Part shown: piece after piece, positions 1-64,000 of the stretch
Layout of the letters: the number at the start of each line of letters is the position of its first letter
How positions within the stretch are numbered: position 1 is the stretch's first letter
Assembly: GCA_002269645.1 (NCBI GenBank)
Contig: NIVC01000029.1
Location: 124,001 to 188,000 of the forward strand
Length of the DNA stretch: 64,000 nucleotides
Direction: 5' to 3'
Source of the DNA: Macrostomum lignano
Lineage: Eukaryota
Position numbers and translations under genes: made by a program
Notes under the pieces: generated by a model
Told to the model about the DNA's origin: nothing
Seen by the model: only the letters and a program-made list of their open reading frames with translations
Databases searched by the model: none

Positions 1-826
1 TTACTGAGATTAGAGGGTTACAGTGCTTGCTTTTAGCATGTACTTCTAATGCATGTACTCTTTTTGTATATACTCCTCTGATCCCCTTACAAAATTTCTT
101 TGAATACTTCTTAGAACTTCTTGTGCAAAATAAATGATTGATGCTTTATGAATCTGAAAATTGTTTTTAGTGAATACATTTGTAAGCATATAGCAAGCAA
201 ACAAGTTGAAAACCATTCCTAGAACTAAAGAATTGAAACCAGTATAGTAGATAGAAACCATCTAAAATTTGAGTAAATTTGCCTTAAATTTGAGCAATTC
301 TTTTAAACTTGTGTTGCAATTAAAAATTTAGTGTTTTATACCTGTTACTAGTGCTTAAGTTTCTTCTTACAAAGTATGTTCTTAAATTTTTGGAAATGCC
401 ATCAAGGCTACTAGCACCTAATGGTCAGCAAATTGCTCTGCAGCAGTACTATTCTGTCTGTTCCACTTGCCACAACAGCCAAGTAGCTGTAAACAACTGT
501 TTAATTAGATGCAGAGAGGTTTGGCTCAGCATAAAAAAGACATCTAATTGTAAAATTTACAATGACTTGCAAATTTTCTAACCCAGTGATCCTCAGCAGC
601 CTCCTCAATTTCTTTATTAATTCTTTGATATACGAAATTAAGGGATTTGTTTGACTTAACATTTTGCAAAATATTTGCTTCTTTAATTCTTTTTTAATAG
701 ATTTGTTTTTATAGACAAGGTTTCGAAGAAAAAAATATATGAAATTTGGCCATGAAATTTCCAGGCTTACAATATAATTTCAACTTCAAATTGCTAAAAA
801 TAAGCACTTTAAATGCTCAACTTCAG

Positions 827-2462
827 CAGCTAACTGTGCAGCTGCCACAGCTGGAATCCGGCAACCAAACGGGCTGCTGGAGTCTCATTGAATTGCAAGG
901 CAGTTTTGAAAGTCGCACTCTAGCCGAAGATAATCTCATTGATCAGGAAGAAAAACTTCGCGGCGGACTTATTGGCGATCTGCTGTTTAGTCGGCATTCT
1001 GGACAGCCTCTGCTTATTGTTGGTCACCATTTATTGCAGGTAATTAATTAATTAATGAGTTCTAGTAATAACTATCCTTACCTCGCTTGTCAAATGCTTA
1101 TTTATTGACATCACATACTAGAATAAGTATGTAAGATATGTCGCTTGCAAAAAATGCACTAGTCTACTTTTGTCAGTAGCAAATTTAGCGTTTTTGCCTT
1201 ACTAAAATTAAAAAATCCGTAAAGTCTACAGGATAATAAAGCTGAAAAAATCGCCATCGGCTTTCTAAAAGCAGACCCACTAATTTAGGCTGTAATTGAT
1301 TTCAACAGAAATAAATTCGATACTGAAGATTTCCTGAAAAATTGAAAAATCCAAATCCAGTGCGGGTGCATAGCGAGCAAAAGGGAAAAGGGGTGGCGCG
1401 GCGCGGCGCGGCACCCCGGTCCCCAGCCAGACCGATAAACAGTTTGGCTTTCCTCATGTCTGACTTTGATCTCTCTCCTTAATGCTCTCTCATTGGCTGA
1501 GCTAGATTGTGCCTGTCCCCTAGGCTGAGCTTCGTCCGTCTGACTCTGACCTCTCTCCTTACTGCTCTCTCATTGGCTGAGCTAGATTGGTCCTGCCCCC
1601 TAGGCTGAGCTTCGTCCGTCTGATTTTGACCTCTCTCCTTACTGCTCTCTCATTGGCTGAGCTAGATTGGTCCTGCCCCTAGGCTGAGCTTCGTCCGTCT
1701 GATTTTGACCTCTCTCCTTACTGCTCTCTCATTGGCTGAGCTAGATTGGTCCTGCCCCCTAGGCTGAGCTTCGTCCGTCTGATTTTGACCTCTCTCCTTA
1801 CTGCTCTCTCATTGGCTGAGCTAGATTGGTCCTGCCCCCTAGGCTGAGCTTCGTCCGTCTGATTTTGACCTCTCTCCTTACTGCTCTCTCATTGGCTGAG
1901 CTAGATTGGTCCTGCCCCCTAGGCTGAGCTTCGTCCGTCTGATTTTGACCTCTCTCCTTACTTCTCTCTCATTGGCTGAGCTAGATTGGTCCTGCCCCCC
2001 CTAGGCTGAGCTTCGTCCGTCTGATTTTAACCTCTCTCCTTACTGCTCTCTCATTGGCCGAGCTGAATGGGCCTGCCCTAGGCTTTATCTAACCCGAATG
2101 CTTGTTTATCTTGAACCCGAGGAAGGAAAGGAAATTTTAGCTGTCCCATTAAATTTAAGTAACAAGGCGCAGAAAAACTACTGAAAAAAGAATAGACGCG
2201 CTGCTTTTTTAGTTAAATAATTGTGAGAGATTTATCTTCTAGCTAATCTTAATCTAGAATTTGTGATTGACATTTAAAATTAACTAGAATATTTGTAATA
2301 AATTTCATTTTTTTCTTAATTCCCTTAATTCAGGGCAAATCGGTGCCGCTTGAGAAGCCACTGGCTGTGATTCGCGGCAATCAAATTGTTGGCGTCATAC
2401 GAAACAAGCTGGTTTTTCGCGACCGGCCTAAGCCAATTATCGCATCCGTTACTAAGCGTTAA
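827..2462 (+). CDS. CHTF8: Chromosome transmission fidelity protein 8 (CTF8), 2 coding exons: ~827-1039 and 2334-2462
   Basis: Spliced translation ...WSLIELQGSFE...GGLIGDLLFSRHSGQPLLIVGHHLLQ|GKSVPLEKPLAVI...IRNKLVFRDRPKPII matches the Ctf8 family pattern (W.L.ELQG, LIVGHH.L.GK...LEKP, K..F..RPKPII). GT at 1040, AG at 2332-2333, phase 0. Start uncertain: in-frame ATG at 752, or acceptor AG at 825-826. Confidence 0.9.
1458..2080. repeat. ~80-bp minisatellite, ~8 copies, in the CTF8 intron
   Basis: The TGA(T/C)T(T/C)TGA(C/T)CTCTCTCCTT anchor recurs at 1461, 1541, 1621, 1700, 1780, 1860, 1940 and ~2022. Confidence 0.95.
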
Positions 2463-2522
2463 TTTATTTTTCTATTTTATATAATAGATTTAATCAATTT
2501 TTCTTATCGCCTCATCGTCAAG

Positions 2523-3627
2523 CTGGCATCCGCGCTAGTAGCTTATAGTAGCGGCAGCGAGAGCGAAGGCGATGCTCCCGAGGCTGCTGAGGCAGTGAAA
2601 AATTATAAAAGTACAAAACAAAAATCGAGCGAAATTTCAGGCGACAGTGATGGAGACTTTGATGATGCCAAATATGATGATGGTAAGGGAGATGTGTTTT
2701 TTTTGCTTTTCATATTTTCTAAATTTTATGTTCTGGGTGTGAAATTCAAAATTTCGACTCTACGGCCCTCAGAGTCATTATAAAAGCGCCCCAGAGTTGT
2801 TGCAGATAACACAGGTAAAATGGAAAAAGAACTATTGAAAAAAGTATCGTCCTTTTACTTTGGTAGCTAAATGTACATTGGATAAATTTACTCGTGAATA
2901 TCAAGTAGTCTAAGTTATTAAATATGTTCAACATTCCTCCCCAGAGCACAACTCAGACACTGCAACAGCTGAAGATGAGGAAAGCAAATCAACGGAAGAG
3001 AAACGAAGCAGCAAACTTATTAGCGGCAGCAACAGTTTTGGTCTGATTCAGTCTGCCTCTGACCATAGCAACAGCCCCAGCGACGAGGACACAGACGACA
3101 ATCAAAGCGACGGATTCGTTGAAATAGACGTCGAACTCGAAGACAGTGAATTGGATAGTACAGACTTGAAGCAGCAAAACAGCAATCGGCAGCAGCAACA
3201 AGCCAGTAGTTCCTCGAATCTATTGCCAAGTTTTGCGGCCGCATCAGCTGAGCACGAATCCATATTTGTAACCGAGTACCATAAAGCCGAGCGTAAGAAG
3301 TTAGCCGTATTAGCGCATCACGTGACCCCGATAGAAGCGGCAACTAATTCCGCTAGCAGAAGCAGCGGTTTAAAACGGATACCGCTGTGCAGACGCTTCC
3401 TATCTGGTCGATGCGATCGGGGGCACCGCTGTCCGTACAGTCACAGCGAGGAGGCCAAAGAGCGGGCTCTGGTGGTGCGCAAGCCGTCAGCGGAGAACCC
3501 AGCTGCTGACGGAGACAACAGGATGGCTAGGAAACGAGGCCACGCCGGGGTTACTGACAGCCTAGCTCCGGCTAAAAGATCACTGGCGGTGCTTGGGCCA
3601 CAGCTGGGCTTGCGCGGTAATAAATGA
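2523..3627 (+). CDS. Acidic/Ser-rich protein with one CCCH zinc finger; exons 2523-2682 and 2945-3627; no in-frame ATG before the finger
   Basis: Exon 1 reads LASALVAYSSGSESEGD...; GT at 2683 and AG at 2943-2944 join in phase 1 (G|AG). CRRFLSGRCDRGHRCPYSH is C-x7-C-x5-C-x3-H. Confidence 0.75.
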
Positions 3628-4673
3628 CAACAAAGCTTCAGTCTGTCTAGTTGTGGCGATTCATACCCTTGCATAAGCTAAAGCTCAAACTAAGACGCAA
3701 TGTTTCTGCACGTCATTGCTAAATATGGTCTGTAGCTATCCTTACGGATACCCGTTGTCCTTTATCTTCAGCTATGCCGATTTCTATGTAACGTTTTAAT
3801 ATCATTTTCTAATAACACGTATTGTGCATTTTCTCTCTGTATACGCGAAGCCCCCTATTGTTGCATCATTTTAGGACCTGTCAAATTTATTGGCTATCAA
3901 TTATAGGTACAAAATATAACGTTATTTCTAATTATTATTAACCACTAACTCGGCTATGTAAGTAGTATAATACCAATCGCTAAATATGATCTTCAATGAA
4001 AAGTTACACTAAAAATATTTCATTTATCAGCCCTAATGCGTACTTTACTAAGTTCTACCCAGGATTCATTTGCGGTTCATTTGGATTCAAAGCAGTATAA
4101 AAGGACTCGAATGATCTAAACCTAAATAGCAGAAATCTTTTGACAAAGAAAATAAAGTATTGTAGCTAAAATCCATGCAAACAGTATACTAGTAGCATTT
4201 CCCAAATTCCCTGAAAACTTGAAAAAGTTTACGGGCTCGTAGAAGCATTGACTCAGGCTACTAACTCAAGTTACAAAGCCCAGAAATATTGTTAATAGCC
4301 GCAGGGTGCAGCTATACTCTAACTAGCTAACTTAAAAGCCAAAATTGTAACTAAAGCCTAATTTTTTTAAAGTCGTGCTGTTTATTGGAAACGAGTTTTT
4401 CACTCAAATAAATGATTGTGTCATATCGTTAAAGACAATTTATCACAAACAAGCACAATTATGAAACTAAAAGGATTGCTACATAATATGAGGTCAACAA
4501 TAAGTAAAACGATATAATCAAATAAATTGACAATGTAACAAAATATAACAAAAAAATTTAAACAAGACTTGTTTGCTTGTATTGAATATTTGCCGTTATT
4601 TACAACTCAGTTTAAATATCAAAGCAGTCAGTCGCACTTGTTAAACAGTTTCACAAGAGCTGCGCGCCCACAA

Positions 4674-5520
4674 TCAGTTGAGTGTGCTTTTCTTCTTTCT
4701 CTGAAAGATGTATAACATGTAGGTGTACAATATTTAATTTTACCACCTAACAGCTTCAGCTACGCGCTAACCGAGATCAACTTTGCTTAACTTAAAAGAA
4801 AGTGATCATTTAGCCTTACCGTCTTCTCCTTAGAACTGTCCGACAGGGCCATGGTCAACAAACCGATCGCCACGGCAGGACGTGGTCCGCATCCTGTGGA
4901 CGCCAACGTTCCAACAGTTGTCCGCCAGCAGATTGTAGTCGCTGCCGCAGTAGTCGAACAGGTCCTCCAGTGTGACGCTCGGTTGAACACTTCGCTTTCC
5001 TGATATGCATCCAGTCGTGAGTGTCGCGTCTGGAAATTTCTACAATGCGACATTCGCCTTCGCGATACCTAACTGGATAGTCGATGTCAAAGTCTGCTGA
5101 CGCCTGCAAAGTGCGCGTTGTATTTTAATAATCTCACTTGGATGCTTCAGTGTTACTCTCGAAGTGGAAAACTATACAGCCTACATCTAAAAGTGCAGAA
5201 CAGCCCAACACCAAAGCCAAGAGGGGAGCCGTAGCTCACTGGTCTAGCGCTGCAATCCTTATGTGCCAGCGATCCAGTCTCGATTCCAAGTGCAGTCACA
5301 TTAATTTTTGGGGCTAAATTAGAATCTCACCTTGGCTCTGCTCCCGCAATTAACGCCCTTTAGAGCCTGCTGCTTCGTGAACAAACCCGAATAAGGTGAC
5401 CGACTTGCCTCCCTTGCCGTTCAGAGGCCGGTTGTACAGGTCAAGACTGATCACAATCTGCTGCTGCAGGTCCACACTGGAGTGTTTTCGTCTGAACTCT
5501 CTTGTCGGTTTGGCTGCCAT
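4674..5520 (-). pseudogene. Inverted, frameshifted paralogue (copy 0) of the LRAT/PLAAT-like family
   Basis: ATG at 5520 reads MAAKPTREFRRKHSSVDL...GFVHEAA and is cut by a SINE at ~5367. Exon 2 fragments (RYREGECRIVEI, VTLEDLFDYCGSDYNLLADNCWN, ALSDSSKEKT) lie in different frames. Basic tail exon 4700-4674 (RKKKSTLN*). Confidence 0.8.
5222..5367 (+). mobile_element. tRNA-derived SINE, 5' head only
   Basis: GCCGTAGCTCACTGG (A box) and TCTCGATTCC (B-box-like); matches the heads of the 13.1 kb and 63.2 kb copies. Confidence 0.8.
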
Positions 5521-6745
5521 CGCTGGTTGACTGAGAGCTCTCAGATGATTTAAAGTTTGACATTTCTAAATATATAGACATTAAACTCTCAGCAAAGTTA
5601 TGTAATACTCTTAAAATGATTTTTCGTCGCTATTGCTGTTACGCTCGTAAATGAGTGGCCGATTTTCATACACAACGGGAATACCTGCCTTCTGCACCGT
5701 GTAACCTTAAAAGCGATTGCATAATATCATACTGCACTACTCTCGCCGCATATTATGAAGTTTTCTTACTGAACTTGCACCCGTTAACCTACCTACTGTC
5801 ATCTCGTATAACAACTTGCGCAACAGATGAACTATTTTAGATGCATGAATATGAGTATAATAAGATCTTAGAGATTTAGTATATTGTGAATGTTTCCTAC
5901 AGAAGTTTGATTTTATAACTCAAAAGCGTAAAATATTTTTAGAATTATTTTCATGGTGAGTAACGTTCATTAAAAAGCATTTTTACTTTGAAAATTCTCA
6001 GGGCTTTAGTGCGGTCCTCTATATGCATATGGCGCCCTGGTGCTTATACTCGTACGACTACATCTAAAATTAATTTCTTGACACGCACAAAATAATCCAA
6101 AAAACTCCTGACAGTCGCCCAATCGAAAGTAGTATCAGTAACTAAGGGTCTTTTAATCGTATCTGTGGTCCATTTTCTGAAGAGTATTGCAAAACGTTTT
6201 GAAATACATTAAACCCGTTTTTAATAAAGCCATGAATTTTCACTTAATACTAGGCGCGAGTCTGTTATCTTTTTTTCTATTATCAAACGAATGTCTATGT
6301 TGATTCAAACATGTCAGATTATAACATTTACTGTGCTAGCACATCTGACATAGGCGAGTAGGTTAGGTTTATGTGCTTTACGAAGCACGAACATATTGCT
6401 TGCTCTCTTTCTTCTGTCTGTCTGTCTGTATGTACGAGCGTAAATGTACGCGAACAATGTACTCCAATGAAATTTCTTGACTTTCGTCTCCTTGTCTGCT
6501 TTTCTCGATCTGAATATGCATGTAGCTTTATGTGCATATGTACTATTTTTAGTGCTAGTGTACGTACACTATCTAACAGCGGCGACTCCTCTTCCATGGG
6601 GGGTGGTTCTACTGTGTAAAAGGGAACTAAAAGCATACAATTTCCAGGCGATATTGACTAGAAAAGCACAAACTAACACAGCTTTCCGCTTTCAATCTTC
6701 AGAGAAAAAGAACCATAACATATTGAACTCGATATTACATATCCG

Positions 6746-8592
6746 ATGGCGGACAAGAAGAAACGAGAGCTTCATCGAAAGCACTGCGGCATCGATCTAG
6801 ACCAAGTGGTCATTAAAGTAGACATTTACAAGCGACCATTGTATTCTGTGGGCAGCAAGTCTGGTGCCGTTCTCGGCTTTGTTCACGAAGCAGCTGTTGC
6901 TACCACTGAGAACGGTGGACTCTATCTCATTGAGAAGGGTGAGTTTCAGGTATCATAGCTTACGCTCGTAGTTTAGAAACGAGTTCTCAGATATTTTAGT
7001 CGCATCAATAAGATTAGAAACTTTATTTGGTTTAGCTTTGAATAAACCAGTTTGGGCTTATGGTTGTTCAAATGTTTGACCCAACCCAAAAGACCATTAA
7101 TATGATACACTAATATATTAATTTACGTGCATTATGGCCTTTTTGACCCACTACGAGTAAATGTAGCACTGATACAGTACTTGATTTACTTGCTTTAACT
7201 CATTTAAGCAATCAATATGGAGCACTACCTAGCTTAAAATACAAAATGACGAAATGGAGCACAATTAACGTCTTTTGATGAACAGCTTTCAAACGATGTA
7301 TTGTCTGGTTACAAAAAATGATTTCGTCAAATTCAGTCTTCATAATTATATTATAGAATACGAGTGTTACGTCCAGATACCACTGTAGATTCTAGTGCTC
7401 CCTCCTTGCTAAATTTATTGCTGTAACACCTCCGGCTCCAGGTGTCTCGCCCAACGACGACATCAACTTTCCCGCCAGATACAGAGAAGGCGAATGCCGA
7501 ATTGTTGAAATCACTCGAAAAGACATTCGCGATTGGAAACTAATCCGGCCAGTTGGTAAGGTCGATTCCGGCATCACTCTGGAGGACTTGTTCGACTCGT
7601 GCGGCAGCGACTACGGACTGGCTACCGATAACTGCTGGAACGGTACGCATCGGATTCGAGCCAAGTGCAACCCGGATGAGGACGGCATGACCTGGCAGGA
7701 AAAAGGAGCCGTAGGAGTTGGAGTTGGAGTTGGAATTGCCGCAGCCGTAGGGATCTTGGCTTTTGCTCTGTCTGGGAATTCTAAAGAGGTGAGACTTCAC
7801 AGGGGACAGGATGTAGAACCCATTATAGAGCCTTGAGGTCACATGAAATCCCATCATCATTCATTTAATCCCCTGGAAGTTTAATGATTCCAATGATTGG
7901 ATGGGACGCCAACGGTGTTTCTTTCTTTCTTACTTTTAATTCTTCCACCTTTGGCTCGCTTTTGATGTGGGGTCTTTTGATGTTCTTTAGTCGCACCAGA
8001 TGGACATAATCCTGTCCGTTCTTAACGGCCTTGAGAGCCAACCCCCCAAGGCGCAGTGAAGTGTACATGCCTAACGATAAATAAAGTTAGGGCCACTGTA
8101 CACTCCTGTGTGAGTGTGTGCCTGCGTACGTATCCGCGCGCTTGTATGCCTGCTCAGGGGAGTCGGTGGAATGGGCAGTGATGCCTCTCGCCGGTTGTGT
8201 GCCTATGTCGCTTAAAGTGCGCCAGGGTGCGCACAACCCCCCTGCCTCTAATAAAAAAAATAAATCCTGCCCGTTCTCGTCGTGTGCGTCACGAAGGCGG
8301 GCTCTGTCTTCATCAAACACTTGTCCAATCTAAATCATCTCTTTCACCGATTTCTTTTGCATCTCCCCATTATTTAATCGTCGTCCACGGAACTTACTGG
8401 TATTTGTTGTCAGCTTGAGATGGGAGTCTGATGAAGATTGATACAGTACACTAAAAAAGCGTGCAAAATGTTTTGCTGAATTTTTCAGGTTCATGAAGTG
8501 ACACCTGGCATATATTTATTGCTAATAATATATTTCACAAGCTATACGCTCTTACCAATTTGAATTTTCAGAAGGAAAAAGCCAAGCAGTGA
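6746..8592 (+). CDS. LRAT/PLAAT/PPPDE-like permuted papain-fold protein, copy A; exons 6746-6938, 7442-7788, 8572-8592; 186 aa
   Basis: GT-AG phases are consistent (561 nt). Motifs GFVHEAAV (His) and DYGLATDNCWN (Y-x-L-x-x-x-N-C); C-terminal hydrophobic stretch GAVGVGVGVGIAAAVGILAFAL followed by a basic tail. Gene model is well supported; the family call is motif-based. Confidence 0.75.
8021..8262 (+). mobile_element. SINE, 3' part with A-tail, in intron 2 of copy A
   Basis: Reverse complement of part of the 13130-13360 SINE body; ends CCCTGCCTCTAATAAAAAAAA. Confidence 0.85.
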
Positions 8593-9769
8593 TCAGCTTG
8601 CGGTTTAGCAGATCAAATTGCTCGGAGGATCAACACGCTTAGCTGCAAACTTGTGCCAGTTTCGGTCTCTGAAGTGATATCGAGCGACTCCTCTGTCTTA
8701 TATGTATAGTGCATGTGTAATCTAATACTGACATGACTATGCGATGCATATTTCACATTAGTAAATCCTCCGTTCGTTGTGTTTTTTTTGTTTTTTCTCT
8801 ATTATTGATACTAAAAAAGCGCCAACGCACCGCATCTCGTGCTATATTGGTTATTAATCGCTCAAAAATTGCATCCTTACTTATCTGACAAGAAAACCAA
8901 CGATGGACTGCCGTTAACTGCCTTGTTTGCAAAAATGATCTTGTAATATTTTACCTTTCACAATATTTCAATTTTCAAAGATGTCAGCCGATTTTGATTT
9001 TAAATAAACGATTCATTTCAAAAATATTACGCAAAGCAGATATTGGAGAAATGACGCATTGAATATCAAGAATAAAAAACAGAATGCTCTTTAAAAAAGT
9101 TTACCCAGCTCGTACCATTGATTCTCCTGAAAGATCCCATAATAATGAATGGGTAAGCATCGCCAGATTTAATGCGTTTAATCAATATCTGATTAAAATG
9201 CAATCCGTAACATATTGCGATCTTTTCTTTGATACAAAATAGGGAATCCCATTGGTCTAAAATTCTCTAACAGAAGAACTAAAAAATTAAAGAACTACAT
9301 GTACGTATGCAACTTGTTGTTGGAAAGCTTCTCACACAGGATTACAGAATCCAAGTCGAAAGACCTTCAAAGTGAGAGAGAGATATATGAGGGTAATTGT
9401 GTGTATCTCAGTTTCCTTTAAACTCTGAGAAAGCATCCACTCCATGGCTGTTCTGATTGGCGGGAGGTAGGGAGGCATGAAACCTTGGTGAGCAATGGTT
9501 TCCTTAAGATTTTATCCGAGCACAATAAAAATGTACTTGGCACATTACATAGCAGGGGACAATTCAGTCCCGTAATCTGTTTTGTTTTAACCGAGCAAAG
9601 AGCAAGCGGGAGCAAAGTCCTTGGTGTCCACGCGTGACCCTAGTATGAACTCATTGTTGCTGATGGCTGCTTCAAAAGGCGGGGAAGTGATACTCAAAAC
9701 TTTTAGTTCGAAACTTAGCAAAAATATGACTTCGTATGTATTTTATAATTGCGGGAGGGCAAGTGCTTC

Positions 9770-12255
9770 TCTTCTTCTCTCTCCTCTCTGCCACCTCTTT
9801 CCTTCTCTCTCCTTTCCCTGCCGCCTCTCCTTTTTCCTTCTCCCTGCCGCCTCTCCTTTTTCCTTCTCCCTGCCGCCTCTCCTTCTTTTTCCTTCTCCCT
9901 GCCGCCTCTCCTTCTTTTTCCTTCTCCCTGCCGCCTCTCCTTCTTTTTCCTTCTCCCTGCCGCCTCTCCTTCTTTTTTCTTCTCCGTGCCGCCTCTCCTT
10001 CTTTTTCCTTCTCCCTGCCGCCTCTCCTTCTTTTTCCTTCTCCCTGCCGCCTCTCCTTCTTTTTCCTTCTCCCTGCCGCCTCTCCTTCTTTTTCCTTCTC
10101 CCTGCCGCCTCTCTCCTTCTCTCTGCCGCCTCTCTCCTTCTCTCTGCCGCCTCTCTCCTTCTCTCTGCCGCCTCTCTCCTTCTCCCTGCCGCCTCTCTCC
10201 TTCTCTCTGCCGCCTCTCTCCTCCCTGCCGCCTCTCTCCTTCTCTCTGCCGCCTCTCTCCTTCTTTTTCCTTCTCCCTGCCGCCTCTCCTTCTTTTTCCT
10301 TCTCCCTGCCGCCTCTCCTTCTTTTTCCTTCTCCCTGCCGCCTCTCCTTTTTCCTTCTCCCTGCCGCCTCTCCTTCTTTTTCCTTCTCCTTGCCGCCTCT
10401 CTCCTTCTCTCTGCCGCCTCTCTCCTTCTCTCTGCCGCCTCTCTCCTTCTCTCTGCCGCCTCTCTCCTTCTCCCTGCCGCCTCTCTCCTTCTCCCTGCCG
10501 CCTCTCCTTCTTTTTCCTTCTCCGTGCCGCCTCTCCTTCTTTTTCCTTCTCCCTGCCGCCTCTCCTTCTTTTTCCTTCTCCCTGCCGCCTCTCTCCTTCT
10601 CTCTGCCGCCTCTCTCCTTCTCTCTGCCGCCTCTCTCCTTCTCCCTGCCGCCTCTCTCCTTCTCTCTGCCGCCTCTCTCCTTCTTTTTCCTTCTCCCTGC
10701 CGCCTCTCCTTCTTTTTCCTTCTCCCTGCCGCCTCTCCTTCTTTTTCCTTCTCCCTGCCGCCTCTCTCCTTCTCTCTGCCGCCTCTCTCCTTCTCTCTGC
10801 CGCCTCTCTCCTTCTGTCTGCCGCCTCTCTCCTTCTCTCTGCCGCCTCTCTCCTTCTCCCTGCCGCCTCTCTCCTTCTCTCTGCCGCCTCTCTCCTCCCT
10901 GCCGCCTCTCTCCTTCTCTCTGCCGCCTCTCTCCTTCTTTTTCCTTCTCCCTGCCGCCTCTCCTTCTTTTTCCTTCTCCCTGCCGCCTCTCTCCTTCTCT
11001 CTGCCGCCTCTCTCCTTCTCTCTGCCGCCTCTCTCCTTCTCTCTGCCGCCTCTCTCCTTCTTTTTCCTTCTCCCTGCCGCCTCTCCTTTTTCCTTCTCCC
11101 TGCCGCCTCTCCTTCTTTTTCCTTCTCCCTGCCGCCTCTCTCCTTCTCTCTGCCGCCTCTCTCCTTCTCTCTGCCGCCTCTCTCCTTCTCTCTGCCGCCT
11201 CTCTCCTTCTCTCTGCCGCCTCTCTCCTTCTCCCTGCCGCCTCTCTCCTTCTCTCTGCCGCCTCTCTCCTCCCTGCCGCCTCTCTCCTTCTCTCTGCCGC
11301 CTCTCTCCTTCTTTTTCCTTCTCCCTGCCGCCTCTCCTTCTTTTTCCTTCTCCCTGCCGCCTCTCCTTCTTTTTCCTTCTCCCTGCCGCCTCTCCTTTTT
11401 CCTTCTCCCTGCCGCCTCTCCTTCTTTTTCCTTCTCCTTGCCGCCTCTCTCCTTCTCTCTGCCGCCTCTCTCCTTCTCTCTGCCGCCTCTCTCCTTCTCT
11501 CTGCCGCCTCTCTCCTTCTCTCTGCCGCCTCTCCTTCTTTTTCCTTCTCCCTGCCGCCTCTCCTTCTTTTTCCTTCTCCCTGCCGCCTCTCCTTCTTTTT
11601 CCTTCTCCCTGCCGCCTCTCCTTCTTTTTCCTTCTCCCTGCCGCCTCTCCTTCTTTTTCCTTCTCCCTGCCGCCTCTCCTTTTTCCTTCTCCTTGCCGCC
11701 TCTCTCCTTCTCTCTGCCGCCTCTCTCCTTCTCTCTGCCGCCTCTCTCCTTCTCTCTGCCGCCTCTCTCCTTCTCCCTGCCGCCTCTCTCCTTCTCTCTG
11801 CCGCCTCTCTCCTTCTTTTTCCTTCTCCCTGCCGCCTCTCCTTCTTTTTCCTTCTCCCTGCCGCCTCTCCTTCTTTTTCCTTCTCCCTGCCGCCTCTCCT
11901 TCTTTTTCCTTCTCCCTGCCGCCTCTCCTTCTTTTTCCTTCTCCCTGCCGCCTCTCCTTCTTTTTCCTTCTCCCTGCCGCCTCTCCTTTTTCCTTCTCCC
12001 TGCCGCCTCTCCTTCTTTTTCCTTCTCCCTGCCGCCTCTCTCCTTCTCTCTGCCGCCTCTCTCCTTCTCTCTGCCGCCTCTCTCCTTCTCTCTGCCGCCT
12101 CTCTCCTTCTCTCTGCCGCCTCTCTCCTCTCTGCCACCTCTCTCCTTCTCTCTCCTTCTTCCTGCCGCCTCTCCTTTTTTTGCCTTCTCCCTGCCGCCTC
12201 TCTCCTTCTCTCTGCCACCTCTCTCCTTCTCTCTGCCGTCTCTCTCCCCTCTCCT
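9770..12255. repeat. 2.5-kb pyrimidine-rich compound tandem array of ~21-bp and ~29-bp units
   Basis: Units CTCTCTGCCGCCTCTCTCCTT and CTCCCTGCCGCCTCTCCTTCTTTTTCCTT share the TGCCGCCTCTC core. Confidence 0.97.
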
Positions 12256-12779
12256 CTCTACCACCTAAAGACAGCTTTGACTTCAGCAAGACTATGATTT
12301 AAAACCGACGCTGTCAACGTCACAGTTGTTGCAAATATTAAACTCGAAAATGTTTCAGATAAAAATTAAAGATTAGTAGAGACAACCACTCATTCTTAAA
12401 TTCCTAAATTCATTCTTAAATGCATCAAATCAACATTTCTTTGTGGTTAAAATGTACAATGTTAATGTTGGCCAATCGGGGTATAAATATATTTTTTCTG
12501 TTAATTTTAGTCTATGGTCTGAAGCATAAGCTCAGAACTTGCTTCCAGGCCTCGGCGCTAACTTTTATTTTCTTGCTACATGTACTCTGGCTTTCGTGCG
12601 AACTATTTGGACATGGTCATGCGGTTGGGTGAGTGAGACGTAAATAAGCAGCACTCTGTGCCATAGACAGTTTTTTGCCAACAAAATTCGGCAACCGCGC
12701 AAGCTATTCAACAGATCTCGATCTTCAGAGTCAAACAAAACGTAAAATATTAGATTTGATCCTACGAGCGTTCATAAAC

Positions 12780-15457
12780 ATGTCGGAAAAGAAGGAACGA
12801 CAGCGTCGTAGAAAGCACAGCGGCATCGACCTAGACCAAGTGGTCATTAAAGTGGGCATCTACAAGCGACCATTGTATTCTCTGGGCCAGTTCGGGGCCC
12901 TACTCGGCTTAGATCACGAGGCGGCTGTTGCTACCACTGTGAACAGTGGGCTCTATCTGATTGAGAAGGGTGAGTTTCGGGTAGCATATCCGTCGTCTTT
13001 ATTTCCGTCGCATGTATAGGATGGTTGCATGGTTTGATACTTGATTTGATTTAGCTTTTGCTTTGAACTTTTATATTTAGGGCCATGACCAAACTATTTG
13101 CACAGAGTTGCCAAAGCGTATTTTTTTTTTAGAGGCAGGGGGGTTGTGTGCACCCCGGCGCACTTTAAGCGACATAGGCACACAACCGGCGAGAGGCATT
13201 ACTGCCCATTCCGCAGACTCCCCTGAGCAGGCATACAAGCGCGCGGATACGTACGCAGGCACACACTCACACAGGAGTGTACAGCGGCCCTAACTTTATT
13301 TTATCGTTAGGCATGTACACTTCACTGCGCCTTGGGGGGTTGGCTCTCAAGGCCGTTAATTGCACAAGCGAACCAAGCCAAGATTCCAATCCAGCCCCAA
13401 ATTAATGTGGCTGCACTTGGAATCGAGCCTGGGTTGCGGCACACCAGAGCAGCTGCGCTACCGCTGGGCTACGGCCCCCGCTGCCAAAGAGTAGGTAAAA
13501 TTAACTGATAAAAAATAATGGTTCATTTTTTAACTTTGAACTTACTTTGAACTTTAACTTTGGTCATTTTAGACTTTGAATGTTATAATCCTAGGCCTTA
13601 ATTATTAAAGAACCAATATCTTTTTCAACCCAAAACACCGTGCATATAATTCACTTACAACGTCCGTTATACGAGCGTAAAAATTTATTGTGTATTGCAT
13701 TCCAGTGCCACAAGGTGTATCCCTGATACATTATTGATGAGTGTAACTCATTCAACCAATCAATATGGAGCACTACCTAGCTTAAACTTTAGGTTAAAGG
13801 ATAATCAGAAGTTTACTAGATTATCTGGAGGCAAACCAACCCCACGTTCGATGAACAGTAATTTGACAGTTGAATTCTGCATTGGCTTGGTTCAAAAGGG
13901 GCTCTGTAAGTTCATCAACTCAAAATTAAAGAAAAATGCTACTGAACTCTAAAAACGCAAAAATGGAGCACAATTAACGCTCCTTGATGATTCGTTTGTA
14001 AACGATACAGTGCATTGTTGCATTACCATGCATTAACATGCAAAGATGATTGACAGTTTGATATTAAAAAACTGGAATATTCTCATCTCGCAGGATTCGA
14101 CCTTTAAAATTTTTTTATAGAATGAGGGTGTCACGCCATGATACAAGGGAAATTCTAGTCCTCCCTGTTAAATTTATTGCTGTAACACCTCCGGCTCCAG
14201 GTGGCCCGCACGATGACATCAACTTTCCCGCCAGATACCGCGAAGGCGAATGCCGAATCGTTGAAATAACTCCAAAAGACATTCGCGATTGGGAACTAAT
14301 CCGGCCCATTGGTAAGGTCAATCCCGGGGTCACTCTGGAGGACTTGTTCGACTCATGCGGCAGCGAATACGGACTGGCCACTGACAACTGCTGGAACGGC
14401 ACGCATCGGATTCGAGCCACGTGCAACCCGGATGAGGACGGAATGACCTGGCAGGAAAAAGGAGCCCTGCGAGCTGCAGTTGGAGTTGGAATTGCCGTTG
14501 CAGCTGCAGGAATCTTGGCTTTTGCTCTGTCTGGGAATTCTAAAGAAGTGAGGCAACGGATGTAAAACCATTAGTAGTCTTCAGTTCACATTAGTTCATT
14601 TAGTTCATTATTATTCCTTTTATCGCAGGGTGCCCGAAGGATTGCACCTCGGTGGGACACAACAGGTGCTTCCAGTCGAATTGACCTCAAAGTTACTTTT
14701 CAAGATTTATAGAGGCAGGCTGTGTGTGCAGCCTCGCGCACTCTGTCTCATTGTCACACAATCGGCGAGAAGCATTACTGCCCATTCCCCTGAGTAGGCA
14801 CACAAGCGCTTAGATGCGTACATTTATAGTTAGGCATGTAAACTTCACTGTGCCTTGGGGGTTGGCCCTCAAGGGCATTAACTGTGCGAGTAGAGCCAAT
14901 TAGGTGAGATTCCAGTTCAGCCCTAAATTAATGTGTCTTGTATTTGGAATCGAGCCTGGGCCGCTGGCACATCAGAGCGCAGCGCCAGACCACTTGGCTA
15001 CACCTCCACTGTAATTGACTCCTCCCGACCAACTATTTATCGTTTATTCAATCCAGTAGCAAGTTTTGCTTGTTTTGTCATATCAGCAGGAAAATTGGAT
15101 TTTTCGGTTCGATTGACATACATGTATTTTAAGCCTTTTCGAGGTACGAGTATATAGATATATCGAGAGCTTTAGAGGCAGTGCTGACTGGAATTCGCAG
15201 TAGGTCTTCTAGTGCCAAACCTGCTAGTGTAATAGCAGAAGACATTCTACTATTTAGGGGTCCGCAGCTTAAGCCCTTGACCTCCTAGCTTGGCCTCCTG
15301 TGAATCTGTCGGGTTTATAATGCTAAAGACAACAGAACTATGTCTTGATTATTGACACCTCAGCACTCCCGTCGTATGGTTCTTGCTTGTAGTAAACGCG
15401 AAAATATAACCACAAGCCACAAATTTGAATTTTCAGAAGGAAAAGGCAAAGCAGTGA
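12780..15457 (+). CDS. LRAT/PLAAT-like protein, copy B; exons 12780-12969, 14201-14547, 15437-15457; 185 aa
   Basis: Same intron positions and phases as copy A; motifs LDHEAAV and EYGLATDNCWN; ends KEKAKQ*. Confidence 0.75.
13117..13481 (-). mobile_element. Full-length tRNA-derived SINE in intron 1 of copy B
   Basis: Minus-strand head GGGGCCGTAGCCCAGCGG...GGCTCGATTCC with poly-A tail. Apparent target-site duplication (TSD) TGCCAAAG at 13109-13116 and 13482-13489. Absent at the homologous site of copy C (~20390). Confidence 0.9.
14711..15008 (-). mobile_element. Degenerate copy of the same SINE (intron 2 of copy B)
   Basis: Colinear similarity to the 13.1 kb copy with small internal deletions. 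Confidence 0.8.
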
Positions 15458-17072
15458 TCAACAAATAAGGTTTAACAAATCAAAATACTCGGAGGATCAA
15501 CACGCTTAGCTGCAAACTTGTGTCTAGTAGAGCGACTTTACTCTCTCTTAAATGTATGCATGTGTAATCTATGTGGTTCTAATAGAGACATGACTATACA
15601 TTAATGATTTATCGATGGTACTTCAGACCTTCAAATTATTGTGTCCTCTGTTCGCAGTGCTTTAATTTTTTTTATTGATGTCAAATAACTGACACGACTG
15701 ACATAAACCAACATTTTGCATTTTAAATAAAAAGCAACTATCGACTGACTATCGATACCTCATTTTTACCTTTCATAGGGTTACAAAGAGATCAAAGTTG
15801 TTTCAGATTTAAAATAATAAATTCCTTTCAAACTTGTTACCCAAAGTAAATAATTTAGGAATGACGCATTGAAATTTGAGAAAAATGCTCTAAAAAATTA
15901 ACCTAGCTCGTAGATTGATTCTCCTGAAAGATTTCATCGTAACGGTGTAGGCCATTGGCAGATTGAATGAGTTTATTTAATATATTTTAAAATTCAATCT
16001 GAAATATTGCTTCTTGTAGCTTCTTTTCGTTGCCAATACTGTACGAAAGTACGCACTCGACATACACACTCACACAGGTGTACAGCGTTCCTTATAATTG
16101 TACTTTTCGTTCCTTACGTTAAACCCTGAAAATATCGACAGAGCTTTTAAACTTTAAAAGCAAGATGTACAGCATAGATTCGACCATAGACAATTTATTG
16201 GGCAGAAGTGGAGCTGCCTGTAGCATAGTCTTACTAAAGATGCACAGCTTCTCGTGTGAGACTTTTTCAGCAGCCATAGACTATACGATCCCCTCTATAG
16301 TAGGTAGTAGGATTATATACGCTTTCTATACATAAATATACATATACATGAATCATATAATGCGCTATGCTCGTTCAACCGCTAGTTTCACTTCTCGTTG
16401 AATAAGCTGGAGAAAGCCATATGTTCCGCCGCCGCTGCCGCTGCCCAGGATTCTGGGACTACTGCCGCCGCTGCGACCGGATTAAGTCGCTTCTGCTGTT
16501 GCGCCCAGCAGCAGCCACAGTCACCAACAGTTTCGCCAAGTAGGCTCAGCAGCAAAAGCACTGTTCTTTTGCCACAGCCAGGTAAGAGTATTTTTGTTTT
16601 TATTGGTGCTGCTTTCGATGACGAAAATATTTTGTCCGAAAATATTCTGGTGCATTCATGCCCCAAATCAAATTGCATCCGTCGCTCCCTCTGTTCACGT
16701 CGTTGACAGGCGGCTGTTCAAGAAGGCGCTGCGGCCGCTTCCTATAGGACGGCCCAGAATACTACTGCCATTCCGACGATGCAACGGATGCCTCCATTGG
16801 TGAAAAGCCAGACAATCGTCGCGCATGCCGTGGAATGTCTGTGCTGCAACTGGCATGCGTCGTATTTGAAGCAGCCCGGAGCGCTGAAAATGATGCTCGT
16901 GTCTGCCTGAAGCTGTCGAATTGAGCGACTCAATCGGCGATCAGTGAGTGGGGTTAGGACCTGTCCCCCTGTCCCCATCGCAATCTATGCAAGTTTGTAT
17001 ACTTCTCCCTCAAAAAATAAAAAAATCATTGCCTATTTTCTTCAATCAGAATCACAATAAAGACACCAATAC

Positions 17073-17096
17073 CAACAACAACAACAACAACAACAA
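17073..17096. repeat. (CAA)n microsatellite
   Basis: Direct reading. Confidence 0.9.
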
Positions 17097-17554
17097 GAGT
17101 AACAACTAAAACAACTAAAAAACGGCATACTACGATTCAATACAACACAAAAATAGGCGCCAGTAATAACGAGTTTCCCGCTATCCAGAACCCACATTAT
17201 GGAGCCGTGCACTGAGTACACTCTTCTGACTAGCGACAACAATATCAGTCAGAAGACATCCAGCTTTCATGCATTTATTAGCATCGCAGTACTCCATAAC
17301 TGTTGCGATTTGATTGGAAGGTTGCGGGACATGTTCAAAAAATCCGGTCGCAACGCTGACGTCTTTGCCATGCGCAACTGGACCCAAATTGAAATTAAGA
17401 GTGTCCCCAGCGCGGCGATCTGTATGGCGTGTGCGAGCGCCAACCAGCCACCCTCTTCCACAGCAACAACGCCACCCTCTTCCACAGCAACAACACCACC
17501 ACACCGCTAAAGAATGGCTGTAGTAACAGCAGCAGCAACAGCAACCACAGCAGC

Positions 17555-17865
17555 CTGAATGTATGGTGTGCCAGCTTCGCGCAGGCATGACGATGCTCTG
17601 CGCCGAGACCCAGCACCGATTCGGTATGATCGATAATCCGCAGTGCCCGGACTGCGGAGAACTCGACGACAGCGCCCATGCGCTACTTCACTGCCACCGG
17701 GGAGACGCTCGACGGATGGCCCTGGTCGGGAACGATCACGAGGAGCTCCTCCGGAACCCGGGAAAATGTCTCTCGCTCCTTCGGAGCATGGGGCGATGGC
17801 CCCCGCAAATCTCGGCGCCGCCGCGCCGGTAAAGCGAGCGCTGAAGACGAAGAAGAAGAAGAAGC
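17555..17865 (+). mobile_element. 3' end remnant of a non-LTR retrotransposon
   Basis: QLRAG...CPDCGELDDSAHALLHC is the C-terminal CCHC-type motif found after LINE reverse transcriptase (RT); the stop is followed by a (GAA)n tail at ~17843-17865. Confidence 0.7.
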
Positions 17866-20032
17866 CTGAATGTACAGCTCTCAGGCTTTATGACGACATT
17901 ATGTACATGGGTACGAGTGTGTGCACCTTCCAGGCAGAAGGAAATCTGAGGTTTATCTGTAGAGAAGGCCCACCGCCGACCATTTCTCTTTGGGGCCTTC
18001 TGGCGTTGAAAAAACAGCTAATATGGTGTACCGTTGTAGCTACGATCGGACTACGATCTGCTCTAACGTCTATGGCTCAATTTGTTACAGTTGGGGCTGC
18101 ATCTCGTTTGGGCTTCATATGTTACACTGGCGTACCTGACCAGAGCTACTGCTTTATTTATGAAAAGTGAGTTTTAGAAAGGAAGAAAGGAAGGGGCAAA
18201 CTATGTAGACTTTTTGAACGAGCAGTTTTTTGTTTAACCGACCAAACGACCACCGCAGTGGAGGTTCGAGCTACCAGCAACAGTTCCAGCACAGTCAGCA
18301 ACAGGGCGCAAGCACAAATGAAATGCATTCAGTGCATGCTAGCCTATGTTAAACACAACCCGCATGTATCTGAAATCGCCGGTGGAGTGCATGCAGCTAC
18401 CCGCGGCGGTATAGGTAGGCCAAAAAATGAAGTCTGTCAGGTGTATAGCGTTTTAACTTTGCTGACCTTATTCAGTGAGCCGCTGCTGACCTGGCAAAAC
18501 GGTAACAATGACCTACTTCGTCAGTGTCGCCAACTCACAGTTTGTGTTGTGCACCAGCGAAGGTGAACTGATGTCAGTGGTGTCAACGTTCAGCTGTTTA
18601 ACACGCCAAATCGATTCTCGGTTGTTCCAGCGTCAGCAGACCAAACATATTTTTCAGCTCCAAACAGGACAGTGTGGATATCGGGCGGCCAGAGTTGGTT
18701 GACAATCGAACGGTCGTGCAAGCCACTGTCGATCAGATGGAATTTAGCGAGCCTCCGCCACCGCTAAATCTGCTGCCGTCGTCACCGCCGCAGCCGCCGA
18801 GTCCGAAAGCGACGACGTAGTTACACCGTCATAGAATGTCGCATCCGCTCCGGCGACCGCTGAAGCAAGCACATACGCTGGTGATAGATAAGGAATCGCC
18901 AGGGACTATTTCAGAGCAGCAGAAACAGCCCCCCCGCGCAGAGTTAGCGCCCTGACTGCATGGTGCTAGACACCCGGTCCTATTAGCTACGTCTAGCTAC
19001 AATGTCCGTGACCCGAAGAAGAATAAGAAAAAGGTAACATTGGCCGTGTTCTTTCGCAACCAGTTACCCAAATGGAACGTTAGCCACATCAGTCTAAACG
19101 TAAACGCAGTGCGGCTGCGGCAATTACGTCTGGCACAGATTTCCAGGCAACAGTGGTGAGAGACCCGCTCAGACTCGGTTGTTTAAGCAGCGCAATACCA
19201 AAATTATGACCAGCACAGTTCCCTTAAAAATAAACATATTTTTCCATTGCCATTTTAGAGTTGTGACAGTCTGATCGCAACTAAGAAACATTAACATCTC
19301 GCTCATGTAAATATGCCTCTAAAGCCAATCAATATTTTTCAACGGATGTGTGCTCGGCATAAGCTCGTAATATTGTGGTACCGCATGCACTCACCCAAGT
19401 GAAAACGATGTACGTATTGAAAGCTGCCTACAGCTATTTCTATTTGTGATTTTCATTGAAATTTTTTATCTGCATCATCTACATTAGCAGTGTAAAATTT
19501 TGTAACTATGCTAATTGTTGCTTAAATTCTGTAGTTTAAAAAAATACAAATTCACAGTTTCTACATTATCTACCGTCTTTTTATTTCCATATTTTTTCGA
19601 ATAAGTATAGATTGTCTACTTGTTAGTATTAGTAGCTCACTAGCTTAGCATTGTGATGGCCCAGTTTCTTTGCTTTGTTAGTTTGATTTAACTGCTAGAT
19701 GCATACATAGCTGTATTGATGTTAAGAAACAGTTTGAGTTGTATACCTACCGCTATAGCTACCGCCGCTTTAACAAAGTCAGCAACTTTTTACTGCCGCT
19801 TTGCCACAATGCTTAAACTTTTAATACCGCTTTACTATTGTCCGTTAAAGAAGCCAACTAGAGAATTAATAGGAAATTTGTAAAGCGCCCCATGAAAACA
19901 AGTCACCAGTTCTATGCCAATTTCCAAACGATATTAACTACAGGAAAGCATGGACTAACATATCAAGCTCTCCGACCTCAATCTTCAGAGACAAAGAAAA
20001 CCATAAAATATTAATTTGATCTTGCATAGACG

Positions 20033-22978
20033 ATGGCGGACAAGAGGAAACGACAGCTTCGTAGAAAGCACTGCGGCATCGACCTAGACCAAGTGGTCAT
20101 TAAAGTCGGCATCTACAAGCGACCATTTTATTCTGCGGGCAACAAGTTCGGTGCCCTTCACGGCTTTGTTCACGAGGCGGCTGTTGTTACTACTAAGAAC
20201 GGTGGGCTCTATCTGATTGAGAAGGGTGAGTTTCGGGTAGCATATCCGTCGTTATTTCCGTCGCATTTATAGGATGGTGGCACGGTTTGATACTTGATTT
20301 GATTTGGATTTTGCTATGGCCTTATGCGTGTTTAAACTTTTATTCTTTGAACTTTATTTAGAGCCATGACCAATTCTAATTGCACAGAGTTGCCAAAAAG
20401 CAGGTAAAATCAACTAATAAAAAATAATGGTTCATACTGTAACAGTCCTTTTAGACTTTGAATGTTATAATCCTAGGTCTTGATCCTTAACATCTACGGT
20501 ACGGGTGGATTTTGCGACCCAAAACACCTAGCATATAATGAACTTGTATATTAATTTTTATGTATATGGTGTTTCCGTCTCACAAAATGTAGCCCTGATA
20601 CATCGATGAGAGTGTAACTCATTTAACTAATCAATATGGAGCACTACCTAGATCAAACTTTGGGTTAAAAGATAATCAGAAGTTTAATATGGATTATCTG
20701 GTGGTAAACCCCACGTTCGACGAACAGTAATTTGACAGCCGAATTCTGCATTTGCTTGGTTCAAAGGGGCTCTGTAAGTTCATCAACTCAAATGGAGGAA
20801 ACTGTTACTGTAGTATGAAAAAAACGCAACAAATGGAGAACCATTAACGCTCTTTGATGATTAGTTTTTAAGCGATGCAGTGCATTGTTGCAAAAATGCA
20901 TTTAGAGAGCACACTGAACTTTCGCCTTTCCTACTTCCAGAGGTTTAAAAAATGAACTCAACAAGCATATAGAAGCATGTAGATGTATAACTGAAGCCTT
21001 GACAATCAGATATTGACAGTTTGGTATTAAAAATTGTAATGTCATCTCGTAGGGATTCGACCTTCAAAAAAACTGCATAGAACACTGGTAATACGAGTGA
21101 GGCACTTACCAGGGCAAATTCTAGGTGCTCATTGTTACAATTTATTGCTGTAACACCTCCGGCTCCAGGTGGTCCGAACGACGACATCAGCTATCGGGCC
21201 AGATACCGCGAAGGCGAATGCCGAATCGTTAAAATCATTCGACGAGACATTCGCGATTGGGAACTGATCCGGCAGGTTGGCAAGGTCGATCCCGGCGTCA
21301 CTCTGAAGGACCTGTTCGACTCGTGCGGCAGCGACTATGGACTGTTCACTGACAACTGCTGGAACGGCACGCATCGGATTCGAGCCAAGGCCAGCCCGGA
21401 TGAGGACGGAATGACCTGGCAGGAAAAAGGAGCCCTGGGAGCTGCAGTTGGAGTTGGAATTGCCACTGCAGCCGCAGGGATCTTGGCTATCGCTCTGTCT
21501 GGGAATTCTAAAGAGGTAAGAGGTTATATTGTTAGTGAAAGAGATGTAAAAACCAAGTCTAAGAAATTTGCTAGCAGGAAATCTGCTAGTCGAAGTTTGC
21601 TAGCGAGAAATTTGCTTGCCGAAATCTGCTAGCCGAAATCTGCTAGCCGAAACCTGCTAGCCGAAGTTTGCCAGCCGAAGCTTGCTAGCAGGAATTTTGC
21701 TAGCGAGGATTTTGCTAGCCGAGATTTGCTAGCGAGAATCCAACCAAAACCGGCAAGCAGCAATTGGGCTAGCCGAACTCAGGAAGTTGTAATTAGCTAG
21801 AGACAATTTGCTTGTCCAGTTTCGCAAGAATTTCACTAAATCCTCTATAGCGTCGCTCCACTTTTACCAATCCTCTTCAACTTGGACACAATGAATTTTC
21901 AACTATTTGGACACAATCCTGTAAAGTTTCGAGTCTCGAAGTAAATTCTGAACGGCACTGTGTACTTTTAAAGTTAGTCTGCCTTTCGTCAGCGAGACAG
22001 CCACCCCAACCTCCGCCTCTCTCTCCTTCCTGGCCACTGGACAGATGTGTGAAAGGGGTTTAAAATTAACTAACTTTCAGCTGCCATAAGCTTGCTCCAC
22101 GTACGGCGATTGACTTCAAACTTGATACAATTCTTCATTGAGTCATTCTTTGTCTAAATAAAGTCTCAACTTTGTACCTCAATCAGGACAGAAACTGTAG
22201 GCAAGTGAAGTTTGTCTGCTTTTTCCGTTGTGCCGCTCATCGGACTCATCCAACTCATTCCCCTCCCCCAGACCAAGGATCAGGTGATAGGGCTCAATGT
22301 ACATAGCAAATTTACAGTGTTTTGGAATAACTTTTTATAGCCTTCTCTGCTAACGTTTAGCCATGACAGTTTAGTAAGCAATTCAACTACCGTCCTACTA
22401 CGAGCTATCTGATTGCAACTTGAGAGTATTCTGTTCCCCACAATGACAAACTGACTTTCCAAGCACTTGAAATGATGCTGATGCTTTAAGTTATAAAATA
22501 TTTGGGATTTTTTACCCACTTCTCTGGATTTTTTACCCAAAACCGCGCATTACTATTGCCAGAAAACAAGCAATCTTTTGACACCGGTTGCAAGAAGTTC
22601 GGTCAGCAAATTCCCGCTAGCAGATTTCGGCTAGCTATATCCTCGCTAGCAAAATTCCTGCTAGCAAGCTTCAGGATACGTACGCAGTCATACGGACAGG
22701 CACACACACAGGAGTGTACAGCGGCCCTAACTTTATTTATCGTTAAGGCATGTACACTTCACTGTGCCTTGGGGGTGTGCCCTCAAAGACGTTAGTCTCA
22801 CGAGTAGAGCCAAGCCGAGATTCCAATTTAGCCTCGAATTAATGTGACTGCATTTGGAATCGAGCCTGGGCCGCTGGCACATCATAGCGACATCAACAGA
22901 ATCTCTTGCTTATAGTAACGCAAAAATCAATCACAAGTTGTTTATTTGAATTTTCAGAAAGAAAAAGCCAAGCAGTGA
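20033..22978 (+). CDS. LRAT/PLAAT-like protein, copy C; exons 20033-20225, 21169-21515, 22958-22978; 186 aa
   Basis: Same exon structure as A and B; motifs GFVHEAAV and DYGLFTDNCWN; ends KEKAKQ*. Confidence 0.75.
21560..22672. mobile_element. Foldback/MITE-like element with repeat-rich inverted ends, in intron 2 of copy C
   Basis: GCTAGC-cored ~14-15-bp repeats at 21560-21735. 22600-22672 is the reverse complement of ~21677-21735 (GAAGCTTGCTAGCAGGAATTTTGCTAGCGAGGAT). Confidence 0.6.
22673..22885 (-). mobile_element. Partial SINE copy abutting the truncated right arm of the foldback element
   Basis: Matches the middle part of the SINE; the 3' part is missing and the head is truncated. Confidence 0.75.
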
Positions 22979-24342
22979 TCCACCTGCGATTTAACAGATC
23001 AAATTTCGGAGGATCAACACGCTTAGCTGTCAACTTGTGCCAGAATCGAGCGACTCGACTCTCTTAAATGTATGCATATCTAATGTATGTGGATGATAAA
23101 TAATCACATGACTATGCAGTAAATATTTCTCGAAGGTGCGTCAAAATTTATTTTGAATTTTGCTTTTAGTATTGATACTTAATAGCGCGAACGCACCGCA
23201 TCTCGATCTGCTCCTTAATTGTTTAAATATCACATATCCGACCCTAACTGACGTGAAAAACCAATTATTGACTATATCGATAACTCCTGTGTTTGCAAAT
23301 ACGTTAATTCATACTATTTCTACCTTTCGTTGGGTTTCAAAGAAGTCAAAACCGATTTGGGGATGTTAAATAAAAATTATTTTATAGCTGTTACTTAAAG
23401 TAGATATTTTAAGAATGGTGCATTAAAATTCAAAAATAAAAATCGAAAGCTCTTTGAAACATTAACCCAGCTCGTAACATTGCTTCTCCTGAAAGGTCTC
23501 ATCATAACGGTAGGACATCGGCAGATTAAATTGGTTTATTTATTATCTGATTCAAAATGCAATCTGAAAGAAAAGAAGAAATATATCTGAAATATTGCTA
23601 CTATGTTTCTTTTCTTCATTTTTTATTGAAGACTGTTAAGAGTGTCATAGCACTACTCGTTTTAATGAGGTCAACCTAGATAAACAGCGCGCACGGAATC
23701 AAACTAGGGGGTCGTGGCGCGAGATTCAGACTCGTTTACCGATGACTGCTTTGCCCCCTAATGATAAGGAAGGTCACTAACATTTTAAAGATATTGCCAT
23801 TTTGAATTGATTTTTCAGACTGATTACTGATTACTGCTTGCATCGCTATCTTCATCACTCGTCGAGCAATGTGCCATATCGGTAGAAGCTCGAAGTTCTA
23901 ATTGCTCGTAATAGGGAAGGAATTTCAGCTATTTGCAAGCAAAAACTTTCTGATTCAAAGGAAATATCTTTGACCTGACGATATAATTACCACGAGAGAA
24001 AATTTCTGTTTTCTGATCCAGCCTCGACAATGAACAAGCCCTAACTGATGGACATCCTCGACTAGTAGTCTCTCGAGCATTAATTCGTCATCCTGATGAC
24101 ATATACGCCCTTTTAACAGGTAGCGAAATTGTTGAAACCTTGACGGCGATTTTCTTTGTGTCTGCTTGTGTTTAAGAATTTTGTTTCCACCCAAAAACAT
24201 ATTGTCTGTGGGAATCGACCCTTTACAGTAAATCTGCCCTTTCGTAAAAAACACAGACGGAAAAATAACTTGATATTGTTATGCCGTGGCTTTCGCCCGA
24301 GATAGAACAAGGATTTCCCTGGGTGGTCGGGTAGGTCTTGAT

Positions 24343-25605
24343 ATCCCACCGCTGCCACCAGTGTAATGCTGTGCCTTTTGCCTTGTGGATCCCACCAATG
24401 TAACCAATGTAATGGCCTTGTGGATCCCCGTCTCTTCGGTGATTACTGCTGTTGCCCACTACTTCCTCTGTCTGTCCTCGCTATCTAGCACGGCCGGTAG
24501 CTGGCCTGAGTGGTCTAGCACTATGGTCCGAATTAACCCCTCTTAGTCTCCACTGAGTACAGTTAGATAATAACCGAGTATTGGTAGTTGGGTTGCTGCC
24601 ACCTTGTAGGTCTACAGGTGATATCCTCGACAGGTTACCCCTAGGTAGGCCTACTGATAAGTAGAAAATAAATAAGACAACTCAAGTCAGTTAAACGTTT
24701 ATTAATGTGAATAACGGTCACAGGCCGATCCTAAATTATCGTTTAATAGCTCAACTGGTGTCGCAGTAACAAGTCCTAAACTCTATTAGGTGTCACTGAG
24801 GTTGCCCAACAGCGTAGGATGTAGGCCACGAGACCAGGTCCAGACGGTGTTGAAGGTCTGGCGAGCTGATGACACAAAGACCTGCGGCAGTCTTAATGAG
24901 CAAATGGCAGCTGCAACAAAGATTTGTTAGCAGGTTATCCCTAGGAAAAGCGTCTAGCGAATCTGCCTAAGCTAGTTCGTCTAGGAAAAGCATCTAGGAA
25001 TACTAGCCTTTGCTCGAAGCCAAGCAGGCGGTCTCCGAACCGGATCGAGATCGTCTCCTGAACGAGGATGGTCTCTTTGGGCCTTCACCTACTCTGTATT
25101 TATACTAAAATTCGGGGGTCTCAGGGCCAATGGGAAGCTCAGAGGCAGTTCCGTGGCAGATCCCATGGCAGTTCCGTGGACTACCCGGAGCCCGGAGCGA
25201 TCTTGGAGATGTCCATAGGACATCTGCCTCATCATGCAGCCTCCGCGTGGCCTGCTGGTACACTGCTTGCATGTTGCAGCATGCAAGGAGTGCAACCAAG
25301 ACCCACGAGATCCTACCCCGGGCGGAGAGCTATGCTCTCACTCCCGCTGACTAAATAGGCCTGTACTAAGGGAGAAATATCCCACTGACTAATGTTTCTA
25401 TTTTTAGCCCATTGCAGACTGCGCCAGGGGGAGAGGGGGAGAGAGTTTCTCTCCCTGTCCCGCGACAGCTGCACACCTGAGCCTGCACAAGGGAAGGGGA
25501 GGAAGGGACAGCCCTATGCCCAGCTCCCACTGCTGCAGCCCAAGCACTAACTGACTAAGAGGGGATCCCAGGAGCAGCCTATGCTAGCTACGCTGGATCA
25601 CCACA
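24343..25605 (-). mobile_element. LTR (TGT...ACA, ~24362-25605) followed by a tRNA-Leu-type PBS; internal region absent or truncated
   Basis: The minus strand starts TGTGGTGATCC at 25605 and ends ATTACA at 24362. TGGTGGCAGCGGTGGGAT (24360-24343) follows and is complementary to the 3' end of tRNA-Leu (ATCCCACCGCTGCCACCA). AATAAA on the minus strand near 24700. Confidence 0.7.
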
Positions 25606-25959
25606 ATATTTCTAGTGTCAATCTATTGTGGACGGATACAGTTTTAAACAATCTCTTAGCAGCAGTAAAATTCATTGAAGGAGAGGCATCTTAGCCTCTC
25701 CCGGTCGATTTGCAACCTATAGGGTTCAGATATTTGGCAGTTGAAAAGGTCGTTAAGAAGTATAAAGTTCGGCGAGGCGTAGCCAAAGCTAAGAGAACAC
25801 TAGACGCAAAAAAAACTTCACCGAAAGCTTAAAGAACGAAAAAGGAGGCTGTGGCATCGAATAATAGAAGGACTGGAGGAAAGTAATCCAATAGAGGTGA
25901 TAAAACAAAAGCGCTGCAGCTAAAAGAAAGCAGCAAGCCTCAGTCTCATTTCAGATCAG

Positions 25960-26180
25960 ACAATGGCGAGTCGTCGAGACGAGCAAGGCGGCTGACAGGC
26001 AAAGGCACCCAGGCGGAAAAAATTAATGTGCGCGATGCGTGCCTGGGCCGAACGGAGACCGCCAGCGGGGAGGAGCATCGGGCGCACCCGAAGTTTGCGA
26101 CCAACCCCGTGGAGCGGGGCAACCGAGCGGTGGACGTGCACCCCGATGCGTACGAATATATATCAAAAGATTATCTAGAC
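25960..26180 (+). mobile_element. Possible MULE-type transposase C-terminal remnant
   Basis: One frame reads ATNPVERGNRAVDVHPDAYEYIS, resembling the TNNxxExxN...HPxxYxxI pattern. Weak, judged by eye. Confidence 0.3.
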
Positions 26181-27237
26181 TAGACCCCCCCCCCAAATCG
26201 CTCGAACGCAACCAAAGACGTAAAAGACGTAGAACTGACGTGAAAAACCTACGAGATTCACTATCGATAGCTCCTATGTCCTATGTGTAAAATTTTTCTT
26301 GTAATATTTCTACCTTTCATAAGGTTTCAGGGAGGTCAAAGTTGATTTGGATTTCAAATAAACAATTCCTTAAAAACGTATTACTTTAAGTAGATATTTT
26401 TGGAATTAAAGTTCGAATACTGAGCACTGAATGCCTTATAAAAATGAACCTATCTCGTAACATCGATTCTCCTGAAAGATTTCATCATAGCCGTACCAGT
26501 ATTGAGAGATTGGATTGGTTTATTTAATATCTGATTAAAATTCAATCTGAAATATTGCTTATGTATTGCTTCTTTTCTTCGTCATTTATTTATGACTAAA
26601 TTGAGTGTCATGAGAACTACTCGTTTTAATGAGGTCAACCCGGATGAACAGTCTGGTTTTTATTTCAAACAAAAATATTTATTAGAGCCAAAAGCTTATA
26701 TCGATGGTAACTACAAAGTTCGCCTTTCCCAGTTGGTATAAACACGAACTAAAAAATGAATTTAAGGAATTTCTTAGCAATAAAATGCATTGGAAGTTTT
26801 TCCAATTAAATCTATTCCCGAACTCGTTGACCCTAAGTTTTAAAACTCTTTCTATAGGGTAAGCTGATTTTCTATAGATATTATCCTGAAATTCTATATC
26901 GAATTTCGTCGAGTCAGATGTTACCGTATCCAGTTTTACCGTAAAGAGCAAAGGAAGGAAAACACATTTTCAGAAAACTCAGCATGTAAAAGCCGTGTAC
27001 ATGAGAGATGAGGATGTTTAAAGCAGAATATCGAGTAGCCCTACAAACTCTTTACGCTTAAAAAACGATATGTATTCCCCTTCGAGTCTTTGCGTCTCAG
27101 AATTCTCCTTTGAACACCTGAATCTCAGCAAATCCTCTCATTAGCCTTGAAATCTTGGCAATTATTTCTTGACCAGCATCTTATAGCTTATTCTTTTTCC
27201 AGCGTTTGCAGCTCAGCACCTTCACGTTGATCAATAG

Positions 27238-27390
27238 CATCTCAGCATCTCTCCCTAGATCATTGGCATCTCAGCATCTCTCCCTTGATCATTGGCCTCT
27301 CAGCATCTCTCCCTTGATCATTGGCATCTCAGCATCTCTCCCTTGATCATTGGCATCTCAGCATCTCTCCCTTAATCATTGGCTTCTCAG
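27238..27390. repeat. 29-bp minisatellite, ~5 copies
   Basis: Unit CTCAGCATCTCTCCCTTGATCATTGGCAT. Confidence 0.92.
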
Positions 27391-29608
27391 CGTCAAAACT
27401 GGTAATTTAGATGAATCGAATTTTGAATTAATGAAATCAAAAAATTTATTAAGTAGCTGCTGCTTTTTTCTGTACTATTCAAACATAATGAAAATGAATG
27501 ATTGAGAGACATTCCTGTTTAAAGAAGTTTTTTATAAAGTTGTCTCTTTTGTAACTAACTTTTAGTCTAGCACTCTATTGTGTAAGGTCTCAACGAACTT
27601 TAATTCAGTTCATATACGGACCAAGGACATTTACGGAGAAAACGAAAAATACGGGTAGCTGCATTTAATGCTTAAATGCCATGCTTCGGAAGGTGGAATT
27701 TTCCGACACGTTTAACGACACGTGGAATTGGATGGGAAATATTTTTCTGAGGAAATTTCTCGAATGCGTGGGCCCTTATGCAATAGAATATTCCACTCCA
27801 ATCCTGTCGAGCCACCCCCCCCGGCTTTGACTGGAGGAAGGAGGGAATTTGGGGGCGGACGATTCACAAGCTCGATCAAAAGTTCAAATCGTCTTATTGC
27901 AGATTTCGAAAAATTGATTTAATTCAATCTTCAAAATTTAAAGTATGAAAATCAGTATAACTTTAAAAAGTCGATACGATGAAAACTATTTTCTGAAAAT
28001 TGAACTGGATTCAAATTGTCATCTAGCCTCTATTATCTTATTTTCTTTTTTTTTGCTATACATAATCAAGTAAGATAATGGTGAACTTTTGCCCTATATT
28101 ATCGTCTTTTGATTTTGAATAATTTTTTCTCGTAATATTTTGCGTTTTGCTTGCTTTGAAATTAGTGTCCTTGTTACTGCATCGCTGCAGAGTGGTTTCA
28201 GAGTGTTGCAGGTAACACTTCAGTCAGTCAGCAATGAGCAGCCATCATTTATTACAATATCCGAATTCAAAGAATAAGCTTTTGCAGCTCCTTAAGGACT
28301 GTACGAGCATACAACATGCTGGTCTGCCTATTGACTTCCTTTCCCGGAGATTTATTAAATAATTCTCATCAAATCACGATTTCGATCGGCTCAATTTAAT
28401 TTCAATATTGAGATAAAAAGAAGTGGGAAAGAATTAAGAGTAATATCCGCCCTGCCCTTGAACTGGATGCTAGAATGATTTTTTTATACATGATAATTAG
28501 CTAAATGGAAAATTACCAATCTCTTTTAATTTCAAATAGTTTGTTAATTTTAGCAGAAGTGAATCAAACTGACAAGACATCAAGGAAATTCCCCAGTTTC
28601 AATTAGCAAGTCTGTATTTTTGCATCCCCGCAAGTAACACTCAAGAGTCAAGACGCTATGTACGGCAAAAGTACATTAAAACTCGACTTCTTAGATTCCT
28701 CCTTCCTGCAATTAGGACCCAAAGGGCGCGGTTCTAAAACTATTGATGCATTGTGATTAAAGGAAGTTCATGACTTAAAGGACCTCTGATCGAGCGAGTA
28801 ATTACTCATGAACACCTTCGCAAGACTGAGTTAGTTTTGCAGCTCTAGTATTAATAAATATATGGATCCGTTGGTATTAAGTCACTCGGGGCGTCTGTTT
28901 CAAAAATAATGATTGCAAATTTTAACTTAACGAGCAAACGCTCATATATGAACTCTTTTGATCAGGTGATGTGCAGCCATCATGCTTTCTATTTTGATTG
29001 AATCACGGAAAGTTATAGTTTTCCTGAGATTTTTGCATTTCTTAATCGAAATTCTTCAGTCTATTATTCGACAAGGTGAATGATGAGTTGGCTATTGAGC
29101 TGGGAAATCATCGGCAGATAGGGAGAAATCAGTGATTGGTTCTGCTGCAAAAGGTTGCATGGCCATAGCAAAGCACCCAAGTGCTAATGCAGCTCTGCTA
29201 TAGGCTGCAGATATGCGCACTCATCATCTTATTTAAGAAGTCCTCCGTGAACTCAGACATGGTTAGATTTTGTTATCTCAAAATTACATCAATAGATACG
29301 ACTTTCATTATTCAGTTTCATCTGGACAATTTCAGTGTAAGCTCATTCATTTTGGGGGTTTTGTACAAAAAATCGGTCGGGAGATTGTCGTGCGAGTCAT
29401 ACCCATGAAATGTGGGCCAACCTCCAAGGCACAGGGACTGTGAATGGGCAGAATTGCCATCAGAGGTTGGTTGTAAGACTATAGATGTGCCCAAAATCCT
29501 CCTGCAATTGCTATAGTAACACTCTGTTTGATTCCATCATTGTAACTTACGGATGAGAAGAATACACGAGTCGTATTTACAAAGACTCAAGCTGCATATC
29601 TAGGCATT

Positions 29609-32600
29609 ATGATCATGTCGTCGATTTTCAGCATGAAAGCCATGCAAGCGTTGAACATGAACAAGACATCGTGCTTCCGCATTCTCGGGACACCGGATTT
29701 GCGAGTCGGTGAAGATGGCATGGACCCCACACGGCTGCTGCGGCTCTACCAGTGTCTAAACCACACGGCTGAAGCCAATGAAATTCGCAGTCTAATGGCA
29801 GAGACGGCCGGAGATCTACTCAGAGAGTTGCACAGTCTCCGACCTCTACTGGTGGTGCTCGGGTGCTTAGTTATTTTTGGCGCTCTTGGCAACGCTCTGC
29901 TGCTTCTGGTCGCTTTTCTGCGTCGAAGACGTCTGAAAAGCGAACTTCGTCAGTCACCTTTCACTGCTCTGAGCGCGACAGACTGGCTCGTGACTAATTT
30001 GGCCGCATCCGATTTTCTGCTGTGCGTTCTTACGCAGCCTTGTAATATTCGTCGACTTTTTTTTCCGCATCACAGCTGGACATCTGGCCTGGTTTTATGC
30101 AAAGTCGTTAACGCTTTGCCCGGAGTGAATTTGTTCGTGTCAACCTTCACGATTACAGCTATTGCTATCGACAGGTGCCGGGTAAGTGCAATTGATAAGT
30201 ATGCTAATTAGGACGCGATGACGCACAGTGTGTCGCAACGTGATGTTGAGTAACACTACAAGGGGATGAAAAGATTCGAGGAATCGAAAACCAAAAGTTT
30301 ATTGAAAGCTATTAGCTATGCACGAATGATAACGAGCGTAGCTGACTGGCAGCACAAATTATTGACCCAGACTACATCGAGTTCCTAAACTATTCGATTA
30401 AATCCCTACTTTTGCGGCACTTTGTACAGTAGCGTATAGCTTGAATAGAAGTGTTCTCTGAAAGCTATTCACGATCATAACTTGGATTTCGATGCAGTAC
30501 ATGCATTGAAAACTCACGTTTTTATTCGGGTATAAATTTAATACTGAATCAAAGTAGCAGAGGAACTATTTATTGTGAAAATCTGGCTCTTAATCTGCAT
30601 GGTTCTGGCAAACTAACTAAAGAAGCGCATTAATCCCGGGCCCGGACATCCCGTGGGACGACTTTGTCATGATCGCAGCTCTTTTAATAATCAATGATAA
30701 TATTCATAATTCATTTTGTAGCTTTCTAGTCCAGATTAGTTGGAATAATTTTGAACGGTTCAAATACGGTGTTAACACGATCAAGGTGTTGCGGCGTTAT
30801 CGATGACGTCATCAGGGGCTGTGCGTCATCGATTCGCTCTTATACTGCCTTCGATTTACTATTCTGTAAGTGCATAACTAATTTTTACATGGGTGTGCAC
30901 GAAATTGGACTAAACAGATGGCGTACGCTCCTTTGAATTACTACCGGTGCTACAGGTAAAACCGTGGAAAATCTAGAAAGAATAGAGCTATGTGTCTGGG
31001 CCATTTCTCCCAAAACTCGGCAGTGTCAAAGCCACTAGAAAACATGCCATTTAGAATGAATCCCATTTTCATCAAAATAAGCTTCTGCTATGAATCTGCT
31101 ATCTACTTTGCTAGATTGATGAAATTTGAGTAAGGAAATCCGATGACACGGCTATGCAATGCGATCGAAATTTCGCTAAAAATACCTCAGCTCAGCTAAC
31201 AGTTACATGTAATGGCAGCTGTGTGCATAGCAGCGCGATCTTCTTCTCTTGACAGATTTTGGCTGAATCGTGTTACAATGCAGTCTTATCGAGTGTCTTG
31301 AAAGTACTGCTAAACTGCAAAGCGACTAATTCTACATGTAATTGTCTCGCGATGCACTACATTTTTCAGGCGGTGCTTCGGCCCGTATCAGCCTTCGGCC
31401 CGGCCGCTCGCGGCAGTCGCATTGCCATCGCGGCAATCTGGCTGGCCGCTCTGACAGCCGCCAGTCCCGCACTGCTATTTGGCGAACTCACCAGGGACCT
31501 GTTGCGGCTTGACCAGGGCGCTAGTACATCTGGCCTAGCCTGCGGTGAAGCAACCTCTGGGAGTCTGATTCGCGAGCTCAAAGTGGCCTACAGCGGTGCC
31601 TGTCTGTGCGTTCAGTACGCTCTGCCGCTGGCGGCTCTGCTGTTCACCGCCGCTCTGGTTCGCGCCCGTCTGGCCCGCCGTCTGGCCGTGCTCGGGCCTC
31701 TGAGGCGGCGCCACGAGAAACGGCGACAGAGGCGAGCGAATGCTTTGCTAGCGGGCGTAGCGACGCTGTTCGGGTTGGCTTGGCTGCCGCTGTCCATATT
31801 TAATCTGACGCAGGACGTGCGGCTCTGGCGACTGAACGAAGGCAAACAGGTTTGTTACTGCTAGCTGGATTTTTGTTAGCTTGGATTGAAATATTAGTCT
31901 GATATCAAGGTGTCTGAAGTTGCATTTTTGTTGGTGTTGCTGTTGTTATTATTGACTGCCCAGCTGGGTCACCTGGTCATTGGACCTACGGGAACAGTCT
32001 GGCTGCAACATGGCACAGCCACCTGTAATTGTTCGTCCCGCCACCGAACAGGAGCCCTACACCGTCACGTCAATACGCGAGTGGGTCGCTCCCAGCTGAT
32101 CCGTAATTCCACTGCAGCATTCGTGTCCGTAGCCGGTGAGCAGTCCCGATGGGGTCTAACACCAGTGTCTGAAGCTGCTCTGAGGCTTGCTGGATGGCGG
32201 GCTGCAGTTGCAATGTCCATCAATGCGCCATCTTGCGTCGGATTCAACTATAGCTTTGCGAATCTTAAAAGATGTTCTCAAAGTCGCATTTAATAAAGAT
32301 TTAGAATATTTAGTTTTATAGAAAACAAGAGATGATGGGCGCATGCAACTGCCCGCTACCGATCGCTGGCTTATTAGGCGAATTGCTGAGATGTCTAGTC
32401 TCATGGGGGGGGGGGAGGTTGCTCGGGTGCTTTGAACCGAAGCTCATAGGTATGCTGATATCTTAGGTTAGATAGTTGACTTCCAGGGCGAATGCTTTTT
32501 GGTTTAAGCATAATTTTCCTTGAAAAATTAAAATAGCGACTGTACAAGGTCAAAGCCTTGGTGTAAGTATATTCAAAATTTTCATACCAAAACTTCACAT

Positions 32601-32947
32601 AAGCTTGAAATGTCACAGGTAGTTAACTAATAAATCAACTCCGTTAATAACCCCGGTCGCAGGTGTCCGACCCTCTGCTGGCAAACGATCCCCAGTCGGA
32701 TGCATCGGACGAGTCCCTTCTGTCAACGACGGCAGCCCAGGGTCTCTGCCTGCTGTCAGTGCACGTTGCCGCCTGCGCTCACCCGCTGCTGTACGGCCTG
32801 CTGAATGAGAATTTCCGACGCGAGCTGTGTTGCCTGTTCGGCCGATGTCGCAATCGATTGGCTGGCAACGGTGGAACAGCGAACACCGGCGCCGCTCCAA
32901 AGCAAACAGCCGTTCCGGAGCCGGAGCCTGTCGTGACGCTGGAATGA
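29609..32947 (+). CDS. Class A (rhodopsin-like) neuropeptide GPCR, NPY/NPF-receptor-like; exons 29609-30181, 31370-31849, 32663-32947
   Basis: TM1 LGNALL; TM2 NLAASD; TM3 CK...FVSTFTITAIAIDRC; TM4 IW; TM6 AWLP; TM7 HPLLYGLLNENFRREL. All introns are phase 0 GT-AG. Confidence 0.9.
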
Positions 32948-33044
32948 ACTGTGAAACTGAAGTATGGGATCTACGAGAATTCTCCTCTCTCACTTTCTTT
33001 GAGACTTTTCCTCACTGATGATTTGCAAGATGGGACGGGCGACA

Positions 33045-33378
33045 GCTACAGAGGGGTCATCAGCTTAGCTACAGAGGGGGCATCAGCTTAGCTACAGAGG
33101 GGGCATCAGCTTAGCTACAGAGGGGTCATCAGCTTAGCTACAGAGGGGGCATCAGCTTAGCTACAGAGGGGTCATCAGCTTAGCTACAGAGGGGCATCAG
33201 CTTAGCTACAGAGGTGCATCAGCTTAGCTACAGAGGGGCATCAGCTTAGCTACAGAGGGGTCATCAGCTTAGCTACAGAGGGGGCATCAGCTTAGCTACA
33301 GAGGTGCATCAGCTTAGCTACAGAGGGGTCATCAGCTTAGCTACAGAGGGGGCATCAGCTTAGCTACAGAGGGCATCA
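33045..33378. repeat. ~23-bp minisatellite, ~14 copies
   Basis: Unit CATCAGCTTAGCTACAGAGGGG(G/T). Confidence 0.95.
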
Positions 33379-34191
33379 GGCAGCTAATAAAGGTGCACCA
33401 GACAGCCACAGAAATAATATGCATGCGGGAACAGCTCCCGCAAAGGTTATTCATTGGTTAATAGTGAGGCTGACACAATAGTGAGGCTGTAACTGACACA
33501 TTAATAAACGTTGCTCTGACGTCTGTGTCCAAAGCCGTTAAAAAAACACTTTTCTTCAAATTCTTTTGGTTTTTGTTTATGTCTTATAGCTTTGTCAGTT
33601 TTAAAGTACACAATATTCTCGCTTTATCTACTACAAGTGATAAATAAGACTTTTTACTGACGAAAAAATCTCTCTCTCGATTAGAAAATAAATATACGTA
33701 ATTGTTTAAAAATTAGCTGGAGTAAGTTATGTCATTTTAACAAAAAATTGGGTACGTCTTCGCTTTAAATATTTAAATCGCTATTAAAGGATTTAACGGT
33801 TGATTAACTTTAGCAAATAACCAAAAACCATTGATTTTCTATTTTATTGCTCGAAATGATTTTCATCAGTTGACAAACATTTTCCATAGCCACACTGGGA
33901 AAAGGAGGAGACTGTATACAGAAAATGGGCTGGTGGCACGGTTAGGAACGTATAATTTGTCGCAACTCAAATCGCATTGTCTATGGCAGAACCCCATTCA
34001 GCGCTATGCGATATAGCGACCCCATACTAAAATGCACTGGCTATACCTATACGACAAACACACGTTCCTTACCGGCTTCCGACCTATTTCTAAGAAAATC
34101 AAGCGTAGCTCCCTTCTACAATTCAGTTGTCCACGTTGAGAATTGTCACATCGAGCCAATGCGCCAAATCATCGACCGATGGAATTGTACG

Positions 34192-34467
34192 TCAGTTTTC
34201 GTTCAGCCAGTCGTAGTTGCTGCTCAGGCCAATCACTGGACGCTGACCAGGTCGGCGTTTCAGCATGAAAAAGAACGGCACGGGCGCCTCGGACTGCTGC
34301 CGGAGTCGCCTCTGCTGCTCCATCCGGTTGAGCAGCTCGATGTCGCTGCTCAGCTCGCTTAAACTTGCAAGCGTTTTTGGCAGGGGTGCTGCACTGGCCA
34401 ACGGCAGCAGGAGCGTTAGCAGAATCCCGGATGCTAGCAGGAGTGCCGCCATGGTAACTGCTGGCAT
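34192..34467 (-). CDS. Small secreted protein, probable neuropeptide prohormone (~91 aa)
   Basis: Signal-peptide-like MAALLLASGILLTLLLPLASA-AP; dibasic KR(R) site; short C-terminal peptide RPGQRPVIGLSSNYDWLNEN. Forms a GC-rich island in AT-rich flanks. Confidence 0.65.
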   Translation of the reverse strand: MPAVTMAALLLASGILLTLLLPLASAAPLPKTLASLSELSSDIELLNRMEQQRRLRQQSEAPVPFFFMLKRRPGQRPVIGLSSNYDWLNEN

Positions 34468-35384
34468 GACGATTAAATGCAAAGAGCGACAAAATTTTAT
34501 CGAAACAATTCAAAACTCGTGTATACTACTAAACTGAACTAAGTAGCTTAATAAGGAATCACATGAAGGTAGCGGTCTAAAATTTTTATGAATGCCTGAT
34601 CGATATGATTTTCTTTCAATAATCTAAGAAATAAGCCATTGCTTACAAAGTAGAGTTGTTTGTGTGCGCTAAGACAATTTAAGTCTGAGGAAGTTAATTG
34701 GATGCCAATTAAGTCTCGTGACAATAATATAGTATGCCTCATTTTTATGTCTACCGGCTTTTTAAAAAAACAAAGGTCTACAGTAAACAATGCCTTACCT
34801 TATTAAAACAATAAATATTAAACTCGCGAGGTGCAGGAGCCAAGGAAATAAAGAACCGCGTGAAATCCTTCTGGGTAGCGAATTTCTCTCGCTATGTTTT
34901 TTATCCCCAAGCCATGCTTTTTCATGCCGCCATGCATGATCTTCTTTCAGCAGCGCGCCTCCAAGCCCTGCCTCCATTGGACTGCGGGGCATTGCTGCTC
35001 TGGATGGGGGAGGTTTCTCGGAGGATTTTTGGGAGACACGAATGCAGAGACGGCTGCATGAAAGGTGGCTCTCTGTACACCGAAATGTGCTTTCGATTTA
35101 GAATTCATGCGTTTTTGGAGAGTCGAGAGGGCGGCTCTCCAGTGCATTTGGGTTGTGACTGGCATCGAATGGATTTATTGGTTTGCTAAGGATTTTAATG
35201 GAAGAATAATTGGCTTATAAATATTTCTGTGACTGATGGATGCGAAACAGAAAAAACTGATTCTAAATCTTGTTGCATCTCTCAAGTACATTCAGGAAGA
35301 AAAGCTGCAAATCTAGTTAATCAGTCTGCTGTAGATTTCAGGGGTATAGAGAGATTGTCAGATAGAGTTGAACTTTTTGGTTCA

Positions 35385-35810
<426 letters not shown>

Positions 35811-36920
35811 GAAATATAGGATATAGATGAAATATAGATGAAAACGCTGTGATGAAGAAAGCGTTTTCTCGGCGGGATAATTAAATTAATTTTTCGCGCT
35901 TGCAGAGCACACAGGCGAAATTATGCAAGCAGCCACCCATTCGTTTTCGAGAGCAGCACTCGATCAAACCATGAGAATGCCACCTTTAATAAGCCAGCTC
36001 GAATCTTATCGCAGCTGTCCTTTGTGCTCAGTTTTTAATAATTTTGTTGACAGTATAAAATTGAAAATAGGATTTTACTAATTTAAAAAATGCATCGACA
36101 TGACTGGAATTACATTAATTTTAAAGCTAGCTAATATGTATGTAGTTTTGCCAAAGCAGCTTGTCTCTGACATTATGGCGATCATGTACCGCGATACTAA
36201 AGCTGCTGTTTCAACACCGCACTATCGGACTCTTTGAGACAGTCACTGGGGTGCTCCTATAGATCAGGAAATGACACGAACTGGACAGATGTTCTAGTCG
36301 AAGAAGTTATATAAAATATTCAGTTTCAGTTCGATATACATGTACTGGAAATACATGACCCGAAATGGTGTAGGTATACGAGTATAAAGTTAAAAAAAGG
36401 AAACTAAAAACAATATTAAAATTATTACATTTTTATATTAAACAATCATACGACTATATATTTTTTGTTTTATTAAAACACAATACACCATTCACACAAT
36501 GCACGAGTATATTTACAGATAAAATAAAAAATGAAAATAAATTAAACTTACAAATAAAAATATTGAAGTTCAGTAAAAAAACAACAAACAATAATAGAGC
36601 ATAAAACTAGAGCAAAATAATACAAGCAAAAAATTTACAATGAGCATAAAAATATAGATAAAATAAAGAAAAAAGTGAAATTTGAAAAAAATAAACACAT
36701 TCATTTGTTAATGGAAAATAAACACAACAAACACAACACGCTATAGAAAATTGAGCATACATGCAAAAAATACAAATTTTCAGTTTAAACGATATGATGT
36801 AATAAAGATATAAAGAATGTAGGATTATAGAATTCACTAATTCTAATATAGATAGCTACAGGATTATAAAAATGTTAATAATGTTCTTTAAATGTATATG
36901 CACTGACGGCAATAAAGGCT

Positions 36921-37545
36921 TCATAAAAATTTTTTCGAGACGTTCCTGCTTTTTTGGAAGATTCGCAGCCGAGATTGCCTGCTTATAAGGGCTATCTTAA
37001 ATGACTTGCTGTCGCCCCTGATCGTCGCTTGAGCGTCGAACTGCCGCCAGTTGAAAATTCAGTCCCGCGTTGGCGGCTTGCCAAAAAATTGCATGTGCAG
37101 GCCACCTCGGCGAGATTTTTCTCCTCTAGGTGGCAGGCAGACCATGGCTGGCCACCAACTTTCTTTGCCGTTTGGCCAGTAAGCACAAATGAAATCGCCC
37201 TGCTCGTACTTTCTGGTCGGATTCTCGCCGCCACCGCCAGAGGCTGCGGCATCGCTCAGCGGACGGCGGCTGCTGGTCTTGGCCGGTGCCTCGCTGCCAG
37301 AGGCTGCGGCATCGCTCAGCGGACGGCGGCTGCTGGTCTTGGCCGGTGCCTCGCTGCCAGAGGCTGCGGCGTCGCTCAGCGGACCGGCGGCTGCTGGTCT
37401 TGGCCGGTGCCTCGTTGCCAGAGGCTGCGGCGTCGCTCAGCGGACGGCGGCTGCTGGTCTTGGCCGGTGCCTCGCTGCCAGAGGCTGCGGCATGGCTCAG
37501 CGGATGGTGGCGGCTGGCCTCAGCCGGTTTCGCGCCTGTGGCAAC
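36921..37545 (-). pseudogene. Exon with 20-aa repeats followed by a PWWP domain, disrupted by a frameshift (~37385) and a TGA (37061-37059)
   Basis: A frame absent from the ORF track reads YEQGDFICAYWPNGKESWWPAMVCLPPRGEKSRRGGLHMQFFGKPPTRD*IF; the stop sits where PWWP domains have a conserved Trp. Acceptor AG at 37547-37546. Confidence 0.7.
37236..37510. repeat. 60-bp GC-rich tandem repeat, ~4.5 copies (SEAPAKTSSRRPLSDAAASG on the minus strand)
   Basis: Unit GCCAGAGGCTGCGGCATCGCTCAGCGGACGGCGGCTGCTGGTCTTGGCCGGTGCCTCGCT. Confidence 0.93.
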
Positions 37546-37981
37546 CTAAATTAGGCAGAAGATTTGACGGCATTTTTATTTTCTTTCTAAGATCAATATA
37601 ACAATAATTAATTTTCGTAAAGGCTAGTGAAAAAAAGATTATTTTTTAAATTCTTGTTGATATAGTGATGTAGTAATAATTGCTTATATTATGTATATTA
37701 CTCGTTAAATGCGTTATGAAAATTATATATCCATTTATTAGCAAAATATTTCTGTCTATTTGATCATTAAAAGTAGCCTAAATATCGTTTTCTGCCTCAA
37801 GTACGCTTATAGTGCCTCCTATTTTTAAAGTTTTGGTATGATTTGTCCGCCATTTTTACTAAAGTTACTATAAATAAGAGCGAAATAGACTGGTAGAAGC
37901 CCAACTTCTGTGGCCGCCTCTAGTAACAGGCTTTGCCTTTCGGCCGAATTGAACAGTTGTTCCAAAAATAGACCAGTTTAT

Positions 37982-38546
37982 GAGTTATTCCTTTGAAGGC
38001 GCCCGCCTTTCCCCTTCCCCGAGAGGTCTTGTTCAGCTATAAGCGTACAGCCCTTTCTCCCTCTCCCCCCCAGAGAACGTACAGTCTCTTACTGAGTAAT
38101 ATTTCTAACTCCCTTTTTTTTCTCTTATCAGTTGGACAGGCGTGAGGCCTCCCTTTCCCAGATCTCTGAGTAACCTGGCGATCTGCCAACTCCTTATCCA
38201 GACACACTGTCTGCTTAGGCGTCCTGCCCTTAGCTAATTCCCTATTAAGGCATATCCTTCCCATGTCAGCATTCCCTATTAGCTATTAAATTCCCTTTTG
38301 TGCGCCCCGTTTCCCAGGCAACTCCGATCCATCGCGTAGCCCTCCCTCGGACTAGTTAAGTTTAATTTAGACAGTGTCTTGCCGCTCGGACACTCACGCC
38401 ACCAGGAGCAACCATTGGCTTACTCCTATTAGTAATAAAACTAGCATATCTTTCAGAAATCCCAAGAATCCCATAACTCCCCCCCCAATAGATTTGGTGT
38501 CAGAATAGGAAAACTTCCCTTCCCCAAGACCCCTGTAACATTATTA
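37982..38546. mobile_element. LTR-like insertion
   Basis: Ends TGTAACA on the right, with TTAT on both flanks. Contains AATAAA (~38434) and a PBS-like TGGTGTCAGAA (~38495). Boundaries are ambiguous. Confidence 0.35.
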
Positions 38547-38729
38547 CCAGCTGTTTGTCAGCGCCAGCCAAGAATAAAGAGAGAGAGCCTGAATAAATGA
38601 TATAAATGAAAGTTAATAAATTATTGAGCAATGGAAATTTATAATTTTTCATTAAGGATAATAAAGATTAGACATTCTGTCTGTGTAAATATTTTCATAT
38701 AACTATATCCCATAGAATAAGAACTAGGT

Positions 38730-39082
38730 ATAAGATATTCTATGGGTTTGAGGTCGGTATGTGATTAAATCCCGAGAGCCGAAGGCTCTCGGGATTTAAG
38801 TGAAATAGCTACCGACCGAAAAACCCATAGAATATCTTATTTAAACTACTTTAATTTTGCGGGATGTATTCAGATAAATCCCGGAGCCATACTTGTATGT
38901 CTATGGTTGAAGTTGGGGATGGGGGTGTGGGGGCGAAGCCCCCACATTCTTACCATAGACAAATTTTCATTAAGAAATTTCTCGAGTCACGAAGGAAGAG
39001 AAGAGATAAGCTCGCTTATTTAGATACATACAATAATCCTTGCAATATGTCCGGGAAAGTGATCGATTAAATCCCGCAAAAT
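38730..39082. mobile_element. Multi-hairpin non-autonomous element
   Basis: Perfect 20-bp arms 38730-38749/38821-38840; 16-bp stem 38765-38799 with GAA loop; second GAA-loop stem 38926-38946; 12-bp inverted pair 38854-38865/39071-39082. Confidence 0.6.
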
Positions 39083-39273
39083 AAAATCTATGTCAATAAC
39101 CTCCCTGAAAGTGAGCTTTAAAGTGGTTTAACTATACATAAATATCCCTCGCTTGTCGATTGCAATCTAGCTAGGTCACAATAATAAGGGAAGAAATTGC
39201 TGACTTTCAGTGATAAGAAGTCAGAAGCACACAAAATAATTGTTTTTAAACTTTAAGGAACAGCAATACTCAC

Positions 39274-40680
39274 TTTCGTTTCGATAAACACTCGAAGGCT
39301 TGTACATGTTACATTATGTAGCAGCTCGAGAGTCCTGTGTTCTCGACAGATACCATCGAAGCTGCCATACTTGAACTTAGTTAATGAAAGGACTGGCAGC
39401 GTCCTCGGCAGATGGATTTTGCCTTTCGCGCCGTTGAAGCAGGCGTAGGAGCAGGCTGCGGCACTCGTGCATCATTTACTTTAGCAGCGCCAAAATACTG
39501 CATTGTCTTGTGCTTGGCCACCTAAATTGAAGTAGGAAATATAGCTATATTGCACAGCTTTAGAGAAATCGTAAAAAATTCATTTTTGGCTTAACAAAAT
39601 TGTCCCTAACCGAACTAGTAGAATTATTTTATAATGCTAACCATTCTCCAATCTAAACATGAGCACACTATATATACTGCTCTATACTGCTGAGTATGCA
39701 GTGCATTACAGTATAAGTTTATTTGAAATTGACCCTTCTGGAAATTGTGACTGTCCTAATTTTATGCGGGTGGATTAATGGAACATGTAATGTAAGATTT
39801 TGTATACTTCTAGTATACATTTTGACAATTTAATTCTTTTAAACTGCAACATACTTTATCCCCGAAGAGAGCCTAATTTAGAATATGCCATAGACAGTAG
39901 CGTTTGCGCTAAATGCTTCATCCCAGTTTGCAAAAAATTTCGTTCTCAGTTCAATACAATAACGACTTTAGTTAATAGAAAACTATAGTTTCAGTATTAG
40001 AAGATTAACTATCTAGGGGACGAAATGTTTTGTAGTTTGGACAAATTCAAGTACAAAAAGGAATAGCTACTTTAAAGCCACTTTTACTCTAGGCATTACT
40101 TAGTGCATAGTAAATTAATTCATAGGAGACTCACCCATAGTTCATTTTCGGCCCATTGCCGCACCTCCTGCAATGTAAAATTGCAGGCTACGTCCTGTCG
40201 ATTGGCGTTTCCCTGGCCGAAACAAATCACCATTCCGACAGCGAGCATTTCCCTTGTCGCATAGGCCTTTGGCCTGGTCTTCTTCGGCTTCAGCTTCGGC
40301 CAGCAGCTGCCTTTTAAAAGCCATGAGCGCCGAAACCTGCTCATCGCTTATAAGTCGCGCATGCTTTTTGTCCTGCAATTTTAATGCCATTTTAGACTGT
40401 GTTTTTTAGATTTAGATGTTCAAGTGGAGCAATCCAATGAAAAAACATAAAACAGGACAAGAATTTCTCACCTTCAAAGCAGAATAGTAGAACTGCTTTC
40501 GCTTGTTGTAGTATTTTGTCCATTTTGGGCAAATTGCCCGAAAACTCTCTAAATGGACCCGCAGTCCCATTGCGTCGATGGCGCTGAGCTTATTGATCGC
40601 CAGGTAATCAGCTACCTTTTGAAGGGTTCCGACTGTCTCCTTCAATACTCCAAATGACAAGTAGTCAAGTGCTCCGGAAT
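39274..40680 (-). pseudogene. Intron-containing tyrosine-recombinase-like gene, frameshifted; exons 40680-40472, 40396-40135, 39521-39274
   Basis: GT-AG joins give ...GNANRQDVACNFTLQEVRQW...|VAKHKTMQYFGAAKV...SPFIN...VTCTSLRVFIET. These resemble the first catalytic Arg box, the Lys (HKT) box and the HxxR-equivalent box. The catalytic Tyr box was not found. Confidence 0.55.
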
Positions 40681-41164
40681 CTGTGGGGTTTAAAAGTCAA
40701 AAATACACATTGTTAAGTGACATTATACGTTAATATTTTTTGCATGCTGTTCCTATCATATTAAAATAAACTGCAATAAAATCACTATTAAAAAAACAAA
40801 TAGAAGTTGTACTACTTGGTTTATCTAGCAGCGGTCTAGTTTATCGAGCATTTTAATGCAAAATAATTTTCAAGTCATTTCTCTAATAATGGTATTAAAA
40901 AGGCAACAGAATATTTTTTGATGAATTCAACTGATAAAATTAGAAAAATCCTACTAGCCAAAAATTGAAAAGAAAAATTAAGCAATTTTTTACTTTCGTA
41001 ATAATTTTTGGTTTTACTGAAGTAGGAAATTTTGCAAGAATTTAGAAATTTCTACAAAGAAGTTTCATAGTAACAATAGAGCTTTACAGCTATGACTATG
41101 GAGAAATCAGTAATTTAGCAAGAGTTTTGGAATAGCTCTAGGGTGAAAGCTTCTTTTTAACTTT

Positions 41165-44100
41165 TTAACTGAAGGGCGGGCAGGTCAGGGCGGACTAGGT
41201 CGAGCAACGATTTCAGCCTCCTCCCCATCAGCAACTCGCAAGGAGCCCTCCCGGTAGTCGCATGCGGCGTGACTCGGTACGTCAGGAGGAACCGGGAGAC
41301 TCGCTCTTCCAGGGAGCCGCTTCGCTGCTTGGCCAGCAAACGCTTCAGAGTCTGAACTGTTCGCTCAGCTTGGCCGTTGGATGCCGGGTGGTACGACGCC
41401 GTGCGCACGTGCCGGATGCTGTTCTTGCTCAGGAATGATCCATGCACCAGGCTTGCACCAGGTTCGGACCGTTGTCGGAGACGATCAAGTCCGGCAGACT
41501 GTGAGTTGCGAAATTCGACCGCAGTTTCTCGATAGTCGCAGTCGACGACGTCGAAGGCATCACATGCACGTCCATCCACTTGGAGTGGGCGTCCACGACA
41601 ACGAGCAACATCCGGCCCTGGACCGGCCCGGCGTAGTCAATGTGCAGGTGTGCAGGCGCGACCAGCTGAGCACCCAAGACGGCTGTCTGCTCTGGGGCTG
41701 CCGAGTTGTAGTTTCCTGAGGCCGGTCCTGAGGCCGGTCGGGAGGCGCTGCTGCACTGCCTGCACCAGGGGCACCAGGGCGCCACGAGAATAAAGGCGCT
41801 GGCTCGAAGCGTTTTCTGGTGGCCCAAGCTGGACGAGGCAATCGAGCGGCTGGTCGCCACGTGCAGTACGGCTGCAGCTCAGGCGACGGCCGTTCCGGCC
41901 AGCAGCCAGTTTCGATGAACCGCAGAACTCGGGACAAGTCCGGGTCTGTCCGAGTCCACGTCCGGATGTGCCGAGCCGTCACCGGTCCCTCTTCCAGAAA
42001 GTCCATGAGTAGGACGACTTCAGCTGGAGTTGGCGCTTCCTTCGGCTTCTCCGGCAGCGGCAGCCGACTCAGCGCATCGGCTCGGAGCAGCGACTTGCCC
42101 GCTCGGTGGACCATGGAGTAATGGTAGCCGGCCAGGAGCAGCGCCCACCGCTGGATTCTGCCAGAAGCCAGTGCTGGTATCGGCTTCGACTCGTGCAGTA
42201 GCTGTGAGTATCGGGTCTCTGCTTCATGTAGCGTGCGAGAGGCGAAGGCGATCGATCTGTCGACAGCTCCGTTGAACCGGTGGCTGATGACAGCGCCGAT
42301 GCCGTAAGGCGAGGCGTCGCACTCGAGCACCAACGGCTTCTGACGGTCGAAGTGCGCGAGCACCGGTGCTTGGCTGAGTGTAGCGACTTGCATCTGCGAA
42401 ACGCTTCGTCCTGGACAACTTCCCATCGCAAGGGGCGACCTTGTTCTGCAGCTGGTTTAGCGGCGCCAGTTCAGTTGACAGATTGGGCATGAACTTGCTA
42501 CAATAATTTACCAGCCCGAGAAAGCTGCGCCGCTGCGTCTGGTCGCGGGCGGTGGCGCATTCTGGATCGCCCAAACCTTGTCCTGGAGAGGGTGCAGCCC
42601 TTCGGCGTCGATTCGGTGCCCGAGGTAGCTGATGCATAAAACTGCACATGCTCAGGCCGCACCGGAGGCCGCTCTGCTGCTGTCGCGACTTTCCTAGTCA
42701 TTTCTTAGTTCACATTATTTACTTGTCTCTGTTTACTCTGTTTTCTCTCGCTCTCTTCTCTCTCTCTGTTTAGCTCAATCTTGTTATTCTTATCTGTCTC
42801 CCTCGCCGCCTTCTGATTGGCTCTCCAGTCTCGCCTCTCTCTTCAGTCGCGCACTCCACCCCCCTCTCTTTATTATCTGCAATTCAACCCCCTAAGTTAA
42901 TGTCTGGTATAAATATATCGGTTTGGGCCCTGCGCCCACTTACTCCTCCAATTTAACTCCAATTAAATAGTCTTTAGTTTCGTTTTAGTTTTCTCTACAG
43001 CTGCAGTCGCCGAAGGACCTGCTCCAGCGTCTTCAGGTGGCTGTCATCATCCACACCGGTAACCAGCAGGTCGTCAACGAAGCTGGTGACGTGACGTGGG
43101 GAATGCCCTGCAGGAGGCAGTCCATCTGGCGCTGGAAAATGCCGACAGCGGGAGCGACTTCGAACGGCAGTCTCGTGTACTGCAGCAGCCCCTTGCTCGT
43201 GCTGATGGTGCAGAGTTCTTGCGAGGCCTCGTCCAGAGGCAGCTGCGAGTACGCTTGCGACAAGTCAAGCGTGGTAAATTTCTTTCCGCCAGCCAGTTTC
43301 GCGAAGAGCTCCTTGATCCTCCACACCGGGTACGTGTCAGGCTGGACGTTGATGTTCACCGTTTGTTTGAAATCGGCACATATGCGGACTGAGCCATCTG
43401 TCTTTAAAATGGGTACGATCGGAGACGCATAGTCCGAGCTGCTCACTGGCTTCAGCACTCCCTATTCGATCTCTTTTTCGAGTTGCGCCTCGACCTTGTC
43501 CTTTAGAGCAAGCGGGACGTTTCTGGCCTTGAAGAACCTCGGCCGCGCCGAGGGCCCCGTGTACCGACCAAGGCCCGGTTCGAAGACTTCGGCGTACTTG
43601 TCCAGCAGGCTCTTGAGTCCTGGTTGCCCTGACGGATGCTGTTGCACCTGCCTAATGTCTCGCCAGTCCAGCGGAAGTTCGGCCAGCCAGTCGCGGCCAA
43701 CCAGATTCGAGCCGGCAACGTCGATCACGAGCAGCGGCAGCACCTTGCTGGCGACCTCGGTCTGCGCGCGAACTCGAAGTTGGCCGAGTACGGGTACCAG
43801 CTCTCCGGAGTACGTTCGCAGCTGCGTGTTGATTCGCTCGAGTCTGGGACATCCTCGCAGTACTTCGTTATAGGTCTTCGCAGAGATGAGTGACACAGAC
43901 GCCCCAGTATAGACCTCCATGCAGACTGGCGTGCCGTCGATGTCGATGGTGGTCTTGGTTGGTGGAATCTTGTTGCCTACGGCGGTGGCCATCACGTGCA
44001 GCAAAAAAGCCTCCTCATCTGCCTCCTCCGACTGCAGCTCTTGGACGATCAAGTCGACGTGATGATTCAAAGCTCGCTGAGGCCCAGCCGATCTCTCGTC

Positions 44101-44840
44101 CCGTTGAGCAGGCGGCGCTGCCTTGCACGCAGCAGCAATGTGTCCGGTTTTCGAGCATGCGTAACACCTACTATTGATGAACGGGCACTTGGCAGCCAGG
44201 TGGCGCTGGGACAGTCATCGATAGAAACGCTTCGCTGGCGACCCACTGGCCGCCTCTCGCCGGGCAGAATGGTGAAGAACGTGCACCGTGTCGTCAGAGC
44301 CGGCGCCTTTAGCCACCAGCAGGTTGCCTTGAGCGACTGACTCGTGCGCCTGTGCCAGCGACACCGCCGTGTCCAGCGAGAGCTCCTTCTCTGTGAAGAG
44401 CCTCCGCTGATGGAATCATCACTGATCCCCAGGACTAACCGGTCGCTGAGCATGCTGCTGAGGCCATAACGCCAAAATTGCAGTCCCGATCTAGCTTGCG
44501 CAGCTCAGCCAAGAACTCTGCCACCGACTCGCCTGCCTGACGGCTTCTGCTGTAGAACCTGAATCGCCGTACAATCTCTGGTGGGGTTGGAGGATCAAAA
44601 TGCTCTTTCAGCTTAGCACAGATGGCGTCGTAGGTCGTGTCCTTCGGCAGTCCCGGTGACAGCAGGTTTGATAAGCTAGGTGTTCCTGCCACAGATGCTC
44701 AGCAGCACGGCTCGTCTCTTTTCATTGCTGATTTAATTTGCAGCGAAAAACTGCTCTAAACGCTCCTGGTATTTGCTGCCAGGTCTCCGTGCTCTCTTCA
44801 AAGGGTCCTATTGAGCCTATAAGACTCTTCGTCGCCACTT
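41165..44840 (-). mobile_element. Degenerate Ty3/Gypsy LTR retrotransposon (gag-PR-RT-RNaseH-IN), 3' truncated
   Basis: Gag RFRFYSRSRQAGESVAEF; protease MEV(Y)TGAS; RT ASPIVPILKTDGSVRICADFK and LDLSQAY; RNase H LECDASPYGIGAV; integrase HIDYAGP, SDNGP, YHPASNGQAER. PBS-like TGGCGACGA at 44837-44829. Multiple frameshifts. Confidence 0.95.
42681..42999 (+). mobile_element. Solo LTR (319 bp) nested in the Gypsy RT region
   Basis: TGT...ACA termini; 5-bp TSD GCTGC at 42676-42680 and 43000-43004. CCAAT-like (GATTGG), TATAAA and ATTAAA signals lie in plus order. Confidence 0.88.
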
Positions 44841-45350
44841 TAACAGAGTCAACTATTTAGTGGGGGGGGGCGAGCAAACTCACGAGGGCTCAAAGGCCAA
44901 AATTAGTCGATATATAGTCACGCACAAAGTACGCGCGTACATTTCGATCAATAAAGACATAAGCAAATATGAGCGTGCCCCAACCCACAGCGAAGGCCAA
45001 CCCCAAAACCGCCAAAACAAACTCACAACATCAAGTCATCACAGTTATTATTCATATTCAGCTGCTATTTATTTCTAATCAATGGTAGTGGTGCAGTGTA
45101 ATCGCAGTAACTGTTCGTCGGTCTGGGTTAAGAAGGTCGTTATATTTTTTGCGTTCTTAGATCGCTATCATGTCATCGCACAAATTTGATTTCGGACACG
45201 ATGTGTCGTTTTTGAGATGAAAAAAGTTAAGTACCTTGTTCTTACGGATTGCCGTCGTGTGCACTGTGTTGTTACTAGATTGCTGTTTTAAAAACATTTC
45301 CCTGCATCTTGATACACCCAATTGTTTCCTAATTTACTTAAAAAATAATA

Positions 45351-53093
<7,743 letters not shown>

Positions 53094-53489
53094 ACCAATT
53101 GGCTAAGCGTGGAGTTGACAATTCTACTTGATTCCATATTGCTTGTGTTGAATTCAATAACATTTCATTATCAATTAATTTATTTAGAAATTACTAATCT
53201 TAAAACTTGACCAATGAGTAGTACTCAACGAAATACAAAAATTTACAATTTGTCCAATCTGATTAGTGGCTCTTCAAGGACATATTAACATGGATCACTC
53301 AGATTTTGTTTGTGTCGTGTTTTCCGATTCCGATTTACATATTACTCGTACTTCCTGCCCTGCCCCAACAATCACACCAAACAGCACCATTATCGCACCA
53401 ACTTGCTCCAACAATCACGCCAATCTGCCCCAACAATCACACCAAACAGCACCATTATTCGCACCAACTTGCTCCAGCAATCACACTAA

Positions 53490-55150
53490 TCTGCTGAAGA
53501 GAATCAGACTAATCTGCACAAGAGAATCAGACCAATCTGCTCAAGAGAATCAGACTAATCTGCACAAGAGAATCACACCAATCTGCTGAAAAGAATCAGA
53601 CCAATCTGCTCAAGAGAATCAGACCAATCTGCTCAAGAGAATCACACCAATCTGCTCAAGAGAATCACACCAATCTGCTCAAGAGAATCAGACCAATCTG
53701 CTCAAGAGAATCAGACCAATCTGCTCAAGAGAATCAGACCAATCTGCTCAAGAGAATCACACCAATCTGCTCAAGAGAATCAGACCAATCTGCTCAAGAG
53801 AATCAGACCAATCTGCTCTAGAGAATCACACCAATCTGCTCTAGAGAATCACACCAATCTGCTCTAGAGAATCACACCAATCTGCTGTAGAGAATCACAC
53901 CAATCTGCTGTAGAGAATCACACCAATCTGCTCTAGAGAATCACACCAATCTGCTCAAGAGAATCACACCAATCTGCTCAAGAGAATCACACCAATCTGC
54001 TCAAGAGAATCACACCAATCTGCTCAAGAGAATCAGACCAATCTGCTCAAGAGAATCACACCAATCTGCTGTAGAGAATCACACCAATCTGCTCTAGAGA
54101 ATCACACCAATCTGCTGTAGAGAATCACACCAATCTGCTGTAGAGAATCACACCAATCTGCTCTAGAGAATCACACCAATCTGCTCAAGAGAATCACACC
54201 AATCTGCTGTAGAGAATCACACCAATCTGCTCAAGAGAATCACACCAATCTGCTGTAGAGAATCACACCAATCTGCTGTAGAGAATCACACCAATCTGTT
54301 GTAGAGAATCACACCAATCTGCTGTAGAGAATCACACCAATCTGCTCAAGAGAATCAGACCAATCTGCTCAAGAGAATCACACCAATCTGCTCAAGAGAA
54401 TCACACCAATCTGCTGTAGAGAATCACACCAATCTGCTCAAGAGAATCACACCAATCTGCTCAAGAGAATCACACCAATCTGCTGTAGAGAATCACACCA
54501 ATCTGCTGTAGAGAATCACACCAATCTGCTCTAGAGAATCACACCAATCTGCTCTAGAGAATCACACCAATCTGCTGTAGAGAATCACACCAATCTGCTG
54601 TAGAGAATCACACCAATCTGCTCTAGAGAATCACACCAATCTGCTCAAGAGAATCAGACCAATCTGCTCAAGAGAATCAGACCAATCTGCTCAAGAGAAT
54701 CACACCAATCTGCTCAAGAGAATCAGACCAATCTGCTCAAGAGAATTACACCAATCTGCTCAAGAGAATCACACCAATCTGCTCAAGAGAATCACACCAA
54801 TCTGCTCAAGAGAATCAGACCAATCTGCTCAAGAGAATCAGACCAATCTGCTCAAGAGAATCAGACCAATCTGCTCTAGAGAATCACACCAATCTGCTCT
54901 AGAGAATCACACCAATCTGCTGTAGAGAATCACACCAATCTGCTGTAGAGAATCACACCAATCTGCTCAAGAGAATCACACCAATCTGCTCAAGAGAATC
55001 ACACCAATCTGCTCAAGAGAATCACACCAATCTGCTCTAGAGAATTACACCAATCTGCTCAAGAGAATCACACCAATCTGCTCAAGAGAATTACACCAAT
55101 CTGCTCAAGAGAATCACACCAATCTGCTCAAGAGAATTACACCAATCTGC
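53490..55150. repeat. 23-bp satellite array, ~70 copies
   Basis: Unit AATCA(C/G)ACCAATCTGCT(CA/CT/GT)AGAG. Confidence 0.98.
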
Positions 55151-56073
55151 TCAAAGTAGAAATAAGGAAGTTTATGCGTCATAAAAATTCGTTTTCCTTA
55201 GATGTTAAAATTAATTGAGGCAAAGCAGTGCCGTGAAATTAATAACCACAGTAACATATATATTTTTAAAACAGGTGGATATAATTTTGCGTGGCGGATC
55301 ACATTTTTAGAGGTGAAAATTTTCCTAAAACTCGAACAAAACAGAGCTGCAGGCTTAGAAGCTTAGATGTAATAAATAAAATCAAATTTGGTGCCAGAAA
55401 TTATTATTCTTTGTTATACTGCACTGCGCAATCAGTTTTTGACAAATAAACAAAAAACCCGGCGGAGATTAAAACAAAAACGGGGAGACCACACGGGGCA
55501 AGCAATCGAATTAATTAGATTTGCAACTTAAAAAAACATTAAAGATTTATCTTCGAAAAATCGAAGAAGCACTGAATAAGGATAAATATTGATTAATTTA
55601 TTAATTTGGTTGGGTTTGCTAATATATAATATAGAGCAAAAAATTCAAACATTTGAATAGTGAAAGGTGATAATAAACAAAAAAATAAATATAAAGCAGG
55701 GTACTGCTTATATATGCTCTAGCTAAAACTGAGACAACACTGGGACCGCAGTTGGAGTTCCTCAACAAACGCCAACAATCGGGGGAGCGGGTGGGCTGGC
55801 GGCGACCAGCAAAAAATGAATATATATATAGATAAAGTGGGCTACGTTAAAGCGAAACTTTTCGCGCCAATTCAAATCTTCCAGCTTGGAGAAAAAATAA
55901 AAACCACACAGAATCGTTTTTGTATTTAATTAGAAAAAATTACGTTCGAGCTGAGCGCGTTGTTGCATTTAAGTAGCATAGCAAGGATTTTTAATTCTAA
56001 TTTTGCTTTTATTCTTTAAAAATTGTTTGTTTTCCTTTATGTTATCAAAGCTATGCCACTTAAATACTTGAAC

Positions 56074-59000
56074 TTAGGAGAGCATCACTGAGCAGATTTC
56101 TCGATCGGCAGTAGACGACTGCTCGCCAGAGCCAACAGACGAAGCGTTGATTGACACGGTCTCGCTGTAGCAGCAGCTCGACGAGTGGCGGGTCCGGCAT
56201 CGGCTGCGGACGGCTGGGGCGCTGCTGCTAGCTTTGGCGCTTCCGCCGCTGCCGATGGGCGCCGTTGGCTCGCGGCCCGATTGCCTGATAAATGAAAGAA
56301 AAAACGACTAGATATTCTATTTGAGCTACTTATAGTAGAATATCGCATTAGCTGCTTTGCAACTCGATTGAAGAATTTGAAAGGAAGAGGAAGCAGATGG
56401 AGGGAGTGGAAGCAGATGGAGAGAGTGGAAACAGAGGGAGAGGAAGCAGATGGAGGGAGAGGAAGCAGATGGAGGGAGTGGAAGCAGATGGAGGGAGTGG
56501 AAACAGAAGGGGAGAGGAAGCAGATGGAGGGAGAGGAAGCAGATGGAGGGAGTGGAAGCTGATGGAGGGAGTGGAAGCAGATGTAGGGAGAGGAAGCAGA
56601 TAGAGGGAGTGGAAACAGATGGAGGGAGTGGAAGCAGATGGAGTGAGTGGAAGCAGATGGAGGGAGTGGAAGCAGATGTAGGGAGAGGAAGCAGATAGAG
56701 GGAGTGGAAACAGATGGAGGGAGTGGAAGCAGATGGAGGGAGTGGAAGCAGATGGAGGGAGTGGAAGCAGATGTAGGGAGAAGAAGCAGATAGAGGGAGT
56801 GGAAACAGATGGAGGGAGTGGAAGCAGATGGAGGGAGTGGAAGCAGATGGAGGGAGTGGAAGCAGATGTAGGGAGAGGAAGCAGATGGAGGGAGTGGAAA
56901 CAGATGGAGGGAGTGGAAGCAGATGGAGGGAGTGGAAGCAGATGGAGGGAGTGGAAGCAGATGTAGGGAGAGGAAGCAGATAGAGGGAGTGGAAACAGAT
57001 GGAGGGAGTGGAAGCAGATGGAGGGAGTGGAAGCAGATGGAGGAAGTGGAAGCAGATGTAGGGAGAAAAAGCAGATGGAGGGAGTGGAAGCCACGAGCGC
57101 AAGCAAAGAGAAACTGGAAATATGATAAACGGGGCTAAAATGTACTTTAATATACTACAACAGTAGACTCTATCCCAGCACACACTGAGAGCTGGGGGTA
57201 CTGTGTATTCAGCAGCTTTCTGCTGTTTCCACTTTAAACTGGTCGCGTATTATTTGTCTCATATTTGTCTACTCCGTGGACACAGTCTAGCCTTGAAATG
57301 TGCAAGCCTTTGCACCGGCTCGTAGTCAGCTGATTATAGTCCGAGTAATAGAATACACTCAGCTAAAACAGGATTTTTCTAGTTAAGCTTAATATATTAA
57401 ATGGCTAAGAAATATTCATTCCGAACTAGTTTAGATAAGAAAAAAAATCCTGATTTTTTTAATTTAGTTTGAGAAGTGGCTGATTCACTTCTCAAGGAAC
57501 AGTAAAGTTGCTAAACTTAAAGAAGCTTTCTTAGAAAGTGCCTAAACTTCCACGAAGCTTTCTTAGAAAGTTCCGAAACTTCCCTAAAGCTTTCTTAGAA
57601 AGTTCCTTAACTCCCACGAAGCCTTCTTAGAAAGTTTCTAAACTCCTGCGAAGCTGTCTTAGAAAGTTTCGAAATTTTAACAAAGCTTTCTTAGACCTTA
57701 GACCTTCTTAGACCTTTCCTTAAGTTTTCTAAGTGATTCTTTAAATTCTTCTGAAGATTTTTTAGAAAGTTCCAAAGCTTAATGTAAAATTATCAATAAA
57801 TTCATTTCCAAGAAACCTGAATGGTTAATCCACCAGTTGTAGGTTTGATATTAAGCAATTTAATAGACCTCTTGTGCTAATAGAGAAACCCGCTAACCTC
57901 TATAAGTTCTTATCTGCCTATACAGCTCCAGGTTCCACAGGTTAAAGGCTGAAACAAGCTGTTGCATAAATTAATGTAATAGAAAATTCCACCCCAGTAA
58001 GCTTTCAACTGTTGGGTTGGCACATTTTTATTTAGCAGCACTGCTAAAACTGCAACGCGAGAGGGTTGCACGCGGTAAACTGGTGACTTTGTTGGCCAGT
58101 ACTGAGAAAATTACAAAAACACTTTTAGCCCTAGGCCCCAGGGCAGATTTATCTGTAATAATAATTTATTACGACAAGCCAAATATTCGCTACAAGATAA
58201 AAACTTCTACCTTTGTAACATTAACTAAATCCTTACAGTGTAGTAGCTTGTATTATATGCCCCGTGTGCAGCAAGGTTGAAAAATGCCTGTAAACCTTCA
58301 AATGGGTATTCTATGGCAGAATGTCGAAAGAAGTGAGCTTAGGCAAGTTAGGTTCTGACGGATATCTGAAGCCAACTGAAGTTCTTAAAATGAGTACCTG
58401 AGTCTCGATAGGCTTATTTAATGTAATAGAGATGTACGGTGTACATAAGCTGAGCAATGTTTTAACTCAAGAAATGGTGTACTGGAGTACTCAAACTCAG
58501 AAATGGTGTACTTTAACCCAGAAATAGTATACTCAAACGAAACAGAAATGGTGTACTCAAACTCAGAAGTGGTGTACTCGAACCCAAAAATGGTGTACTC
58601 AAACTCAGAAATGGTGTACTCGAACCCAAAAATGGTGTACTCAAACTCATAAATGGTGTACTCAAACTCAGAAATGGTGTACTCGAACCCAAAAATGGTG
58701 TATTCAAACTCAAAAATGGTGCAATCAAACTCAGAAATGGTGTATTCAAACTCAAAAATGGTGCAATCAAACTCAGAAATGGTGTACTCAAACTCAGAAA
58801 TGGTGTACTCAAACTCAGAAATGGTGTACTTAAACCCAGAAATGGTGTACTTAAACCCAGTCTCGATAGGCCTTTTTAATGTAATAGAGATGTACGGTGT
58901 ACATAAGCTGAGCAATGTTGTAACTCAAGAAATGGTGTACTGGAGTACTCAAACTCAGAAATAAGCTCGTAGTATATAGTATACTCAAACTAAACAGAAA

Positions 59001-61167
59001 TGGTGTACTCAAACTAAACAGAAATGGTGTACTCAAACTCAGAAATGGTGTAATCGAACCTAGAAATGGTGTATTCAAACTCAAAAATGGTGCAATCAAA
59101 CTCAGAAATGGTGTACTTAAACCCAGAAATGGTGTACTCAAACTCAGAAATGGTATAATCAAACTCAGAAATGGTGTACTCAAACTCAGAATTGGTGTAC
59201 GCAAACTAAACAGAAATAGTGTACTCAAACTCAAAAAGTGTTCTCCAAAAAGTGGATAATGAAGTAGCTGGAATGGAAAGACATAATAAAAAACAACAAA
59301 AAAATCAAAAATACTCACAGGAAGCACCGGAACTCAGGCTCAGCCAGACCGTTAGCCTTTCTAGCAGCCCGGCTATCCTGGGCTCCCAGACCGGACCAGA
59401 GCAGCCAGTCGCCAATGTCGCAGTCCAGGCCGAACTGTCGCAGACAGCCAAGCCGATCCTCAGTCGAATCTGTAACGCCGTACATCCAGACGTTGCCACC
59501 GCCGTCGCTCTCAACGGATGCCGCTGCGTCGCAATAGTCGCTAGCCGAACGAACAACTCCAAGCAGCTCCGGAGCGGCTACCGACATCGACACATTGTCG
59601 ATGCCAACTTGAAGTCGCCAACCGGAAAAACCGCCAAAGGCGGAATCGCCGACTGTGCAACGCCAGTCTCCTTTGTTGCTGTTGCCGTTCTCAGCATCGT
59701 CCTCAATCCGTTGCTTAGCAACCAGTCGGGTAGCTAAAACAATCGATCGGCTTAGCAGAGCGTCAGTCGAATCAGTCATCAATGCGTCAATCTTATTATC
59801 GACAATAAACTCAAACAGCTGATAGTTCAACTCGGCGGTTAGAAAACTATTAGTGCCGATATCTAGCAGCGACATCCGATGACCAAGCAGGCGGCCAACG
59901 CTGATAGCGACTCGAGCAGACTCGAGCACACCTGCGGCACCAACGGCACAGTCAACTACAGACACGCCGACAACGTTTAGACCGAAACTCTTAGCTGCGG
60001 CCAGTACGCTAGCAACTGTGCCTGGCTCGGCGCCAAGGGTGGCATCTCCCAGCGAGTCGGCGCCTTCCGGCCTGACCAGCAGTAGGGCCGACACGCCGGG
60101 CCATTGCTCCGCTAGTCGGGCAGCTTCCGTTTCGTTGTCAAATGTTGTCATAGCAACGCTGTGACGCTTAGCTAGATTAATTAACGAACGAGTTTTGCAC
60201 GGATTGTCCAATAGTAGATTGGGGCCAGTTAGACCCGATGAGATGGCGCTCTGTGGGATCAAGCATTAGCGTGAGTAAATTGTACATTGCAGAGGCTAAT
60301 AGCTGTTGCCTTCTCCTCCCTTTAGCCATTTAATTCATATACTGGATTGTATTCATCGTCCACTCTGTCTCCCTTCTCGCCTCCTTATCTCCCTTCTTCC
60401 TCTCTTATGTACCTTTTCTCCTCTTATCTCTCTTCTCCATCTCTTATCTACCTTCCCCCTCTTATCTCCCTTTACGCCCTTATCTCCCTTTACGCCTCCT
60501 TATCTTCCTTCTTCCTCTCTTATCTACCTTTTCTCCTCTTATTTCCCTTCTCCCTCTCTTATCTCCCTTCTTCCTCTCTTATCTCCCTTCTTCCTCTCTT
60601 ATCTCCCTTCTTCCTCTCTTATCTACCTTTTCTCCTCTTATCTCTCTTCTCCATCTCTTATCTACCTTCCCCTTCTTATCTCTTCTTATCTACCTTCCCC
60701 TTCTTATCTCCCTTCTCCCCCTTTTATCTTACCTACTCCCCCTCTTATCTTCCTTCACCCACTATCCCCTACATTCTTCCCTCTTTTCCATATTCTTACT
60801 GTTAATCTACAATAACAGAAGCCAAGCTGTAATATGTAATTTAAATAACAAAATACCTACAATCAAAAGCTACTATGTGTAGCAGCCTCACCGTCAGATC
60901 ATTCCTAGCTCGCACTCTACCACCGCAGCCTAGCTGAGCCAGTGCCCCAGTCAGTCCCGAGGCAGCGTGAGCATCAATCCTAGTTGTCAGCTTAGTGGCA
61001 ACAATATCGCCATAGCTAGCTAACAGACTGGCTCTAGCCCGCCACAGGGCAGCAAGATCTAACAGGGAAGCGGATTGGCAATCAGCTGGCAGTTGATCGG
61101 ACAGCCAAGCGCACGCTTCAATCTGGCTAGCAAATACCCGAGGCATCGGCTGATCTAGAGTCTTCAT
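56074..61167 (-). CDS. Catalytically inactive ornithine decarboxylase homologue (antizyme-inhibitor-like); exons 61167-60892, 60250-59319, 56284-56074; ~472 aa
   Basis: ODC-fold motifs DNPCK, TTFDNETE, GLNVVGVS, LLDIG and FGLDCDIGDWLLW; junctions are phase-consistent (1419 nt). Canonical YAVKCN, HVGS, GGG, EPGR and GPTCD motifs are all degenerate. Confidence 0.85.
56385..57085. repeat. 19-bp purine-rich array (intron)
   Basis: Unit GGAAGCAGATGGAGGGAGT. Confidence 0.95.
57520..57780. repeat. Degenerate ~30-bp tandem repeat (intron)
   Basis: Recurring AAGCTTTCTTAGAAAGTT(C/T)C. Confidence 0.75.
58400..59250. repeat. 21-bp array with a duplicated non-repetitive lead-in (intron)
   Basis: Unit AAATGGTGTACTCAAACTCAG; the ~100-bp lead-in occurs at ~58400 and ~58860. 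Confidence 0.92.
60350..60780. repeat. ~20-bp CT-rich array (intron)
   Basis: Unit CTCTTATCTCCCTTCTTCCT with variants. Confidence 0.9.
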
Positions 61168-61292
61168 TGTTTCAATCTGTTGCTCTCTCAAAGCTCTCTC
61201 TGAATTAGTAAGTTGTGCTTTCTCCGCTGTCAGACTTGAATTGGCGTTACTTAATTTCGCTGTCTTTTGCAGAGCCGCCGCCGATGCCAGCT

Positions 61293-61385
61293 CTAACCCG
61301 TTGTTGGGTCCGGGTCCCAGGGCGGTTCTCGGTTGTGATCAGTCAGCAGACGATTTGGATCGGGTGGTTCGGGGTCTTTGACCGC
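61293..61385 (-). promoter_or_regulatory. uORF with EPPW motif (AZIN/ODC uCC-like) in the 5' leader
   Basis: After acceptor CAG (61388-61386) the frame reads AVKDPEPPDPNRLLTDHNREPPWDPDPTTG*. PPW is at 61325-61317. No ATG in the visible leader. Confidence 0.8.
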
Positions 61386-61542
61386 CTGTATAAATAATTA
61401 TAGTAGATTGATTTGTGAATTAACTGATCATAATCACCTATCTGATTAATATATTTTATAGGACAATCATTAGAACAAAAAGGGTCTGTCAACTTAAGCC
61501 CGAGTAACCTCTGTACACAAATAATATTTTATTCTGCTCTCA

Positions 61543-62173
61543 GTGATGCGGACTGCTCTTCCTACCGACGACGACGGCTTTCTGCTGCGGCGACGCGTGG
61601 GTCGACGTCAACCGGAGAAGCGGCTCAGCGTGCTTGGCTACGCCGACGACCTCGCCTTGCTGTCCTCGACCGTCGAGGGCGCCCAACGGCAGCTGGACAG
61701 GCTAGTTGCCGTTGCGGCGAGCGTCGGCCTGGTGGTCAACACGCAGAAGAGGGCGGCGCTGTTCCAGGCGGTAATCGAGACCGTCCTGCTCTACAACGCC
61801 GAGACCTGGACGCTGACGGACTCACTCGAACAGCAAGTCGATGCGGCGCACGCTGGCCTGCTGCGCGCCGCCTTCAACAACGGCGTCGAGCGAGTCAACA
61901 ACGAGGCACTCTATCGCCGCGCTGGCCTGCCACGTCCAAGCGATCTACTGCGCCGTCGGCGACTCCAGCTCGCAGGCCATCTCATCCGCGCCGAGTCGTA
62001 CTGCCCACAGCCGGTGCAGGAGGTGCTGCTGCTCACGCTGCAGGCACCCTAACCGGCGAGGTCAAGCGCGAACTCGGCGTTACGTCGACTGTCTGCTGAC
62101 TGACGCCGGCGCCCCGGACACTGCCAGTGGCGGGGCCTTTGTTCGCACCCAAGCCATGAAGCGTGCCCTGTGA
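61543..62173 (+). mobile_element. 5'-truncated, internally deleted RTE-like non-LTR retrotransposon fragment
   Basis: YADDLALL RT motif; LLYNAETWTLT and RRRRLQLAGHLIR, typical of the RTE C-terminus. In-frame stop near 62050. Confidence 0.88.
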
Positions 62174-63198
62174 CGCTGACTTTTGCCATCCTGACAGCGT
62201 ATTTTCTTGTTGTTGTTGTCTGCTCTCAGTAACACCAAGACACTGAGTTTGGCAAAAAGCAACGAAAATTGGACTTGTAAATAATCCCTTTGCTTGTTCT
62301 TCACTATCCCAACTCCAATTTTTGTTTCTTTTTTTGCCAAACTTTCAGCTTCCTGGTGTCCTGGTCACCATGAGCAAATGATGAATCATTTGTGTAAAAA
62401 GGTCACTCGGGCTCCACTTTATGAGCTTAAGTTGACAGGCCCTTTAATGGTGATGCATGATACATATCAAGTCTTAGTTTGCCCTTCGATCCTCTCATCT
62501 CTGCTCTTGCCTCTCACCACTTCCTTCTTTTCTTTCTCCCTTTGACTTTTTTTCCTCCTGCTTGTCTCTTCTCTTTCATATCTCTTCTTCTAATGTTAAT
62601 AAAGTAACTAAAGTAATAAAAAATCTAATTCTTACTGAGATCTTCTTTGCTTGTCAGTTGGTTCCCAAGGTGATTAGGTACTGAAAGCTGCCTGACTTCT
62701 TCTACTTCTTTTCCTTTTGCCTTTATTTATTTATCTGAGCTTTATTTATCTGAACTTAAGCCTATAGGCTCCACAGTCCGCACTATCCTAATCACAATGT
62801 GTATATTGCTATATAATATGAAAAATGTTGTTTGAGTCCCTAACCTTATGGATTTAGAGCCCTCCCTGAATTGAAAGTGAAAACATTTATTTTAAGTATT
62901 CTTTGCTATTATTGACTTTTGCCAAAAATTCCTTTAAATTCCTTGTGGGTTGAAACCTTCCTACAACCTACACTCCAAATCATATAGTATAGACCCAAAA
63001 ATTTGGGCATCCATTGGCCCTGCATGACAAAATTTAGGACTTAGATATACATAGCAAGACTCCTAATAAAAAAGTGCACATGTACACCTAAGTGTGCAAT
63101 ACATAGAATCAGGTGAAAGAATTAGTATTAAGTGGAAAAAAGATTGAAAAGTTCATTTTTAAGCAAAAGCTTTCTGGTTTTTAAGCTTATAATATATC

Positions 63199-63561
63199 TT
63201 TTTTTATTAGAGGCAGGGGGTTGTATGCATCCTGGCGCACTTTAAGCGACATGGGCACACAACTGGCGAGAGGCTTTACTGCCCATTTTGCCAACTCCCC
63301 TGAGGAGGCATACAAGTGTGCGGATATGTACGCAGGCATATACTCACACAGGAGTGTACAGCGGCCCTAAATTTATATTATCGTTAGGCATGTACACTTC
63401 ACTGCTGCGCCTTGGGAGGTTGGCTCTCAAGGCCATTAATTGCACGAGCAGAGCCAAGCCGAGATTCCAATTCAGCCTCAGATTAATGTGACTGCACTCG
63501 GAATCGAGCCTGGGTCGCTGGCACACCAGAGCAGCTACGCTACTGCTGGGCTATGGCCCAT
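63199..63561 (-). mobile_element. Full-length tRNA-derived SINE with 13-bp TSD
   Basis: TSD CTTATAATATATC at 63186-63198 and 63562-63574; tRNA-like head and A-rich tail. Confidence 0.93.
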
Positions 63562-64000
63562 CTTATAATATATCATTTAAACAAATTTTCATGGGTATCA
63601 ACTTTTTTTACTATAAATATCATAGGCAAAAAAGACAAATCATAAACCAAATAATTAGCCAAAAAGATCCTATACACAATGTGCTTGCTTGCATGTGTAA
63701 ATTTTGCAAATATAATGCCATACATGTGGCAATGTTGAATTAAAATTTTGTCAACATTGGTTACAAATAACAAAAATTATTAATGTTTTAAATCAGGTGC
63801 ATTATGTGGTCCATCTTGTATTACATGCAATGTATAAATAAACAATAAAAATTTTTTTGTTTGCTTTGAATCTTTGAAACTAAATTATACACAAATGAAT
63901 TAACTAATCATTTAATATATACTATGTCATATAAGAATACTAAAACAGTTAATACACCCACCACAAAATAGTCATTTTGTCTATTGACCAATTTGAAAAT

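What the first reader, a model, noticed from the sequence alone, without database searches (positions are those of the whole stretch)
6746..22978. Tandem array of an unnamed tail-anchored LRAT/PLAAT-like enzyme family
Seen: three intact ~186-aa paralogues in segmental duplications (starts at 6746, 12780, 20033) with identical exon structure. All keep His (HEAAV) and NC (Y.L.TDNCW), ~85 aa apart, plus a Gly/Ala/Val-rich hydrophobic C-terminal segment and a basic tail. Known: LRAT/PLAAT and PPPDE proteins are permuted NlpC/P60 papain-fold enzymes with His before Cys, and PLAATs have a C-terminal membrane anchor. Inference: a lineage-expanded phospholipase/acyltransferase or isopeptidase family acting on organelle or pathogen membranes. 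The ORF track splits it into unrecognisable pieces.
Basis: partly seen in the sequence, partly recalled or inferred. Interest (0 to 1): 0.7.

Follow-up and report, generated by a model that had tools for sequence, protein, structure and literature searches.

The report
Flatworm tail-anchored LRAT-like enzyme gene array
Three neighbouring, intact genes of the flatworm Macrostomum lignano (plus one dead copy) encode small membrane-anchored proteins that most likely are distant, so far unnamed relatives of the PLAAT/LRAT lipid-modifying thiol enzymes; the resemblance is consistent but statistically modest, and no function has been tested.

Summary
The window is Macrostomum lignano DNA. It carries three intact 3-exon genes on the + strand, starting at 6746, 12780 and 20033 and ending at 22978. 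They encode proteins of 185-186 aa that are 81-83% identical, with dN/dS of 0.29-0.55. GenBank lists them as hypothetical proteins. A fourth, inverted copy at 5520-4680 is a pseudogene.

His47 and Asn128-Cys129 are invariant across an 18-sequence family: more distant M. lignano paralogues and unnamed eukaryotic metagenome sequences. Position 63 is always polar (Glu, His, Asp or Gln).

An AlphaFold model (core pLDDT 85-95) puts His47 at the start of a strand, residue 63 on the next strand and Cys129 at a helix N-terminus. A C-terminal transmembrane segment follows, as in PLAAT3.

Profile-profile comparison with PLAAT3 aligns all three catalytic positions in register (P 4e-4 to 6e-3, above all column shuffles).

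Against this, Pfam LRAT and PPPDE models do not match. Foldseek finds no significant PDB hit. Its significant hits are two unannotated giant-virus proteins and a picornavirus polyprotein.

Verdict: a new family-level branch of the permuted NlpC/P60 (LRAT-like) clan, probably a tail-anchored Cys-His-Glu acyl hydrolase/transferase. The substrate is unknown. Interest is moderate.

The parts
6746..6938 (+). Copy c1, exon 1 (residues 1-64 plus 1 nt). It holds the basic N-terminus, strand 1 and the His motif; the His47 codon is at 6884-6886.
   Evidence: The donor is AAGG|gtgagt. The spliced product is identical to PAA93337.1 / P0002.
7442..7788 (+). Copy c1, exon 2 (residues 65-180). It holds Glu-Cys82, Trp96, the Y122..N128-C129 motif (Cys codon 7633-7635) and the hydrophobic anchor (about 7708-7773).
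   Evidence: The acceptor is ctccag|GT and the donor AAAGAG|gtgaga.
8572..8592 (+). Copy c1, exon 3: KEKAKQ plus the stop.
   Evidence: The pattern search gave 3 hits against 0 expected. The acceptor is ttttcag|.
12780..12969 (+). Copy c2, exon 1.
   Evidence: The spliced product is identical to PAA93338.1 / P0004.
14201..14547 (+). Copy c2, exon 2.
15437..15457 (+). Copy c2, exon 3 (KEKAKQ plus the stop).
20033..20225 (+). Copy c3, exon 1.
   Evidence: The spliced product is identical to PAA93339.1 / P0140 and 98% identical to P0001.
21169..21515 (+). Copy c3, exon 2.
22958..22978 (+). Copy c3, exon 3 (KEKAKQ plus the stop).
4680..5520 (-). Fourth copy, head-to-head with c1: a pseudogene. Exon 1 (5520-5368) is interrupted after FVHEAA by a SINE-like insert (5367-5221), and in-frame stops follow. 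The exon-2 remnant (5102-4823) has a 2-nt frameshift deletion and about 70 nt of deletions that remove the post-Cys helix and most of the anchor. The DNCW motif is still recognisable (4925-4908).
   Evidence: tblastn pieces fall in three different frames at 47-68% identity. Sequence and ORFs are; the DNA alignment to c1 exon 2 is.
6638..9218 (+). Duplicated unit 1: about 110 bp upstream of the ATG to about 630 bp past the stop.
   Evidence: Self-blastn blocks.
12714..16010 (+). Duplicated unit 2.
   Evidence: Self-blastn blocks.
19918..23569 (+). Duplicated unit 3. It shares intron-1 homology with unit 2.
   Evidence: Self-blastn blocks.

Best explanation
The three genes encode tail-anchored thiol enzymes. 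They belong to a previously unnamed family within the circularly permuted NlpC/P60 (papain-like) clan, and the LRAT/PLAAT family is their nearest known relative.

Inferred mechanism:
- The C-terminal Gly/Ala/Val-rich helix (residues about 154-175) with its short basic tail inserts post-translationally into a membrane. This leaves the roughly 150-residue N-terminal domain on the cytosolic face.
- Cys129, at the N-terminus of a helix, is the nucleophile.
- His47, at the start of a beta-strand, is the general base.
- Glu63 on the neighbouring strand orients the His. This position is His in most distant relatives, and Asp or Gln in two others.
- By analogy with PLAAT enzymes, the Cys would attack an acyl ester of a membrane phospholipid and form a thioester. 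The acyl group would then pass to water (phospholipase A1/2) or to an amine or hydroxyl acceptor (acyltransferase).

Shown here: gene structure, intactness, purifying selection, conservation pattern, predicted topology, the hydrophobic tail, and a weak but register-correct profile similarity to PLAAT3.

Inferred, not shown: catalysis, lipid substrate, membrane identity, biological role.

The array arose by tandem duplication before the genome duplications of M. lignano, because the same three-gene array sits on three contigs.
For: Genes and selection:
- The GenBank annotation derives from RNA-seq-guided transcript assembly (PMC5730564). The 21-nt terminal exon therefore implies transcript support.
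- dN/dS is 0.29-0.55.

Family and conservation:
- Exhaustive HMMER over 1.84 billion representatives finds only 9 proteins with E<1e-3. They are M. lignano paralogues P0005-P0007 and unnamed eukaryotic sequences.
- 11 more metagenome loci were found.
- Invariant residues across 18 sequences are H47, L61, K64, Y122, N128 and C129. Position 63 is E, H, D or Q.

Structure:
- AlphaFold2 with the 13-sequence alignment gives mean pLDDT 72 and a core of 85-95.
- Strands are 21-30, 47-54, 59-64, 78-88 and 97-104. Helices are 111-118, 129-140 and 149-161.
- This order matches the PLAAT description: a 5-6-stranded antiparallel sheet and 3-4 helices, with H23 in B2 and C113 in helix A3 (PMC8154263).

Profile comparison with a PLAAT3 profile (hhalign):
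- P=0.0024, 4.3e-4 and 0.0059.
- Every run aligns H47~H23, E63~H35 and C129~C113.
- 0 of 200 and 0 of 120 column shuffles reach the observed score.
- As a yardstick, LRAT versus PPPDE gives P=7e-5 on the same footing.

Other support:
- The tail anchor has KD 2.2-2.4 and lies 12-14 residues from the C-terminus. PLAAT3 has 2.08 and 11 residues. hhalign also aligns the NC helix plus anchor to PLAAT3 residues 105-160.
- Foldseek against BFVD hits a picornavirus polyprotein at E=4.8e-3, kobuvirus polyproteins at 0.3, and a Pithovirus protein named LRAT at 0.48.
- Sub-threshold Pfam hits over the Cys motif are Peptidase_C97 (P0005, 0.08) and Calici_PP_N (L010, 0.078).
- UniProt names paralogue P0007 'LRAT domain-containing protein'.
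Against: - No Pfam family matches the three proteins, LRAT PF04970 and PPPDE PF05903 included, even at E<=10.
- phmmer and hmmsearch against PDB sequences find nothing relevant.
- Foldseek against the PDB has no hit below E=0.15, and PLAAT2/3/4 structures are not among the top 50.
- hhalign probabilities are low (6-34%), and P varies tenfold with alignment settings.
- The PLAAT signature NCEHFV is reduced to N-C.
- The third triad residue lies 16 residues after the His, not 12, and is Glu in the array.
- The alignment behind the model has only 13 sequences.
- The His-Cys distance could not be measured.
- Some distant relatives carry signal peptides and lack the anchor, so a lipid substrate at the cytosolic membrane face is not a family-wide property.
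- No expression or functional data were found.
Confidence: 0.55

Rival explanations
1. The proteins are membrane-anchored PPPDE/DeSI-like isopeptidases or amidases. A Cys-His enzyme would remove ubiquitin, SUMO, or an acyl or peptide group from proteins at a membrane, rather than acting on lipids.
For: - The His-before-Cys order and the 'Y.L...NC' motif are shared by PPPDE and LRAT families.
- Paralogue P0005 gives a sub-threshold Peptidase_C97 hit over the Cys motif (E=0.08).
- hhalign against a small PPPDE profile gives P=0.015-0.033 at the Cys motif.
- The best, non-significant PDB Foldseek hits are papain-fold deubiquitinase-like 'clippases'.
- Distant relatives are secreted or soluble, which fits a non-lipid substrate.
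Against: - The PPPDE alignment covers only 23-26 columns. The PLAAT alignment covers 85-93 columns and includes all three catalytic positions.
- Per PMC10318531, C97 has no third catalytic residue. This family keeps a conserved polar residue at position 63.
- The solved DeSI-1 chains matched here (2WP7, 3EBQ) align only over a soluble domain, and neither molecule name mentions a membrane anchor.
- The PPPDE profile used had only 3 sequences, so the comparison is not even-handed.
Confidence: 0.15
2. The His/Cys conservation is real but the fold is not NlpC/P60-like. The family would then be a structurally new small membrane protein whose resemblance to LRAT motifs is convergent or due to chance.
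For: - There is no significant PDB Foldseek hit.
- No Pfam hit was found.
- hhalign probability is at most 34%.
- The two best BFVD hits are unannotated giant-virus proteins (E=5e-5 and 8e-5), and their fold class is unknown to me.
Against: - Three independent catalytic positions align in register with PLAAT3 in every hhalign run, and the score exceeds all shuffles.
- Having the Cys at a helix N-terminus and the His at a strand start is the papain-like arrangement.
- Viral H/NC-type proteins recur among the Foldseek hits.
- Both sub-threshold Pfam hits at the Cys motif belong to the same clan.
Confidence: 0.15
3. The proteins are catalytically inert tail-anchored proteins, for example adaptors or regulators, like the LRATD/FAM84 branch of the LRAT family. 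The motifs would be retained for structural reasons.
For: No activity data exist. The canonical NCEHFV signature is degenerate, and the third residue is Glu rather than His.
Against: - His47, Asn128 and Cys129 are invariant across about 25% identity. They are retained in all nine annotated copies of the array on three contigs.
- Only six positions are invariant in total, and three of them are the predicted active-site residues.
- Purifying selection acts on the copies.
Confidence: 0.1

Closest known systems
PLAAT1-4 / HRASLS phospholipase A and acyltransferases and LRAT (Pfam PF04970, permuted NlpC/P60)
   Same: - The proteins are small, 160-190 aa.
- The His lies N-terminal to the Cys.
- An Asn-Cys dipeptide sits at a helix N-terminus and is preceded by 'G..Y.L.T/S'.
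- A polar third residue lies on the strand after the His strand.
- The beta-sheet comes first and the helices follow.
- A single C-terminal Gly/Ala-rich transmembrane anchor is followed by a short basic tail (SGNSKEKEKAKQ here, SRNKRQKQ in PLAAT3).
- The hhalign alignment is register-correct for the triad (PMC8154263).
   Different: - The Pfam model does not match.
- NCEHFV is replaced by DNC[WIMH][NH][GA].
- The third residue is Glu (His, Asp or Gln in relatives) and lies 16 rather than 12 residues after the His.
- A loop of about 15 residues is inserted between strand 1 and the His strand.
- The disordered L1 loop is replaced by a shorter structured segment.
- Identity in the aligned region is about 15%.
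- PDB Foldseek does not retrieve PLAAT structures.
Viral H-box/NC proteins (kobuvirus and parechovirus 2A; calicivirus NS1-2, Pfam Calici_PP_N)
   Same: - They are permuted NlpC/P60, LRAT-like domains with a His box and an NC motif.
- They recur among the Foldseek hits. Aichivirus 2A appears with TM 0.35-0.40 normalised by target length.
- Picornavirus and kobuvirus polyproteins also appear.
- L010 gives a sub-threshold Calici_PP_N hit.
   Different: These are parts of viral polyproteins. The structural scores are weak (E 5e-3 to 2), and no sequence-level relatives were found in viral contigs.
PPPDE / DeSI-1, DeSI-2 (Peptidase_C97, PF05903)
   Same: This is a permuted papain fold with the His before the Cys and a 'Y.L...NC' motif. 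Weak matches occur at the Cys motif.
   Different: C97 has a Cys-His dyad with no third residue (PMC10318531). The solved DeSI-1 chains matched here align only over a soluble domain. The similarity is limited to about 25 columns.
Two uncharacterised giant-virus proteins (Tupanvirus A0A6N1NL70; Moumouvirus A0A2P1EKP2)
   Same: These are the only statistically significant structural matches: Foldseek E=5e-5 and 8e-5, probability 1.00, TM 0.44-0.47 normalised by query length, and 136-176 aligned columns.
   Different: They are much larger proteins (535 and 366 aa) with no informative annotation. Their sequences could not be retrieved here, so whether they carry the His/Cys residues is unknown.

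Membership tests
LRAT/PLAAT family (Pfam PF04970) | A match to the curated family model at or above the gathering score. | tested here: not met
   hmmscan against Pfam-A at E<=10 gives no LRAT hit for the three array proteins or for 16 relatives.
LRAT/PLAAT family (Pfam PF04970) | Permuted order: the catalytic His (H-box) lies N-terminal to the catalytic Cys, and both are conserved. | tested here: met
   H47 and C129 are invariant in 18 sequences at about 25% mean identity.
LRAT/PLAAT family (Pfam PF04970) | The NCEHFV signature around the nucleophile (PMC8154263). | tested here: not met
   Only Asn128-Cys129 is kept. The following residues are W/I/M/H/Q, N/H/D, G/A.
LRAT/PLAAT family (Pfam PF04970) | A third triad residue (His, or Asn in PLAAT1) on the strand following the His strand. 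| tested here: inconclusive
   Position 63 is Glu in the array and His, Asp or Gln in relatives. It lies on strand 59-64 and aligns with PLAAT3 H35. The chemistry is plausible, but the residue and spacing differ.
LRAT/PLAAT family (Pfam PF04970) | A segregated alpha+beta papain-like fold, with the Cys at a helix N-terminus packed against the His-bearing sheet. | tested here: inconclusive
   The predicted secondary-structure order fits.
LRAT/PLAAT family (Pfam PF04970) | Statistically supported profile-profile homology. | tested here: inconclusive
   hhalign gives P of 4.3e-4 to 5.9e-3 and probability of 6-34%. The score is above all 320 column shuffles, and the triad is in register.
LRAT/PLAAT family (Pfam PF04970) | A C-terminal transmembrane anchor (PLAAT1-4). 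| tested here: met
   The 19-residue window has mean KD 2.2-2.4 and lies 12-14 residues from the C-terminus, with no other hydrophobic segment. PLAAT3 has 2.08 and 11 residues.
LRAT/PLAAT family (Pfam PF04970) | Thioester-mediated phospholipase A1/2 or acyltransferase activity. | not testable with these tools
   This needs biochemistry.
PPPDE / DeSI (Pfam PF05903, Peptidase_C97) | A match to the curated family model. | tested here: not met
   There is no hit for the array proteins. Only P0005 hits, at E=0.08 (13.2 bits against a cut-off of 29.2), over the Cys motif.
PPPDE / DeSI (Pfam PF05903, Peptidase_C97) | Profile-profile similarity across both the His and the Cys motifs. | tested here: not met
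   hhalign aligns only 23-26 columns around the Cys, with P=0.015-0.033. The PPPDE profile had just 3 sequences.
Tail-anchored membrane proteins | A single hydrophobic segment within about 30 residues of the C-terminus, and no N-terminal signal peptide. | tested here: met
   Hydropathy scan. The N-terminus is basic and polar (MADKKKRELHRKH).

The most novel reading that the evidence does not exclude
This is a family-level branch of the permuted papain-like (NlpC/P60) clan that no domain database recognises. So far it is seen only in Macrostomum and a handful of unidentified eukaryotes. It has secreted, soluble and tail-anchored forms, and its only significant structural relatives are uncharacterised Mimiviridae proteins. 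In M. lignano the tail-anchored, tandemly amplified and homogenised copies could be PLAAT-like effectors that rupture or remodel organelle or pathogen-containing membranes. That would be an independent invertebrate counterpart of vertebrate PLAAT biology.
Probability: 0.3. Interest if true: 0.55.

Novelty: new variant of a known kind. Interest (0 to 1): 0.4.

Why it matters
PLAAT enzymes are studied for organelle degradation in the lens, for picornavirus entry, and as tools to ablate organelles (PMC10760033, PMC9338259). Their relatives outside vertebrates are poorly mapped.

If the assignment holds, it adds a divergent Cys-His-Glu, tail-anchored branch in a genetically tractable flatworm where transgenesis and RNAi are available. 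It would also give a name and a testable hypothesis to at least nine 'hypothetical protein' entries and several more distant paralogues. The structural link to giant-virus proteins, if confirmed, would raise the question of virus-host exchange of these domains.

The finding is otherwise modest. It is a small lineage-restricted gene family with a remote, not yet conclusive, homology assignment and no functional data.

Tried and rejected
- **Pfam on the three proteins and 16 relatives:** no family-level hit.
- **PDB sequence searches** with a single sequence and three profiles: only chance-level hits, namely ISWI, TM1112 and L23a.
- **First AlphaFold run** with the 4-sequence alignment: unusable, pLDDT 37. 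It was replaced by the 13-sequence run.
- **Word-index protein search** with the family profile: no new members.
- **Viral contig scans** with two profiles: no sequence relatives.
It succeeded with the distant subgroup.
- **A shared ancient intron after 'L[IV][EH]K':** rejected as evidence. The intron is phase 1 in M. lignano and phase 0 in L016. It lies 8 codons downstream in L018 and is absent in L008 and L009.
- **Zinc-binding or disulfide role for His/Cys:** rejected. No other Cys or His is conserved across the family.
- **TE-derived ORFs or annotation artefacts:** rejected. Splice sites are conserved, dN/dS is below 1, and the annotation is transcript-based.
- **Source names** 'DNA-binding protein', 'Protein kinase domain-containing', 'PHD-type' and 'HTH_48' for cluster members: the last three are attached to much longer sequences (1901 and 2752 aa) or their UniRef clusters, which I take to be fused gene models; none has Pfam support here.
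- **Expression data:** gene identifiers were not found in main texts or in the held supplements of three papers. One look-up timed out.
- **SINE-like repeat:** ARAGORN and Rfam found nothing.

Full report
**1. What is in the sequence**

The window is eukaryotic DNA of about 40-45% G+C with many tandem repeats. A protein search identifies it as Macrostomum lignano, a free-living flatworm.

In the flagged interval there are three genes on the + strand, each with three exons:
- c1: 6746-6938 / 7442-7788 / 8572-8592.
- c2: 12780-12969 / 14201-14547 / 15437-15457.
- c3: 20033-20225 / 21169-21515 / 22958-22978.

All have the donor AAGG|gtgagt after exon 1 (phase 1), the acceptor ctccag|GT, a second donor AAAGAR|gtrag (phase 0), and a 21-nt terminal exon preceded by ttttcag that encodes KEKAKQ-stop. 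The terminal-exon pattern occurs three times against zero expected.

The spliced products (186, 185 and 186 aa) are identical to GenBank PAA93337.1, PAA93338.1 and PAA93339.1. These are consecutive 'hypothetical proteins' on a 1.39-Mb contig. That annotation derives from an RNA-seq-guided transcript assembly (PMC5730564). The genes are therefore transcribed, although I found no expression pattern for them.

The duplicated units span 6638-9218, 12714-16010 and 19918-23569. Exons are 84-87% identical and introns and flanks 70-80%. The same three-gene array is present on two further contigs of the redundant assembly. The tandem triplication is therefore older than the duplication that produced those contigs. 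One copy there (P0003) is a mosaic of c1-like and c2-like tracts, which suggests gene conversion.

**2. Additions to the observation**

A fourth copy lies head-to-head with c1 on the - strand (about 5520-4680) and is a pseudogene:
- Exon 1 is cut after FVHEAA by a SINE-like insert (5367-5221) and continues with in-frame stops.
- The exon-2 remnant has a 2-nt frameshift.
- It has also lost about 70 nt, including most of the hydrophobic tail.

The three intact copies evolve under purifying selection. dN/dS is 0.29, 0.36 and 0.55, with dS of 0.19-0.29.

**3. The family**

No Pfam family matches the three proteins, even at E<=10. No PDB sequence matches either.

An exhaustive HMMER search of 1.84 billion representative proteins returned only nine proteins with E<1e-3:
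- the array itself;
- three more distant M. lignano paralogues (P0005, P0006, P0007);
- five unnamed proteins from ENA/Logan assemblies.

UniProt calls P0007 'LRAT domain-containing protein' and calls a 167-aa member of P0006's cluster (P0016) 'Membrane spanning protein'.

A metagenome scan added 11 loci. Some have introns, so they are eukaryotic. Some have N-terminal signal peptides and no C-terminal anchor.

Across the 18 sequences, mean identity is about 26%. The invariant positions are H47, L61, K64, Y122, N128 and C129. W96 is nearly invariant. Position 63 is Glu in the array, His in most distant members, and Asp or Gln in two.

No other Cys or His is conserved, which argues against a metal site or a disulfide role.

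**4. Structure**

With four near-identical sequences AlphaFold failed (pLDDT 37). With the 13-sequence alignment it gave mean pLDDT 72 and pTM 0.66, with 85-95 over residues 20-150.

The element order in the model is:
- strand 21-30;
- a low-confidence loop;
- strand 47-54, starting with His47;
- strand 59-64, carrying Glu63 and Lys64;
- a short helix;
- strands 78-88 and 97-104;
- helix 111-118;
- a loop with Tyr122;
- helix 129-140, starting with Cys129;
- helix 149-161, running into the hydrophobic tail.

This is the arrangement described for PLAAT2-4: a five- or six-stranded antiparallel sheet and three or four helices. In PLAAT, H23 lies in B2, H35 is the second triad histidine, and C113 is part of helix A3 (PMC8154263).

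Coordinates are not exposed by the tools.

**5. Structural searches**

Foldseek against the PDB gave no significant hit. The best was E=0.15, to a papain-fold 'clippase'. The LRAT-like Aichivirus 2A appears at E of 1-2 with TM 0.35-0.40 by target length. PLAAT structures are absent from the top 50.

Foldseek against predicted viral structures gave:
- two significant hits to unannotated giant-virus proteins (Tupanvirus 5e-5, Moumouvirus 8e-5);
- one hit to a fish picornavirus polyprotein fragment (4.8e-3);
- sub-threshold hits to kobuvirus polyproteins (0.3) and to a Pithovirus protein named lecithin retinol acyltransferase (0.48).

The recurrence of H-box/NC-type viral proteins is suggestive but not proof.

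**6. Profile-profile test**

I verified a recalled human PLAAT3 sequence against PDB 4FA0/4DOT. It is 100% identical over residues 1-134. I then built a 15-sequence PLAAT3-type profile.

hhalign of the flatworm family against it gave three results:
- P=0.0024 with 13 sequences;
- P=4.3e-4 with 18 sequences, L-INS-i alignment and -M first;
- P=0.0059 with the tool's own 18-sequence alignment.

Probabilities were 6-34%. In every run the alignment is in register for all three catalytic positions: H47 with H23, E63 with H35, and C129 with C113.

None of 200 and none of 120 column-shuffled PLAAT profiles reached the observed score. The maxima were 18.9 against 26.3, and 23.9 against 30.7.

As a yardstick, PLAAT against a small PPPDE profile scores P=7e-5. 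These two families are accepted members of one clan (PMC10318531). The flatworm family against PPPDE scores P=0.015-0.03, over the Cys motif only.

Two sub-threshold Pfam hits in relatives fall on the Cys motif, and both belong to the same permuted clan. They are Peptidase_C97 (P0005, 0.08) and Calici_PP_N (L010, 0.078).

**7. The tail**

The only strongly hydrophobic segment is C-terminal:
- Mean Kyte-Doolittle is 2.2-2.4 over 19 residues.
- It lies 12-14 residues from the end.
- It is followed by SGNSKEKEKAKQ.

PLAAT3 has 2.08, 11 residues, and SRNKRQKQ. hhalign aligns the NC helix plus anchor of the two proteins. Paralogues P0006 and P0007 have the same tail.

There is no signal peptide, so this is tail-anchored topology with the catalytic domain in the cytosol.

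**8. Interpretation**

The most likely reading (confidence about 0.55) is a tail-anchored Cys129-His47-Glu63 thiol enzyme of a new family in the permuted NlpC/P60 clan, closest to LRAT/PLAAT. By analogy it would be an acyl hydrolase or transferase acting on membrane lipids through a thioester intermediate.

The clan-level assignment is better supported than the substrate. I would put the clan at about 0.7. The substrate rests only on the anchor and the nearest-family analogy.

Membership of the Pfam LRAT family itself fails two tested criteria, the model match and the NCEHFV signature. I therefore do not file these proteins as PLAATs. They look like something that works like one.

The rivals are:
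- a PPPDE-like isopeptidase or amidase (0.15);
- an unrelated fold with convergent motifs (0.15);
- a catalytically inert anchored protein (0.1).

**9. Novelty and interest**

The genes are already in GenBank as hypothetical proteins, and one remote paralogue carries an automatic LRAT label. The family as such is unnamed and absent from Pfam. It is restricted to M. lignano and a few unidentified eukaryotes in the databases searched.

I rate it a new variant of a known kind. Interest is moderate (0.4): a specialist in papain-like enzymes would find it a plausible new branch rather than a surprise.

The most novel reading still open is a structural relationship to giant-virus proteins combined with PLAAT-like membrane-disrupting biology. 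I put this at about 0.3.

Noticed in passing
window 9621-12302 (and 46445-47594): A CT-rich minisatellite of about 2.6 kb, with 21-, 29- and 42-bp periods and open in all six frames, sits between c1 and c2. A block about 70% similar lies in inverse orientation at 46.5-47.5 kb.
   Followed up: no
window 8022-8262, 13119-13477, 22674-22888, 63199-63559, 5221-5367: There are five copies of a SINE-like interspersed repeat at 82-97% identity. Three sit in introns or flanks of the array genes, and one disrupts exon 1 of the pseudogene. ARAGORN and Rfam do not recognise it.
   Followed up: partly
window 6700-6702, 12726-12728, 19986-19988: A conserved 'atcttcag|ag' acceptor-like motif lies 43-51 nt upstream of each start codon, inside the duplicated block. 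It may be a spliced-leader trans-splice site or a 5'-UTR exon boundary.
   Followed up: no
L007 (contig NIVC01001413.1): The same three-gene array is present on two other contigs (293 kb and 114 kb). The middle gene on the 293-kb contig (P0003) is a mosaic of c1-specific and c2-specific residues, which suggests gene conversion between paralogues.
   Followed up: partly
window 29609-30211 and 31259-31864 (+): Two ORF pieces match the rhodopsin-family 7TM receptor model (E=7e-13 and 2e-9). They are probably two exons of one GPCR gene.
   Followed up: no
window 41157-44070 (-) and 61543-62052 (+); 17563-18170 (+): These are retrotransposon remnants. RT-RNase H and gag-aspartyl-protease fragments lie in a G+C-rich block at 41-44 kb, and an RVT_1 fragment at 61.5 kb. 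An ORF between c2 and c3 with a CPDCG...H..LL.C motif, typical of non-LTR elements, has no Pfam hit.
   Followed up: no
window 3151-3627 (+) and 59315-60262 (-): A CCCH zinc-finger ORF lies just beyond the pseudogene. An ornithine/arginine-decarboxylase-like PLP-binding fragment sits near the far end of the window.
   Followed up: no
window 21560-21750: A short tandem 'gctagc(c/g)aaa...' repeat begins immediately after the exon-2 donor of c3. If that intron were retained, it would add a 38-residue Ser/Arg/Leu-rich tail. Read-through tails of c1 and c2 are unrelated.
   Followed up: no
L008, L009 (metagenome contigs) and P0012: Distant family members carry N-terminal signal-peptide-like segments and end right after the Cys helix. 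The family therefore includes probably secreted forms in unidentified eukaryotes.
   Followed up: partly
window 33044-33379, 35386-35810, 48016-48286, 50282-51211, 51781-52655, 53370-55154, 56382-57091, 58401-59248: The second half of the window has an unusually dense series of micro- and minisatellite arrays, for example 23 bp x 73 at 53479-55154 and (TAGA)n at 35386-35810.
   Followed up: no

Follow-up and report, generated by a model that had tools for sequence, protein, structure and literature searches.

A candidate AZIN1-type upstream conserved coding region with a Pro-Pro-Trp motif in a Macrostomum lignano leader upstream of a degenerate ODC paralogue

Introduction

The primary work on vertebrate AZIN1's upstream conserved coding region (uCC) is reportedly that of Ivanov et al., from 2008 and 2018. 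The Pro-Pro-Trp (PPW) motif of mouse Azin1 occupies codons 47-49, and the canonical animal uCC ends in PPWxxPS followed directly by a stop. The vertebrate AZIN1 uCC is initiated at an AUU, and its translation involves a stall at PPW and ribosome queuing (PMC2811004, PMC10855120, PMC11058473). The uCCs of ODC homologues are known from six animal phyla and from fungi, with non-AUG, mostly AUU, starts (PMC2811004). Non-AUG-initiated N-terminal extensions of main ORFs have been described by Ivanov et al. in 2011 (PMC3105428). A literature search with uCC and flatworm terms returned nothing relevant, the phylum list of the 2008 primary paper being outside its reach.

Here we analyze a window of 64,000 nucleotides from the flatworm Macrostomum lignano, whose minus strand carries what we take, with a probability of roughly 0.8, to be the exon 2 half of an AZIN1-type uCC in the leader of a degenerate ODC paralogue, working by the mechanism proposed below. 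Like the AZIN1 uCC, it belongs to the 5' leader of a homologue of ODC apparently without catalysis, is AUG-less with a conserved AUU and a purine at -3, is ~50 codons long, has its conservation peak at (E/D)PPW near the C terminus, places PPW ~40-47 codons from the start, and belongs to an AUG-poor leader. Unlike the AZIN1 uCC, the Macrostomum region ends in PPWDPDP plus 0-7 codons instead of PPWxxPS and a stop, carries an additional conserved PP pair as well as an RKKKRRR block at its N terminus, has its AUU overlapped by a conserved 14-codon AUG uORF, is overlapped at its 3' end by the main-ORF frame, and belongs to a host gene whose orthology to vertebrate AZIN1 is not supported. With other animal and fungal uCCs it shares a predicted non-AUG start, adjacent C-terminal prolines, and its place upstream of a homologue of ODC, while the Pro-Ser-stop ending of the animal examples is missing. 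It is a uCC of the type known from ODC homologues, and its novelty lies in the lack of that ending and in the uORF overlapping the AUU.

Results and Discussion

The host gene

The gene downstream of the leader is a homologue of ODC, with its main ORF in three exons whose spliced product equals P0005 (472 aa):

60892..61167, minus strand: main ORF exon 1 (BOX15_Mlig005245g2), with the ATG at 61167-61165
59319..60250, minus strand: main ORF exon 2
56074..56284, minus strand: main ORF exon 3, ending ...REICSVMLS and a stop

The M. lignano proteins of this gene are BOX15_Mlig005245g1-3. The product matches Pfam PF02784 (E=5e-12, with the N-terminal domain alone matched) and the human ODC and AZIN1 structures (E~1e-12). 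Compared with human ODC, HVGSG has become V..VDCA and GGGFPG has become GTNSFL, a loss of catalytic/PLP-binding residues, and to judge by these substitutions the product is a catalytically degenerate ODC/AZIN homologue. Its clade has three members among 1.8 billion representative proteins, followed at E~1e-38 by a less closely related dead paralogue as well as ordinary ODCs. Similarly, protein searches for orthologues gave three clusters only, and an exhaustive profile search added generic ODCs and one paralogue clade, nothing else. As far as these searches reach, this dead ODC paralogue is specific to Macrostomum, and orthology to vertebrate AZIN1 is not supported.

The leader reading frame and its conserved AUU

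The original prediction held that the leader of this gene contains a PPW-encoding frame and no ATG. Translation and an ATG scan bore this out: the minus-strand interval 61385-61293 encodes AVKDPEPPDPNRLLTDHNREPPWDPDPTTG and a stop, and ATG is absent from 61385-61168 in all frames, the first being that of the ODC-like ORF at 61167. Its features are as follows:

61386..61388, minus strand: cag, 3' splice acceptor preceding leader exon 2, from the orthologous mRNA match and junction
61293..61385, minus strand: exon 2 part of the uCC, AVKDPEPPDPNRLLTDHNREPPWDPDPTTG and a stop, codons 19-48 of a 48-codon ORF, from translation and alignment
61359..61370, minus strand: second proline pair, (E/Q)PPD, its PP invariant in five of five leaders
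61317..61325, minus strand: CCG CCC TGG, Pro-Pro-Trp, the predicted stall site, invariant in five of five leaders
61293..61295, minus strand: TAG stop of the uORF, seven codons past Trp and without Pro-Ser-stop, from translation
61200..61250, minus strand: candidate 51-nt intron, GTAACG...TTCAG, from its GT..AG ends and sequence only

Translation of 61400-61293 gives LFIQAVKDPEPPDPNRLLTDHNREPPWDPDPTTG flanked by stops, with an in-frame TAA at 61400-61398 upstream of the exon 2 frame; position 61386 is the last base of a good acceptor, ttatttatacag/G. In M. lignano the second proline pair reads EPPD (61370-61359). The candidate intron at 61250-61200 is a multiple of three in length and stop-free in the main frame, and the database model P0007 reads through it.

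The original prediction also reported that no upstream exon was found. Inside the window this held, since a pattern search and blastn of the window found no trace of the orthologues' upstream exon within 61386-64000, but leader exon 1 lies 6.36 kb upstream, 3.7 kb past the window end. It was located in locus L014 (0 mismatches to the window over 17,927 nt) at ~3339-3426, or ~67829-67742 in window coordinates, with exon 2 beginning at L014 9783, which leaves a leader intron of 6,356 nt between exons 1 and 2. The donor of exon 1 at L014 is a consensus one (CCCTTTT/GTAAGT), and the same exon is present in the gene copy L012. Similarity to the orthologous mRNA L001 begins exactly at 61385, and the L001 junction, CCCTTTT/GCGGTC, is what the last bases of M. 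lignano exon 1 followed by the first bases of exon 2 spell; in two related species, transcripts have exon 1 joined exactly at the equivalent of 61385. From these orthologous mRNAs we infer the same exon 1-exon 2 junction at the M. lignano locus. The leader intron also contains a transposable element remnant:

61543..62052, plus strand: reverse-transcriptase fragment with a YADD motif (RVT_1 E=2.7e-4, below Pfam's cut-off)

This fragment, with inverted repeats on either side (61479-61525 and 62385-62445), is intron filler and no part of the sensor.

The frame runs on through exon 1 to a conserved AUU, giving a 48-codon uORF (ITRKKKRRRNQRVNQYPF from exon 1, then AVKDPEPPDPNRLLTDHNREPPWDPDPTTG and a stop) with PPW at codons 39-41. 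AAA AUU, with A at -3, is kept in all five leaders compared, and conservation between paralogues starts at the AUU. In clade B, the second paralogue, the AUU is the first in-frame near-cognate codon, and in L007 an in-frame stop closes the frame 14 codons upstream of it. Across leaders PPW falls at codons 39-44, so that 120-129 nt separate the AUU from the Trp codon, a spacing that would be compatible with a queue of ribosomes. Between the AUU and the main start, three of the five leaders have no ATG (P = 0.001-0.02 each); for the whole AUU-to-main-ATG leader, just 1.9% of shuffles were ATG-free. Exon 1 also carries the 14-codon AUG uORF, which overlaps the AUU and ends 5 nt after it. Separately, a conserved 6-bp hairpin is possible in part of exon 1.

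Conservation of the uCC peptide

We aligned five leaders, which represent three species and two paralogues. The uCC was recovered in mRNAs of two related species (L001-L003 and L005-L006) and in a second paralogue clade, represented by L007/L008 in M. lignano's genome and by L009/L010 in a related species; it stands upstream of the main ORF in mRNAs L001, L005, and L009. Invariant in the alignment are I1, R3, K4, PP, DHN, and PPWDPDP, with an invariant core, DHN-x-x-PPWDPDP, near the C terminus. Pairwise nucleotide differences fall on codon positions 1, 2, and 3 in the ratio 8:8:31, and synonymous changes prevail in the uCC frame only. Given this third-position bias, we conclude that the uCC peptide is under purifying selection. 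A codon-level alignment of leaders across flatworms had been proposed as a check, and the 8:8:31 bias speaks in favor of the prediction. Together with the similar start-to-PPW distance, this codon-level conservation supports, at the level of sequence, the predicted AUG-less PPW uCC in an antizyme-inhibitor-like leader. Exon 2 and the spacer do not differ at all among the three gene copies of M. lignano, which are therefore uninformative on constraint.

Conservation is less simply read at the two ends of the peptide. The exon 1 part encodes the basic RKKKRRR block, which is conserved; since the overlapping uORF and the possible hairpin constrain the same bases, conservation of this block and of part of exon 1 is only partly creditable to the uCC peptide. 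At the other end, PPWDPDP is followed by 0-7 further codons before the stop, the individual endings being PPWDPDPTTG, ...TTGRRYC, ...NRSPRG, ...FGT, and PPWDPDP, each followed by a stop. A stop four codons past Trp occurs only in the species Y paralogue, where the ending is Asp-Pro and not Pro-Ser.

A proposed polyamine sensor

We propose that most scanning ribosomes would pass the AUU by leaky scanning and reach the main ORF through the AUG-depleted leader. The few that initiate at the AUU would pause at Pro-Pro-Trp when polyamines are high, since polyamines are proposed to interfere with eIF5A. A paused ribosome would cause a queue of scanning subunits back to the AUU, and the queue would in turn raise uCC initiation and lower translation of the main ORF. 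Because the product resembles an antizyme-inhibitor analogue, a negative feedback loop on polyamine levels would close. Responsiveness to polyamines and eIF5A is what we infer from the PPW motif; initiation at the AUU, the stall, and binding of antizyme by the product are likewise predicted.

The peptide might instead be conserved for reasons other than polyamine sensing, as a repressor that acts constitutively, as a sensor of some other signal, or as a functional micropeptide, or its conservation might be driven by RNA structure. Its ending does differ from PPWxxPS-stop, part of exon 1 can fold the hairpin noted above, and no counterpart of the RKKKRRR block is described in the literature consulted. 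However, the third-position bias reflects selection on the peptide, and the invariant core is an eIF5A-dependent PPW, placed in two paralogues within the leader of a homologue from the polyamine pathway; furthermore, the predicted non-AUG start at AUU and the AUG-depleted leader fit a sensor design. We therefore regard a conserved uORF that does not sense polyamines as improbable.

Overlap of the uCC with the main-ORF frame

The 3' end of the uCC overlaps a second open frame:

61168..61338, minus strand: main-ORF frame without a stop, -1 relative to the uORF, beginning just 5' of PPW and reaching the ATG, from frame translation

This main-frame stretch is also open in two other species of the gene lineage; in all three species the other frames have 3-6 stops, and the combined chance of an open main frame, with the part downstream of AUGs excluded, is ~2e-3. 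In species Y there is no in-frame AUG before the conserved N terminus of the main ORF. The first near-cognate codon of the stretch is a CTG at 61320-61318, within the PPW codons and with a G at both -3 and +4: the codons CCG CCC UGG G contain a CUG in strong context (G-CC-CUG-G). The known non-AUG N-terminal extensions are resembled in the frame open upstream of the annotated AUG, in a strong-context CUG as its first near-cognate codon, and in the one AUG-less species; unlike them, the Macrostomum extension is not conserved in sequence, and its codon usage is coding-like in only two of the three species. The extension hints at an extra or different route to the main ORF. That the sensor of this gene lineage departs from the AZIN1 wiring, with the main ORF entered both at its AUG and from the -1 frame opening inside the uCC, is an unlikely but not negligible idea, of which a -1 shift at the stall may be a more exotic form. 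Were such entry to occur, the stall site and the main-frame start site would physically coincide, and the 14-codon AUG uORF would add termination-coupled control over uCC initiation. Tryptic peptides encoded by 61338-61168 include TAKLSNANSSLTAEK and AQLTNSER.

A more radical reading makes the PPW segment the N terminus of the ODC-like protein, joined to it by splicing, as in the UniProt/MAKER models, or by a -1 frameshift at or after the PPW stall. Three database models do begin AVKDPE and are fused to the main ORF, and the -1 phase of the main frame relative to the uCC, its freedom from stops between PPW and the main ORF in three species (~2e-3), and the AUG-less species Y would all suit such a protein. 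However, each of the three models draws a different "intron," one of them of 5 nt and all with poor donors, a pattern that frame-fixing artefacts typically show; the orthologous mRNAs have no splice in the fusion region, and species X has no GT where one would be needed. Fusion by splicing was thus rejected, the candidate sites not being conserved and the orthologous mRNAs being unspliced there. Frameshifting meets similar objections: neither an X_XXY_YYZ heptamer nor a conserved slip site is present in the overlap (the conserved overlap GAY CAC AAC ... CCG CCC TGG GAC CCN GAC CCN was searched for a slippery heptamer), a +1 slip on CCC_U enters a stop-containing frame, overlap substitutions, when read in the main frame, are non-synonymous, and members of the paralogue clade carry a uCC without an open extension. 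The locus resembles the antizyme +1 frameshift in its polyamine pathway, its two overlapping frames, and a possible polyamine-sensitive pause at the overlap; it differs in that a -1 (or +2) shift would be needed and in having no conserved shift site or UCC_UGA-type stop-linked site. Antizyme-like recoding at the overlap of uCC and main frame is unsupported, and we consider an N-terminal PPW domain very improbable.

Cis splicing and the spliced leader

The 3'-terminal AUG of flatworm spliced leaders (SLs) was reportedly found to serve as an initiator by Cheng et al. in 2006. The 35-nt M. lignano SL ends in ATG (PMC8629364), SL trans-splicing affects ~20-30% of this species' genes, and the original prediction offered an SL-donated AUG at the AG at 61386 as the start of the PPW ORF. 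The phase 0 relation of this acceptor to the uORF was correctly seen, since an SL AUG joined there would be in frame, as in the flatworm SL-AUG system, and would give MAVKDPE..., in full MAVKDPEPPD...PPWDPDPTTG and a stop. The proposed start itself, which we consider scarcely credible, does not survive comparison with the cis arrangement: exon 1, with its consensus GTAAGT donor, is present at the locus itself and in a second gene copy, is kept across species and paralogues, and is spliced to the equivalent acceptor in orthologous mRNAs that are SL-free, while an efficient cap-proximal AUG would defeat the logic of a weak-start sensor, 18 conserved codons would be lost, and the phase match is a one-in-three chance. 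The SL-terminal AUG is not needed by the PPW ORF, and the resemblance is a coincidence of phase; minor use of the 61386 acceptor for trans-splicing may occur in M. lignano. The M. lignano-type SL is absent from the transcripts of the two related species. The 5' ends of L005/L006 were considered as a candidate SL and rejected, as they do not match the Macrostomum SL; an SL-like sequence, ...ATTTATTGCATG, occurs elsewhere in the same species.

Implications

For genome scanning, the lesson of the AZIN1-type uCC proposed here is that its "missing" upstream exon sat past a 6.4-kb leader intron filled with transposable element sequence. Public annotation is also corrected, in that the uORF has been joined to the enzyme via artefactual introns in three UniProt models. 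Since M. lignano is tractable to transgenesis, the AUU, the PPW stall, the 14-codon uORF, and the AUG-less main ORF of the sister species can be tested in vivo. The polyamine-sensing reading would extend the eIF5A/polyamine PPW sensor to macrostomid flatworms, where it would guard two independently derived dead ODC paralogues, and two guarded paralogues argue that the uCC is older than, or was recurrently recruited by, antizyme-inhibitor-like genes.

A conserved PPW uORF in the leader of an ODC-like gene

A putative PPW polyamine-sensor upstream open reading frame (uORF) ahead of the AZIN-like gene BOX15_Mlig005245g2 of Macrostomum lignano is well supported by comparison of related leaders. 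Minus-strand translation of 61400-61293 yields LFIQAVKDPEPPDPNRLLTDHNREPPWDPDPTTG bounded by two stops, an exact match to the uORF coordinates and peptide of the original prediction, whose claim of an ATG-free visible leader also held: no ATG was found in any frame from 61385 to the main ATG at 61167. An in-frame TAA lies 12 nt upstream of the acceptor ending at 61386, and a candidate 51-nt intron (61250-61200) has GT..AG ends in the sequence.

[quoted passage not shown]
ends 61386, minus strand: 3' splice acceptor, pyrimidine-rich, ttatttatacag followed by G (sequence)
61370-61359, minus strand: EPPD (translation)
61325-61317, minus strand: PPW (translation)
61295-61293, minus strand: TAG stop of the uCC (translation)
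L007/L008 (NIVC01004130.1, NIVC01002144.1), exon 1 ~3093-3179 and exon 2 from 9713, also L009/L010: AUU-PPW uORF of the paralogue Mlig015075

The other two members of the gene's clade come from assembled RNA-seq contigs of two relatives, here species X (L001-L004) and Y (L005-L006), and their leaders carry the same ORF (AVKDPEPPDLPDPRQPLSDHNSEPPWDPDPTTGRRYC and ADRDPQPPDLVTGASKGSDHNRDPPWDPDPNRSPRG, respectively, each ending in a stop). Nucleotide differences at codon positions 1, 2, and 3 of the uCC frame, counted pairwise in alignable blocks, stand at 8:8:31. Where codons differ, most of the changes are synonymous in this frame and hardly any are so in the other two. This third-position bias, which bears on the proposed check for codon-level conservation in flatworm leaders, and the confinement of synonymous changes to the uCC frame indicate that purifying selection acts on the uCC peptide and not on the RNA alone. 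A second dead-ODC paralogue clade, comprising M. lignano Mlig015075 and its species X and Y orthologues, has the same element (...VDASAEPPECLPALVLADHNRVPPWDPDPFGT before the stop in the M. lignano genome and ...VDASSSEPPDSPKRSVGGDHNRIPPWDPDP in the species Y mRNA), interrupted in Mlig015075 by a 6.5-kb intron. All five leaders compared keep DHN, PPWDPDP, and the first PP pair unchanged. Since two paralogues each carry an AUU-PPW uORF, the sensor would predate the dead-ODC duplication or have been copied with it.

A probable cis-spliced leader exon rather than a spliced-leader start

Orthologous mRNAs keep this frame open 5' of the equivalent of 61385 through a strongly conserved block, ...KI(T/P)RKKKRRRSQRVNLYP(F/S), and their similarity to the window starts exactly at 61385, as fits an exon boundary. 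The upstream exon that the original prediction failed to find is indeed absent from the window (the block was not found in 61386-64000), but only because it lies beyond the window limit. Locus L014 (contig NIVC01000029.1), identical to the window across 17,927 nt before extending past its end, has this block, as ...tttcaATGGTTTCTTTTGGCTTCTTCACAGAGCCCGAAAATTACGCGTAAAAAGAAAAGACGTAGAAATCAAAGGGTTAATCAGTACCCTTTT followed directly by gtaagt, at 6,356 nt upstream, and joining this exon-1 end to the start of exon 2 gives the junction seen in the species X mRNA. In a further M. lignano copy (L012), a matching exon 1 lies 3.3 kb upstream; the counterpart in the paralogue is at 6.5 kb upstream and likewise ends at a GTAAGT donor.

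These observations bear on the proposal that the acceptor at 61386 is trans-spliced and that the spliced leader (SL) donates the AUG of the PPW uORF. The M. lignano SL (CGGTCTCTTACTGCGAAGACTCAATTTATTGCATG; PMC8629364), joined at 61385, would place its AUG in the uORF frame, as predicted. However, a conserved cis partner exon for the acceptor exists at the same locus, the cis junction is visible in orthologous mRNAs, and none of nine related transcript contigs has the SL at its start or in sense orientation anywhere. Moreover, an SL-like ...ATTTATTGCATG on an unrelated antisense fragment suggests that species Y has a Macrostomum-type SL or a variant of one, yet its uCC mRNAs lack it. We therefore consider an SL-donated start very improbable. 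At one species Y contig end (L009 2067-2008, minus strand), an Illumina adapter is followed by ...AATGAAGCATTTATTGCATG and then TCTTCG, which resembles the 3' end of an SL and belongs to an antisense neighboring transcript.

The leader intron is long and repeat filled. Its contents include a reverse-transcriptase fragment (61543-62052, plus strand) flanked by inverted repeats at 61479-61525 and 62385-62445 (~50 nt, 86 to 95% complementary); the arrangement resembles a TIR-flanked or foldback element bearing a LINE piece. Immediately 5' of the exon-1 donor is a predicted 6-bp hairpin, AAGGGU/ACCCUU (L014 ~3408-3427; alignment A4 columns 37-56), kept in all five leaders with single-sided wobble-compatible changes only and no compensatory pairs.

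A probable AUU start overlapped by a short uORF

The uCC has no in-frame AUG. AAA AUU, with A at -3, is kept in five of five leaders, and the nucleotide-level conservation shared by the two paralogue clades begins at this AUU. No in-frame near-cognate codon precedes it in the paralogue clade, and L007 has an in-frame stop 14 codons upstream. The vertebrate AZIN1 uCC has a verified AUU start, and AUU is also the start most often predicted across the family (PMC2811004, PMC10855120, PMC11058473). Read from AUU, the uCC of the window gene spans 48 codons (ITRKKKRRRNQRVNQYPFAVKDPEPPDPNRLLTDHNREPPWDPDPTTG, then stop), with PPW at codons 39 to 41, compared with 41 to 44 in the other leaders and 47 to 49 in mouse Azin1. 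Three of the five leaders have no ATG between AUU and the main start (each P = 0.001 to 0.02), a stretch of the kind that a leaky-scanning design would require.

uORF1, a 14-codon AUG uORF found in both paralogue clades and all three species, is conserved in length and variable in sequence (MVSFGFFTEPENYA, MVSFVPVAGPENYA, MVSFVSYSGLENSA, and MFKTVSINKQENYA, each followed by a stop). The UAA that closes it is 5 nt 3' of the uCC AUU, and ribosomes translating uORF1 would traverse the AUU and terminate just past it. uORF1 could shield the AUU or supply it by termination-reinitiation.

Features of uORF1 and the main frame
L014 3339-3383 (~67829-67785 window-equivalent, outside the window); L012 ~6366-6410; L007 3093-3137; L001 53-97; L006 ~30-74: uORF1
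Window 61338-61168, minus strand; L001 176-343; L005 184-378: stop-free main-frame stretch
61320-61318, minus strand: main-frame CTG

In the lineage of the window gene, all three species lack a stop in the main-ORF frame between a point just 5' of PPW (61338) and the main ORF, against 3 to 6 stops in the other two frames; the combined chance is roughly 2e-3, with the part downstream of AUGs excluded. In all three, the first near-cognate codon of this frame is a CUG within CCG CCC UGG G and has G at both -3 and +4. In species Y there is no in-frame AUG ahead of the conserved N terminus, and the first AUGs are out of frame. Codon usage of the spacer is coding-like in species X and Y and not in M. 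lignano. We found no slippery site in the overlap and no conserved splice joining uCC to main ORF. The extension is not conserved at the protein level, and the paralogue clade lacks the stop-free stretch. The most economical reading is that the main frame opening inside the uCC would encode a non-AUG N-terminal extension.

UniProt entries A0A1I8GZH3, A0A1I8GEF0, and A0A1I8H2L5 (P0001, P0006, and P0007) all start at AVKDPE and fuse the uORF to the ODC-like protein via three different "introns," one of just 5 nt. These fusions are gene-finder artefacts, arising because the overlapping frames are open; GenBank models (PAA93341 and others) begin at ATG. The C terminus of P0001 is also wrong.

The host gene

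Splicing 61167-60892, 60250-59319, and 56284-56074 (minus strand) gives a 472-aa product identical to BOX15_Mlig005245g2 (P0005), which matches Pfam Orn_Arg_deC_N (E=5e-12) and the solved structures of ODC and antizyme inhibitor 1 (E~1e-12). In the structure-match alignment, the ODC HVGSG histidine and GGGFPG loop are both substituted. This ODC-fold product has probably lost catalysis, which makes "antizyme-inhibitor-like" a fair functional guess. Orthology to vertebrate AZIN1 is not supported: of 1.8 billion representative proteins, only three belong to the clade, and the next matches (E~1e-38) comprise a dead paralogue that is more distant, along with ordinary ODCs.

The C terminus, ...(D)ICCSV(M/L)LS, is kept in all three species (P0002, P0003, and P0005; window 56095-56074) after a poorly conserved Ser/Ala-rich tail and might serve in lipidation or targeting. 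Long tandem satellite arrays, of types including GAGATAAGAG..., GAGTTTGAGTACACCATTTCT, and CTCCCTCCATCTGCTTCCA, occupy the gene's introns (60350-60830, 58420-59260, and 56390-57130) and also 52336-52560, and yield long spurious ORFs. The convergent neighbor is a leukotriene-A4-hydrolase/M1-peptidase homologue (Leuk-A4-hydro_C, E=1.4e-30; window 52761-53093, plus strand; L014 18075-25094, minus strand).

Proposed mechanism and differences from known uCCs

Onto the observed leader anatomy and selection on the uCC peptide we project the AZIN1 design, from which every dynamic step is drawn by analogy. Most likely, initiation at the AUU would be weak, ribosomes would pause at PPW once polyamines impair eIF5A, and scanning subunits would queue back to the AUU, raising uCC initiation and repressing the main ORF. 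Canonical animal uCCs end in PPWxxPS and a stop (PMC2811004, PMC10855120, PMC11058473), an ending absent here, where an invariant DPDP and then 0 to 7 variable codons come after PPW. Also unlike known ODC-homologue uCCs, the Macrostomum AUU is overlapped by the 14-codon uORF1 and, in the lineage of the window gene, the main-ORF frame is at -1 to the uCC. Judged from the leaders compared, the uORF1 overlap, the DPDP tail, and a main frame overlapping the uCC and AUG-less in one species are lineage-specific traits, and they make this a uCC variant that is readily testable in a transgenic flatworm.
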